A DNA stretch of 32,000 nucleotides from Geobacter metallireducens GS-15 (GTDB taxonomy: Bacteria; Desulfobacterota; Desulfuromonadia; Geobacterales; Geobacteraceae). Positions within the stretch are counted from its first letter, which is position 1; each line of letters starts with the position of its first letter. The DNA is taken from positions 750,001-782,000 of the forward strand of contig NC_007517.1 in NCBI RefSeq assembly GCF_000012925.1. The letters run 5' to 3'. Made by a program: the position numbers and the translations under genes. Shown one piece after another: positions 1 to 32,000 of this stretch. The notes beneath the pieces were generated by a model that was not told where the DNA came from, did no database searches, and was given only the letters and a program-made list of their open reading frames with translations.

Positions 1-1
1 C

Positions 2-370
2 CGCATCGAGGCACTGGACCCGGTCAACCGACGGATCAAGGTCCGGCGCAAGCTGGAAGGACGCTACGAGGTCGTTGAAGCCTCCCTGCCGGTCATGATA
101 ACCGCCGTGCGGGAGCTGAACCGCCCCCGCTACCCCTCCGTTCCCATGCGCCTTGCTGCCGCCGATGCCCAGGTAACGGTCTGGACCAACGAGGTGCTGC
201 GGATGGACGTGAACAGCGTTGGCCTCAAGGGGTCACCCACCTGGGTGAGCCGAATCTTCTCCCCCGAGCGGGACAAGGGGGAGATCATCGGCGACGGCAT
301 GGCCGATCCGACGGGAACGGCCCGCCTGCTCATCGACCAGCTGCTGGCGAAGGATCTGCTGGCGGTGTGA
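2..370 (+). CDS. etfB: Electron transfer flavoprotein beta subunit, C-terminal part (5' end lies outside the window)
   Basis: The frame is open from the window edge. The translation ...IEALDPVNRRIKVRRKLEGRYEVVEASLPVMITAVRELNRPRYPS...IDQLLAKDLLAV reads as the ETF-beta C-terminal arm. The gene directly precedes an ETF-alpha gene. Confidence 0.85.
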   Translation, partial: RIEALDPVNRRIKVRRKLEGRYEVVEASLPVMITAVRELNRPRYPSVPMRLAAADAQVTVWTNEVLRMDVNSVGLKGSPTWVSRIFSPERDKGEIIGDGMADPTGTARLLIDQLLAKDLLAV

Positions 371-387
371 TGATGTTCGATCGCTGA

Positions 388-482
388 CGCTCGTTGATGT
401 GCTTCGCACGTTCGTGCGGCGAGCGCCGCGTTCGAAACGTTCGAGACGAAGTAAACGAACGAGCGAAGTGATCAAACGCGCG
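388..482 (+). repeat. Imperfect 27-nt inverted repeat (388-414 / 456-482) around a GCGGC-GAGC-GCCGC hairpin (416-429), in the etfB-etfA spacer
   Basis: Read directly from the sequence. CGCTCGTTGATGTGCTTCGCACGTTCG faces CGAACGAGCGAAGTGATCAAACGCGCG. The spacer carries several CGTTCG / CGAACG copies. Confidence 0.5.
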
Positions 483-515
483 AAGCGCCCGAACAAGAAT
501 ACGGAGTATTCACCC

Positions 516-1847
516 ATGACTGAACCAAAGAAGATAAAGAAGCCCCGGGGCACAGCCCGGCCCATCCCGGGAAAGTGCATCGCCTGCGGCGCCCGGTGCC
601 AGAGCGCCTGCCCCGTGGATGCCATAGAGATGAGCGATGCGGGGGAACCGATCATCCTCTCCGAGAAGTGCATCGGCTGCCTTAAATGCGTGAAGGTCTG
701 CCCCGCCGATGCCCTGGAGATGTTCTTCACCCCCGAGGAACTGAAGATTCTGGAGGAACTGGCCAGGCAGCAGGCCGCCGGAGCGGCCCCCGCTGTCGAG
801 GAAGAGGACGCCGAGGAGGCCGCCCTGGCGCAGATGCTCGCCGCTTACCGGGGGGTCTGGGTCTTTGTGGAGCAGACCGAAGGGGAGCCCGCCAAGGTCT
901 CCTGGGAGCTGATGGGGGTCGGTGCCCAACTGGCCCGGGACATCGGCACCGAACTCTGCGCCATCGTCATCGGCCACGGCGTGGAGCACCTTTGCCGCGA
1001 GGCCTTCAGCTACGGCGCCACCAAGGCGTACCTCATGGACCAGGACGTCTTCCGCTTCTACCGCACCGAGCCCTACCTCGACGCCTGCTGCCACCTGATC
1101 GACAAATACAAGCCCGAGATTATCCTCATGGGGGCCACCGGCATGGGGCGCGACCTTGCCGGGGCCGTTGCCACGCGGGTCAAGACCGGCCTCACCGCCG
1201 ACTGCACCGGCCTCGACGTGGACGACAAGCGGAACCTCCGCCAGACCCGCCCCGCCTTCGGTGGCAACATCATGGCCACCATCATGTGCGACAAGTTCCG
1301 TCCGCAGATGGCCACGGTCCGCCCCCACGTGATGCCGATGCCCGAACGGATGGAAGGCGCCACCGGCGCGATCGTCCGGGAGCAGATTACCCTCAACGAG
1401 GCCGACATCCTCACCAAGGTCATTGAAATCATCAGGGACACGAAGGTAGGGGTCGACATCGCCGGGGCCGAGTTCATCGTTTCCGGCGGGCGCGGCCTGA
1501 TGGGACCGGAGAACTTCGCCATGCTCCAGGAGTTGGCCGATGAGCTGGGGGGGGTGGTCGGCGCGTCGCGCAGCGCCGTGGACGCCGGCTGGATGCCCCA
1601 CGACCGCCAGGTCGGGCAGACCGGCAAGACCGTGCGCCCAAAGATCTACATAGCCTGCGGCATCTCCGGCGCCATCCAGCATCTCGTCGGAATGCAGGAT
1701 TCCGACGTGGTCATCGCCATAAACCGCGACAAGGAGGCCCCCATCTTCCAGGTGGCCACCTATGGCATCGTGGGAGACCTGTTCAAAATCGTCCCGGCCA
1801 TCACCAGCCAACTGCGGGAACTGAAAGCATCGAAAAGAAAGGGCTGA
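516..1847 (+). CDS. etfA: Electron transfer flavoprotein alpha subunit with an N-terminal 2x[4Fe-4S] ferredoxin domain
   Basis: ATG 516 follows GGAG at 503-506. Two CxxCxxCxxxCP motifs are present ([25 protein letters not shown]). They are followed by an ETF-alpha body ([18 protein letters not shown]). Confidence 0.88.
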
Positions 1848-1932
1848 TGGATAAAGGTCAAGGGAGTTCGCTCCATTCTCTTTAACCCCAGGCCCAAAAA
1901 CTAGCCCTTAGATTGGCACCGAAAGGTTCGCT

Positions 1933-3912
1933 ATGACCATTTTCACTCCACTGTTCCTCATTGCCATCGGCGTCTTCATCTGGCAGTGCGGCAAGAAACT
2001 GAGCCTCATTCGTCTCGGCCGGCCCGAGAACCGCTTTGACAATCCGTCGTTGCGGCTCTGGGACATGCTGCTCTACGCCTTCGGCCAGAAGCGGGTGGTG
2101 GCCCGCCCCTTCGGGCTCAACCACTTCGTCATCTTCTGGGCTTTCGTCGTGCTCCTCATGGCCAACGGCGCCTTCATCCTGGAAGGACTCATCCCCGGCT
2201 TCCGCCTGGCGAACGTCTTGCCGACAGCCCTCTACCACCCGCTGGTCTTCGCCTTTGACATCGTCTCCCTGTTTGCCCTGGCGGCCATCGTCCTCTCCTT
2301 TGCCCGGCGGCTCATCTTCAAGCCGGCCTACCTGGACAGCGCCTACGTAAGCGCCAGAAGTTTCGAGGCGTTCCTCATCCTCTCGTTCATCGCCCTGCTG
2401 ATGATCGCCTCCTTCGGCCTGAACGGCGTCAAGATTGTGGGGGGACTGGAGCCGGCCTCCTTCATGCCGGTTTCCGCCGTTGCCGCCAACATGCTCGCGG
2501 GGAGCGGCGCCAGCCTGCCGGCACTGGGGAGCTTCTTCTGGTGGCTGCACGCCACGGTGCTCCTGGCTTTCATCTGTTTCCTCCCCATGAGCAAGCACAT
2601 GCACATCCTCACCGCCATACCCAACTGCTTCTTCCAGAACCTGGGGAGCACCAGCACCCAGCCCCGCGAGGAATTCGCTGTCGGCAACCGCTATGGGGTG
2701 GAGAAAGTCACCGACTTCACCTGGAAGGACCTGTTTGATTCCTTCTCCTGTACCGAGTGCGGCCGGTGTCAGGATGCCTGTCCGGCCAACGCCACCGGCA
2801 AGTCCCTCAACCCCCGGCAGGTGGTGCACAGTCTGAAGGCAAACCTGCTGGCCAACGAGCAGGCCCTGAAGGCGGGTGAGCCGCCGCGGGTCCCCCTAAT
2901 CGGAGCGGAAGGGGAGGGGACCAACACCGAGGAGACCATCTGGGCCTGTACTACCTGCGGCGCCTGCCTTCAGGCCTGTCCCGTCATGATCGAGCACCCC
3001 TCGAAGCTGGTCAGCATGCGTCGGCATCTGGTGGAGATGAAGACAACATTCCCCGAAGAGCTCCTGAACCTCTTCGAGAACATGGAGCAGCGCTCAAACC
3101 CGTGGGGGATCGCCCCCAGCGAGCGGGCCAAGTGGGCCGCACAGATGGATGTAAAACCCTTCGAGGCAGGGAAGACCGAGTACCTCTTCTATGTGGGGTG
3201 CGCCGGCTCCTTCGACTCCCGGAGCAAGCAGGTGACGGTGAACGTGGCAACGATCCTTGACGCGGCAGGCATCTCCTGGGGGATTCTCGGCAAGGACGAG
3301 AAGTGCTGCGGCGACAGCCTCCGGCGCCTGGGGAACGAATACGTCTTTGACCGGATGGCCCGGGAGAACGTGGAGATCTTCCGGGAGCGGGGGGTGACCA
3401 AGGTCATCGTCCAGTGCCCCCACTGTTTCACCACCCTCAAGAACGACTACCGCCAGTACGGTATCGAGCTGGAAGTGATCCACCATTCCGAGCTGATCCA
3501 GCAGCTTCTGGACGCCGGGCGGCTGAAGCTGAACCGCCAGGTGAGCGAGCTGGGGAAGATCATCCTCCACGACTCCTGCTATCTGGGGCGTCACAACGAC
3601 GTGTACAAGGCACCGCGGCAGGTGGTGGCGAAGGTAACCGGCGCGGTACCGACCGAGTTCGACCGGGCGCGGGAAGAGTCATTCTGCTGCGGCGCCGGCG
3701 GCGGCCGGATGTGGATGGAAGAGCAGACCGGCACCCGGATCAACCTGAACCGGGTCACCGAGGCACTTTCGAAGAGTCCCGATACCATCTGCGTTGCCTG
3801 CCCCTACTGTATGACCATGTTCGAGGACGGTCTCAAGGATAAGCAGGCCGGCCAGACCAAGGTTCGGGACATAGCCGAGGTGGTTGCCGAGGCGCTGCGT
3901 CCGGCGCAGTAG
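1933..3912 (+). CDS. Membrane-bound Fe-S oxidoreductase with CCG domains (HdrD/GlpC/EtfD-like), a candidate ETF:quinone oxidoreductase
   Basis: The N-terminal ~230 aa are strongly hydrophobic with multiple TM segments. Two ferredoxin motifs follow (CTECGRCQDACP, CTTCGACLQACP), then two Cys-rich CCG-type motifs (KCCGDS, FCCGAGGG). The gene is co-oriented with and adjacent to etfBA. Confidence 0.85.
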   Translation: MTIFTPLFLIAIGVFIWQCGKKLSLIRLGRPENRFDNPSLRLWDMLLYAFGQKRVVARPFGLNHFVIFWAFVVLLMANGAFILEGLIPGFRLANVLPTALYHPLVFAFDIVSLFALAAIVLSFARRLIFKPAYLDSAYVSARSFEAFLILSFIALLMIASFGLNGVKIVGGLEPASFMPVSAVAANMLAGSGASLPALGSFFWWLHATVLLAFICFLPMSKHMHILTAIPNCFFQNLGSTSTQPREEFAVGNRYGVEKVTDFTWKDLFDSFSCTECGRCQDACPANATGKSLNPRQVVHSLKANLLANEQALKAGEPPRVPLIGAEGEGTNTEETIWACTTCGACLQACPVMIEHPSKLVSMRRHLVEMKTTFPEELLNLFENMEQRSNPWGIAPSERAKWAAQMDVKPFEAGKTEYLFYVGCAGSFDSRSKQVTVNVATILDAAGISWGILGKDEKCCGDSLRRLGNEYVFDRMARENVEIFRERGVTKVIVQCPHCFTTLKNDYRQYGIELEVIHHSELIQQLLDAGRLKLNRQVSELGKIILHDSCYLGRHNDVYKAPRQVVAKVTGAVPTEFDRAREESFCCGAGGGRMWMEEQTGTRINLNRVTEALSKSPDTICVACPYCMTMFEDGLKDKQAGQTKVRDIAEVVAEALRPAQ

Positions 3913-3932
3913 GTCATCTCTGGGTAGATATG

Positions 3933-3968
3933 AAAAAAGGGAGCTTCCTTCGGGGGGCTCCCTTTTTT
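3933..3968 (+). terminator. Rho-independent terminator of the etf operon
   Basis: The stem is GGGAGC(3939-3944)...GCTCCC(3957-3962), extendable with G-U pairs. It is followed by TTTTTT (3963-3968) and preceded by an A-run, so it could act in both directions. Confidence 0.8.
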
Positions 3969-4084
3969 GTGTTCGCAAGAGCCGAAAGGTTTGACAGGGA
4001 TAGGCATCGGCGGCGTTTCGGGGTATAATCCCCCGGAAACAAGCTGGGATTTGCAACGCGACACAGGAAAGGGAGCATAACGTC

Positions 4085-4717
4085 ATGACGCAGGACAAGG
4101 ACGACCGGAAACGGCCCCAACTCCGGCTGGTGGTGAACAACCCCGAGTTGCGGGGGAGCCGTCCCGCCACCGGTGAGGATGCCAGCATCCCTTTCGAGGT
4201 GTTGATCGCGAAGCGCCATGAACTTCGGGCGGATTTTTTCAAGGGTATCGCCCCGCAGCACGTGAAGGCCTACGAGCGGATCGAGCGTCATCTGGAGCGC
4301 AGGGGGTGGCTCTACGGCCTCGACCCCCAGCACGGGCGGCTCATGGTGATCCCTGCCGCGACGGCCTGCCCCGAGGTGCTGGAGCATGGGGGCTCTCCCC
4401 AGGACGAGTTGCTCCTCTTCGTGGCTGACGATCCCACGGGGCTCGGACTCTGTCTCTGCCTGGAGATAATCCTTCCCTTCTGGAGCGATGACGACGCCGT
4501 CATGGAGGAGGCGCTCATCTATGCGCCCATCTACCCGTACGGCTCCCTTTTCCTTGAGGAGAACAGGAACGACGGCTACCTGGACCTCATCTACCGGCTC
4601 TCGTTTCCCCTCTATCCCCCGGCCCCCACGGAGCGGCTCCTGGAGAAGCTCTTCGCCGTTGCGCGGTACGAATTGCGGGAGACTCTCATTGGGTTGGACG
4701 AGTTTCCCGAGGCGTGA
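4085..4717 (+). CDS. Hypothetical cytoplasmic protein (210 aa); possibly a YbjN/secretion-chaperone-like fold, unverified
   Basis: GGGAG lies 8 nt upstream of the ATG. There is no TM segment and no catalytic motif I recognise. Codon usage matches the neighbouring genes. Confidence 0.6.
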   Translation: MTQDKDDRKRPQLRLVVNNPELRGSRPATGEDASIPFEVLIAKRHELRADFFKGIAPQHVKAYERIERHLERRGWLYGLDPQHGRLMVIPAATACPEVLEHGGSPQDELLLFVADDPTGLGLCLCLEIILPFWSDDDAVMEEALIYAPIYPYGSLFLEENRNDGYLDLIYRLSFPLYPPAPTERLLEKLFAVARYELRETLIGLDEFPEA

Positions 4718-4740
4718 GTTCTGATGTGTCGATGATGTTG

Positions 4741-6060
4741 TCACCGGTTGCTTGCGGGTAGCGGTTGTCGGTAGCGGAAGCGCGCACCTGTCCCGCCTTC
4801 CCTGTTGCAAAGCGTCACGGTGCCTCCAAGCCGGTCCGCAATGCTGCGTATGATTGCCAGTCCGAGACCGCTGCCGGTTTCATTGTTTCCCGTTACCCGA
4901 TAGAACGGTTCAAACATCCGCTCCTCTTCACCTTCGGGAATCCCCGGCCCGGTATCATCCACCTGGAAAACCACATCTTCCTTGTCGCGGTACAGACTGA
5001 CATCAACCGTCCCGCCCGGCGGCGTATAGCGCAGCGCATTGTCAACGGCGTTACGCGCCAGCACCAGCAAGTCTTCCGAAGGGGCGATCAGGGTAACCTC
5101 CTCGAACCGCTCACAGCCGAAATCAATCCGTTTGCCGGCGGCGAACGGCATGTAATCCTCGATAACCTGCCTGACCAGATGACTGAAGAGCACTTCAACC
5201 GGGGGCGCTGCGCAGGATTGGTGCCGCGCCAGGCTCAAAAGCTGTTCCAGCAATTTCCCGGCCCGCTCCAGTCCTGCCTTGAGTTGCATAACCCGCAGTT
5301 TTCCCTCTGGAGATGAAATGCCGTGTTCCAGGTTTTCCGCCTGAACGGTGAGGGCCGTGAGGGGGGAGCGCAGCTCATGGGCTGCGTCGGCGATGAAACG
5401 GCGCTGCTGCTCGATGGCTGTAGCGAGGCGTTGCATCAGGCCGTTGATGGCGATAACAAAGGGGCGTATCTCCGACGGTACGCCGACCACCGAGACCGCC
5501 GCCAGGTTGGTGTCATCCCGCCGGTCCAGTTGATGGGAAAGATGCGTGACTGGCATCAGGGTGTGCCGGATGACCCAGGCTGCCAGAAAAGACAGCGTCG
5601 GCACCAGCAGCAGTATCGGGATCAGGGTGAAAAGGGCACTGTCCCGAGCTATCTCATTGCGCACCGCCGTCATCTGTCCCGTCGCAAGCCGCATGCCGGA
5701 CGGAAGGGTGAAGACGAAGAGGCGCCAGGCGGTTCCGTGGTTGTCCAGGGTTTGGAATCCTTCGGGCAATGTGGTGGGAAGAGGGGGCAGCTTCGGGGGG
5801 CGGGGAACGTTCCCCAGGGGAGAGACAACGATTCTGGCGTCGGGATCGTTGTGGTCGATACTTCCCATGGGGCTCATCCACGCATCCGACGTTTGCGCGT
5901 GACGCCCCAGCAGCAGAGCCATCTGGCGGAGCTGGTCATCCTGGAGTTCCTGGGCCTCCCGAAACGCCATGAGGTATGAACAGAACCCTGCCGCCAGGCC
6001 GCTTGCAATGGTCACCCCGGCAATCCAGAGCGAAAGCCGGCGTCGCAGGGAGCCGTTCAC
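4741..6060 (-). CDS. Two-TM sensor histidine kinase (QseC/PmrB-like class)
   Basis: H-box AAHELRSPLTAL, G1 DDTGPGI and G2 GSGLGLAI are present. Two TM segments flank a ~110-aa periplasmic loop. The preferred start is GTG 6060, which overlaps the regulator's stop as GTGA. ATG 6081 is the alternative. Confidence 0.85.
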   Translation of the reverse strand: MNGSLRRRLSLWIAGVTIASGLAAGFCSYLMAFREAQELQDDQLRQMALLLGRHAQTSDAWMSPMGSIDHNDPDARIVVSPLGNVPRPPKLPPLPTTLPEGFQTLDNHGTAWRLFVFTLPSGMRLATGQMTAVRNEIARDSALFTLIPILLLVPTLSFLAAWVIRHTLMPVTHLSHQLDRRDDTNLAAVSVVGVPSEIRPFVIAINGLMQRLATAIEQQRRFIADAAHELRSPLTALTVQAENLEHGISSPEGKLRVMQLKAGLERAGKLLEQLLSLARHQSCAAPPVEVLFSHLVRQVIEDYMPFAAGKRIDFGCERFEEVTLIAPSEDLLVLARNAVDNALRYTPPGGTVDVSLYRDKEDVVFQVDDTGPGIPEGEEERMFEPFYRVTGNNETGSGLGLAIIRSIADRLGGTVTLCNREGGTGARFRYRQPLPASNR

Positions 6061-6719
6061 TGGTTGCGATCCACCATCCATCCCATCCCCCGAACATTTC
6101 TGATTGACTCGCTCCCCAGTTTCTTGCGTACCGAATGGATCAGGAATTCGACGGCATTGCTCTCCACTTCCTCATTCCAGCCATAGATGCGGGTTTCCAG
6201 CTCATCACGGGAAAGGATTGCGCCGGGGCGCACGAGCAGAGCCTGCAGTAGCGAGAACTCACGGGCGGTGAGGCGGCAGCGCCGTTCGCCGCAGACGGCT
6301 TCCTTGCTAACCGGGTCAAGGGTAACGACCCCGTTCGTAAGAAGTGGGGCAGCGCTCCCCGTCTGGCGGCGGCTTACGGCCCGGATCCTGGCCAGCAGTT
6401 CGCCTACCGCGAACGGCTTGACCAGATAGTCGTCCGCACCCAGATCGAGGCCACGAATCCGGTCATCGAGGGCATCGCGGGCAGTGACGATGAGAACGGC
6501 GGCGTTGTTCCCGTCGCCGCGCATCCGTTCCAGCACCCCCAGACCGTCCCGTCCGGGGAGCCCCAGATCGAGGATCACCAGTTGATATTCGCCGGTTTCA
6601 ACGGCGTCGGAGGCGCTGATGCCGTCACGGACCCAGTCCACGGCATAGGCGGCATCCTTCAACGCTTGTTCCACCGCCTCGCCAATCATCCGGTCATCTT
6701 CAACCAACAAAATTCGCAT
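6057..6719 (-). CDS. OmpR/PhoB-family response regulator (receiver domain plus winged helix)
   Basis: The sequence begins MRILLVEDD and contains LVILDLGLPGRDG, DDYLVKPF and the wHTH segment LTAREFSLLQALL. ATG 6719 has a GGAGAG RBS. The longer track start at 6776 lacks one. Confidence 0.9.
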   Translation of the reverse strand: MRILLVEDDRMIGEAVEQALKDAAYAVDWVRDGISASDAVETGEYQLVILDLGLPGRDGLGVLERMRGDGNNAAVLIVTARDALDDRIRGLDLGADDYLVKPFAVGELLARIRAVSRRQTGSAAPLLTNGVVTLDPVSKEAVCGERRCRLTAREFSLLQALLVRPGAILSRDELETRIYGWNEEVESNAVEFLIHSVRKKLGSESIRNVRGMGWMVDRNQ

Positions 6720-6860
6720 TATCTCTCCGTGCGGAACGCTTGCCGGGCAAACAGAATCATCAACCGGCTTTGGCATCCGTTACGCAAGCTCGGTCAGCGC
6801 CAATGTTGTCGGATATACCATACTCCACGTCCCGAGATTGTCACGGGGAAATGCTATCCC

Positions 6861-7631
6861 TCAATGGTTTCTCTCCGCGGCCCGCTGGGGAAGGGCATAC
6901 AGACCCAGCAGGATAAAGCTGAAAAGGACCGCCGATGCCGAGTAGCGGTTCAATCCGAAGCCTCCGGCGCTGACCGGCTTGTCGAGCAGATCGCCGACCA
7001 CCGCCCCGAGGGGGCGCGTCAGGATGAAGGCGGTCCAGAAAAGAGCCGTGCGGGATATGCGGGTCCAGTAGTATGCCGCGACAACCCCTGCCAGCAGGAT
7101 GGTGAAAACGAGCGCTCCCCCTGTGTAGCCGAGGCCGGCCGTATCCGCGGTCCAGTCTCCCAGGGCGGTGCCAAGGGTTTGGGAAAACATGATGGTTACC
7201 CAGTAAAACACCTCTGCCTTCCTTGTCCGCACCGTGTCGACGGAGACGGAGCCCATGCTTCGATACCAGACAAGGAGGGATCCCATGAGAAGGGCAAAGA
7301 GAAGCGACGCTCCTCCGGCATAGCCGATACCCAGGGACCGGTCGGCAAAATCGGCCAGGGTGGTCCCCACTGTTGTCGTGGCGATGATGGTGCTCCAATA
7401 TAAGAAGGGGTGAAAACGGTCAGCGCGTACCTGCGCGGTGACGGCGACGGCAAAGATCGCGGCGAAGATGCCCGTGCCGACCAGATACCCCAGGTTCATG
7501 GACATGGATACGGCGTCGCCCCCCGTTTCACCGAGGGTTGTTGCGGCGATCTTGATGATCCAGAAGATGATGGTGACTTGCGGCACTTTGATCAGGAGTT
7601 GCCGGGTTGTCTGTTCGGGTGTTGTATTCAT
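6861..7631 (-). CDS. Integral membrane protein with a four-fold internal repeat (looks like the COG4705/DUF347 type)
   Basis: Four repeats each end in an acidic TLG-type motif: TLGETGGD, TTLADFADR, TLGTALGDWTAD, RPLGAVVGDLLDK. I count about 8 TM segments. The family name is from memory and has not been searched. Confidence 0.7.
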   Translation of the reverse strand: MNTTPEQTTRQLLIKVPQVTIIFWIIKIAATTLGETGGDAVSMSMNLGYLVGTGIFAAIFAVAVTAQVRADRFHPFLYWSTIIATTTVGTTLADFADRSLGIGYAGGASLLFALLMGSLLVWYRSMGSVSVDTVRTRKAEVFYWVTIMFSQTLGTALGDWTADTAGLGYTGGALVFTILLAGVVAAYYWTRISRTALFWTAFILTRPLGAVVGDLLDKPVSAGGFGLNRYSASAVLFSFILLGLYALPQRAAERNH

Positions 7632-7667
7632 GTGACGTATCTCCTCTCGTTGTGTTGATGGAGCGGG

Positions 7668-8264
7668 TTATTCGTTGAGCCATCCGCCTCGAATCAACGG
7701 CTTCGCGAGCAGGTGGTATGCCGCGAACATCGGCCGGTAGCAGACGTCAATCAGCAACCGTTCCCCACGGAGCACCAGCCAGGCGCTCATGACGGCCACC
7801 AGGGCGGCTCCGACCATATCAAGCGGGAAATGGACTCCCAGATAGATCCGCGCCCAGGCCACCGGCAGCCCCGCCAAAGCGACGGCAATGCCCGCCGGCC
7901 GGAAGTGCTTCCGCATTATCAGGCAAAATGAAACGGACCAGATCAGGGTCAGGTGGTCGCTTGGGAATGAGGAATCCGCCACATGCCTCAAAAAGGTATG
8001 CCCCATGTTGACCATGAACGGGCGTGGATGCGGCCAGACAAGGGCAATGACCTGGTTGGCCAGCAGGCCCGCCAAGCCGGCTACCGTTGCCTCCAGCATC
8101 GCGATGCGTCGTTGTTCATTCCCCCACAGCCAGCCATATATCAGAAGCAGCGGCACCAGCCAGATGAGCTCATCAGCCAGCCCGCGGGCAAAAGACACCA
8201 TGAGCGCGTCAGGATGAGCGGGGGCGTTAATCAGAAAAAACAGTCTATGGTTCAATGCTTCCAT
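7668..8264 (-). CDS. PAP2-family lipid phosphate / undecaprenyl-diphosphate phosphatase
   Basis: PAP2 motifs are present: PHPRP, PSDH (a PSGH variant) and ARIYLGVHFPLD (SRx5Hx3D-like). The protein is a polytopic membrane protein. Confidence 0.8.
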   Translation of the reverse strand: MEALNHRLFFLINAPAHPDALMVSFARGLADELIWLVPLLLIYGWLWGNEQRRIAMLEATVAGLAGLLANQVIALVWPHPRPFMVNMGHTFLRHVADSSFPSDHLTLIWSVSFCLIMRKHFRPAGIAVALAGLPVAWARIYLGVHFPLDMVGAALVAVMSAWLVLRGERLLIDVCYRPMFAAYHLLAKPLIRGGWLNE

Positions 8265-8549
8265 GGTTACTCCCCAGCCGGGAAATTGTCCTCCCCGGCT
8301 GCCGGTTTTTGTCGCGGATCAGTCTTCCTCATTTCGGTCGAGAGCGGTCCCTTGTGCTGCATCGACGGCGACGTCATAGGTTGGGTCCGTATGGTGAGAA
8401 CGGTAGCAGGGGAAACTTAGCTGAAAATTAGCAGGAAAAAGTTTTTTTGACCGGGGTCAAACGCTGCCGTGGTTCCATGGTATATCGTTATTCCAGAGGG
8501 AGAACATCAAACACATCGGCCGGGGCACGGCTTCGGCAAGGAGGAAATC

Positions 8550-8882
8550 ATGAGCGGCACGACCGAATCCCTGGTGGGACGCGCCATTGATCTGAAGGAA
8601 CTTATCGCATACCAGGAAGGCTCCGTTGTGAGCAAGACCCTCAACGACAAGAAGGTGGGCACAATCACCCTCTTCGCCTTCGATAAGGGGCAGGGGCTGA
8701 GCGAGCATACTGCCCCCTACGATGCCTTCGTGGAGATCGTGGACGGCGAGGCCGACATCACCATTGTCGGCACCGACCACCGGGTGAAGGAGGGGCAGTT
8801 CATCATCATGCCCGCCAATCAGCCCCACGCCCTGCGGGCGGTGACCCCGTTCAAGATGCTGCTGGTGATGATCCGGGCATAA
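8550..8882 (+). CDS. Small cupin-domain protein (110 aa)
   Basis: ATG 8550 follows AAGGAGG. Cupin-like motifs are present: G(x)5H in GQGLSEHTAPYD and the second motif in IIMPANQPHAL. Confidence 0.75.
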   Translation: MSGTTESLVGRAIDLKELIAYQEGSVVSKTLNDKKVGTITLFAFDKGQGLSEHTAPYDAFVEIVDGEADITIVGTDHRVKEGQFIIMPANQPHALRAVTPFKMLLVMIRA

Positions 8883-8965
8883 ACCTGTTTATAAAACAGT
8901 CAGGCTTTTTTCCCCATCGGCTTCGTAAGCCGGAAGTAAGGGGTTTCTATGGTAGGGCATGGGCG

Positions 8966-8981
8966 TGGCACGCCTTGTGCT
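8966..8981 (+). promoter_or_regulatory. Sigma-54 (-24/-12) promoter for nifV
   Basis: The sequence is TGGCACGccttgTGCT. GG (8967-8968) and GC (8979-8980) are at the canonical 12-nt offset. Confidence 0.7.
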
Positions 8982-9010
8982 TTAAAGTCAGGTACAATTC
9001 GAGATTAATC

Positions 9011-9051
9011 GGCAATGGCGCCCCGGAACATCAGTTCCGGGGCTTTTTTTT
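9011..9051 (+). terminator. Leader (attenuator) terminator upstream of nifV, with an overlapping ANTAR-like hexaloop hairpin
   Basis: The 10-bp stem is GCCCCGGAAC(9020-9029) / GTTCCGGGGC(9034-9043), followed by 8 T (9044-9051). The RBS and the ATG at 9067 come after that. GGC-AATGGC-GCC (9011-9022) shares its 3' arm with the terminator's 5' arm. Confidence 0.75.
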
Positions 9052-9066
9052 CGAAAGGAGCCTGCC

Positions 9067-10218
9067 ATGGAAAGCGCGACAAAGAACACAGTCATTATCG
9101 ACGACACCACTCTGCGCGACGGCGAGCAGACCGCTGGCGTCGTTTTCAGCAAAAGGGAAAAGCTGGCCATCGCCCGGCTGCTGGACGACATCGGGGTGCA
9201 GGAGCTGGAATGCGGCATCCCGGCCATGGGGGAGGAGGAGCGGGAGGTGATCCGTGCCCTGGTGGACCTGGGGCTCAACGCCCGACTCATCACCTGGAAC
9301 CGGGCCGTGATCCCCGACATCGAGGCATCCCTGGCCTGCGGCGTTGCGGCGGTGGACATCTCCCTCTCGGTCTCTGACCAGATGATTGCCCACAAACTCC
9401 GCACAAGCCGGGATGGGGTCATGGAGCAGCTGAAACGGGCCCTGGGCTTTGCCAAAGAACATGATCTCTACGTCTCCGTCGGTGGGGAGGACGCGAGCCG
9501 GGCCGACCTCGGGTTCCTGGCCGAGCTCATGGAGATCACCTGCTCCATGGGGGGAGACCGCTTCCGCTTCTGCGACACTCTCGGCATTCTCGACCCGTTC
9601 ACCATGTACGAGAAGGTGAAGGCCCTGCGGGCTGCAGCCCCCGGCCTTGACATCGAGGTCCACACCCACAATGACCTGGGGATGGCCACAGCCAACGCCC
9701 TCGCCGGCATCAAGGCTGGTGCCCGTTTTGTGAACACCACGGTGAACGGCCTCGGGGAGCGGGCAGGCAACGCGGCTCTGGAAGAGGTGGTGATGGGGCT
9801 CAAGCTTGCCTGCGGCATCGACCCGGGGATCGACACCCACCGCTTCCACGAGATTTCCCGCTTCGTTGGAAGGGCCTCCCAGCGGCCGGTCCCCCCCTGG
9901 AAGGCGGTAGTGGGGGAGCGGGTATTCTCCCATGAATCGGGGCTTCACGCCGACGGGGTCATCAAGGATGCCCGCAACTACGAGGGGTTCGATCCGGCCG
10001 AGGTGGGGCTTTGCCGACACATCGTGGTGGGGAAGCATTCGGGGACCAGCGGCCTTGTGGAGCGTTTCCGGCAGATGGGGATTGAGCTCTCCCGGCAGGA
10101 GGCAGGTGCTCTGATGGATGGGGTGCGGGCCATGGCCCAGCGGCTGAAGCGCCCCCTCTCCGACGGGGAGCTTCGAGCCCTCCATGCCGCGGGGCGGTGC
10201 GCCCTCAGGGCGGCATGA
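9067..10218 (+). CDS. nifV: Homocitrate synthase (NifV-type, HMGL-like family)
   Basis: DTTLRDGEQ and HTHNDLGMATAN motifs are present. The 383-aa length fits NifV rather than long LeuA/CimA forms. The gene has a sigma-54 promoter and sits in a nitrogen-regulation context. Confidence 0.75.
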   Translation: MESATKNTVIIDDTTLRDGEQTAGVVFSKREKLAIARLLDDIGVQELECGIPAMGEEEREVIRALVDLGLNARLITWNRAVIPDIEASLACGVAAVDISLSVSDQMIAHKLRTSRDGVMEQLKRALGFAKEHDLYVSVGGEDASRADLGFLAELMEITCSMGGDRFRFCDTLGILDPFTMYEKVKALRAAAPGLDIEVHTHNDLGMATANALAGIKAGARFVNTTVNGLGERAGNAALEEVVMGLKLACGIDPGIDTHRFHEISRFVGRASQRPVPPWKAVVGERVFSHESGLHADGVIKDARNYEGFDPAEVGLCRHIVVGKHSGTSGLVERFRQMGIELSRQEAGALMDGVRAMAQRLKRPLSDGELRALHAAGRCALRAA

Positions 10219-10267
10219 GAAGAATGGGGCACTCTGGAAATAATGAGTGCTTATATAATGTGCAAAT

Positions 10268-10304
10268 GGAGGTGGCGTAAGCGATGCGCCCCCCCTTGTT
10301 TTTT
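10268..10304 (+). terminator. Terminator after nifV
   Basis: The hairpin is GGCGTA(10274-10279) / TGCGCC(10285-10290), extendable through GG...CC pairs. It is followed by TTGTTTTTT. Confidence 0.6.
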
Positions 10305-10369
10305 CTGTCCGGCACGCCAATGCTTGCTAACCTCACGGAATTACTTGGCGGGAATTTAATGAGGCGTGA

Positions 10370-10385
10370 TGGCATGCCTTATGCT
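10370..10385 (+). promoter_or_regulatory. Sigma-54 (-24/-12) promoter for the porin-glnB-amtB operon
   Basis: The sequence is TGGCATGccttaTGCT. GG (10371-10372) and GC (10383-10384) are at the canonical offset. Confidence 0.7.
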
Positions 10386-10464
10386 AATTCGTTACCAGAA
10401 GCCGGGGGCACAAAGGTTGTGTCGCTGGCCGGGAAAAGCACTAGAGAAGCAAACGGATCAGCAA

Positions 10465-10505
10465 GGCAAAGGCGCCTTCCGCTACCAAGCGGAGGCGCCT
10501 TTTTT
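10465..10505 (+). terminator. Leader terminator in the 5' UTR of the porin-glnB-amtB operon, with an overlapping ANTAR-like hairpin
   Basis: The stem is GGCGCCTTCCGCT(10471-10483) / AGCGGAGGCGCC(10488-10499), followed by TTTTTT. GGC-AAAGGC-GCC (10465-10476) competes with the terminator's 5' arm. Confidence 0.75.
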
Positions 10506-10596
10506 GTTTACTTAGTGGAAAGGAGGCGTGTGCGGGACCCGATGAATCGTGTGCAGTGCAGATGCAATACAATAAAACTTACAAAGGAGTATGGAC

Positions 10597-11346
10597 ATGA
10601 ACAAGACACTGAAGACTTTTTCCCTGGCACTGGCACTGGTGGCCGCCACCTGCGGCGCCGCTCTGGCAACCCCCTCCACCCAGATATGGATTCCGTCCAC
10701 CGATGTCCAGGCATTCAAGACGGTTCACCTTGGCCTCGATAACTATACCCGCACGTCCAAGCACAACGGCGTCACTACCAATACCTATGATGCCGGCGTG
10801 ACGGTTGGCGTTCTCCCCTTCGAGAAGCTGCAGATGGAGGTGGGGGTCGACTATATGGAAACCGGTACCAATTCAGCCACCGACAGCAGCCCCTTCTACT
10901 TCAACGCGAAGATCGGCACCCCTGAGGATGCCCTGTTTCCCTATTCGCCGGCCCTTGCCGTCGGTGGCTACAATTTCGGTACGAAAGTGGGGGTGACCAC
11001 CCAGAACATCACGTATGCCCTGGCTGCGAAGACGCTTCCCGTCATCGGGAGAATCTCTGCCGGGTACTACCACGGCAGCGGCAGGGTGCTGGTGGACGAA
11101 AACGGAAAGGCCGCCAATGACGGCGTGCTCCTCTCCTGGGACCGGACCATGAGCGAGATTTCCGACAAGCTGTGGGCGGCAGTTGATTACCAGAGCGGCA
11201 ACAGCGGTGCAGGTGCCCTGAACTTCGGTGTTTGCTGGGCCTTCTCCAAAAACGTCTCGCTGATCGTCGGCTACGACATCTACAACAACGCCTACACCGG
11301 CGGCAAGAATACCATCACCACGCAGCTCGACATCAACATCCCTTAG
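10597..11346 (+). CDS. Predicted outer-membrane beta-barrel (porin-like) protein of unknown specificity
   Basis: A signal peptide is present (MNKTLKTFSLALALVAATCGAALA). The rest shows alternating hydrophobic/polar beta-strand periodicity with aromatic girdles. ATG 10597 has better spacing from AGGAG (10585-10589) than ATG 10591. Confidence 0.65.
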   Translation: MNKTLKTFSLALALVAATCGAALATPSTQIWIPSTDVQAFKTVHLGLDNYTRTSKHNGVTTNTYDAGVTVGVLPFEKLQMEVGVDYMETGTNSATDSSPFYFNAKIGTPEDALFPYSPALAVGGYNFGTKVGVTTQNITYALAAKTLPVIGRISAGYYHGSGRVLVDENGKAANDGVLLSWDRTMSEISDKLWAAVDYQSGNSGAGALNFGVCWAFSKNVSLIVGYDIYNNAYTGGKNTITTQLDINIP

Positions 11347-11369
11347 GTCTAAACGACATTCGGAGGTAA

Positions 11370-11711
<342 letters not shown>

Positions 11712-11745
11712 GAGGCAGGAATAGATCAGTCCATGGAGGTAACCA

Positions 11746-13212
11746 ATGAAGTTTAAACTATCATTTGTCGCATTGCTGGCAACTGTCGCGCTCTCGCTCC
11801 CGGTCGCCCTCCTGGCAGAGGAGGTGAAGACCGCCGCTCCGGCACAGGCTGCCCTGTCCTCGGCCCAGACGGCTGCCCTTGCGCCCGCTGTCACCGCGGC
11901 GCCCGCCGCTGCTCCGGCCACCCCTGCCGCACCGAAAAACGTCGATCCGGTTCTCAATACCGGCGACACCGCCTGGATGCTCGTCTCCGCCGCCATGGTC
12001 CTCTTCATGATTCCGGGCCTTGCCTTCTTCTACGGCGGCATGGTCCGGGGCAAGAACGTCCTCTCGACGATCATGCACTCCTTTGTCGCCATGGGGATCG
12101 TCGGTGTGCAATGGGCGGTGATTGGCTACTCCCTCTCCTTCGGCCCTGACATCGGCGGCGGCCTCCTCGGGAACCTGAGCAAGGCGCTCCTGAACGGTCT
12201 CATCACCTTCAAGGATGGCAACCCGGTCTACGCCCTCTTTCAGAACGTGCCGACCGCACCGGGGGCCATCCCTGAGTACGTCTTCGCCATGTTCCAGTGC
12301 ATGTTCGCCATGATTACCGTTGCCCTCATCTCCGGCGCCCTGGCCGAGCGGGTGAAGTTCTCCGCCTACTGCGTCTTCGTGCTCCTCTGGACCACCCTGG
12401 TGTACGACCCCTTGGCCCACTGGGTCTGGATGAGCGACGGCTGGCTCTTCAAGAAAGGCGCTCTCGACTTCGCCGGCGGCACGGTTGTTCACCTCTCCTC
12501 CGGTATCTCGGCCCTGGCGTTTCTCATCTTCCTCGGCAAGCGGCACGGGTTTCCCCACGAGCGGATGGCGCCCCACAGCCTGCCGCTGACTATGCTCGGC
12601 GTCGGCATGCTCTGGTTCGGCTGGTTCGGCTTCAACGCCGGTTCCGCCATCGTCGGGGCCAACTGCTCCGACGCGGCGGGGGGGCTGGCCGGTCTCGCCT
12701 TTGCCACCACGACCATCGCGCCGGCTGCCGGCGGCCTTTCCTGGATGATCGCGGAATGGATTCACGCGGGCAAACCTTCCGCCCTCGGTTTCGGTTCCGG
12801 TGTCGTTGCCGGCCTGGTCGTCATTACCCCCGCTGCCGGTTTCGTGCAACCCGGGGCCGCCATCCTCATGGGACTTGCGGCGGGCGTGGTCTGCTATGGT
12901 GGCGTGCTGCTGAAGGCCAAGCTCAAGTACGACGACTCCCTCGACGCCTTCGGTGTCCACGGAGTGGGGGGGACCTTCGGCGCCCTCACCACCGGTATCT
13001 TCGCCACCGTCGGCGCCACGGGGCTCCTCTCCGGCAATGTCTCCCAGTTCTTAACCCAGGTGATTGCAGTCGTGGCCGCCGGCGCCTATGCCTTCATCGT
13101 CACCCTTGTTATTGCCTTTGTCCTCCACAAGACCATCGGGCTCCGCGTGGAAAAGGAAGACGAGATCATGGGGCTCGACCAGACCCAGCATTCCGAGTCG
13201 GCCTACAACTGA
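11746..13212 (+). CDS. amtB: Ammonium transporter (Amt family) with a signal peptide and an Ala/Pro-rich N-terminal linker
   Basis: Signature segments DFAGGTVVHLSSG and FGWFGFNAGS are present. I count about 11 TM segments. The gene lies directly downstream of P-II. Confidence 0.93.
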   Translation: MKFKLSFVALLATVALSLPVALLAEEVKTAAPAQAALSSAQTAALAPAVTAAPAAAPATPAAPKNVDPVLNTGDTAWMLVSAAMVLFMIPGLAFFYGGMVRGKNVLSTIMHSFVAMGIVGVQWAVIGYSLSFGPDIGGGLLGNLSKALLNGLITFKDGNPVYALFQNVPTAPGAIPEYVFAMFQCMFAMITVALISGALAERVKFSAYCVFVLLWTTLVYDPLAHWVWMSDGWLFKKGALDFAGGTVVHLSSGISALAFLIFLGKRHGFPHERMAPHSLPLTMLGVGMLWFGWFGFNAGSAIVGANCSDAAGGLAGLAFATTTIAPAAGGLSWMIAEWIHAGKPSALGFGSGVVAGLVVITPAAGFVQPGAAILMGLAAGVVCYGGVLLKAKLKYDDSLDAFGVHGVGGTFGALTTGIFATVGATGLLSGNVSQFLTQVIAVVAAGAYAFIVTLVIAFVLHKTIGLRVEKEDEIMGLDQTQHSESAYN

Positions 13213-13240
13213 GCGTTTTGCCGATTCACTCGCAACATTG

Positions 13241-13270
13241 AAGCCGCCTCTATCGGGGCGGCTTTCTTTG
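13241..13270 (+). terminator. Terminator after amtB
   Basis: The stem is AAGCCGCC(13241-13248) / GGCGGCTT(13257-13264), followed by a T-rich run whose first two T's are stem bases (13263-13269). Confidence 0.75.
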
Positions 13271-13369
13271 TGCCTCAATTGTGGGCGCTTTGCTGCCTAA
13301 ATGGTGTGCATGTTTTGCCCTGTTTGCTTGGATTGCTTTGTAACTTGTTGATAATACGAATGGTGCTTC

Positions 13370-13385
13370 TGGCACGCCTCGTGCC
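13370..13385 (+). promoter_or_regulatory. Sigma-54 (-24/-12) promoter for the small histidine kinase gene
   Basis: The sequence is TGGCACGcctcgTGCC. It is almost identical to the nifV promoter and has the canonical GG/GC offset. Confidence 0.7.
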
Positions 13386-13432
13386 TACAAGGTATGAGGC
13401 ACCCTATTTAACCGGTCTGCACCAGAGGACCC

Positions 13433-14179
13433 ATGGCGGATGCACTGGCGAAATATCTCCCCGACAACGGCAACGTGGAAGGGGAACTTCTGGAACTGCT
13501 TGCCTTCAACGAGAAGATGGCGGAACTGGGGAGGATGGCGGCGGGAGTGGTTCACGAGCTGAACACCCCCCTGTCGGTCATTGTCTCGGCCACCCAGATG
13601 ATCCTCCGGGAGGAGGAACTGCCCGAGTTCGTCCGCGAGATGGTGGAGCGGGTCAACGAGGAGGCCCACCGCCTGGCCGAGCTGACCAAGGGGGTCCTCT
13701 CCTTTGCCCGGCGGGATAGTGGGGGGCGGGCCGAGGCGGATGCGAACCAGGTCATCGGCGAGGTCATGACCTTCCTCCGCTTCGAGGCCGGGAAGCGGTC
13801 CATCGGTGTCATCGAGGACCTGGACCACCGGCTCCCCTTCATCGCCGCCGACGCCAACCGGGTGAAACAGGTGATCATCAACCTGGTCATGAACGCCTTC
13901 CAGGCCATGGGTGAGGGGGGAACTCTCTTCCTGCGGACGGTTCAGGAGAGCGAGACGGCCGTTACGGTGCAGGTGGCCGACACCGGTCCCGGCATCCCCC
14001 CTGACGCCCAGGAGCGGATCTTTACCCCCTTCTTCACCACCAAGGAGCCGGGGGAGGGGACCGGCCTCGGCCTCTTCATCACCCGCAAGCTCATGGAAGG
14101 AATCGGCGGCGCCATCGCCGTGAAGAGCGTGGTGGGAGAGGGGACCACCTTCACCCTGACCTTTCCCGTTGCGGAATAA
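13433..14179 (+). CDS. Cytoplasmic histidine kinase with no sensor domain (GnfK-like nitrogen-fixation regulator kinase)
   Basis: H-box VHELNTPLSVI, N-box INLVMNAFQA, G1 DTGPGI and G2 GTGLGL are present. There is no TM segment and only ~25 aa before the DHp domain. Its position after amtB matches what I recall for gnfK in G. sulfurreducens. Confidence 0.8.
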   Translation: MADALAKYLPDNGNVEGELLELLAFNEKMAELGRMAAGVVHELNTPLSVIVSATQMILREEELPEFVREMVERVNEEAHRLAELTKGVLSFARRDSGGRAEADANQVIGEVMTFLRFEAGKRSIGVIEDLDHRLPFIAADANRVKQVIINLVMNAFQAMGEGGTLFLRTVQESETAVTVQVADTGPGIPPDAQERIFTPFFTTKEPGEGTGLGLFITRKLMEGIGGAIAVKSVVGEGTTFTLTFPVAE

Positions 14180-14194
14180 CCCTTTAAAAAGCCC

Positions 14195-14362
14195 AATAAC
14201 ACGGAGAGACGGAGAGCACGGAGTTTTCTTCACACGTTGTCGTGTTGTCGAGGGGTAGGTGTTACTCCCGTTGGCTTGTTTTTTCTCTGTCTCAGTGTCT
14301 GTATTGAACCGCCGTTCTCGTAATATGGTTTTTCTCCGTGCTCTCCCTCTCTCCGTGTTATT
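14195..14362. repeat. Pair of 29-nt inverted repeats (14195-14223 / 14334-14362; 28 of 29 complementary) flanking 110 bp
   Basis: AATAACACGGAGAGACGGAGAGCACGGAG faces CTCCGTGCTCTCCCTCTCTCCGTGTTATT. The arm itself is built from tandem ACGGAGAG units. Confidence 0.8.
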
Positions 14363-14394
14363 CTTACTGACAAATTCTAGGGCACGGGGGAATC

Positions 14395-15177
14395 ATGATG
14401 AAGGAATTTCTGGAGACGGCGATCCGGGCCGCGCGCAGCGCCGGCGCCATCCAGCGGCAGCGGCTCTGGGAGGAGCACGATATCCGCTTCAAGGGGGAGA
14501 TCGATCTGGTCACCGAGGTGGACCGGGCGTGCGAGGACCTGATCGTCGCCACCATCCGCGGTGCCCATCCGGGCCACGGCATTCTGGCCGAGGAGGGGAC
14601 GCGGGATGCGGGGATGTCCCCTCACCGCTGGATCGTGGACCCCCTCGACGGCACCACCAACTACGCCCACGGTTTCCCCTGGTTCTGCGTCTCCATCGCC
14701 CTGGAGATCGACGGCGAGGTAAGGCTTGGCGTCATCTACCACCCGGTCATGGACGAACTCTTCACCGCCGTGAAAGGAGAGGGGGCCTTCGTGAACGGCA
14801 GGCCCATCCGGGTTTCATCCCGCCAGCCACTCAAGCAGTGCCTCCTCGCCACCGGCTTCCCCTATGACCGGACCCGCGACAACGAGAACAACTTCGCCAA
14901 CTTCTTCAGCTTCCAGTTTGCCGCCCGGGCCGTGCGCCGGGCCGGGGCTGCGGCCCTCGATCTGGCTTACGTGGCTGCGGGCCGTCTCGACGGCTACTGG
15001 GAGGTGAAGCTGAAACCCTGGGACGTGGCCGCCGGCCAGCTCCTGGTCACCGAGGCGGGGGGGTGGGTGACGAACCATGCCGGCGAGCCCTTTGCCATCG
15101 ACGACCACCGCATTCTGGCTTCCAACGGCCTTATCCACGACGAAATGCTGGCGGTATTGTCGGGTAAAGTGATGTGA
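14395..15177 (+). CDS. suhB: Inositol monophosphatase family protein
   Basis: WIVDPLDGTTNY and WDVAAG motifs are present. The length is 260 aa. Confidence 0.88.
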   Translation: MMKEFLETAIRAARSAGAIQRQRLWEEHDIRFKGEIDLVTEVDRACEDLIVATIRGAHPGHGILAEEGTRDAGMSPHRWIVDPLDGTTNYAHGFPWFCVSIALEIDGEVRLGVIYHPVMDELFTAVKGEGAFVNGRPIRVSSRQPLKQCLLATGFPYDRTRDNENNFANFFSFQFAARAVRRAGAAALDLAYVAAGRLDGYWEVKLKPWDVAAGQLLVTEAGGWVTNHAGEPFAIDDHRILASNGLIHDEMLAVLSGKVM

Positions 15178-15186
15178 AAAAATAGG

Positions 15187-15215
15187 TTGACGATATATGA
15201 CTCCTTTGCTAGAGT
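15187..15215 (+). promoter_or_regulatory. Sigma-70-type promoter for the met leader
   Basis: TTGACG (15187-15192), a 17-nt spacer, then TAGAGT (15210-15215). The inverted repeat TTTGCTA...TAGCAAA overlaps the -10 region. Confidence 0.5.
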
Positions 15216-15278
15216 TTCTCTCAGGTATCTTTAGCAAATAGCTTAACAATAGAGTCGGTTGACAACTGAATAGATTCA

Positions 15279-15444
15279 TTTCTTATCACGAGCGACCGAG
15301 GGACTGGCCCTATGACGTCGCGGCAACCCCCCGCAAGGGGACGGTGCCAAATCCTGCGGAACGGCAACGTTCCGGGAGATAAGGAAGAGCGTTGCCGCCG
15401 TAACGGCGAAAAATCCTCTTCCGCACCCCGGAAGGGGATTTTTT
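15279..15444 (+). promoter_or_regulatory. SAM-I (S-box) riboswitch with a terminator expression platform
   Basis: The aptamer reads TTCTTATCACGAGCGACCGAGGGACTGGCCCTATGA...GGCAACC...GGTGCCAAATCCTGC...GGGAGATAAGGAA. The terminator is ATCCTCTTCCG / CGGAAGGGGAT plus TTTTTT (15412-15444). GGAAGAG (15383-15389) can pair with CTCTTCC (15415-15421) as an antiterminator. Confidence 0.93.
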
Positions 15445-15465
15445 CATTCAGGAGGCAAAACCACC

Positions 15466-16641
15466 ATGAACATCGCAACCCAGACAGCACAGATCGGACT
15501 TGAGTGGGACACCCGCACCGGCGCGGTGACGGTCCCCATCTACCAGACGGCCACCTTCCGGCACCCGGGGCTCGGCCAGAGCACCGGCTACGACTATACC
15601 CGCTCCGGCAACCCCACCCGGCAGGCCCTGGAGGAGGGGATCGCCCGCCTGGAGGGAGGCGCCCGGGGCTTCGCCTACGCCTCGGGCATGGCCGCCATCG
15701 CCAATCTCCTCCTCCTCTTCAAGAAGGGGGACCACTTGGTGGTGACCGAGGATCTCTACGGCGGTACCTGTCGTCTCTTCGACCAGATCTTCACCCAGTA
15801 CGAGCTCTCCTTCACCTACGTGGACACGAGCGACATCAAGGCAGTGCGTGCCGCCATCCGCCCAGAAACGAAGGCCCTCTTCGTGGAGTCCCTCACCAAC
15901 CCGCTCCTCAAGGTAGCCGACATCGCGGCCCTCTCGGCCCTCTGCCGGGAGCGGGGGCTTCTCCACATCGTGGACAACACCTTCCTCACCCCCTATCTCC
16001 TGCGCCCCTTCGACCATGGGGCCGACATCACCGTCTACAGCGCCACCAAGTACCTGGCCGGCCACAACGACACGGTCTCCGGCCTCGTGGCGGTGAAGGA
16101 CCCGCAGCTGGCCGAGCGGGTCTACTTCCTCCAGAACTCGGTGGGTGCGGTCCTGGGCCCCCAGGATTCCTGGCTCACCATCCGGGGGATGAAGACCCTT
16201 TCGGTGCGCCTCGACCGACAGCAGGAGAACGCAGGGCGGGTCGCCCAGTGGCTTTCGAATCACCCGCGGGTGCGGAAGGTCTACTACCCCGGCCTCTCCG
16301 GCCACCCCGGCCACCCCGGCCATGAACTCCTCGCCCGCCAGGCACGGGGCTTCGGTGCCATGATTGCCTTCGAGGTGGACGAGCATGCGCTCGTGGAGCG
16401 TTTGCTTCTGAAGACGGAAGTGATATCCTTCGCCGAGAGCCTCGGCGGGGTGGAAACCCTCATTACCTTCCCCCAGGTCCAGACCCATGCCGATATTCCG
16501 CCCGAACTGCGGCAGCGGCTTGGGATCAACGATGTGCTCCTGCGCCTCTCCGTGGGGATCGAGGACGCGGACGACCTGATCGACGACCTGGCCCAGGCGT
16601 TTGAAGGCGGGGACCAGGGATCGGGAACCGGGGACCGGTAA
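15466..16641 (+). CDS. Cys/Met-metabolism PLP enzyme (cystathionine gamma-synthase / beta-lyase family), paralog 1
   Basis: IPIYQTATF, the PLP-Lys motif YSATKYLAGHND and the family-typical C-terminus LRLSVGIEDADDLI are present. The extra tail GGDQGSGTGDR is encoded by a G-rich repeat. Confidence 0.9.
   Translation: MNIATQTAQIGLEWDTRTGAVTVPIYQTATFRHPGLGQSTGYDYTRSGNPTRQALEEGIARLEGGARGFAYASGMAAIANLLLLFKKGDHLVVTEDLYGGTCRLFDQIFTQYELSFTYVDTSDIKAVRAAIRPETKALFVESLTNPLLKVADIAALSALCRERGLLHIVDNTFLTPYLLRPFDHGADITVYSATKYLAGHNDTVSGLVAVKDPQLAERVYFLQNSVGAVLGPQDSWLTIRGMKTLSVRLDRQQENAGRVAQWLSNHPRVRKVYYPGLSGHPGHPGHELLARQARGFGAMIAFEVDEHALVERLLLKTEVISFAESLGGVETLITFPQVQTHADIPPELRQRLGINDVLLRLSVGIEDADDLIDDLAQAFEGGDQGSGTGDR
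16609..16633 (+). repeat. GGGAYC-type tandem array (four G-runs; fits the G3+N1-7 quadruplex pattern)
   Basis: The sequence is GGGGaccaGGGatcGGGaaccGGGG. A related array lies at 26104-26132. Confidence 0.7.
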
Positions 16642-16675
16642 AGGCTTTCAAATCGCTTATCGAAAGGAATATTGT

Positions 16676-17812
16676 ATGAAATTCGGCACCCGCATCATCC
16701 ACACCGGCCACGACATCGACCCCACCACCGGGGCGGTTTCCATCCCCATCTACCAGACCTCTACCTTTCGTCAGGAGTCGGTGGATCACTTCGGCAAGTA
16801 TGACTATGCCCGTTCCGACAATCCCACTCGGGAGGCCCTGGAGGAGACCATTGCCCAGCTGGAGGGAGGAACTCGCGGGTTTGCCTACGCCTCGGGGATG
16901 GCGGCCATCTCGTCGGTGCTGCTTCTCTTCTCGCCGGGGGATCACCTGGTGGTCTGCGAGGATGTGTACGGGGGGACGTTCCGGGTCCTGACCCAGCTCT
17001 TCAGCCGCCTCGGCATCACCTCCACCTTCGTGGATGCCACCGATCTGGACGCCATCGCCGCTGCGTTCCGGCCCGAGACCAAGGGGCTCTTCCTGGAGAG
17101 CCCGTCGAACCCGCTTCTCAAGATCACCGACCTGGAAGGCGCGGCCCGCATCGCCCGGGAGCGGGGCGCCATAACGCTGGTGGACAACACCTTCATGACT
17201 CCCTACCTCCAGAGGCCCCTGGAGGTGGGGTGCGACATCGTCCTCCACAGCGGGACCAAGTTCCTGAACGGCCACAGCGACGTCATCTGCGGCTTTGCCG
17301 TGGTGAAGGACCCCGAGTTGGGGAAGCGGATCCGCTTCATTCAGAATGCCTTCGGCGCCATCCTCGGCCCCCAGGATTCGTGGCTCGTGCTCCGGGGGCT
17401 CAAGACCCTTCGGGTGCGGATGGAGGAGAGCCAGCGGAGCGCGACCCGCATCGCCTCGTGGCTGGCGGGAGAGAAGCGGGTGACCCGGGTGCTGTACCCC
17501 GGCCTTCCGAGCCACCCCGGCCATGCAATCCATGCCCGCCAGAGCTCGGGTCCCGGCGCGGTTCTCTCCTTTGCCCTCGACTCCCTGGAGGTTACCCGCC
17601 GGCTCCTGGAGGGGATGAAGCTGGCCGCCTTCGCCGTGAGCCTCGGCGGGGTGGAGAGCATCATCTCCTACCCGGCCAGGATGTCCCATGCGGCCATGCC
17701 CCCCGAGGAGCGGGCCGCCCGCGGCATCGGCGACACGCTCGTGCGCCTCTCGGTGGGGCTGGAGGAGGCCGACGACCTCATCGCGGAGATGGACCGGCTC
17801 ATCAACGGCTGA
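16676..17812 (+). CDS. Cys/Met-metabolism PLP enzyme (cystathionine gamma-synthase / beta-lyase family), paralog 2
   Basis: ATG 16676 follows AAAGGAA. IPIYQTSTF, HSGTKFLNGHSD and LRLSVGLEEADDLI are present. The 5' extension in the ORF track overlaps the upstream gene. Confidence 0.9.
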   Translation: MKFGTRIIHTGHDIDPTTGAVSIPIYQTSTFRQESVDHFGKYDYARSDNPTREALEETIAQLEGGTRGFAYASGMAAISSVLLLFSPGDHLVVCEDVYGGTFRVLTQLFSRLGITSTFVDATDLDAIAAAFRPETKGLFLESPSNPLLKITDLEGAARIARERGAITLVDNTFMTPYLQRPLEVGCDIVLHSGTKFLNGHSDVICGFAVVKDPELGKRIRFIQNAFGAILGPQDSWLVLRGLKTLRVRMEESQRSATRIASWLAGEKRVTRVLYPGLPSHPGHAIHARQSSGPGAVLSFALDSLEVTRRLLEGMKLAAFAVSLGGVESIISYPARMSHAAMPPEERAARGIGDTLVRLSVGLEEADDLIAEMDRLING

Positions 17813-17953
17813 ACCCATTCAGGCAGCACGGTTCTCGCCCCGGGATCCTCGGTATGCTCCGACGGTTCCGGGGCGTTTTGCGTCATGGTCAGACCATCGG
17901 GGCATTGGCAAACTTTTCCCCTTTGGGAGTAAAAAGTTTCGATTCTTTGCCGA

Positions 17954-17959
17954 TATAAT
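17954..17959 (+). promoter_or_regulatory. Candidate -10 box (TATAAT) for the GGDEF-EAL gene
   Basis: A perfect TATAAT sits downstream of an A/T-rich tract. I see no convincing -35 box. Confidence 0.3.
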
Positions 17960-18035
17960 AGTATAGGTGAAGTTCGGGGAGGAGCTGTTTGTCCCCATGG
18001 ACACGCACCGGGCAAGGAAAGGATAGTCGGACACC

Positions 18036-20498
18036 ATGCGGATACGGACCACGTTGACGGCGGGTTGCTTCATTTTCGCCCTGCTCACCGCGCTGGTGGG
18101 ATACTTCGGCGGCCGTGCCATTACCAAAATCAGCGGAGAGTTCGACCGGGTGGCCGAGGAGGTTTTTCCTCTCCTCAGGACGCTGGAGGACCTCCGCTTT
18201 GCCGGTCTTCGGATCGTTTCCTCATCCGCCGAGCATACCCTTATCGTGAAACAGAGGGGCGATGCCGCGCGGCGAGGGGACTCGATTGTATTGGCCTCGT
18301 CAGGAATCGAGACCCTTGATGAGGCCCTCGCACGGCTGCAGTCGCTGAGTTCCTCCCTCGACCCCGAAGAGCGCCCTCTGGTGGCCGATGTGGATCGGGC
18401 CGGGCGAAGGCTTCTCGAGACGAGCAGGGTGCATCTGCGGCTGGTCCTGTCGGAAGCCCCGGAGGCTGAGCTTCGCAGCATTCGTGAGCGGTCACGGGGG
18501 GAGGAGGGGGCCTTCTTTGCAGCGGTCAGTCAGGCCTTTGCCCACAAAAGCGAGGAACTCGACGCCGCCAAGGCCGAGGTGCGGCAAGCGATCAGAACAG
18601 CACAGTTCACCATTGCCGTGGCCTCGCTGGTTGCCCTCGTTCTCGCCATCGGCGGCGGGTCCCTCGTCGCCGCTTCCATTTCCCGTCCCATAGCGCTTCT
18701 CCGCGACGGCGTCGAACAGGTAGGGCAGGGGCTTCTCGATACGCGGGTCGAGGTGACGGCCCGCAACGAGATCGGCACCCTCGCCGTCGCCTTCAATCGG
18801 ATGACAGGGGAGCTGCAATTCACCAAGAACGAGATCGTCACGGCGAGGAACTTCCTCGACAACGTGATCCAGTCCATGGCCGACGCCCTCGTCATCCTCT
18901 CCACCGACTGGACGATCATCAGCGTCAATCCGGCCCTCTGTACCATCCTGGGCTATGGCGAGAACGAACTCCTGGGGAGTCCCTTCGGCCGGATTGTCGC
19001 CGGCGGTGCGGAGGAGAGAGAACTCCTGCGTGAAATGGCCGAGCGGGGGCAGGTGCCGGAACGGGAACTCATCTACCTTGCCAGGGATGGTGCCGCCATC
19101 CCGGTTTCCGTTTCCGGAGCGGTCATGAGAAGCCCCACCGGCGAGGTGGTGGGGATTGTCTGCATCGCCCATGACATCAGCGAGCGGAAGCGGTCCGAGG
19201 AGGAGATCCGCCGGCTGGCTTTCTACGACCCCCTTACCCGGCTCCCCAACCGCAGCCTCTTTCAGGACAAACTCGCCCAGGCCATCCGGCGGAGCCGCAC
19301 CGACGGCGACATGATCGCCCTTCTCTTCCTCGACCTGGACCGGTTCAAGGACATCAACGACACACTGGGGCATGCCTACGGCGATCAGCTCCTGTTGGCC
19401 GTTGCCGCCCGGCTTGGCGACAATCTTCGTCCCACCGAGTTTCTTGCGCGGCTCGGCGGCGACGAGTTCGTGTTTCTGGTTACCGGCCTCCGCGACAAGA
19501 GGAGCGTCGGGAGCCTCGCCCATTCCATTCTCGAATTGCTCAACACCCCCTTTGAGATCGACGACAAGGAGTTGTTCATCTCGACGAGTATCGGTATTGC
19601 CCTCTCCCCCGGTGATGGCGATGACGGCGACACCCTCCTGACCCACGCCGACATGGCCCTCTACGCGGCCAAGGAGCAGGGGCGAAACGCATTCAGCTTC
19701 TTCTCCGAGGAATTGAACCGCGAGGCCCGGGAGCGCCGCCACCTTGAGGGGAGCCTCCACCGTGCCTTTGCCAACGACGAGTTCTTCCTGGAGTACCAGC
19801 CACAAATAGAGCTACGCAGCGGAAGGATCTTCAGTTTCGAGGCCCTGGTACGCTGGCAGCATCCCGAAGACGGGCTTATCTACCCGAATCGTTTCATCCC
19901 GGTGGCGGAGGAGACCGGACTCATCCGGCGGCTCGGCGAGTGGGTCCTGCGGACCGCCTGTCTCCAGTGCCGGCAGTGGCAGCAGCCGGGGCTTCCGCCG
20001 GTACGGGTGGCAGTCAACGTGTCGGGGCACCAGTTCAACCAGCCGGGGTTCATCGACATGGTCGACCGGGTCCTGGAGGAAACGGAGCTTGATCCGGAAC
20101 TCCTGGAACTGGAACTGACCGAAAGCTCCCTCATGGCCGGAGCCCAGGAATCCATCATGACCCTCATCGACCTGAAGGTCCGGGGGATCCACCTGGCCAT
20201 CGACGATTTCGGCACCGGCTACTCTTCCCTCAGCTACCTCAAGCACTTTCCCCTCGACCGCCTCAAGATCGACCGCTCCTTTGTCCGGGACATCGTCAAG
20301 GACCTGGACGACCGGGCCATTGTCGAGGCCATTATCGCCATGGCCCACAGCCTGGGGCTGCGGGTCCTGGCCGAGGGGGTCGAACATGAGGATGAACTTG
20401 AGCTGCTCAAGGAGCGGGGGTGCGACGAAGTGCAGGGGTTTTACTTCGCCCATCCCCTGCTGCCCGCGGCGGTCGAGGAGAACCTGAAAGTCCGCTGA
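18036..20498 (+). CDS. Membrane-anchored HAMP-PAS-GGDEF-EAL protein (c-di-GMP turnover)
   Basis: Two TM segments flank a ~170-aa helical periplasmic region. A HAMP domain (NEIGTLAVAFNRMT) and a PAS domain follow. RLGGDEFVF, FEALVRWQHP and DDFGTGYSSLSYL are all intact. Confidence 0.92.
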   Translation: MRIRTTLTAGCFIFALLTALVGYFGGRAITKISGEFDRVAEEVFPLLRTLEDLRFAGLRIVSSSAEHTLIVKQRGDAARRGDSIVLASSGIETLDEALARLQSLSSSLDPEERPLVADVDRAGRRLLETSRVHLRLVLSEAPEAELRSIRERSRGEEGAFFAAVSQAFAHKSEELDAAKAEVRQAIRTAQFTIAVASLVALVLAIGGGSLVAASISRPIALLRDGVEQVGQGLLDTRVEVTARNEIGTLAVAFNRMTGELQFTKNEIVTARNFLDNVIQSMADALVILSTDWTIISVNPALCTILGYGENELLGSPFGRIVAGGAEERELLREMAERGQVPERELIYLARDGAAIPVSVSGAVMRSPTGEVVGIVCIAHDISERKRSEEEIRRLAFYDPLTRLPNRSLFQDKLAQAIRRSRTDGDMIALLFLDLDRFKDINDTLGHAYGDQLLLAVAARLGDNLRPTEFLARLGGDEFVFLVTGLRDKRSVGSLAHSILELLNTPFEIDDKELFISTSIGIALSPGDGDDGDTLLTHADMALYAAKEQGRNAFSFFSEELNREARERRHLEGSLHRAFANDEFFLEYQPQIELRSGRIFSFEALVRWQHPEDGLIYPNRFIPVAEETGLIRRLGEWVLRTACLQCRQWQQPGLPPVRVAVNVSGHQFNQPGFIDMVDRVLEETELDPELLELELTESSLMAGAQESIMTLIDLKVRGIHLAIDDFGTGYSSLSYLKHFPLDRLKIDRSFVRDIVKDLDDRAIVEAIIAMAHSLGLRVLAEGVEHEDELELLKERGCDEVQGFYFAHPLLPAAVEENLKVR

Positions 20499-20674
20499 AA
20501 TCCCCCCGCTGTTCCCCCCATGGGGTTCGCCGTCTCCCGTTTCAGATTTCCCCGTAACGCTTTCGCAATTCTGCAAATAATACTGGATTTTTTTATGACG
20601 TATACATAGTATGTCCTTTGACTTCGCTAACTTTCAGGACAGGGGATCCCGTGCGCCGCTATTTTTTTGCCTTC

Positions 20675-22618
20675 ATGAACAACCTGAAGCTGCGCTGGAA
20701 GATGCTGGTGCTGGTGCTCCCCCTCGTGACGGTTCCGATCGTTCTGGTCGGTGGGGTCATCAGCTACATTTCAACCCAACAGGCGTACCGGGGGATCACC
20801 CAGACCAGCAAGGACGACCTGGCCCACATGGCCAGTTTCACCATCGACCTCCTCAATTCCCACTACCAGCAGTTCCAGGTATACAAGCAGGACAAGCAGC
20901 GGAGCACCAACCTGGAGCTGGCCACCCTCACCACCCTTGCCTACAACATGGTGGAGGCCCAGCATCGCCAGTACAAGAGCGGCAAGGTCGACCTCCGGAC
21001 CGCCAAGGAAGAGGCCCGCAAGGCCCTGAAACGGGTCAACGTGGGGACGACCGGCTACATCTACGCCATGTCCACCAAGGGGGATCTGGAGGTGCACATC
21101 GCCCGGGAGGGGGAGAACGTCTACGAGGAGAAGGACGAGAACGGCCGCCCCTTCATCCGGATCATGTGCGAGAACGCCCTGAAGTCCAAGCCGGGGGAGG
21201 TCCTCTACATCGTCTACCCCTGGCGCAACCCGGTGCTCGGCGACAAGTATCCCCGCAACAAGGTGGTTGCCTACCGTTATTTCCGGGAGTGGGACTGGAT
21301 CATCGCCTCGGGGGGCTACCTGGAGGAGACCTACGAAGACCTCGCCTTTGAGCGCCGCTCTTTCCAGGAGCTGAAGGATAAGATCAAGAGCAAGAAGGTG
21401 GGGGATACCGGCTACATTTTCTGCATGGACGACAAGGGGAACTTCACCGTTCACCCCGGCGGGGAGGGGAAGAATTTCCTCAACGCCGTGGATTCCAGCG
21501 GCCACAAGTTCATCAAGGAAATGGTGGAGAAGAAGCGGGGCTGGATCCGCTATCCCTGGCTCAACCCCGGGGAAAAGAACCCGCGGATGAAGATCGTCCG
21601 CTACGACTACTTCAAACCGTGGGGATGGATTGTGGCGGTCGGCTCCTACGAGGACGAGTTCTACGGGGAGGCCAACAAGATCCGGGGCCGGATCGCAGCC
21701 TCCATGACGCTGCTGACCATTGTGACGAGTGTTGTGGCCACCGGGCTGGTCTTCCTGGCGGCCAAGATTTTCACTCAGCCCATCATGCACATGATCGACG
21801 TGATCCGTAGGGTGAAGAAAGGGCGGCTCGACGAGCAGATGGAGGTGGATGCGGGGGATGAGCTGGGCGAGATGGCGTCGGCCTTTAACCTGATGACCGC
21901 CATGATCCGCCAGAACAAGGAGATGGAGGCAAGCCTCGCCCAGCAGGGGAAGATGGCGTCCCTCGGTGTCCTCTCCTCGGGGGTGGCCCACGAGATCAAC
22001 AACCCACTCGGGGTTATCCTTGGCTACGCCTCCTACATCGAGGGGAAAACCAGCGAGGATGATCCCAACTACAGGTTCATCCACGAGATCAAGCGGGAGA
22101 GCAAGCGGTGCAAGAAGATCGTCCAGGATCTCCTCTCCTATGCCCGCACCCCCAAGCCGGCCCTGGAGTGGACCGACGTGAACGACCTGCTGGGGCAGAT
22201 CGTCGATTTCGCCGCCAATCACACCGACATGCACCACGTGACCGTCGTGAAGGATTTCTCTCCCGAATTGCCCCGGGTCATGGTCGACGGCGACCAGATC
22301 AGGCAGGTGGCCATCAACCTGATCCTGAACGCCGGAGCCGCCATGTCCGGGGAAGGGACCCTGACGGTGAAATCGTTCCTGGACGGCGAGGGGTACGTAA
22401 ACATCGTCTTCTGTGACAACGGGGCGGGAATACCCGCCGAGGACATCGAAAAAATTTTCGAGCCCTTCTTCACCACCAAGGCCAAGGGGACGGGGCTCGG
22501 CCTTGCCATCACGAAGCAGATCATCGAGATGCACCATGGCAAGATCAGCATCCTGAGCGAAGTGGGGAAGGGGTCCGACGTGATTGTGAAGCTGCCGGTG
22601 GACCGGGACGAGCTGTGA
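20675..22618 (+). CDS. Sensor histidine kinase with two tandem periplasmic Cache-like domains plus HAMP
   Basis: An internal duplication is visible (TGYIYAMSTKGDLEVH...YPWRNP...WDWIIASGGY versus TGYIFCMDDKGNFTVH...YPWLNP...WGWIVAVGSY). H-box VAHEINNPLGVI, DNGAGI and GTGLGLAI are present. The start is uncertain: ATG 20675, GTG 20651 or TTG 20618. Confidence 0.88.
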   Translation: MNNLKLRWKMLVLVLPLVTVPIVLVGGVISYISTQQAYRGITQTSKDDLAHMASFTIDLLNSHYQQFQVYKQDKQRSTNLELATLTTLAYNMVEAQHRQYKSGKVDLRTAKEEARKALKRVNVGTTGYIYAMSTKGDLEVHIAREGENVYEEKDENGRPFIRIMCENALKSKPGEVLYIVYPWRNPVLGDKYPRNKVVAYRYFREWDWIIASGGYLEETYEDLAFERRSFQELKDKIKSKKVGDTGYIFCMDDKGNFTVHPGGEGKNFLNAVDSSGHKFIKEMVEKKRGWIRYPWLNPGEKNPRMKIVRYDYFKPWGWIVAVGSYEDEFYGEANKIRGRIAASMTLLTIVTSVVATGLVFLAAKIFTQPIMHMIDVIRRVKKGRLDEQMEVDAGDELGEMASAFNLMTAMIRQNKEMEASLAQQGKMASLGVLSSGVAHEINNPLGVILGYASYIEGKTSEDDPNYRFIHEIKRESKRCKKIVQDLLSYARTPKPALEWTDVNDLLGQIVDFAANHTDMHHVTVVKDFSPELPRVMVDGDQIRQVAINLILNAGAAMSGEGTLTVKSFLDGEGYVNIVFCDNGAGIPAEDIEKIFEPFFTTKAKGTGLGLAITKQIIEMHHGKISILSEVGKGSDVIVKLPVDRDEL

Positions 22619-22656
22619 CGGCCGGTAGGAACGAATTTTTTTCACAGGGGTAGAGA

Positions 22657-24039
22657 GTGTCCGAAAACAAGCGCATCATGCTCATCGACAACGAGGAGGG
22701 GCTCTGCCGGATGATGGAGGCGGTGCTTCTGGATAGCGGCTATGGCGTGAAGGGGTACACCCGCTCCTTCGAGGCGGTGGAGGAGTTTCGGCCCGGCGAC
22801 TGGGATCTGGTGGTCTCGGACATCAAGATGCCGGGGATGGATGGTCTGGAGGTGCTCCAGCGGATCAAGGCCAAGGAGCCGGCCATTCCGGTCATCATGA
22901 TCACCGCCTACGCCACGGTGGAGATGTCGATCCAGGCCCTGCGCCGGGGCGCCTACGACATGCTGACCAAGCCCTTCGAGCCCGAGGAGCTCCTCTACCG
23001 GGTGAAAAACGCCCTCAAGCACACCGAGCTTCTGGAAGAGAACCGGGAGCTGCGCGAGAAGCTGGTGGGTAAGTTCCGCTTCGACAACATAATCGGCGCC
23101 TCGGACGGGCTCAAGGGGGTTTTGGAGAAGGTGGAGAAAATCGCCATCCGGGACACGTCGGTGCTCATCACCGGCGAGTCGGGGACCGGCAAGGAGCTCA
23201 TCGCCCAGGCGATCCACTACAACTCGGTCCGCAAGGAAAAGAAGTTCGTTGCCATCAACTGCGGTGCCCTGCCGGAGACGCTCCTGGAGAGCGAGCTCTT
23301 CGGCTACCGCAAGGGGGCCTTCACTGGCGCCAAGGAAAACCGCCAGGGACTTCTGGAGGCGGCCGACGGGGGAACCCTGTTTCTGGACGAGGTGGGGAAC
23401 CTCCCCATGAACGTGCAGAAGACGCTTCTCCGTTTCCTCCAGGAGCAGGAGTTTCTCCGCATTGGCGACACCACCCCCACCAAGGTGGACGTGCGGATCA
23501 TCTCGGCCACCAACGCCGACCTGCGGGAAGGGGTCAAGAGCGGCGCCTTCCGGGAGGACCTCTACTACCGCCTCAACGTGGTGAACCTCCATCTCCCGCC
23601 GCTGCGGGAGCGCAAGGGGGATATCCCGCTCCTGGCGGCCCATTTCATTGCCCAGCAGAACAAGAAATTCGACACCGCAATCAAGGGGTTGTCACCCGAC
23701 TCCCTGGAAGCGGCCGTTGGCTATGCCTGGCCCGGCAACATCCGCCAGCTCAGGAACGTGATCGAGGCCTGCACAGCCATGGAGAGCGGCGAATACATTA
23801 CGCTGTCGGTCCTCTCCCAGTTCATCGAGCTTCCCGAGCCACGGGACGAGCCGGCCGTGGAGGCGGAAGGGGAGGAGGGTGCCTACGCCCAGGCCCTTTC
23901 CCGCTTCGAGATGGACTACATCCGGGGACTGTTGCGGAAAAACCGTGGCAATGTGGAGGCAGCCGCCCGTGAGGCGGGGATGAACATGGCCACCATCTAC
24001 CGGAAAATGAAGAAGTACAACCTGCGCCGCGAAGAATAG
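22657..24039 (+). CDS. Sigma-54-dependent response regulator (NtrC family: receiver, AAA+, Fis-type HTH)
   Basis: The receiver segment VVSDIKMPGMDG, Walker A GESGTGKE, the sigma-54 contact loop GAFTGA and a C-terminal HTH (NVEAAAREAGMNMATIYRKMKKY) are present. The start is GTG 22657. Confidence 0.93.
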   Translation: MSENKRIMLIDNEEGLCRMMEAVLLDSGYGVKGYTRSFEAVEEFRPGDWDLVVSDIKMPGMDGLEVLQRIKAKEPAIPVIMITAYATVEMSIQALRRGAYDMLTKPFEPEELLYRVKNALKHTELLEENRELREKLVGKFRFDNIIGASDGLKGVLEKVEKIAIRDTSVLITGESGTGKELIAQAIHYNSVRKEKKFVAINCGALPETLLESELFGYRKGAFTGAKENRQGLLEAADGGTLFLDEVGNLPMNVQKTLLRFLQEQEFLRIGDTTPTKVDVRIISATNADLREGVKSGAFREDLYYRLNVVNLHLPPLRERKGDIPLLAAHFIAQQNKKFDTAIKGLSPDSLEAAVGYAWPGNIRQLRNVIEACTAMESGEYITLSVLSQFIELPEPRDEPAVEAEGEEGAYAQALSRFEMDYIRGLLRKNRGNVEAAAREAGMNMATIYRKMKKYNLRREE

Positions 24040-24059
24040 CTCCAGCTCCCTCTCTCATC

Positions 24060-24075
24060 TTTGCATTTTTGCAAA
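24060..24075. promoter_or_regulatory. Palindrome TTTGCA-N4-TGCAAA, candidate enhancer (UAS) site 1
   Basis: A perfect 6-bp inverted repeat lies ~270 bp upstream of the -24 element at 24334. Confidence 0.45.
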
Positions 24076-24088
24076 ACCCCGAAGAATC

Positions 24089-24110
24089 CCCCTCGCACCC
24101 CTGCGAGGGG
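24089..24110 (+). terminator. GC hairpin after the regulator gene (possible terminator, no U-tract)
   Basis: The stem is CCCCTCGCA cccc TGCGAGGGG (9 bp). It is followed by AAGGGCC, so intrinsic termination is doubtful. Confidence 0.35.
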
Positions 24111-24208
24111 AAGGGCCGCAATGTTGCAAATGACAGCAATGTCAATGTGTTATGCTCTGTTGACGGTCTCCGTAGCCGCCTCTCTCCGACTCGCCGCCAC
24201 TTCTCTCC

Positions 24209-24222
24209 TTGCATGCCTGCAA
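24209..24222. promoter_or_regulatory. Palindrome TTGCA-N4-TGCAA, candidate enhancer (UAS) site 2
   Basis: The sequence is cTTGCAtgccTGCAAa, ~120 bp upstream of the -24 element. An AT-rich tract (24260-24330) lies between it and the promoter. Confidence 0.45.
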
Positions 24223-24332
24223 AAACACCGTTAGATATCTCTCCTCGCTTTTGGTTCACAGCGAACTGAATACTGTTTTTAAGTGTTTGTAATTACTGTG
24301 ATATTTGGTTTGTAAAAATATTTTCACCGATT

Positions 24333-24348
24333 TGGTATACAGGTTGCT
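24333..24348 (+). promoter_or_regulatory. Sigma-54 (-24/-12) promoter of the four-gene cassette
   Basis: The sequence is TGGTATacaggTTGCT. GG (24334-24335) and GC (24346-24347) are at the canonical offset. It lies downstream of an enhancer-binding-protein gene. Confidence 0.65.
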
Positions 24349-24473
24349 CTTACCAAAATCAGTTACTCCTTCGAAAAGCATGGGTCGGAGCCGGGGATGG
24401 TGACGACCAGATGAACCGGCACTCCTCCCATGCGCGGCAGAAAAACCGAAACGGTTTAGTGATAGAGGTTCCC

Positions 24474-24665
24474 ATGAAGGACGGAATTGTCTGCCCCTTC
24501 TACGGCAAAAGCGATGACATCTGCGACGTGGGGTGCGGTTACATCTCACCCCACGACGTCAACATGATCATCAAGTTCTGCAGCTGCCGGTACCGCGAGT
24601 GCATGAAGTACCAGGAGCTGTCGGAACGGTTTCCCCACGAGGTACTTACACCGGTAAAGTGTTGA
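24474..24665 (+). CDS. Small Cys-rich protein (63 aa, 7 Cys), function unknown
   Basis: ATG 24474 follows AGAGG. The sequence is MKDGIVCPFYGKSDDICDVGCGYISPHDVNMIIKFCSCRYRECMKYQELSERFPHEVLTPVKC. The longer track start at 24411 has no RBS. Confidence 0.6.
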   Translation: MKDGIVCPFYGKSDDICDVGCGYISPHDVNMIIKFCSCRYRECMKYQELSERFPHEVLTPVKC

Positions 24666-24684
24666 GCAATAAAAGGAGGAAGTC

Positions 24685-24807
24685 ATGCTGTACAACCTGA
24701 GTCTGCACCTTGATGGACCGTATATCCTGTATGCCCTGACGATTGTGGCGGCCTTAACGGTTATTTCTTTGGTAAAGGAGAAGAGAGATGAGCGAAAGAG
24801 AGCTTGA
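24685..24807 (+). CDS. Mini-protein (40 aa) with one TM helix and a basic tail; absent from the ORF track
   Basis: A strong AAAAGGAGGA RBS lies 4 nt upstream of ATG 24685. My manual translation is MLYNLSLHLDGPYILYALTIVAALTVISLVKEKRDERKRA, stop at 24805-24807. It overlaps the next gene's start by 20 nt. Confidence 0.5.
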   Translation: MLYNLSLHLDGPYILYALTIVAALTVISLVKEKRDERKRA

Positions 24808-25039
24808 ACTGCTGGCTAGAATTGAGCAACTGGAGCGGCACACCTGGCGCAACAGCGCCATCCTCCGTGCGGTAGCCATGGTGGCCGGCACTGCCATGAT
24901 AGGTCTCTTCATCGCCTCGGGGGTTGTGGGGGGCGGACACGGGAGCCACTGGAGCGGACCGGCCTGGAACACCATGTGGCTCTACGGCCTGTTCGCGGCG
25001 AATGCGGTGTCCATGTTCTGGACAACCCATAAGAACTAG
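24788..25039 (+). CDS. Small membrane protein (83 aa): N-terminal heptad-like helix plus two TM segments
   Basis: An AAGGAG RBS is present. The sequence begins MSERELELLARIEQLERH, followed by the hydrophobic segments AVAMVAGTAMIGLFIASGVV and MWLYGLFAANAVSMFW. Confidence 0.6.
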   Translation: MSERELELLARIEQLERHTWRNSAILRAVAMVAGTAMIGLFIASGVVGGGHGSHWSGPAWNTMWLYGLFAANAVSMFWTTHKN

Positions 25040-25049
25040 GAGAATAGCC

Positions 25050-26099
25050 ATGCCAATGTCAATCAAGAACGCAATCCTGCTCTTTGTTGTGGTGGCCCTT
25101 TGCGCCGCATTCAGCATGAGGATATTCCAGGGACTCGACGAGATGATGGGCGACCAGTACTGGGTCGTCGACACCACCCAGGGAGACCACGGGTGGTACG
25201 CCATGGGGCTCCTCCCCCATGTGAAGCTGATGGCCAAGGATGTGGTCAAGGCCGTAAACACCGACGCCGACAAGAGCAACAACTACGAGATCTATGCCCA
25301 GGCAGGGGATTTTGCCGGCAACTCGGTTTACGGGATCTGCTACGGCATCCCCCTCATCATGTACCTGATCTGGTTCGCCTTCATCCTTGGCTTCCCTGAC
25401 CGGGTTGATCCGTATCTGTTGCCGCGTAAGATATTCACCCTTGCCGTCATCACCTGCTGCTCGATTGTCGTGAACCTCTTCCTGATGCGTATTACCGCCG
25501 ACTTCGCCACCGATCCCATGTCGCGCATCGCCAACGTGGCAGGCAACCACGCATCGCTTCTGTTCCATAATGCCGGCATCTGGTTCGCGATTCTCTTCTC
25601 GGCCCTGGGAACCCATGCCCATTCCGCCCAGGAAACGAGCGCTCCCGACAGCCGCCAGTGGCAGACCCAGGCCAACGAGAAGTTCTCCTGGATGTTCATT
25701 CTCCTTGGCGCCGTGACCGTGCTTGAGCTCTTCCTGGTGAAGGGCAAGCTTGCCCTCCCCGACGCGGCAGTCGACTACTCGGTCTGGCTCATCTGGGTGG
25801 TGATCTTCATGCGGATGTTCGGCTTCTCTCCCAAGTACTGGTTCAAGCGTGGCCGCGGCCTCGCCATCATGTTCGTCGGCACGGCCCTGACCCTCGTGGC
25901 CTTCTACTTCCTGGAGCGGTTCACCGGAAACCTCGGCGCCGGCTTTGCCTCCCCGATTCTGGCCAAGGCCCTTGGCGTGGAGAACCAGAACATCGGCCTC
26001 TCCCTTATGATCTCCATCTACCTGATCTTCTGGATGGAATTCTCCGCGGCCATCCGGATGAACGGTCCGGCCAAGAGTGCGGTGGAACAAAAGCATTAA
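25050..26099 (+). CDS. Polytopic membrane protein (349 aa, ~8 TM, with a ~80-aa loop after TM1), function unknown
   Basis: ATG 25050 follows TAGGAGA. The track's upstream extension overlaps the previous gene. I recognise no transporter or enzyme signature. Confidence 0.7.
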   Translation: MPMSIKNAILLFVVVALCAAFSMRIFQGLDEMMGDQYWVVDTTQGDHGWYAMGLLPHVKLMAKDVVKAVNTDADKSNNYEIYAQAGDFAGNSVYGICYGIPLIMYLIWFAFILGFPDRVDPYLLPRKIFTLAVITCCSIVVNLFLMRITADFATDPMSRIANVAGNHASLLFHNAGIWFAILFSALGTHAHSAQETSAPDSRQWQTQANEKFSWMFILLGAVTVLELFLVKGKLALPDAAVDYSVWLIWVVIFMRMFGFSPKYWFKRGRGLAIMFVGTALTLVAFYFLERFTGNLGAGFASPILAKALGVENQNIGLSLMISIYLIFWMEFSAAIRMNGPAKSAVEQKH

Positions 26100-26103
26100 G
26101 GCA

Positions 26104-26132
26104 GGGACCCGGGACCGGGGATCGGGACCGGG
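26104..26132 (+). repeat. GGGAYC-type tandem array (five G-runs) directly after the cassette's stop codon
   Basis: The sequence is GGGacccGGGaccGGGGatcGGGaccGGG. It is related to the array at 16609-16633. Confidence 0.7.
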
Positions 26133-26148
26133 AAAAACCTGAAAAACA

Positions 26149-26180
26149 GAAGAGGCGGCGGGATTTCCCGTCGCCTCTTC
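26149..26180. terminator. Strong hairpin between convergent genes (bidirectional terminator)
   Basis: The stem is GAAGAGGCG(26149-26157) / CGCCTCTTC(26172-26180) with an inner CGGG/CCCG stem. A T-run follows on the minus strand (the complement of 26133-26148). The T-run on the plus strand is weak. Confidence 0.75.
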
Positions 26181-26203
26181 GCGTTTATGCCGTCTTGGCT
26201 TTC

Positions 26204-26860
26204 TTATGCGCGGTGTTCCACGACCACCTGCAGCCCCTCCAGCTCTTCTTCCAGAGATGCAATGAGGCGCTCCACCATCTCCCGGTAGTCGCCGGGAAGC
26301 TCCTCTACCCCACGCAGGGCGGTGTCGAGGCGTCGCGCCGCGCCGAGGGCCGCTTTCAGGGGGACCGACGGGTCGCTCACGGGCTCCTCGCGGGTCTTGG
26401 CCACTTCCTTGAACTGTTTTAGGACGGTGGGATGGCTCCGTTCCTGTTCCACCACGCTCTTGCGCAGATCCGCGTACTCCTCGTCGGAGAACCCCTTCTC
26501 CTCCCGGGCCTGGCGCAGGAGGTCGATGGAGCGGTAGTCGGGGAAGGGGCGGGGCTCTTCGCGGCGCGCCATGAGCTCCGGCTCGTTCTTCTCCATGAAG
26601 CGGTACGCGAGAGTCAGCTTCTGGGCCGTCTCCTTCTTGATCCTGATCTCCTTGGTGCAGTAATCCTCGAAGCTTCCGTAGCCCCATTCCTTGTAGAGGT
26701 CCCGTGAGCTGACGGCCAGGAGCCGGTCCCCCAGTTCCACCCATGATGACTTGAAGCGCTTGGCGGTCTCCAGGACCTGGAAGCGTTCCGACGTGGGGTC
26801 CAGCTCCCCCATGATGCGTTCGATGAAGCGCTCGCCCGATGATTTGGGGATGTCGGTCAT
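26204..26860 (-). CDS. Hypothetical all-helical charged protein (218 aa), possibly HTH-containing
   Basis: ATG 26860 has an AAGGAG RBS. The segment WGYGSFEDYCTKEIRIKKETAQKLTLAYRF resembles ParB/DUF3102-type HTH regions. That resemblance is from memory and has not been searched. Confidence 0.6.
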   Translation of the reverse strand: MTDIPKSSGERFIERIMGELDPTSERFQVLETAKRFKSSWVELGDRLLAVSSRDLYKEWGYGSFEDYCTKEIRIKKETAQKLTLAYRFMEKNEPELMARREEPRPFPDYRSIDLLRQAREEKGFSDEEYADLRKSVVEQERSHPTVLKQFKEVAKTREEPVSDPSVPLKAALGAARRLDTALRGVEELPGDYREMVERLIASLEEELEGLQVVVEHRA

Positions 26861-27028
26861 GATCGGTTCTCCTTGTTCGGTTCTTTTTCGAGTGATACCA
26901 CAGAACGCCTCCCGCACCAACGGCAGAATGAATCGGCGCCATGTTTTGCCTTGGCTGGGGATAACGGTTCGGGGTACAATTCACACGTTTGCTATCGATT
27001 TCTAGTGTAACGAGGGAGTTCCCATCCG

Positions 27029-28537
27029 ATGAAAAAACTGAAGATCCTCATGGCCGCCTCCGAATGCGTTCCTTTTGCCAAGGAGGGGGGACTCGCCGAT
27101 GTGGTGGGGGTGTTGCCGAAGCACCTGGCCCGCATGGGGCACGACGTGCGGGTGGTGATGCCCCGCTACAAGAGGGTGGATCGGGAACGCTATGGTCTGA
27201 AGCAGCTTCCCGGCGTACTCGTGGTCCCCATGGGGGTCATCGGTAACCAATACTGTGGCGTCTGGGAAGGCCGGATTCCGGGAAGTGATGTCCCGGTCTA
27301 TTTCCTGGAGCACGAGGGATACTACGACCGCGACGGTCTCTACGAGGTGAACAACGAGGGATTCCTCGACAACGACAACCGCTTCGTCTTCCTCTCCAAG
27401 GCGGCCCTGGAGCTGCCGAAGATGATCGGTTTCGAGCCGGACCTCCTCCACGCCCACGACTGGCACACGGCGGCCATTCCGGTCCTCGTCAATACCACCT
27501 ACGCCGCCGACCCCTACGTGGGGGGGAAGGCCACGGTCCTCAGCGTCCACAACATGCAGCACCAAGGGAACTTCTACGAGGGGCTCATGGATGTCCTCGG
27601 CATCGGCTGGGAGCACTTCACCTTCCTGGGGCTGGAAAACAACGGCGAGGCGAACCTCCTCAAGGGGGGGCTTTACCACGCCACGGTCCTCAATACCGTG
27701 AGCGAGGGGTATGCCCGGGAGATGCAGACCCCCGAATACGGCTGGGGGCTCGACGGGGTGGTGCGGGAGCGGGCGGCCGACCTCTACGGCATTCTGAACG
27801 GGGTCGACTACGAAGACTGGAACCCGGAGGTGGACCCCTATATCGCGGCCCGCTATTCGGCCGCCGACCTCTCGGGGAAGAAGCTCTGCAAGCGGGATCT
27901 CCAGCGGACCTTCGGCCTCCCGGAACGGGATGACGTTCCCCTCTTCGGCATGGTGTCGCGGCTCGTGAAGCAGAAGGGGGTAGACATCCTGGCCGAGGCG
28001 ATCCATCGCATCCTCGCTCTCGATGTCCAATTTGTCATGCTCGGGGCCGGCGAGCCCTGGACCCACTTCTACTTCGGCGATATCAAGAACGCCTACCCCG
28101 ACAAGTTCAATATCTTCGTGGGGTACAACAACCCCCTCTCCCACCAGATCGAGGCAGGGGCCGACTTTTTCCTCATGCCGAGCGCCTTCGAGCCGTGCGG
28201 CCTCAACCAGATGTATTCGCTCCGCTACGGCACCCTTCCCATTGTCCGGGCCACGGGGGGGCTCGATGACAGCGTGGAGAACTTCGACGAGAAGACCCTT
28301 GTCGGCACCGGCTTCAAGTTCTGGAGTCGCGACGCCGGGGCCCTCTTCGACACCGTCGGCTGGGCGGTCCACACCTGGTACCACCGCAAGGACGCCATGG
28401 AGCGGCTCATCGCCAATGCCATGGCCAAGCGCTTCACCTGGGAGGATGCGGCAGCCAGGTACGAGGATCTCTACGGTCGGGCCCTCCGCAAGCGCCTGGG
28501 CGAGAAGGAATTTGCCCGGCGGTACGGCAAGGGGTAA
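27029..28537 (+). CDS. glgA: Glycogen synthase (ADP-glucose type, GT5)
   Basis: The N-terminus MKKLKILMAASECVPFAKEGGLADVV contains the KxGGL motif. The C-terminal segment PSAFEPCGLNQMYSLRYGTLPIVRATGGL is present. Confidence 0.93.
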   Translation: MKKLKILMAASECVPFAKEGGLADVVGVLPKHLARMGHDVRVVMPRYKRVDRERYGLKQLPGVLVVPMGVIGNQYCGVWEGRIPGSDVPVYFLEHEGYYDRDGLYEVNNEGFLDNDNRFVFLSKAALELPKMIGFEPDLLHAHDWHTAAIPVLVNTTYAADPYVGGKATVLSVHNMQHQGNFYEGLMDVLGIGWEHFTFLGLENNGEANLLKGGLYHATVLNTVSEGYAREMQTPEYGWGLDGVVRERAADLYGILNGVDYEDWNPEVDPYIAARYSAADLSGKKLCKRDLQRTFGLPERDDVPLFGMVSRLVKQKGVDILAEAIHRILALDVQFVMLGAGEPWTHFYFGDIKNAYPDKFNIFVGYNNPLSHQIEAGADFFLMPSAFEPCGLNQMYSLRYGTLPIVRATGGLDDSVENFDEKTLVGTGFKFWSRDAGALFDTVGWAVHTWYHRKDAMERLIANAMAKRFTWEDAAARYEDLYGRALRKRLGEKEFARRYGKG

Positions 28538-28556
28538 TCCTGCAGCAGGTTGTAGG

Positions 28557-29909
28557 TGTTGAGTGCCACGACATCGTGGACAGAAAAATGTGCCAGCACA
28601 TCGTAGACAAAGTTCTCTGACAATCGAATAGTCGCCACGGCATTCTGTGAACACCACATCAAACTCGGAGGTGTTCATGGAAGATAAAAACAAGCAGCTT
28701 CGGGTGTTGGCCGTTCAACGGTTCAGAAACGGCGAAACCCCGGAATCAATTTGCACATCACTCGGCAAGTCTCGTTCCTGGCTATACAAATGGGTTGCTC
28801 GCCAGAATGGAGATGACCCTGTATGGAGTGACGAGCGATCCCGATGCCCACAATCCATGCCGAACCGTACAACGGCAGAGATTGAAGAAATCGTCAAAAT
28901 GGTTCGCCTCAATCTCTACAACAAGGGCTTGTTCTGTGGTGCACAGGCCATCCTGTGGGAGTTGGAGGACCTGGGTGTCAAGCCGTTGCCTTCTACCAGA
29001 ACCATCAATCGGATTCTTGCAAGGAATGAACTGACACATCGGCGCACCGGCAAATACGAAGCCAAAGGGACGCTTTACCCAGTTCTGCCGTCAGCGTTGC
29101 CGAACCAGACGCACCAAGCTGATCTCGTTGGTCCATGCTATCTGACAGGGCCAATTCGCTTCTACAGCCTGAATGTTGTCGATACAGCAACCGTCAGGTG
29201 CGGGTTGCACTCATCTCGGTCCAAAGCTGGTCAGATGGTCATTGACGGTTTGTGGGAAGTCTGGAAACGACTAGGCATCCCAGAACGACTCCAGGTTGAC
29301 AATGCCATGTCATTCTTCGGCAGCCCGACACATCCCCGCGGCATGGGACCACTGATTCGTCTTTGCCTGCATAACGATGTCGAACCATGGTTCATACCCA
29401 TGGCTGAACCATGGAGAAACGGCATGATCGAAAAGTTCAACGACCGGTACCAACAACGGTTCCTCGGCAAAGTCATCATGACTTCAGAAGAGGAATTGAA
29501 AGTCGGCTCACTGACCTTTGAGCAGCGACACAACAGCAAGTATCGCTACAGCAAGCTAAAGGGGAGTACGCCGCTGAAAGCACTGGCCACCTCGCATGTG
29601 CAACTGAGGTTCCCGACTGAGGATGAACCTCCCAGGCATCGCCTGAAGAAGCCAGAAGTCGGAAAATATCATGCTGTCCGCCTTATCCGCAGTGACCTGA
29701 AGCTGAACATCTTCGGCGAATGCTTCTCGGTTCCACCGGAGACAGCGCTTGAATACGTGGTGGCGACTATCGATGTCAAAGAACAGAAACTGAAACTCTT
29801 CCTGGATAAAAATCAGGTCGAGGAATTCGATTACAAACTGCGGTGATTCAGATGAGTGTCCACGATGTCATGGCACAAAAAGTTGTCCACGATGTCGTGG
29901 CACTCAACA
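28557..29909 (+). mobile_element. Intact IS element (1353 bp), IS481-like, with a 6-bp target-site duplication
   Basis: The 26-bp terminal inverted repeats are perfect: TGTTGAGTGCCACGACATCGTGGACA at 28557-28582 and its complement at 29884-29909. Direct repeats TGTAGG flank the element at 28551-28556 and 29910-29915. There is a single DDE transposase ORF, and GC content is visibly lower than in the flanks. Confidence 0.88.
28677..29846 (+). CDS. DDE transposase (N-terminal HTH plus rve integrase core)
   Basis: ATG 28677 follows GGAGG. The catalytic contexts are QADLVG, QVDNAMSF and WRNGMIEKFN. Confidence 0.88.
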   Translation: MEDKNKQLRVLAVQRFRNGETPESICTSLGKSRSWLYKWVARQNGDDPVWSDERSRCPQSMPNRTTAEIEEIVKMVRLNLYNKGLFCGAQAILWELEDLGVKPLPSTRTINRILARNELTHRRTGKYEAKGTLYPVLPSALPNQTHQADLVGPCYLTGPIRFYSLNVVDTATVRCGLHSSRSKAGQMVIDGLWEVWKRLGIPERLQVDNAMSFFGSPTHPRGMGPLIRLCLHNDVEPWFIPMAEPWRNGMIEKFNDRYQQRFLGKVIMTSEEELKVGSLTFEQRHNSKYRYSKLKGSTPLKALATSHVQLRFPTEDEPPRHRLKKPEVGKYHAVRLIRSDLKLNIFGECFSVPPETALEYVVATIDVKEQKLKLFLDKNQVEEFDYKLR

Positions 29910-29929
29910 TGTAGGGAATAGAAAACATG

Positions 29930-29965
29930 ACGGGGGAGTGGGCGCGATGCCCGCTCCCCCGTTTT
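29930..29965. terminator. Bidirectional terminator (minus-strand operon end; originally also glgA)
   Basis: The stem is ACGGGGGAG(29930-29938) / CTCCCCCGT(29954-29962) with an inner GGGC/GCCC stem. The stem's terminal T is followed by TTT (TTTT, 29962-29965) on the plus strand. T-rich sequence follows on the minus strand. Confidence 0.75.
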
Positions 29966-29974
29966 CGTGTGGGA

Positions 29975-30502
29975 TCAAGTGTGCTTGCCGCGTTCCTCCT
30001 CGTGGCGGTCTTCCAGGTATTTGATGAACCGGATATGCCGGTTGATGAAGGTGAGGTTGTAGCGGCTCTCGTAGAGGAGCAGCGCGCTGGCGGCGAAGAG
30101 GAAGAGTCCTCCTGCCAGGGCCAGGGCCGTGGGAATCCAACTGGTGGCAAAGCTGCCGTAGGCCACGTTGAAGGCGATGGCGAGGCTCGCGGCAATGAAA
30201 AACGCGGTGGCCGTGTAGAGGGCCGACAGGGCCTTCTGCATGAGACCGGCCCGGACGTGCTGGATCTCCACCTGGGTGCGGATTACGGCGAGCCGCTCCT
30301 CGGCATGGGAGAGTTTCCCTGCCAGTACCGCCTCCAGCTCGCTCTTCAGGCTGTTCACCCGGTCGAAGATCCGCCCCAGCCGGTTGGAGGTGGAGAAGAT
30401 GAGGGTGCCGGCGGCGGAGATGAGTACCGCCGGCGTGATCATGGAGGTGAGAATCTTGGTGCTGGCGAGGGCTTCGAGTAGTTCCTTGTCCTGAAGTGCC
30501 AT
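29975..30502 (-). CDS. Small membrane protein (175 aa), DUF2721-like
   Basis: An N-terminal TM (ITPAVLISAAGTLIFS, then NRLGRIFDRV), a central amphipathic helix and two C-terminal TM segments are present. The family name is from memory. Confidence 0.65.
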   Translation of the reverse strand: MALQDKELLEALASTKILTSMITPAVLISAAGTLIFSTSNRLGRIFDRVNSLKSELEAVLAGKLSHAEERLAVIRTQVEIQHVRAGLMQKALSALYTATAFFIAASLAIAFNVAYGSFATSWIPTALALAGGLFLFAASALLLYESRYNLTFINRHIRFIKYLEDRHEEERGKHT

Positions 30503-30507
30503 GGCGG

Positions 30508-31398
30508 TCAGTCCCGGTACCGCTTCAGCAGATCTTGATAGGCGTCGATTCGCCGGTCCCGCAGGAACGGCCAGATGCGGCGCACCGCCTCGCTGCGGTC
30601 AAGATCAAGCTCGACAGAGAGGAGTTCCTCCCGGTCGTTGGAGGCCTGGGTGAGGATTTCACCCTGGGGGCCGGCCACGAAGCTGGAACCCCAGAAGAGG
30701 CTCCCCGGCAGCACGCCGGAAGGGTCGGGTTCGAGCCCCACACGGTTCACGCTCACCACCGGTATGCCGTTGGCCACGGCGTGCCCCCTCTGGATGGTAA
30801 TCCAGGCCTCTTTCTGGCGTACCTTCTCCTCGTCCTCGTCCCTCGGGTCCCAGCCGATGGCCGTGGGGTAGATGAGGAGGTCGGCTCCGGCAAGGGCCAT
30901 GAGGCGGGCCGCTTCGGGATACCACTGGTCCCAGCAGACGAGGACGCCGAGTTTTCCCACCGAGGTGCGTATGGGCTCAAAACCCAGGTCGCCGGGAGTG
31001 AAGTAGAACTTCTCGTAGTAGCCGGGATCGTCGGGGATGTGCATCTTACGGTATTTCCCGGCGATGGAGCCGTCTTTCTCGAAGACCACGGCGGTGTTGT
31101 GGTAAATCCCCGACGCCCGTTTCTCGAAGAGGGAAGAGACAAGCACCACGCCGAACTCCCTGGCAACGCCCCCCAGTAGTTCGGTGGTGGGGCCAGGGAT
31201 CTCCTCGGCCAGGTCGAAGTGGCCGGTGTCCTCGTTCTGGCAGAAGTAGGGGCCGCAGTGGAGCTCCTGCAGCACCACGAGTTTAGCGCCCAGGGCGCTA
31301 GCCTTGCGGATGTTCTCGATGCTTTTAGCCAGATTCAGGTCTTTATCGCTGGTGCAGCTCTGCTGCACGAGGCCGACGGTAAGCTTTGACATTTTCAT
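30508..31398 (-). CDS. aguB: N-carbamoylputrescine amidase (carbon-nitrogen hydrolase family)
   Basis: The nitrilase-type Glu/Lys/Cys contexts are LVVLQELH, KYRKMHIP and VLVCWDQWYPE. ATG 31398 overlaps the aguA stop as ATGA. Confidence 0.88.
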   Translation of the reverse strand: MKMSKLTVGLVQQSCTSDKDLNLAKSIENIRKASALGAKLVVLQELHCGPYFCQNEDTGHFDLAEEIPGPTTELLGGVAREFGVVLVSSLFEKRASGIYHNTAVVFEKDGSIAGKYRKMHIPDDPGYYEKFYFTPGDLGFEPIRTSVGKLGVLVCWDQWYPEAARLMALAGADLLIYPTAIGWDPRDEDEEKVRQKEAWITIQRGHAVANGIPVVSVNRVGLEPDPSGVLPGSLFWGSSFVAGPQGEILTQASNDREELLSVELDLDRSEAVRRIWPFLRDRRIDAYQDLLKRYRD

Positions 31399-32000
31399 AC
31401 CTCTCTGGTGACGTTTCGTGGTTCCGGTGCAAGGGTCCCCTTCGGCAGCTGCATGGTCACGCAGTGGAGCGAGCCATGTTGCAGGATGAGGGGGCGGCAA
31501 TCAATGCCGATGATCTCCCGACCGGGGAATGCCTGGCCGATGGCCGCCAGGGCGGCATCGTCGCCTGGATCGCCGTAGGTGGGAACCAGGACGGCGCCGT
31601 TTATGACGAGGTAGTTGGCGTAGGTGGCCGGAAGCCGCTCACCATCCTCGTCGTGGCAGGGGCGTGGCCAGGGGAGTGGAATCAGGCGGTAGGGGCTTCC
31701 CTCACTCGTTCGCATCGCTTTCAACTCTTTCTCCATGAGGAAGAGGGCCGGATAATGCTCGTCGGCGGCGTCGTCGCACCGGACGTAGACGATAGTGTCG
31801 TCGGGGGCGAGCCGTGCCAGGGTATCGATGTGGGAGTCGGTGTCGTCGCCAGCCAGCCAGCCGTTTTCCAGCCAGAGGATACGATCTGCGCCGAACTGCT
31901 CCTTCAGACTGATCTCGATCTGCTCCTGCGACAGGTGGGGGTTGCGGTTGGGGTTCAGGAGGCACTCGGCGGTGGTTAGGATCGTCCCATTACCGTCGCT
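31395..32000 (-). CDS. aguA: Agmatine deiminase, C-terminal ~200 aa (5' end lies outside the window)
   Basis: I extended the frame manually upstream of the track's Met. It is open to the window edge: ...TTAECLLNPNRNPHLSQEQIEISLKEQFGADRILWLENGWLAGDDTDSHIDTLARL...GSLHCVTMQLP (catalytic Cys context). Confidence 0.88.
   Translation of the reverse strand, partial: SDGNGTILTTAECLLNPNRNPHLSQEQIEISLKEQFGADRILWLENGWLAGDDTDSHIDTLARLAPDDTIVYVRCDDAADEHYPALFLMEKELKAMRTSEGSPYRLIPLPWPRPCHDEDGERLPATYANYLVINGAVLVPTYGDPGDDAALAAIGQAFPGREIIGIDCRPLILQHGSLHCVTMQLPKGTLAPEPRNVTREV

Follow-up and report, generated by a model that had tools for sequence, protein, structure and literature searches.

The nifV leader of Geobacter metallireducens: a probable GnfK/GnfR-type antitermination target with a single hexaloop hairpin

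Homocitrate from NifV is needed for assembly of the nitrogenase cofactor. In the 32,000-nt stretch of Geobacter metallireducens DNA analysed here (the window), an intrinsic terminator is positioned between a sigma-54 (RpoN) promoter and nifV. The leader contains a small hexaloop hairpin, P2, that shares nucleotides with the terminator (Table 1), and the evidence set out below indicates that it probably attenuates transcription in a protein-dependent manner, after the GnfK/GnfR (REC-ANTAR) fashion. The first-pass annotation of this DNA had proposed a sigma-54 promoter, a 10-bp/8-U terminator ending 15 nt before the nifV ATG, and a GGC-AATGGC-GCC hairpin, with A at loop position 1 (A1) and G at loop position 4 (G4), that shares its 3′ arm with the terminator and so excludes it. 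Each of these elements is borne out in the sequence, the hexaloop base for base. The distance that it assigned to the hairpin stands in part: P2 lies 30 nt after the GC of the −12 element, but at ~+20 from the predicted transcription start (~8992, range 8991–8993, inferred from the promoter position), not ~30 nt past that start.

Table 1. Coordinates of features in the window
Feature	Position	Strand	Details
Sigma-54 (RpoN) −24/−12 promoter of nifV, TGGCACGCCTTGTGCT	8966–8981	+	GG 8967–8968; GC 8979–8980
ANTAR-type hexaloop hairpin P2, GGC-AATGGC-GCC	9011–9022	+	Identified from sequence; stem GGC 9011–9013 paired with GCC 9020–9022; loop AAUGGC 9014–9019 (A1 = 9014, G4 = 9017)
Intrinsic terminator (attenuator), GCCCCGGAAC-atca-GTTCCGGGGC + T8	9020–9051	+	Terminator scan; 10-bp stem, 9020–9029 with 9034–9043; loop 9030–9033; U8 tract 9044–9051
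Shine-Dalgarno sequence GGAG of nifV	9057–9060	+	6 nt before ATG, outside terminator
nifV, homocitrate synthase	9067–10218	+	TIGR02660, 538.7 bits (cut-off 462.9)
Second element of same family, ahead of hypothetical-glnK-amtB	10370–10505	+	1.4 kb downstream of nifV leader; sigma-54 promoter 10370–10385; P1-like hairpin 10407–10423; P2 GGCAAAGGCGCC 10465–10476; 15-bp terminator 10468–10502; T run 10500–10505
Sensorless histidine kinase, gnfK-like	13433–14179	+	HisKA and HATPase_c domains only; promoter 13370–13385
SAM riboswitch (RF00162)	15280–15385	+	97.1 bits; upstream of 391-aa ORF 15466–16641
666-aa ORF, then NtrC-type response regulator	20618–24039	+	Regulator 22657–24039 (REC, Sigma54_activat, HTH_8)
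ORF with HTH_23 and integrase-core (rve) domains	28647–29846	+	Probably an insertion-sequence transposase

The nifV promoter, TGGCACGCCTTGTGCT, differs from the consensus, TGGCACGNNNNTTGCW, at one position. The number of sigma-54 matches in the window is not above chance (3 versus 4.1 expected, with up to two mismatches); the promoter is credible because of its position, its conservation and a published prediction for the G. sulfurreducens nifV gene, GSU0937, and not because of match counts. In particular, orthologous nifV leaders keep an equivalent sigma-54 promoter, and the supplements of Leang 2009 list an RpoN promoter for GSU0937 with a PromScan score of 93, ending 99 nt before the ATG; Leang 2009 makes no mention of termination. 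Intergenic regions of the window contain three promoters of this type, ahead of nifV (8966), the hypothetical-glnK-amtB operon (10370) and a histidine kinase gene (13370). A search for a shared site of the activator GnfM, by k-mer enrichment upstream of 84 promoters, yielded only a weak GCACAAA (15/84) and nothing convincing upstream of the nifV promoter.

The terminator, eight of whose ten pairs are G-C, is the first site listed in a terminator scan of positions 6000–14000 and has a computed energy of −21.8 kcal/mol. The P2 3′ arm comprises the first three nucleotides, and hence the basal pairs, of the terminator stem, making P2 and the terminator mutually exclusive. With P2 enforced, a 7-bp stem is left, followed by three unpaired nucleotides before the U tract. 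P2 alone has an energy of −3.9 kcal/mol and cannot outcompete the terminator without help, as would suit an antiterminator stabilized by a protein. General knowledge of intrinsic terminators leads us to infer that the residual 7-bp stem no longer terminates; some termination through this hairpin upstream of the U tract could nonetheless persist with P2 held. A minimum-free-energy fold of positions 8990–9075 also contained long-range pairing between the 5′ leader and the region past the U tract; this pairing is not conserved in the related loci L001 or L004 and was dropped. A leader peptide was likewise rejected: the ATG at 9015 opens a 120-aa ORF, but it lacks a Shine-Dalgarno sequence and depends on loop position 3, which is variable.

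A regulatory system that acts on leaders of this kind has been described in G. sulfurreducens. Ueki & Lovley 2010 (NAR 38:7485, PMC2995071) reported that GnfL/GnfM activates RpoN promoters of nitrogen-fixation genes; that the leaders of a subset of these genes, namely nifH, nifEN-nifX, the GSU0938 operon and the GSU2799 radical-SAM operon, contain terminator-like signals; that nifH transcripts end prematurely in gnfK or gnfR mutants, which defines a GnfK/GnfR-dependent antitermination; and that GnfR, a REC-ANTAR protein phosphorylated by GnfK, binds RNA carrying CAGGCAAGGGCGCC. The GnfR targets share a conserved CAGGCAANGGCGCC upstream of and overlapping the terminator, and nifH of G. sulfurreducens is the only gene for which GnfR-dependent read-through and binding to RNA were demonstrated (PMC2995071). 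The first-pass annotation had mentioned GnfR antitermination at Geobacter nitrogen-fixation genes, in agreement with this paper.

The P2 sequence of the nifV leader, GGCAATGGCGCC, is an exact match to the core, GGCAANGGCGCC, of the published GnfR site. Specifically, over the 14 nt at 9009–9022, TCGGCAATGGCGCC, the 12-nt core is identical to the published consensus and the two leading bases are TC, versus CA in the consensus. The only other exact core match in the window is the P2 of the glnK-amtB leader. The pattern GGCAANGNNGCC occurs three times in the window versus 0.67 expected, and two of the three occurrences overlap terminators downstream of sigma-54 promoters. The placement of GGCAATGGCGCC relative to the terminator is that of the published nifH case, which supports the earlier proposal of an ANTAR/GnfR-type antitermination leader before nifV, with GnfR as the presumed regulator.

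The literature consulted on this regulon does not list nifV. The main text of Ueki & Lovley 2010 mentions neither nifV nor homocitrate (PMC2995071); no Geobacter genome has a nifV leader among the dual-hairpin matches in the supplementary table of Ramesh 2012 (PMC3369931); GnfR and nifV occur together in no paper of the searchable literature; and GnfR is not discussed in recent ANTAR structure and review papers. As far as the literature was checked, the nifV leader belongs to a known regulon in which it had not been listed.

To place the leader in its family, we compared 80 Geobacterales loci encoding NifV at 71–93% identity; the window's NifV shares 94% identity with the protein of G. grbiciae and 93% with that of G. 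hydrogenophilus. Under strict criteria, GGC-AAnGnn-GCC fused to a terminator is present within 200 nt upstream of nifV in 37 of the 80 loci; a further 6 have the motif but fail the strict terminator rule (relaxed criteria). In 25 loci nifV closely follows another gene, and in 18 of these the element opens the operon, preceding a nifB-like radical-SAM gene. Some lineages among the other loci have a sigma-54 promoter but no attenuator. No G. sulfurreducens entry is among the best 120 NifV homologues, and a scan of metagenomes with a 17-mer from the promoter, aimed at the G. sulfurreducens nifV leader, returned chance matches only. In locus L008 (~4861–5000) the terminator of the nifV leader is split by a ~70-nt insertion of repeated ggttcaagg / gaactttgaac units in its loop, which looks like a small palindromic insertion element.

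Across 801 kb of related loci the pattern GGCAA.G..GCC occurs 167 times, versus 1–27 times for five control patterns of like design, and 87 of the 167 occurrences overlap a terminator. Four classes of gene follow the 91 motif-plus-terminator elements of these loci (nifV, nifB-like, nifH and the porin-like hypothetical gene of the glnK-amtB operon), and in 85 of the 91 a sigma-54-type promoter lies within ~100 nt upstream. The register between motif and terminator is fixed, while the distance between motif and promoter ranges from 15 to 101 nt, which argues for a role at the RNA level. The same observation counts against the view that GGCAATGGCGCC is a DNA operator, bound by a protein downstream of the promoter, a reading to which the partly palindromic character of the motif (GGC...GCC, GGCGCC) and its nearness to the promoter lend some colour; phosphorylated GnfR, moreover, binds RNA carrying the motif (PMC2995071), and we regard a DNA operator as exceedingly improbable.

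The GGC/GCC stem of P2 is invariant in 37/37 nifV leaders; with all three pairs invariant, covariation offers no proof of pairing, and a linear recognition sequence would look alike. Among 87 family members, variation in the loop is confined to positions 3, 5 and 6, with 1, 2 and 4 fixed, where the search pattern itself required A1 and G4; A1 and G4 are also present in the deviant leaders that we inspected by eye, with the exception of L047. By its sequence, this pattern of fixed and variable positions is the ANTAR hexaloop signature. The P2 5′ arm GGC and loop bases A1, A2 and G4 are invariant although they are positioned outside the 10-bp terminator core of the nifV leader.

The terminator helix, in contrast to the P2 stem, covaries. 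An initial MAFFT alignment of 37 leaders had the terminator arms out of register, and a model-guided alignment was used instead. In the 46 elements so aligned, the helix is 94.7% paired, with 133 double-change cells, versus ~48–62% when the partner columns are slid; the alignment, being model-guided, is biased toward the model, and the margin in pairing is large. Covariation also links loop positions 5 and 6 of P2 to the terminator 3′ strand (AU/GU/GC and CG/AU), where G4 has U or C as its partner; the variable loop positions are thus under constraint from the structure that competes with P2. Half of the P2 loop, in addition to the 3′ arm, is accordingly absorbed by the terminator in most relatives; in the nifV leader of the window, loop position 6 forms a C-U mismatch and the 10-bp core makes up the solid stem.

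The hairpin and U8 tract could in principle belong to a different transcription unit. The cupin gene upstream (8469–8882) is on the same strand as nifV, and the interval from its stop codon to position 9020 is free of strong terminators, so the element might serve as the cupin terminator; alternatively, promoter and terminator might together delimit an independent sRNA of ~60 nt. As to the cupin gene, the sigma-54 promoter sits between its stop codon and the terminator, and the order promoter, motif, terminator, nifV is kept where the upstream gene differs or diverges. Specifically, in L026 and L029 the upstream gene (a GGDEF regulator or a chemoreceptor) is divergent and the element is still present; the terminator cannot serve the upstream gene there. 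As to an sRNA, a search of positions 8850–10650 against Rfam 15 (gathering thresholds, and E-values up to 10) gave no family that reaches its gathering threshold on the nifV or the glnK-amtB leader; the sub-threshold matches, to sRNA and other unrelated families, cover the terminator (for example Spot_42, 31.5 bits versus a gathering score of 80). These matches, on which an sRNA reading could draw, are far under threshold and rest on the terminator, and a terminated leader would arise as a by-product of attenuation anyway. We consider this pair of readings very unlikely.

The gene order in the window (cupin, nifV, hypothetical, glnK, amtB, 248-aa histidine kinase) is syntenic with G. sulfurreducens GSU0937 (nifV), GSU0938–0940 and GSU0941 (gnfK). 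GSU0940 (amtB) ends the GSU0938 operon, so that GSU0941 is next by locus-tag order, and GnfK (GSU0941) is described as lacking a sensor domain (PMC2995071). The kinase of the window directly follows amtB and has its own sigma-54 promoter and a leader free of attenuators; synteny marks it as the putative gnfK orthologue, the kinase that would activate GnfR. The 32-kb window contains no ANTAR gene, as is expected, because gnfR (GSU2822) adjoins nifH in G. sulfurreducens. REC+ANTAR genes, Pfam-confirmed, lie beside nif genes in L024 and L059, and REC+ANTAR orthologues at >50% identity are present in at least 15 related loci. The synteny with GSU0937–0941, together with the gnfK-like kinase and a known glnK-amtB target in the same window, counts in favour of a GnfR-type attenuator ahead of nifV.

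The leader of the hypothetical-glnK-amtB operon contains another element of this family, the counterpart of the published GSU0938 operon target and of the dual-hairpin match of Ramesh 2012 in G. sulfurreducens. Its 15-bp terminator engulfs the entire P2 loop and the 3′ arm. Upstream of P2 there is a P1-like hairpin, GGCAC-AAAGGUU-GUGUC, with a 7-nt loop that has A1 and G4; the second pair of its stem is G-U, G-C or A-U among the window, L002 and L003, indicating that the stem covaries. The span from this hairpin to P2 is ~70 nt, in agreement with the 72-nt match of Ramesh 2012 in G. sulfurreducens. A scan with a covariance model for the ANTAR motif had been suggested in the first-pass annotation. 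Rfam supplied no ANTAR-type match. Our own model, built from 17 nifV leaders, matched the 32 kb in two places only: in the nifV leader and in the glnK-amtB leader, the latter lying outside the training set and scoring 21 bits (E 0.014).

The glnK-amtB leader brings out what the nifV leader lacks. In the window's nifV leader, no P1 (A..G.. hexaloop) hairpin is present between the predicted start and P2, as had been remarked earlier from the sequence; the observation extends to nifV leaders at large: 1 of 34 has an upstream A..G.. hexaloop hairpin versus 1.1 expected by shuffling. The corresponding counts are 7/14 for nifH leaders (1.1 expected) and 3/8 for porin-like leaders (1.0 expected). The sole local hairpin upstream of P2 in the window, UCGA-GAUUAA-UCGG at 8999–9012 (+), was rejected as a P1: it lacks A1 and G4, overlaps the P2 5′ arm, and is restricted to the four closest relatives. 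The arms of this hairpin are able to pair, which would tie up the first two G of the P2 5′ arm; its stem bases are kept in L001–L004 while the six loop bases almost all differ, and it is absent from more distant nifV leaders. It could be an anti-antiterminator, or the pattern could reflect merely shared ancestry. Elsewhere in the sample, the distant relatives L072 (~1250–1317, a Geoalkalibacter MAG) and L075 (~925–1010, a Desulfuromonadales MAG) have CCGGC-AACGCC-GCCGG before the nifV P2, so that a dual form exists for nifV outside Geobacter.

The nifB-like leaders extend the single-hairpin arrangement. In ~19 of them, ~1.8 kb upstream of nifV (including L014, L023, L026, L030, L032, L033, L041, L057, L062, L064, L067, L073, L077 and L078), the hairpin GGC-AACGAC-GCC starts 15–19 nt past the C of the −12 element, corresponding to ~+4 to +8 of the RNA by predicted starts, which leaves no room for a P1. 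On these sequences, the regulon appears to mix dual- and single-hairpin targets, with nifV in the single class.

The missing P1 is the main argument for the one serious rival, in which the terminator is a constitutive, unregulated damper of nifV expression and the motif, without P1, is not a working GnfR site. EutV antitermination requires dual hairpins, the Ramesh 2012 scan has no nifV match in Geobacter, and neither the nifV leader nor its orthologues have a P1. Against the damper speak the invariance of the 5′ arm GGC and of A1, A2 and G4, which the 10-bp terminator core does not need, and the recurrence of the same single hairpin ~5 nt from the predicted start in ~19 nifB leaders; and a terminator of −21.8 kcal/mol with a U8 tract before an essential nif gene would be costly if never relieved. 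On balance we judge a constitutive damper unlikely, and probable GnfR control of the nifV leader, presumably through a single hairpin, is the reading to which the analysis leads. How far the single hairpin suffices is a separate matter: we put forward as a tentative proposal, somewhat short of an even chance, that Geobacter nifV leaders and, more strikingly, the nifB leaders with a hairpin ~5 nt from the predicted start act as natural ANTAR antiterminators with one hexaloop each. Phosphorylated GnfR would then prevent termination by capturing a lone hairpin, without P1.

With GnfR-type attenuation of nifV, events would proceed as follows. Under nitrogen limitation, the sigma-54 promoter would fire, activated by GnfL/GnfM as in the published cascade. 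By default, the ~60-nt leader would fold into the 10-bp/U8 terminator, and transcription would stop 15 nt before nifV. Upon phosphorylation of GnfR by GnfK, an ANTAR dimer would bind the weak hexaloop hairpin GGC-AAUGGC-GCC and keep it formed; the terminator would lose its three basal G-C pairs, which adjoin the U tract, leaving the shortened stem separated from the Us, and polymerase would read into nifV. With gnfK and gnfR switched on by the same master system, the circuit would work as a feed-forward AND gate and would delay or sharpen the expression of nifV. The short leader RNA would probably be expected when gnfK or gnfR is mutated, or in the early phase of nitrogen limitation, and not, as first suggested, under ammonium excess, because GnfL/GnfM switches sigma-54 promoters on only in nitrogen limitation.

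The nifV leader does not overturn current understanding. A nifV gene under the GnfK/GnfR gate would extend the regulon beyond structural and assembly genes and ammonium transport to the supply of a cofactor precursor, and would show that the gate is widespread in Geobacterales. If the single-hexaloop proposal is true, dual leaders (nifH, glnK-amtB) and single leaders coexist in one regulon, perhaps with different thresholds or timing, and for the ANTAR field the regulon would be a natural comparison of one- and two-hairpin targets of one regulator.

Three comparisons with known systems place the nifV leader. With the GnfK/GnfR targets it shares an RpoN promoter, a leader terminator, GGCAANGGCGCC overlapping that terminator, a nitrogen-fixation gene downstream and the neighbourhood; it differs in the TC that replaces CA before the core and in the absence of nifV from the main-text targets. 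With the glnK-amtB leader it shares the P2 core, the terminator overlap and the promoter class, whereas the glnK-amtB leader has ~80 nt from the −12 element to P2, has the upstream P1-like hairpin, and is already in both published lists; in Geobacter, the genome-wide dual-hairpin scan of Ramesh 2012 matched the GSU0938-type operon, a radical-SAM/GNAT operon, nitrogenase subunits and a NifU-like gene (PMC3369931). The canonical ANTAR target RNA (EutV, NasR, AmiR) comprises two hexaloop hairpins, P1 and P2, with A1 and G4, set at a constrained distance, P2 overlapping the terminator, and antitermination by EutV and NasR in vivo requires the two together (PMC3369931, PMC8934654); Walshe 2022 (PMC8934654), in redefining the minimal unit of binding to be one hexaloop, raised the question of one versus two hairpins. 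The nifV leader resembles the canonical target in the regulator family (REC-ANTAR, presumed for nifV), in a P2 with A1 and G4, and in the exclusivity of P2 and terminator; it departs from it in that P1 is absent, with only ~19 nt of RNA, devoid of an A..G.. hexaloop, before P2, in that the stem is invariant in sequence and not merely in structure, and in that loop position 2 is also fixed (A). By all sequence criteria, the nifV leader is an ordinary member of the GnfK/GnfR regulon, but its single-hairpin architecture sets it apart from the canonical ANTAR target.

Follow-up and report, generated by a model that had tools for sequence, protein, structure and literature searches.

The channel-glnK-amtB operon of Geobacter metallireducens GS-15 is located within the 32,000-nucleotide stretch of DNA analyzed here (the window throughout). 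A preliminary description of this stretch had proposed that its ammonium uptake genes are controlled at two layers, by enhancer-dependent initiation from a sigma-54 promoter and by antitermination within the leader, the latter through a trans-acting RNA-binding regulator. This raises the question of whether the operon leader encodes such a switch, which regulators would operate it, and how it relates to the leader-controlled systems already described in Geobacter and elsewhere.

Gene content and transcription initiation

The first gene of the operon (10597-11346) encodes a 249-aa protein on record as an "outer membrane channel" (UniProt Q39XT9), for which no Pfam or NCBIfam family was matched. 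It is followed by a P-II nitrogen regulator gene of the glnK/glnB type (11373-11711; identified by Pfam PF00543 and by NCBIfam) and by the gene for the ammonium transporter AmtB (11746-13212; Pfam PF00909, with TIGR00836 above its cut-off). These genes, together with the leader and promoter features described below for the operon, its upstream neighbor nifV, and a downstream kinase gene, are all encoded on the + strand. An exact-sequence look-up identified the channel, P-II, and Amt products as G. metallireducens ABB30935-ABB30937 (neighborhood ABB30934-ABB30938), and a literature search under the locus tags Gmet_0692-0697 found no report. The identity of nifV, which lies 5' of the operon, was confirmed by TIGR02660.

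A sigma-54 (RpoN) -24/-12 element, TGGCATGCCTTATGCT, is found upstream of the operon at 10370-10385 with the GG-N10-GC spacing, just as had been claimed. The pattern TGGCAY-N6-TGC matches the window three times, more often than the 0.57 expected, and all three matches are intergenic and on the + strand, being located 5' of nifV (8966), the channel-glnK-amtB operon (10370), and the kinase gene (13370). The element was also found in 27 orthologous leaders. Given the distance at which transcription normally begins from a -12 GC, the start would be near 10396. Further upstream, at 10248-10264, is a candidate site for an enhancer-binding protein of the GnfM type, TGCTTATATAATGTGCA, placed 106-122 nt 5' of the -24 element. 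Exact matches to TGCNTA-N5-TRTGCA occur at two places in the window, here and at 13294-13310 in front of the gnfK-like promoter, and three matches are obtained when up to one mismatch is allowed (0.35 expected). Most of the related loci likewise have a TGC-(AT-rich)-GCA box in the equivalent place. We infer that this site is bound by GnfM, and the assignment is put no more strongly since the published GnfM logo exists in a figure only. The preliminary description had recognized the promoter and the 12-mer/terminator device correctly, but it overlooked both this activator site and the upstream hairpin (P1) described below.

Directly after amtB is a gene (13433-14179) encoding a 248-aa HisKA/HATPase kinase that has no sensor domain. 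Its control region, which together with the gene spans 13294-14179, contains its own sigma-54 element (13370-13385) with the TGCCTAAATGGTGTGCA box (13294-13310) located 60 nt further 5', and it has no leader terminator. In Geobacter, the two-layer cascade published by Ueki & Lovley (Nucleic Acids Res 2010) consists of GnfL/GnfM, which activates RpoN promoters, and of the sensorless kinase GnfK with the REC-ANTAR regulator GnfR, which relieve premature termination at terminator-bearing leaders (PMC2995071). Both the architecture of the kinase found here and its position after amtB fit an assignment as GnfK, and its lack of a leader terminator fits with the report that gnfK is under the control of GnfM alone (PMC2995071). 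The partner regulator is a different matter. The preliminary description had also referred to the REC-ANTAR gene, and on this point its account needs correction, as no such gene was found in the window when ~50 ORFs were compared with Pfam and all six frames were searched with a regular expression for the ANTAR signature; only the partner kinase gene is present. A separate location agrees with the 2010 comparison, which included the G. metallireducens genome and listed homologues of both GnfK and GnfR encoded by unlinked genes (PMC2995071). In six relatives (L013, L017, L020, L021, L029, and L041), a REC-ANTAR gene of ~200 aa (Pfam PF03861 plus PF00072) is immediately 5' of the operon, which ties this class of regulator to the operon independently of the literature.

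Two more regulatory genes were observed 7-10 kb downstream of the operon. The one at 20618-22618 encodes a histidine kinase with dCache and HAMP domains, and its neighbor at 22657-24039 encodes a sigma-54 activator of the NtrC family. Beyond this pair is a region of ~3 kb (24100-27000) containing long ORFs on both strands without a Pfam match, such as the 641-aa ORF on the - strand at 25059-26984. The GC content drops to 0.53 at 24-25 kb, and an rve-type transposase gene (28647-29846) follows the region.

Two hairpins and a terminator in the operon leader

The first structure that the nascent RNA would encounter is P1, a small hairpin at 10408-10422 with the stem G-CAC/GUG-U and the loop AAAGGUU, which the minimum-energy fold lengthens to a helix of 10401-10429. 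Its loop has 7 nt, with A at position 1 and G at position 4. P1 is followed by a linker (10423-10462) that is predicted to be unstructured and then by the 12-mer GGCAAAGGCGCC at 10465-10476. The 12-mer forms a hairpin of 3-5 bp with the hexaloop AAAGGC, the longer version of which, AAGGC-AAAGGC-GCCUU (10463-10478), we refer to as the P2 antiterminator hairpin. The first base of the 12-mer is 79 nt past the end of the promoter element and ~69 nt past the presumed start near 10396. The motif GGCAANGGCGCC has exactly two matches in the window, at 9011 and 10465 (0.01 expected), and two matches were obtained in none of 100 shuffled sequences.

Immediately overlapping P2 is an intrinsic terminator comprised of a 12-bp stem with a single bulged U (10471-10499, closed by G10471-C10499) and a run of six U (10500-10505), again in agreement with what had been claimed for this leader. 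The terminator is present in the RNAfold minimum-energy structure of the presumed leader (-48 kcal/mol, z -3.5); a pattern scan recovers just its inner 8 pairs (10476-10495). Folding the leader without the 3' arm of the terminator yields AAGGC-AAAGGC-GCCUU instead. The segment GGCGCC at 10471-10476, which closes the 12-mer and opens the 5' arm of the terminator, is common to both structures; therefore, the terminator and P2 are mutually exclusive.

P2 corresponds to the published binding site of GnfR. The conserved site CAGGCAANGGCGCC has been described for four terminator-bearing leaders, those of nifH, nifEN, Gsul_0938 (a hypothetical-glnK-amtB operon), and the Gsul_2799 operon, in which it is located 5' of the terminator and overlaps it (PMC2995071), and the window sequence at 10463-10476, AAGGCAAAGGCGCC, agrees with it at 12 of the 13 specified positions. 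The sole mismatch is at the 5' end, where the window leader has AA in place of the CA with which the published 14-mer starts, and this counts against the GnfR reading. P2 also has the features expected of an ANTAR target. These targets are pairs of small hairpins in which the first loop base is A and the fourth is G (Ramesh et al. 2012, PMC3369931; PMC8934654), and P2 has a stem of 3 bp or more and a hexaloop with both of these bases in place. With P1 carrying the same two bases, the leader is consistent with the dual-hairpin picture, and P1, although its loop has 7 nt, is a candidate for the second ANTAR-type hairpin. The distance between the two is less typical. Counted from 10421, where the conserved CAC-loop-GTG core of P1 ends, to the 12-mer (10465), as was done for all leaders, the linker is 43 nt long, as compared to the 5-12 nt of eut-type linkers. 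This length was counted against a dual-hexaloop fit and, together with the 7-nt loop of P1, against the GnfR reading.

The leader continues past the terminator. The U-run and the start codon are separated by 91 nt, close to the ~90 nt of additional leader that had been noted before, and the first gene is preceded by the ribosome binding site AAGGAG (10584-10589) and starts with the ATG at 10597-10599. The true start is this codon rather than the one at 10591, because the 249-aa product is the only one on record and the ATG at 10597 is conserved in the relatives. A Shine-Dalgarno-like box, GAAAGGAGG, is located at 10518-10526, 12 nt past the U-run, and 19 of the 27 leaders contain such a GAAAGGRG(G) box at a position 7-15 nt past the U-run and 48-72 nt 5' of the real ribosome binding site. 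No conserved ORF was detected 3' of the box, only variable mini-ORFs of 1-12 codons, and the 91-nt region past the terminator has no significant or stable fold. On these grounds, neither an additional riboswitch nor a leader peptide was accepted as the function of this region. Candidate explanations for the box are a stand-by site for the ribosome, a GGA site of the CsrA type, and a relic sequence, and it might add a third layer of control that is translational or CsrA-type in nature. Separately, it was observed that the sequence around the ribosome binding site of the channel gene (10579-10592), (T)TACAAAGGAGTA, is nearly identical across genera, a degree of conservation beyond that required for a Shine-Dalgarno function, and that it resembles RUACARGGAUGU, the consensus for CsrA.

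Rfam does not recognize the device. Neither a search of the entire window at gathering scores nor a search of 8850-10700 at E<=10 returned a family covering the leader element, and the output was limited to matches below threshold, for which the nifV terminator was responsible, and to a SAM riboswitch with no relation to the device. This riboswitch (RF00162, 97 bits) is at 15280-15385 and is positioned 5' of two genes for PLP enzymes of Cys/Met metabolism (15466-16641 and 16601-17812).

Conservation of the leader and its sister copy at nifV

The comparison covered 80 genome loci (referred to by L numbers) in which a relative of the channel protein is encoded. The exact 12-mer occurs in ~27 operon leaders, nearly all from Geobacteraceae, at a distance of 66-114 nt past the start of TGGCA-N7-TGCT. 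In the 747 kb comprised of these loci and the window, there are 36 copies in total, ~31 of which have a sigma-54 element on their 5' side and a U-run on their 3' side. Among the 27 Geobacteraceae leaders having promoter, 12-mer, and U-run, 24 exhibit the order promoter, P1, and P2/terminator. An alignment of 25 leaders revealed that GGCAA-GGCGCC is invariant, including A1, A2, and G4 of the loop, and RNAalifold detected compensatory changes in 6 of 11 pairs of the inner terminator stem across the same number of leaders.

P1 is conserved in a similar manner. The pattern gCAC-AxxGxx-GTGc is present in 24 of 27 leaders, 18-31 nt past the promoter. In its loop, G4 is invariant among the orthologues and 24 of 26 have A1. 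In its stem, the three inner pairs are constant and the outer pairs covary, such that 4 of 7 pairs have changed on both sides (covariation score of 0.163 vs 0.089 in shuffles). A loop of 7 nt is shared by the window with L001, L003, L031, and L028, and the other 21 of 26 orthologues have a true hexaloop. Linker length is more variable: most of the other leaders have 14-33 nt, the G. metallireducens clade (the window, L001, L003, and L031) has 43-44 nt, and L021 has 64 nt.

Outside of this family, the channel gene is found without the device. Channel proteins of 57-70% identity are encoded in Opitutaceae, Bacteroidales, Nitrospirota, Elusimicrobia, and Deferrimicrobia (L008, L014, L015, L026, and L034-L080), and these loci contain neither the 12-mer nor the terminator, although a few have a sigma-54 element directly 5' of the gene. 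The 12-mer is specifically absent from the operons of Bacteroidales, Opitutaceae, and Nitrospirota. Because of this distribution, the ANTAR layer looks like an addition made in the Geobacteraceae and Desulfuromonadales.

Within the window, a sister copy of the device precedes nifV (8966-9051) and consists of a sigma-54 element (8966-8981), P2 (9011-9022), a terminator (9020-9043), and a run of eight U (9044-9051). The nifV 12-mer GGCAATGGCGCC (9011-9022, GGC-AATGGC-GCC) differs from the operon copy at loop position 3 alone, which bears out the single loop difference reported earlier. The preliminary description had argued from the shared element in these two leaders. The sharing of the element stood up to comparison, but the near-exact identity of the two 12-mers is partly coincidental, because loop positions 5-6 vary in the nifV leaders of relatives, where the loops read AATGGA, AATGAC, or AACGGT. 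The real constraint is therefore GGC-AANGNN-GCC. The nifV leader also differs from the operon leader in other respects. No P1 was found in it, and its folds were inconsistent among four relatives. Only ~20 nt separate the presumed start from P2, the terminator arm begins at GCC rather than at GGCGCC, and the Shine-Dalgarno-like box is the true ribosome binding site (9053-9060).

A known nitrogen switch, its rivals, and its meaning

The device itself is already known, having been published for Geobacter in 2010 in a comparison that included this genome, and the two-layer switch is ordinary in the sense that the same device was described there. The proposal of sigma-54 initiation combined with antitermination by a trans-acting REC-ANTAR regulator is supported, as it is equivalent to the published GnfL/GnfM and GnfK/GnfR cascade and the hexaloop site agrees. 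The window shares with that system an RpoN promoter, upstream sites of the GnfM type, a CAGGCAANGGCGCC-like site overlapping the 5' arm of the terminator, the hypothetical-glnK-amtB type of operon, and a sensorless gnfK-like gene after amtB, with gnfR unlinked according to the 2010 comparison. It differs in the first base of the 14-mer, which is A in the window leader rather than C. The main text of Ueki & Lovley describes no upstream P1 hairpin and does not include nifV among the listed leaders. Their experiments used G. sulfurreducens nifH, for which the terminator was found to be functional and the loss of either gnfK or gnfR led to premature ends of the transcripts; binding of GnfR to its site depended on GnfK and ATP, i.e. 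on phosphorylation (PMC2995071). Of the features of a GnfR attenuator, the RpoN promoter, the GnfR site, the overlapping terminator, and the nitrogen operon downstream were found. Overall, we consider it very probable that the channel-glnK-amtB leader is under GnfM-dependent initiation and GnfR-dependent antitermination.

In the operon leader, the sequence elements, the mutual exclusivity of P2 and the terminator, and the conservation and covariation of these structures are demonstrated, while we infer where transcription starts, that it terminates and can be read through, which activator is involved, and what P1 contributes. Under nitrogen limitation, the NtrC-family protein GnfM bound at ~10248-10264 would turn on the sigma-54 promoter at 10370-10385. 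The nascent RNA, starting near 10396, would form P1 (10408-10422) and then, ~40 nt further on, P2 (10463-10478). By default, the 3' GGCGCC of P2 would pair with the downstream GGCGCC to create the 12-bp terminator (10471-10499) followed by the six U, and transcription would end at 10500-10505, ~110 nt from its start. GnfK, produced from its own sigma-54 promoter (gene at 13433-14179), would phosphorylate GnfR, which in this form would bind to the hexaloop hairpins and hold P2 closed. With P2 held in this way, the terminator could not form and polymerase would read into the channel gene, glnK, and amtB.

Other ANTAR systems illustrate what is shared and what is peculiar in this arrangement. As in the Enterococcus faecalis eutP leader, which is controlled by EutV/EutW, the regulator would be a phosphorylated REC-ANTAR protein, and there are two A1/G4 hairpins and a P2 whose 3' half overlaps the terminator. 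Unlike eut, with its linker of 5-12 nt, the window leader has one of 43 nt and most relatives have one of 14-33 nt, the P1 loop of the window has 7 nt, the promoter is of a different type, and the signal is nitrogen rather than ethanolamine/AdoCbl. For EutV, linkers outside of 5-12 nt (14 nt, or an additional 20 nt) abolish antitermination (PMC3369931, PMC8934654). NasR acting on the Klebsiella oxytoca nasF leader, as well as NasT and AmiR, are likewise ANTAR proteins that block a leader terminator 5' of nitrogen-assimilation genes, except that their sensors are a NIT domain, a NasS partner, and an AmiC partner, respectively, rather than a phosphorylated receiver, and their leader sequences differ. 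The closest predictions are those of Ramesh et al., who reported ANTAR sites 5' of nitrogenase units in Pelobacter carbinolicus and 5' of P-II/ammonium-transporter genes in many bacteria (PMC3369931). The P. carbinolicus sites belong to the same predicted class of nitrogen ANTAR regulons and to the same order, Desulfuromonadales. Their table lists a single G. metallireducens hit, a NifU-like locus, and the absence of the channel-glnK-amtB leader from it speaks against the GnfR reading (PMC3369931); the covariance search possibly missed this leader because of its long linker.

Three other explanations of the leader were weighed against attenuation by GnfR. One could suppose that the hairpin is an unregulated terminator or insulator, ending nifV transcription or producing a constitutive short transcript, with the 12-mer being nothing other than part of its stem. 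By sequence it is indeed a strong intrinsic terminator, and since GGCGCC is self-complementary, its conservation could partly reflect the stem alone. However, the 5' half of the 12-mer, GGCAAN, is outside of the stem yet invariant in 25 leaders. In addition, the terminator is located 3' of the sigma-54 promoter instead of directly after nifV, which by eye appears to have an imperfect terminator-like hairpin and T-run of its own at ~10268-10305, 5' of that promoter, with clearer equivalents in L003 and L031. As the order of promoter, P1, P2, terminator, and operon is also kept across genera, we regard this explanation as highly improbable. A role for the terminated leader of ~110 nt as a sigma-54-dependent, trans-acting small RNA, which might titrate GnfR, for example, either besides cis attenuation or in place of it, is very improbable. 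Such a role would suit a discrete, structured transcript running from promoter to terminator with two loops of the ANTAR type, and EutX, which titrates EutV, offers a precedent for a small RNA that sequesters an ANTAR protein (PMC8934654). Nevertheless, the element is always on the same strand and directly 5' of the operon, the linker, outside of which no bases are free for pairing, shows little conservation, and no Rfam family was matched.

The same lack of an Rfam match, here even at E<=10, is one of several findings that make a metabolite riboswitch (e.g. for glutamine) or a target of a non-ANTAR RNA-binding protein extremely improbable, in spite of the nitrogen-assimilation genes downstream and a leader of ~200 nt that is long enough to raise the idea. 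The conserved parts of the leader are only the two small A1/G4-loop hairpins and the terminator, the region past the terminator is without a significant fold, and the site equals one that was bound by GnfR experimentally (PMC2995071). Control by GnfM and GnfR thus remains the preferred reading.

A more tentative suggestion, which we hold to be possible but rather doubtful, is that ANTAR regulators of the GnfR type may be able to do without the tightly spaced pair of hexaloops that EutV requires. It is prompted by the 43-nt spacing and 7-nt P1 loop of the operon leader, by the nifV leader having no P1, and by the RNA that was bound by GnfR in vitro in 2010, which had the P2-type site alone (PMC2995071). 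The minimal ANTAR site has likewise been redefined as a single hexaloop (Walshe et al. 2022, PMC8934654). If true, GnfR acting co-transcriptionally via single or widely spaced hexaloops would extend the successive-binding model, and the relaxed geometry would also explain why covariance searches miss the channel-glnK-amtB leader. The P1-P2 spacing relative to EutV, the single-hairpin copy at nifV, and the Shine-Dalgarno-like box are loose ends of some value. Beyond the device of 2010, the present analysis adds P1, a candidate activator site, and the finding that the architecture recurs in ~27 genomes of Geobacteraceae, where the terminator stem has changed in a compensatory manner. For G. metallireducens itself, the analysis places the ammonium-uptake and P-II genes under the GnfM/GnfR cascade, which is useful for the annotation of its genome.

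What the first reader, a model, noticed from the sequence alone, without database searches (positions are those of the whole stretch)
20561..26180. Tandem-Cache kinase and NtrC-type activator driving a sigma-54 cassette of four proteins I cannot assign
The kinase and enhancer-binding protein are followed by a 434-bp regulatory region. That region has two TTGCA-N4-TGCAA palindromes, an AT-rich tract and a correctly spaced -24/-12 promoter. Four tightly packed genes follow, with gaps of 19 and 10 nt and one 20-nt overlap. They encode a 63-aa 7-Cys soluble protein, a 40-aa single-TM peptide, an 83-aa helix-plus-2TM protein and a 349-aa ~8-TM protein. A strong hairpin closes the unit. None of the four shows a signature I can tie to a known transporter, enzyme, pilin, cytochrome (no CxxCH) or Psp component. 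The layout suggests a ligand-sensing, sigma-54-gated envelope module of unknown function.
Basis: partly seen in the sequence, partly recalled or inferred. Interest (0 to 1): 0.8.

Follow-up and report, generated by a model that had tools for sequence, protein, structure and literature searches.

The report
Orphan sigma-54 membrane operon of Geobacter
A sensor kinase built to detect small organic acids, together with its partner activator, appears to switch on a tightly packed operon for a membrane protein complex; that complex is almost unchanged across the Geobacter family yet matches no known protein family or solved structure, so it is a real, well-defined module whose function is still open.

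Summary
The window is Geobacter metallireducens GS-15. A tandem-sCache_2 histidine kinase and an NtrC-type activator are followed by two TTGCA-N4-TGCAA sites, an AT-rich tract, a -24/-12 promoter and four packed genes (63, 40, 83 and 349 aa) closed by a strong hairpin.

Across 80 Geobacteraceae species, the promoter was found in 80 of 81 loci (window included). The palindromes were found in 80 of 80 loci that could be scored. The cassette is syntenic, but the kinase/activator pair lies within about 6 kb in only 33 of 80 loci. The same palindrome also precedes the kinase gene.

None of the four products matches Pfam, NCBIfam, PADLOC, PHROGs or PDB sequences. Models of the 349-aa and 63-aa proteins have no Foldseek match. 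The core is the 83-aa plus 349-aa pair. It recurs without the other two genes in a Firmicutes MAG and in contigs with archaeal-type neighbours.

Both Cache modules keep all carboxylate-contacting residues of acetate/propionate/pyruvate receptors.

A new finding is a structured, covarying 5' leader hairpin with an invariant loop and no Rfam match.

Leang et al. (2009) had already predicted the G. sulfurreducens promoter.

Best reading: a carboxylate-induced, sigma-54-gated orphan membrane (probably transport) complex.

The parts
20563..20576 (+). Single activator-type site (TCGCAATTCTGCAA) about 50 nt upstream of the kinase ORF; probable autoregulatory operator
   Evidence: one mismatch to TTGCA-N4-TGCAA. 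A site is present in the region upstream of the kinase gene (about -23 to -162 from the ORF start) in 22 of 29 loci, with no -24/-12 promoter there.
20618..22618 (+). Sensor histidine kinase: TM, two sCache_2 modules (dCache_2), TM, HAMP, HisKA, HATPase_c. The likely start is the ATG at 20675.
   Evidence: Pfam. The closest solved structures are carboxylate-binding sCache_2 chemoreceptor domains. Both modules keep all seven PscD ligand-contacting positions, four of them the H-bonding residues. These positions are invariant in 31 sequences (the window plus 30 orthologues).
22657..24039 (+). NtrC-family enhancer-binding response regulator (receiver, AAA+ sigma-54 interaction domain with GAFTGA, Fis-type HTH)
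   Evidence: The best NCBIfam models (AtoC, NtrC, GlrR) all score below their curated cut-offs.
24061..24074 (+). Distal upstream activator site TTGCATTTTTGCAA
   Evidence: Distal sites at about -215 to -285 from the -24 element are conserved across loci.
24089..24110 (+). GC-rich hairpin after the activator gene (terminator-like end of the kinase/activator operon)
   Evidence: -18.4 kcal/mol, z = -2.2.
24209..24222 (+). Proximal upstream activator site TTGCATGCCTGCAA, 124 nt upstream of the -24 element
   Evidence: A site lies at -88 to -124 in most loci.
24260..24331 (+). AT-rich tract between the activator sites and the promoter (possible bend or IHF region)
   Evidence: GC 22-30%. No IHF consensus match lies inside it.
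24332..24348 (+). Sigma-54 (-24/-12) promoter TTGGTATACAGGTTGCT
   Evidence: The sequence is identical in G. sulfurreducens. TGGYRY-N5-NTGC is found in 80 of 81 loci. Leang 2009 predicted it as Promoter 69, PromScan score 83.
24349..24473 (+). Structured 5' leader. It contains the invariant GTTACTCCT (24362-24370), a long hairpin (24378-24433) with the invariant apical GGTGACGACC (24399-24408), a small hairpin followed by TTT (24443-24457), and the RBS AGAGG (24464-24468).
   Evidence: No Rfam match. The element is also present in outgroup locus L086, which lacks the 63-aa and 40-aa genes.
24474..24665 (+). 63-aa soluble Cys-rich protein (orthologue of GSU0964). Cys7, Cys17, Cys21, Cys36 and Cys43 are conserved; a probable metal (Zn or Fe-S) site.
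   Evidence: Found only in Geobacteraceae-type sequences. The model is low-confidence with no fold match. No PDB or Pfam hit.
24685..24807 (+). 40-aa single-TM peptide with a basic C-terminus; its gene overlaps the next gene by 20 nt
   Evidence: An ORF with the same 20-nt overlap geometry is kept in 56 of 80 loci at about 50% identity. It is absent in Citrifermentans and Geomonas.
24788..25039 (+). 83-aa protein (orthologue of GSU0966): an N-terminal helix plus two TM helices, with the motif AWNTMWLYGLxAANA
   Evidence: Median identity across 78 loci is 90%. Homologues directly precede every distant relative of the 349-aa gene. Listed among the 61 best-conserved Geobacter proteins (PMC2825233).
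25050..26099 (+). 349-aa, 8-TM membrane protein (orthologue of GSU0967) with a roughly 55-aa periplasmic beta domain
   Evidence: There are only 21 clusters at 50% identity among 1.84 billion proteins. No Foldseek hit in PDB or BFVD.
26149..26180 (+). Strong terminator hairpin closing the cassette; it could also serve the convergent gene 26204-26920
   Evidence: -31.3 kcal/mol, z = -6.3.

Best explanation
This is a two-component, sigma-54-dependent regulatory unit that controls an orphan inner-membrane complex.

Proposed sequence of events:
1. The periplasmic tandem sCache_2 sensor of the kinase binds a small (C2/C3) carboxylate such as acetate, glycolate, propionate, pyruvate or lactate.
2. 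The kinase phosphorylates the NtrC-type activator.
3. The activator binds the TTGCA-N4-TGCAA sites. Typically one site lies about 90-125 nt and two lie about 215-285 nt upstream of the -24 element.
4. Across an AT-rich bend, the activator opens the sigma-54 promoter.
5. A single site in front of the kinase gene provides autoregulation.

The transcript starts with a conserved structured leader. This leader probably adds a post-transcriptional control step.

The products assemble in the membrane. The 8-TM 349-aa protein and its obligate 2-TM 83-aa partner form the ancient core. In Geobacteraceae the core is joined by a cytoplasmic Cys-rich metal-binding 63-aa protein and, in most lineages, a 40-aa single-TM peptide.

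The most likely role of the complex is uptake or handling of the carboxylate that the kinase senses, following the same logic as DctB/DctD-dctA.

What is shown: gene structure, promoter and operator conservation, synteny, the orphan status of the proteins, leader covariation, and conservation of the sensor pocket.

What is inferred: that this activator binds these sites, that the ligand is a carboxylate, that the four products form one complex, and that the complex transports something.

My confidence is about 0.85 for the regulatory architecture and about 0.3 for 'carboxylate transporter'. The figure given is for the whole statement.
For: Regulation:
- Promoter in 80 of 81 loci.
- 191 palindromes in 80 of 80 loci against 0.08 per 300 nt background, at conserved distances.
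- The same palindrome upstream of the kinase gene in 22 of 29 loci.
- Kinase/activator pair next to the cassette in 33 of 80 loci, in two different arrangements.
- GAFTGA and full NtrC-family domains in the activator.
- Independent PromScan prediction for GSU0964-0967.

Ligand:
- The only solved relatives of the sensor are 2QHK/4EXO (pyruvate), 5G4Y PscD (propionate; it also binds acetate, glycolate and pyruvate) and 4K08 (acetate).
- The PscD contacts Y90, W92, H103, F126, Y143, W145 and K156 map to Y147, Y149, H160, I180, Y200, W202 and K215 in module 1.
- They map to Y266, F268, H279, I299, Y312, W314 and K325 in module 2.
- The four H-bonding residues are identical in both modules. All positions are invariant in 31 sequences, except position 268, which is F or Y.

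Complex:
- The gaps and the overlap indicate translational coupling.
- An 83-aa-type gene directly precedes the 349-aa-type gene in every distant relative examined.

Membrane or transport character:
- 8 TM helices with conserved polar residues inside helices: N142, R147, D151, H167, N174, K211 and D242.
- A small 2-TM partner encoded upstream of a polytopic protein is a recurring layout for carboxylate permeases. This rests on established knowledge (YjcH-ActP) and is an analogy only.
Against: - No sequence or fold similarity to any transporter. The best Foldseek result against PDB is E = 0.7 with TM <= 0.22.
- A Cys-rich cytoplasmic subunit is unusual for a secondary transporter.
- 24 of 80 loci have no kinase/activator pair within about 6 kb.
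- The link between the activator and the palindrome rests on co-occurrence only.
- The G. sulfurreducens operon appears only in the promoter-prediction table. It is absent from the table of genes that were also changed in the RpoN-overexpression transcriptome.
- The only expression datum found is a 4.4-fold increase of GSU0966 in silica-immobilised cells.
- 80-90% identity across a whole family is high for a substrate-inducible permease.
- Distant homologues have varied neighbours with no carboxylate theme.
Confidence: 0.4

Rival explanations
1. The cassette encodes a membrane-bound enzyme or redox module rather than a transporter. In this reading the Cys-rich 63-aa protein carries an Fe-S or Zn centre and docks on the 349-aa/83-aa membrane core, for example to oxidise, reduce or modify a membrane or periplasmic substrate linked to carboxylate metabolism.
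For: Five conserved cysteines in a soluble protein encoded first in the operon. Many invariant polar or charged residues inside the helices and a conserved periplasmic GDxxG loop. Conservation is extreme, comparable to core energy-metabolism proteins. One distant relative sits beside formate dehydrogenase and FlpD genes, but in convergent orientation.
Against: There is no CxxCH, no conserved His pairs for haem (only H167 is nearly invariant across the whole family), and no match to any Fe-S or oxidoreductase family. The Cys-rich protein is absent from the non-Geobacteraceae relatives that still keep the membrane pair.
Confidence: 0.15
2. The cassette is an envelope-stress or membrane-homeostasis module in the manner of the phage-shock (Psp) system: small membrane proteins induced through sigma-54 to protect membrane integrity, for instance against weak-acid stress.
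For: Sigma-54 control. Two small membrane proteins, one with an N-terminal amphipathic or coiled helix. GSU0966 rose 4.4-fold in silica-encapsulated (stressed) cells. A comparative survey titled to the effect that sigma-54 is a central controller of the bacterial exterior turned up (PMC3162934); I did not read it.
Against: No PspA, PspB or PspC domains. The activator has a receiver domain and a cognate ligand-binding kinase, unlike PspF. The large 8-TM protein has no Psp counterpart. The sensor pocket is of the nutrient-carboxylate type.
Confidence: 0.12
3. The membrane complex is a co-sensor or accessory of the signalling pathway itself. In this reading it is a transporter-like protein that reports flux back to the kinase, as DctA does for DctB or BceAB does for BceS, rather than the physiological output.
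For: Cassette and kinase are genetically linked in two different arrangements. There are precedents for transporter-kinase co-sensing, which is established knowledge.
Against: The membrane pair exists without any such kinase in the Firmicutes MAG and in the contigs with archaeal-type neighbours. 24 of 80 Geobacteraceae loci are unlinked. The cassette is more conserved than its regulators: 90% and 81% median identity for the 83-aa and 349-aa proteins against 72% and 79% for the kinase and activator.
Confidence: 0.08
4. The 63-aa Cys-rich product is a precursor peptide (RiPP-like or a secreted signal), and the membrane proteins process or export it.
For: A small Cys-rich ORF comes first in the operon, with a strongly conserved N-terminal 50 residues and a variable C-terminal tail.
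Against: No modifying enzyme (radical SAM, cyclase, protease or ABC exporter) is present in the cassette or conserved nearby. There is no signal or leader-type cleavage motif. The Foldseek hit to the ChlB/ChlA (radical SAM protein / RiPP precursor) complex entry has E = 8.7 and is therefore meaningless.
Confidence: 0.03

Closest known systems
DctB-DctD / dctA C4-dicarboxylate system of rhizobia (established knowledge)
   Same: Both have a kinase with a periplasmic double PAS/Cache sensor for carboxylates and an NtrC-family response regulator. In both, the pair is encoded next to a sigma-54-dependent gene preceded by tandem upstream activator sites, and the output is a membrane protein.
   Different: Here the sensor is a tandem sCache_2 with C2/C3-type pockets. 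The target is a three- or four-gene cassette with no similarity to DctA (DAACS) or to any permease family. There is an extra Cys-rich soluble protein and a structured leader RNA. Linkage to the regulators is seen in only 33 of 80 loci.
AtoS-AtoC / atoDAEB of E. coli
   Same: These are the best-scoring NCBIfam models for both regulators. The system is a sigma-54-dependent response to a short-chain carboxylate, with an inverted-repeat activator site.
   Different: Scores are far below the equivalog cut-offs (239 against 646 bits for the kinase; 447 against 714 for the activator). From memory, AtoS has no periplasmic Cache tandem. The target genes are unrelated.
sCache_2 carboxylate chemoreceptor domains PscD, McpP, Adeh_3718 (PMC5062169)
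   Same: All four H-bonding residues and the aromatic sandwich of the ligand pocket are kept in both modules of the kinase.
   Different: Here there are two such modules in tandem, and they feed a histidine kinase instead of a chemoreceptor. Binding has not been tested.
Small-subunit plus permease pairs such as YjcH-ActP (established knowledge)
   Same: A roughly 80-100-aa 2-TM protein gene lies immediately upstream of, and is co-conserved with, a polytopic membrane protein gene.
   Different: No sequence or fold relationship. This is an analogy of layout only.
PspF / pspABCDE phage-shock system
   Same: A sigma-54-dependent operon that includes small membrane proteins.
   Different: No Psp domains. 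The activator here is a receiver-containing response regulator with a cognate ligand-binding kinase. The large 8-TM protein has no counterpart.

Membership tests
NtrC-family bacterial enhancer-binding protein (response-regulator type) | Receiver domain, AAA+ sigma-54 interaction domain with the GAFTGA loop, and a C-terminal Fis-type HTH | tested here: met
   Pfam Response_reg 7e-28, Sigma54_activat 2e-72, HTH_8 3e-8. GAFTGA is present in the translation.
Sigma-54-dependent promoter | GG and GC dinucleotides 10 nt apart (TGGCAC-N5-TTGCW) upstream of the regulated gene, conserved in orthologous loci | tested here: met
   TGGTAT-N5-TTGCT at 24333-24348. Found in 80 of 81 loci. Predicted independently in G. 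sulfurreducens.
Sigma-54-dependent promoter | Transcription depends on RpoN and on the activator | not testable with these tools
   No transcript data were available. The operon is not in the RpoN-overexpression transcriptome table of PMC2725144.
Activator regulon of this kinase/activator pair | The activator binds the TTGCA-N4-TGCAA sites | tested here: inconclusive
   Support is by co-occurrence only. Sites are upstream of the cassette in 80 of 80 loci and upstream of the kinase gene in 22 of 29. The pair is adjacent in 33 of 80 loci. Binding itself was not tested.
sCache_2 C2/C3-carboxylate sensors (PscD/McpP type) | Pocket residues Tyr90, His103, Tyr143 and Lys156 plus the aromatic sandwich | tested here: met
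   Both modules keep them, and they are invariant in 31 sequences.
sCache_2 C2/C3-carboxylate sensors (PscD/McpP type) | Measured binding of acetate, propionate, pyruvate or glycolate | not testable with these tools
   Needs thermal-shift or ITC measurements on the purified sensor domain.
AtoS/AtoC, ZraS/ZraR, NtrB/NtrC equivalogs | Score above the curated NCBIfam equivalog cut-off | tested here: not met
   AtoS 239 against 646; AtoC 447 against 714; ZraR 370 against 760; NtrC 423 against 559.
Any described protein family, for the four cassette products | Significant profile match in Pfam-A, NCBIfam, PADLOC or PHROGs, or to PDB sequences | tested here: not met
   Only noise was found; the best is MSL2_3 at E = 0.011, below its cut-off.
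Known membrane-protein folds, for the 349-aa protein | Foldseek match of the predicted structure to a solved or viral predicted structure | tested here: not met
   Model pLDDT 75.8, pTM 0.77. PDB best E = 0.7, TM <= 0.22. BFVD best E = 0.7. AlphaFold DB was not available.
Phage-shock (Psp) system | PspA, PspB or PspC proteins and a receiver-less PspF activator | tested here: not met
   No Psp Pfam or NCBIfam hit for the products. The activator has a receiver domain and scores below the pspF cut-off (275 against 444).
Rfam RNA families, for the 5' leader | Covariance-model match | tested here: not met
   Nothing in 24000-24700 up to E = 10 apart from noise. The only gathering-score hit in the window is a SAM riboswitch elsewhere.

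The most novel reading that the evidence does not exclude
The 83-aa plus 349-aa pair founds a previously undescribed family and fold of membrane transporter, plausibly for acetate or another C2/C3 carboxylate. It is shared patchily by Geobacteraceae, a Firmicutes lineage and organisms whose contigs carry archaeal-type genes. In Geobacteraceae it is equipped with a metal-binding subunit and placed under three layers of control: a carboxylate-sensing kinase, sigma-54, and a new cis-regulatory leader RNA with an invariant GGUGACGAYC loop.
Probability: 0.25. Interest if true: 0.8.

Novelty: new variant of a known kind. Interest (0 to 1): 0.6.

Why it matters
Geobacter species drive iron and uranium reduction and current production, and acetate is their main fuel.

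The 83-aa protein (GSU0966) was already listed among the 61 best-conserved proteins of six Geobacter genomes, alongside ribosomal proteins and ATP synthase, yet it has never been given a function.

This work gives a concrete, testable frame: a defined operon, a defined operator and promoter, a predicted ligand class for the sensor, and a defined leader RNA element.

If the complex proves to be a transporter or enzyme of a new fold, it would add a new membrane protein family and perhaps a missing step in carboxylate handling by anaerobes. The leader hairpin would be a new cis-regulatory RNA motif.

If instead the cassette proves dispensable, it is still a clean model of a sigma-54 enhancer with three phased sites.

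Tried and rejected
Profile and fold searches:
- Pfam, NCBIfam, PADLOC and PHROGs scans of all four products, and of every member of the alignments of the 349-aa, 63-aa and 83-aa families, gave nothing.
- PDB sequence profiles gave nothing.
- Foldseek against PDB and BFVD gave nothing.
- tblastn against plasmids gave no match.

Internal repeat in the 349-aa protein: there is only a weak hint that TM2-3 resembles TM6-7 (hhalign P = 0.009, probability 4%). I do not rely on it.

Conserved neighbours: apart from the kinase and activator, no neighbouring gene is present in more than about 19 of 89 loci. A Cytidylate_kin2 gene seen next to two loci was judged coincidental.

Taxonomy of the distant relatives: cluster look-ups returned no organism names. 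'Archaeal-type' rests on the neighbouring Hjc and EMC3/DUF106 genes.

Leader RNA:
- The idea that GTTACTCCT is an anti-Shine-Dalgarno element is not supported. On average only 0.57 of 5 nt are expected to pair with the RBS.
- From memory, ANTAR substrates have paired hairpins with hexaloops carrying A at position 1 and G at position 4. The loop here does not fit. This is recall, not a test.
The covariance model found strong hits in only four further loci, none of which is among the loci that one search listed as lacking cassette genes.

IHF consensus: no match inside the AT-rich tract.

This link was therefore neither supported nor excluded.

Literature: no paper in the library mentions GSU0962-0967 in its main text, apart from two tables.

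Full report
**Source and gene structure.** The four cassette proteins are identical to G. metallireducens GS-15 entries ABB30945-ABB30947 and WP_004514095, so the window is from that genome. On the + strand lie:
- a 666-codon kinase ORF (20618-22618; probable ATG at 20675);
- a 460-aa activator (22657-24039);
- a 434-nt intergenic region;
- genes of 63 aa (24474-24665), 40 aa (24685-24807), 83 aa (24788-25039) and 349 aa (25050-26099).

A 14-bp GC-rich hairpin (26149-26180; -31.3 kcal/mol, z = -6.3) ends the unit. A weaker hairpin (24089-24110) follows the activator gene.

**Regulators.** Pfam gives dCache_2 / two sCache_2 modules, HAMP, HisKA and HATPase_c for the kinase. It gives Response_reg, Sigma54_activat and HTH_8 for the activator. 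GAFTGA is present in the activator. NCBIfam ranks AtoS/AtoC, ZraS/ZraR and NtrC highest, but all fall far below their equivalog cut-offs. These are therefore NtrC-family proteins of no named subtype.

**Promoter and operators.** TTGGTATACAGGTTGCT (24332-24348) has the right -24/-12 spacing. In a single window such a match is not above chance, so I tested it by comparison.

A scan of one genome per species returned 80 Geobacteraceae loci carrying the 349-aa gene.
- A TGGYRY-N5-NTGC element lies upstream of the 63-aa gene in 80 of 81 loci, the window included.
- TTGCA-N4-TGCAA (at most one mismatch) occurs within 300 nt upstream of that element in 80 of 80 loci that could be scored. That is 191 sites against a background of 0.08 per 300 nt.
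- The sites show a recurrent layout: one site about 88-124 nt upstream and usually two, spaced about 30 nt apart, at about 215-285 nt upstream.

The window has perfect sites at 24061-24074 and 24209-24222. The tract 24260-24340 is 22-30% GC, and no IHF consensus lies in it.

Leang et al. (2009) had already listed the identical G. sulfurreducens sequence as predicted RpoN 'Promoter 69' for an operon made of GSU0964, an unnamed 40-codon ORF, GSU0966 and GSU0967 (PMC2725144, Additional file 4). That operon is not in their table of genes that were also changed in the transcriptome.

**Link to the kinase/activator pair.** Across the 80 loci:

| Arrangement | Loci |
|---|---|
| Pair directly upstream, same strand | 28 |
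| Pair convergent downstream | 5 |
| No pair within about 6 kb on either side | 24 |
| No pair upstream, downstream truncated | 8 |
| Upstream truncated, cannot tell | 15 |

Adjacency is therefore common but not universal. The palindromes are present whether or not the pair is adjacent. One copy also lies upstream of the kinase gene in 22 of 29 loci, with no sigma-54 promoter there. In the window this copy is at 20563-20576, about 50 nt before the ORF. This is what is expected if the palindrome is this activator's operator and the pair is autoregulated. Binding itself was not tested.

**What the kinase probably senses.** The only solved relatives of the periplasmic region are single sCache_2 chemoreceptor domains:
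- 2QHK/4EXO, crystallised with pyruvate;
- 5G4Y/5G4Z PscD, crystallised with propionate; it also binds acetate, glycolate and pyruvate;
- 4K08 Adeh_3718, crystallised with acetate.

Brewster et al. (PMC5062169) define the PscD pocket as Tyr90, His103, Tyr143 and Lys156 (hydrogen bonds), Trp92 and Trp145 (aromatic sandwich) and Phe126 (back wall). The mapping onto the kinase is:

| PscD | Y90 | W92 | H103 | F126 | Y143 | W145 | K156 |
|---|---|---|---|---|---|---|---|
| Module 1 | Y147 | Y149 | H160 | I180 | Y200 | W202 | K215 |
| Module 2 | Y266 | F268 | H279 | I299 | Y312 | W314 | K325 |

All positions are invariant in 31 sequences (the window plus 30 orthologues), except position 268, which is F or Y. 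I therefore infer a C2/C3-carboxylate ligand. This rests on homology of the pocket, not on measurement.

**The four products.** None has a Pfam, NCBIfam, PADLOC or PHROGs match. This also holds when every member of the family alignments is scanned at E <= 10. PDB sequence profiles find nothing.

- *The 349-aa protein* is 77-97% identical across Geobacter, Geomonas, Citrifermentans, Oryzomonas, Geotalea, Trichlorobacter and Geoanaerobacter. An exhaustive HMMER search of 1.84 billion cluster representatives found only 21 clusters, five of them full-length distant relatives at 32-56% identity. The AlphaFold model (pLDDT 75.8, pTM 0.77) has 8 TM helices and a small beta domain between helices 1 and 2. 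It has no Foldseek match in PDB (best E = 0.7, TM <= 0.22) or in BFVD.
- *The 83-aa protein* has 90% median identity across 78 loci. It is GSU0966, which Butler et al. listed among the 61 best-conserved proteins of six Geobacter genomes (PMC2825233, Table 3).
- *The 63-aa protein* is confined to Geobacteraceae-type sequences. It keeps Cys7, Cys17, Cys21, Cys36 and Cys43. Its model is poor (pLDDT 64.6) and has no fold match.
- *The 40-aa ORF* keeps its length and its 20-nt overlap in 56 of 80 loci at about 50% identity. It is missing in Citrifermentans and Geomonas.

**Core versus accessories.** Every distant relative of the 349-aa gene is directly preceded by a 76-95-codon gene homologous to the 83-aa protein, with the shared motif WNTMxLYGLLAANA. 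These loci have no 63-aa or 40-aa gene. They are:
- two contigs with archaeal-type neighbours (Hjc resolvase, EMC3/DUF106);
- a Firmicutes MAG and related contigs, where the pair lies next to an MFS gene;
- contigs beside a convergent formate dehydrogenase gene;
- a 56%-identity lineage that keeps the activator, palindromes, promoter and leader.

The ancient unit is therefore a two-subunit membrane module. The Cys-rich protein and the 40-aa peptide are additions found only in Geobacteraceae.

In 34 loci (window included) the distance from the -12 element to the start codon is 99-126 nt. These leaders share an invariant GTTACTCCT near the predicted 5' end (window 24362-24370). They also share a long hairpin (24378-24433) whose apical GGTGACGAYC (24399-24408) is invariant while the stems change.

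- On an unfitted MAFFT alignment of 12 leaders, a 20-pair structure is 92.7% paired. It has compensatory changes at 13 pairs and a covariation score of 0.48, against 0.21 in shuffles (0 of 500 shuffles reach it) and at most 0.15 when the partners are slid.
- On a model-fitted alignment of 22 distinct leaders, 16 of 20 pairs show compensatory changes.
- Caveats: the structure was read from one of these sequences, and the second alignment is fitted to the model.
- The covariance model hits once per locus, always in front of the cassette, in 1.0 Mb of related loci.
- The motif is also present in the 56%-identity outgroup, where it precedes the 83-aa gene directly.
- Rfam has no match.
- Lineages with TGGCAC-type promoters have 12-68-nt leaders without the motif.
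- I could not show what the element does. The anti-SD idea failed. GUUACU is complementary to GGUGAC, so an alternative pairing is possible but cannot be tested by covariation.

**Interpretation.** The regulatory architecture is well supported by comparison: kinase to activator to TTGCA-N4-TGCAA enhancer to sigma-54 promoter, plus a leader element. I put it at about 0.85.

The function of the products is not established. The closest analogue in logic is DctB/DctD-dctA: a carboxylate-sensing Cache kinase and an NtrC-type regulator turning on a membrane protein for that carboxylate. The small 2-TM partner upstream of a polytopic protein recalls YjcH-ActP. I therefore favour a carboxylate uptake or handling complex at about 0.3. 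Rivals are a metal-centre membrane enzyme, a Psp-like stress module, a co-sensor, and a peptide-export system.

Arguments against the favoured reading:
- there is no transporter-like fold match;
- a Cys-rich subunit is odd for a transporter;
- linkage to the regulators is incomplete;
- there are no informative expression data. GSU0966 rose 4.4-fold in silica-immobilised cells, and that is all I found.

**Novelty.** The kind of system is ordinary: an operon dependent on an enhancer-binding protein. The G. sulfurreducens promoter was predicted in 2009. New here are:
- the comparative proof of the promoter and enhancer;
- the assignment of a probable operator and probable autoregulation;
- the predicted ligand class;
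- the delimitation of a two-protein core shared with a Firmicutes lineage and with organisms whose contigs carry archaeal-type genes;
- the absence of any family or fold match;
- the leader RNA motif.

Noticed in passing
window 24349-24473 (hairpin 24378-24433; loop 24399-24408; GTTACTCCT 24362-24370); also L086 601-659: Conserved structured 5' leader in front of the cassette, with covarying stems, an invariant GGUGACGAYC apex and an invariant GUUACUCCU near the 5' end. It has no Rfam family. It is found only at this operon, and it is also kept in a 56%-identity outgroup that lacks the 63-aa gene.
   Followed up: yes
window 20563-20576: One activator-type palindrome (TCGCAATTCTGCAA) about 50 nt upstream of the kinase ORF. 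A site is present upstream of the kinase gene in 22 of 29 loci, with no sigma-54 promoter nearby. It is probably an autoregulatory operator.
   Followed up: partly
window 15280-15385 (+): SAM riboswitch (RF00162, 97 bits) upstream of a Cys/Met-metabolism PLP enzyme gene at 15466-16641. This is ordinary.
   Followed up: partly
L084, L085, L087, L090-L094: Distant homologues of the 83-aa plus 349-aa pair occur as a bare two-gene unit in contigs with archaeal-type neighbours (Hjc, EMC3/DUF106), in a Firmicutes MAG next to an MFS gene, and in unnamed metagenome contigs, two of them (L090, L091) beside a convergent formate dehydrogenase gene. The patchy distribution suggests horizontal transfer.
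   Followed up: partly
L001 7634-7756 (G. sulfurreducens PCA): The 40-codon ORF is present and 90% identical, but it is not among the called genes of the PCA record. Leang 2009 lists it as an unnamed operon member.
   Followed up: yes
P0108 and P0248 (Geoanaerobacter pelophilus, both recorded with a longest contig of 4,176,986 bases): Two members of the 349-aa family (349 and 345 aa) in one genome, which suggests a paralogue. The context look-up for P0248 failed.
   Followed up: partly
window 26204-26920 (-): Convergent 238-aa gene directly after the cassette terminator, with no Pfam match. It is not conserved next to the cassette in G. sulfurreducens.
   Followed up: no
window 18036-20498 (+): The upstream neighbour is a HAMP-PAS-GGDEF-EAL protein. 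In G. sulfurreducens this position is occupied by transposase genes instead, so it is not part of the unit.
   Followed up: partly
window 25050-26099, residues 105-130 versus 246-270 of the product: Weak similarity between the TM2-loop-TM3 and TM6-loop-TM7 segments (both contain IW...GF(S)P). This hints at an internal 4+4 TM duplication (hhalign P = 0.009, probability 4%).
   Followed up: partly
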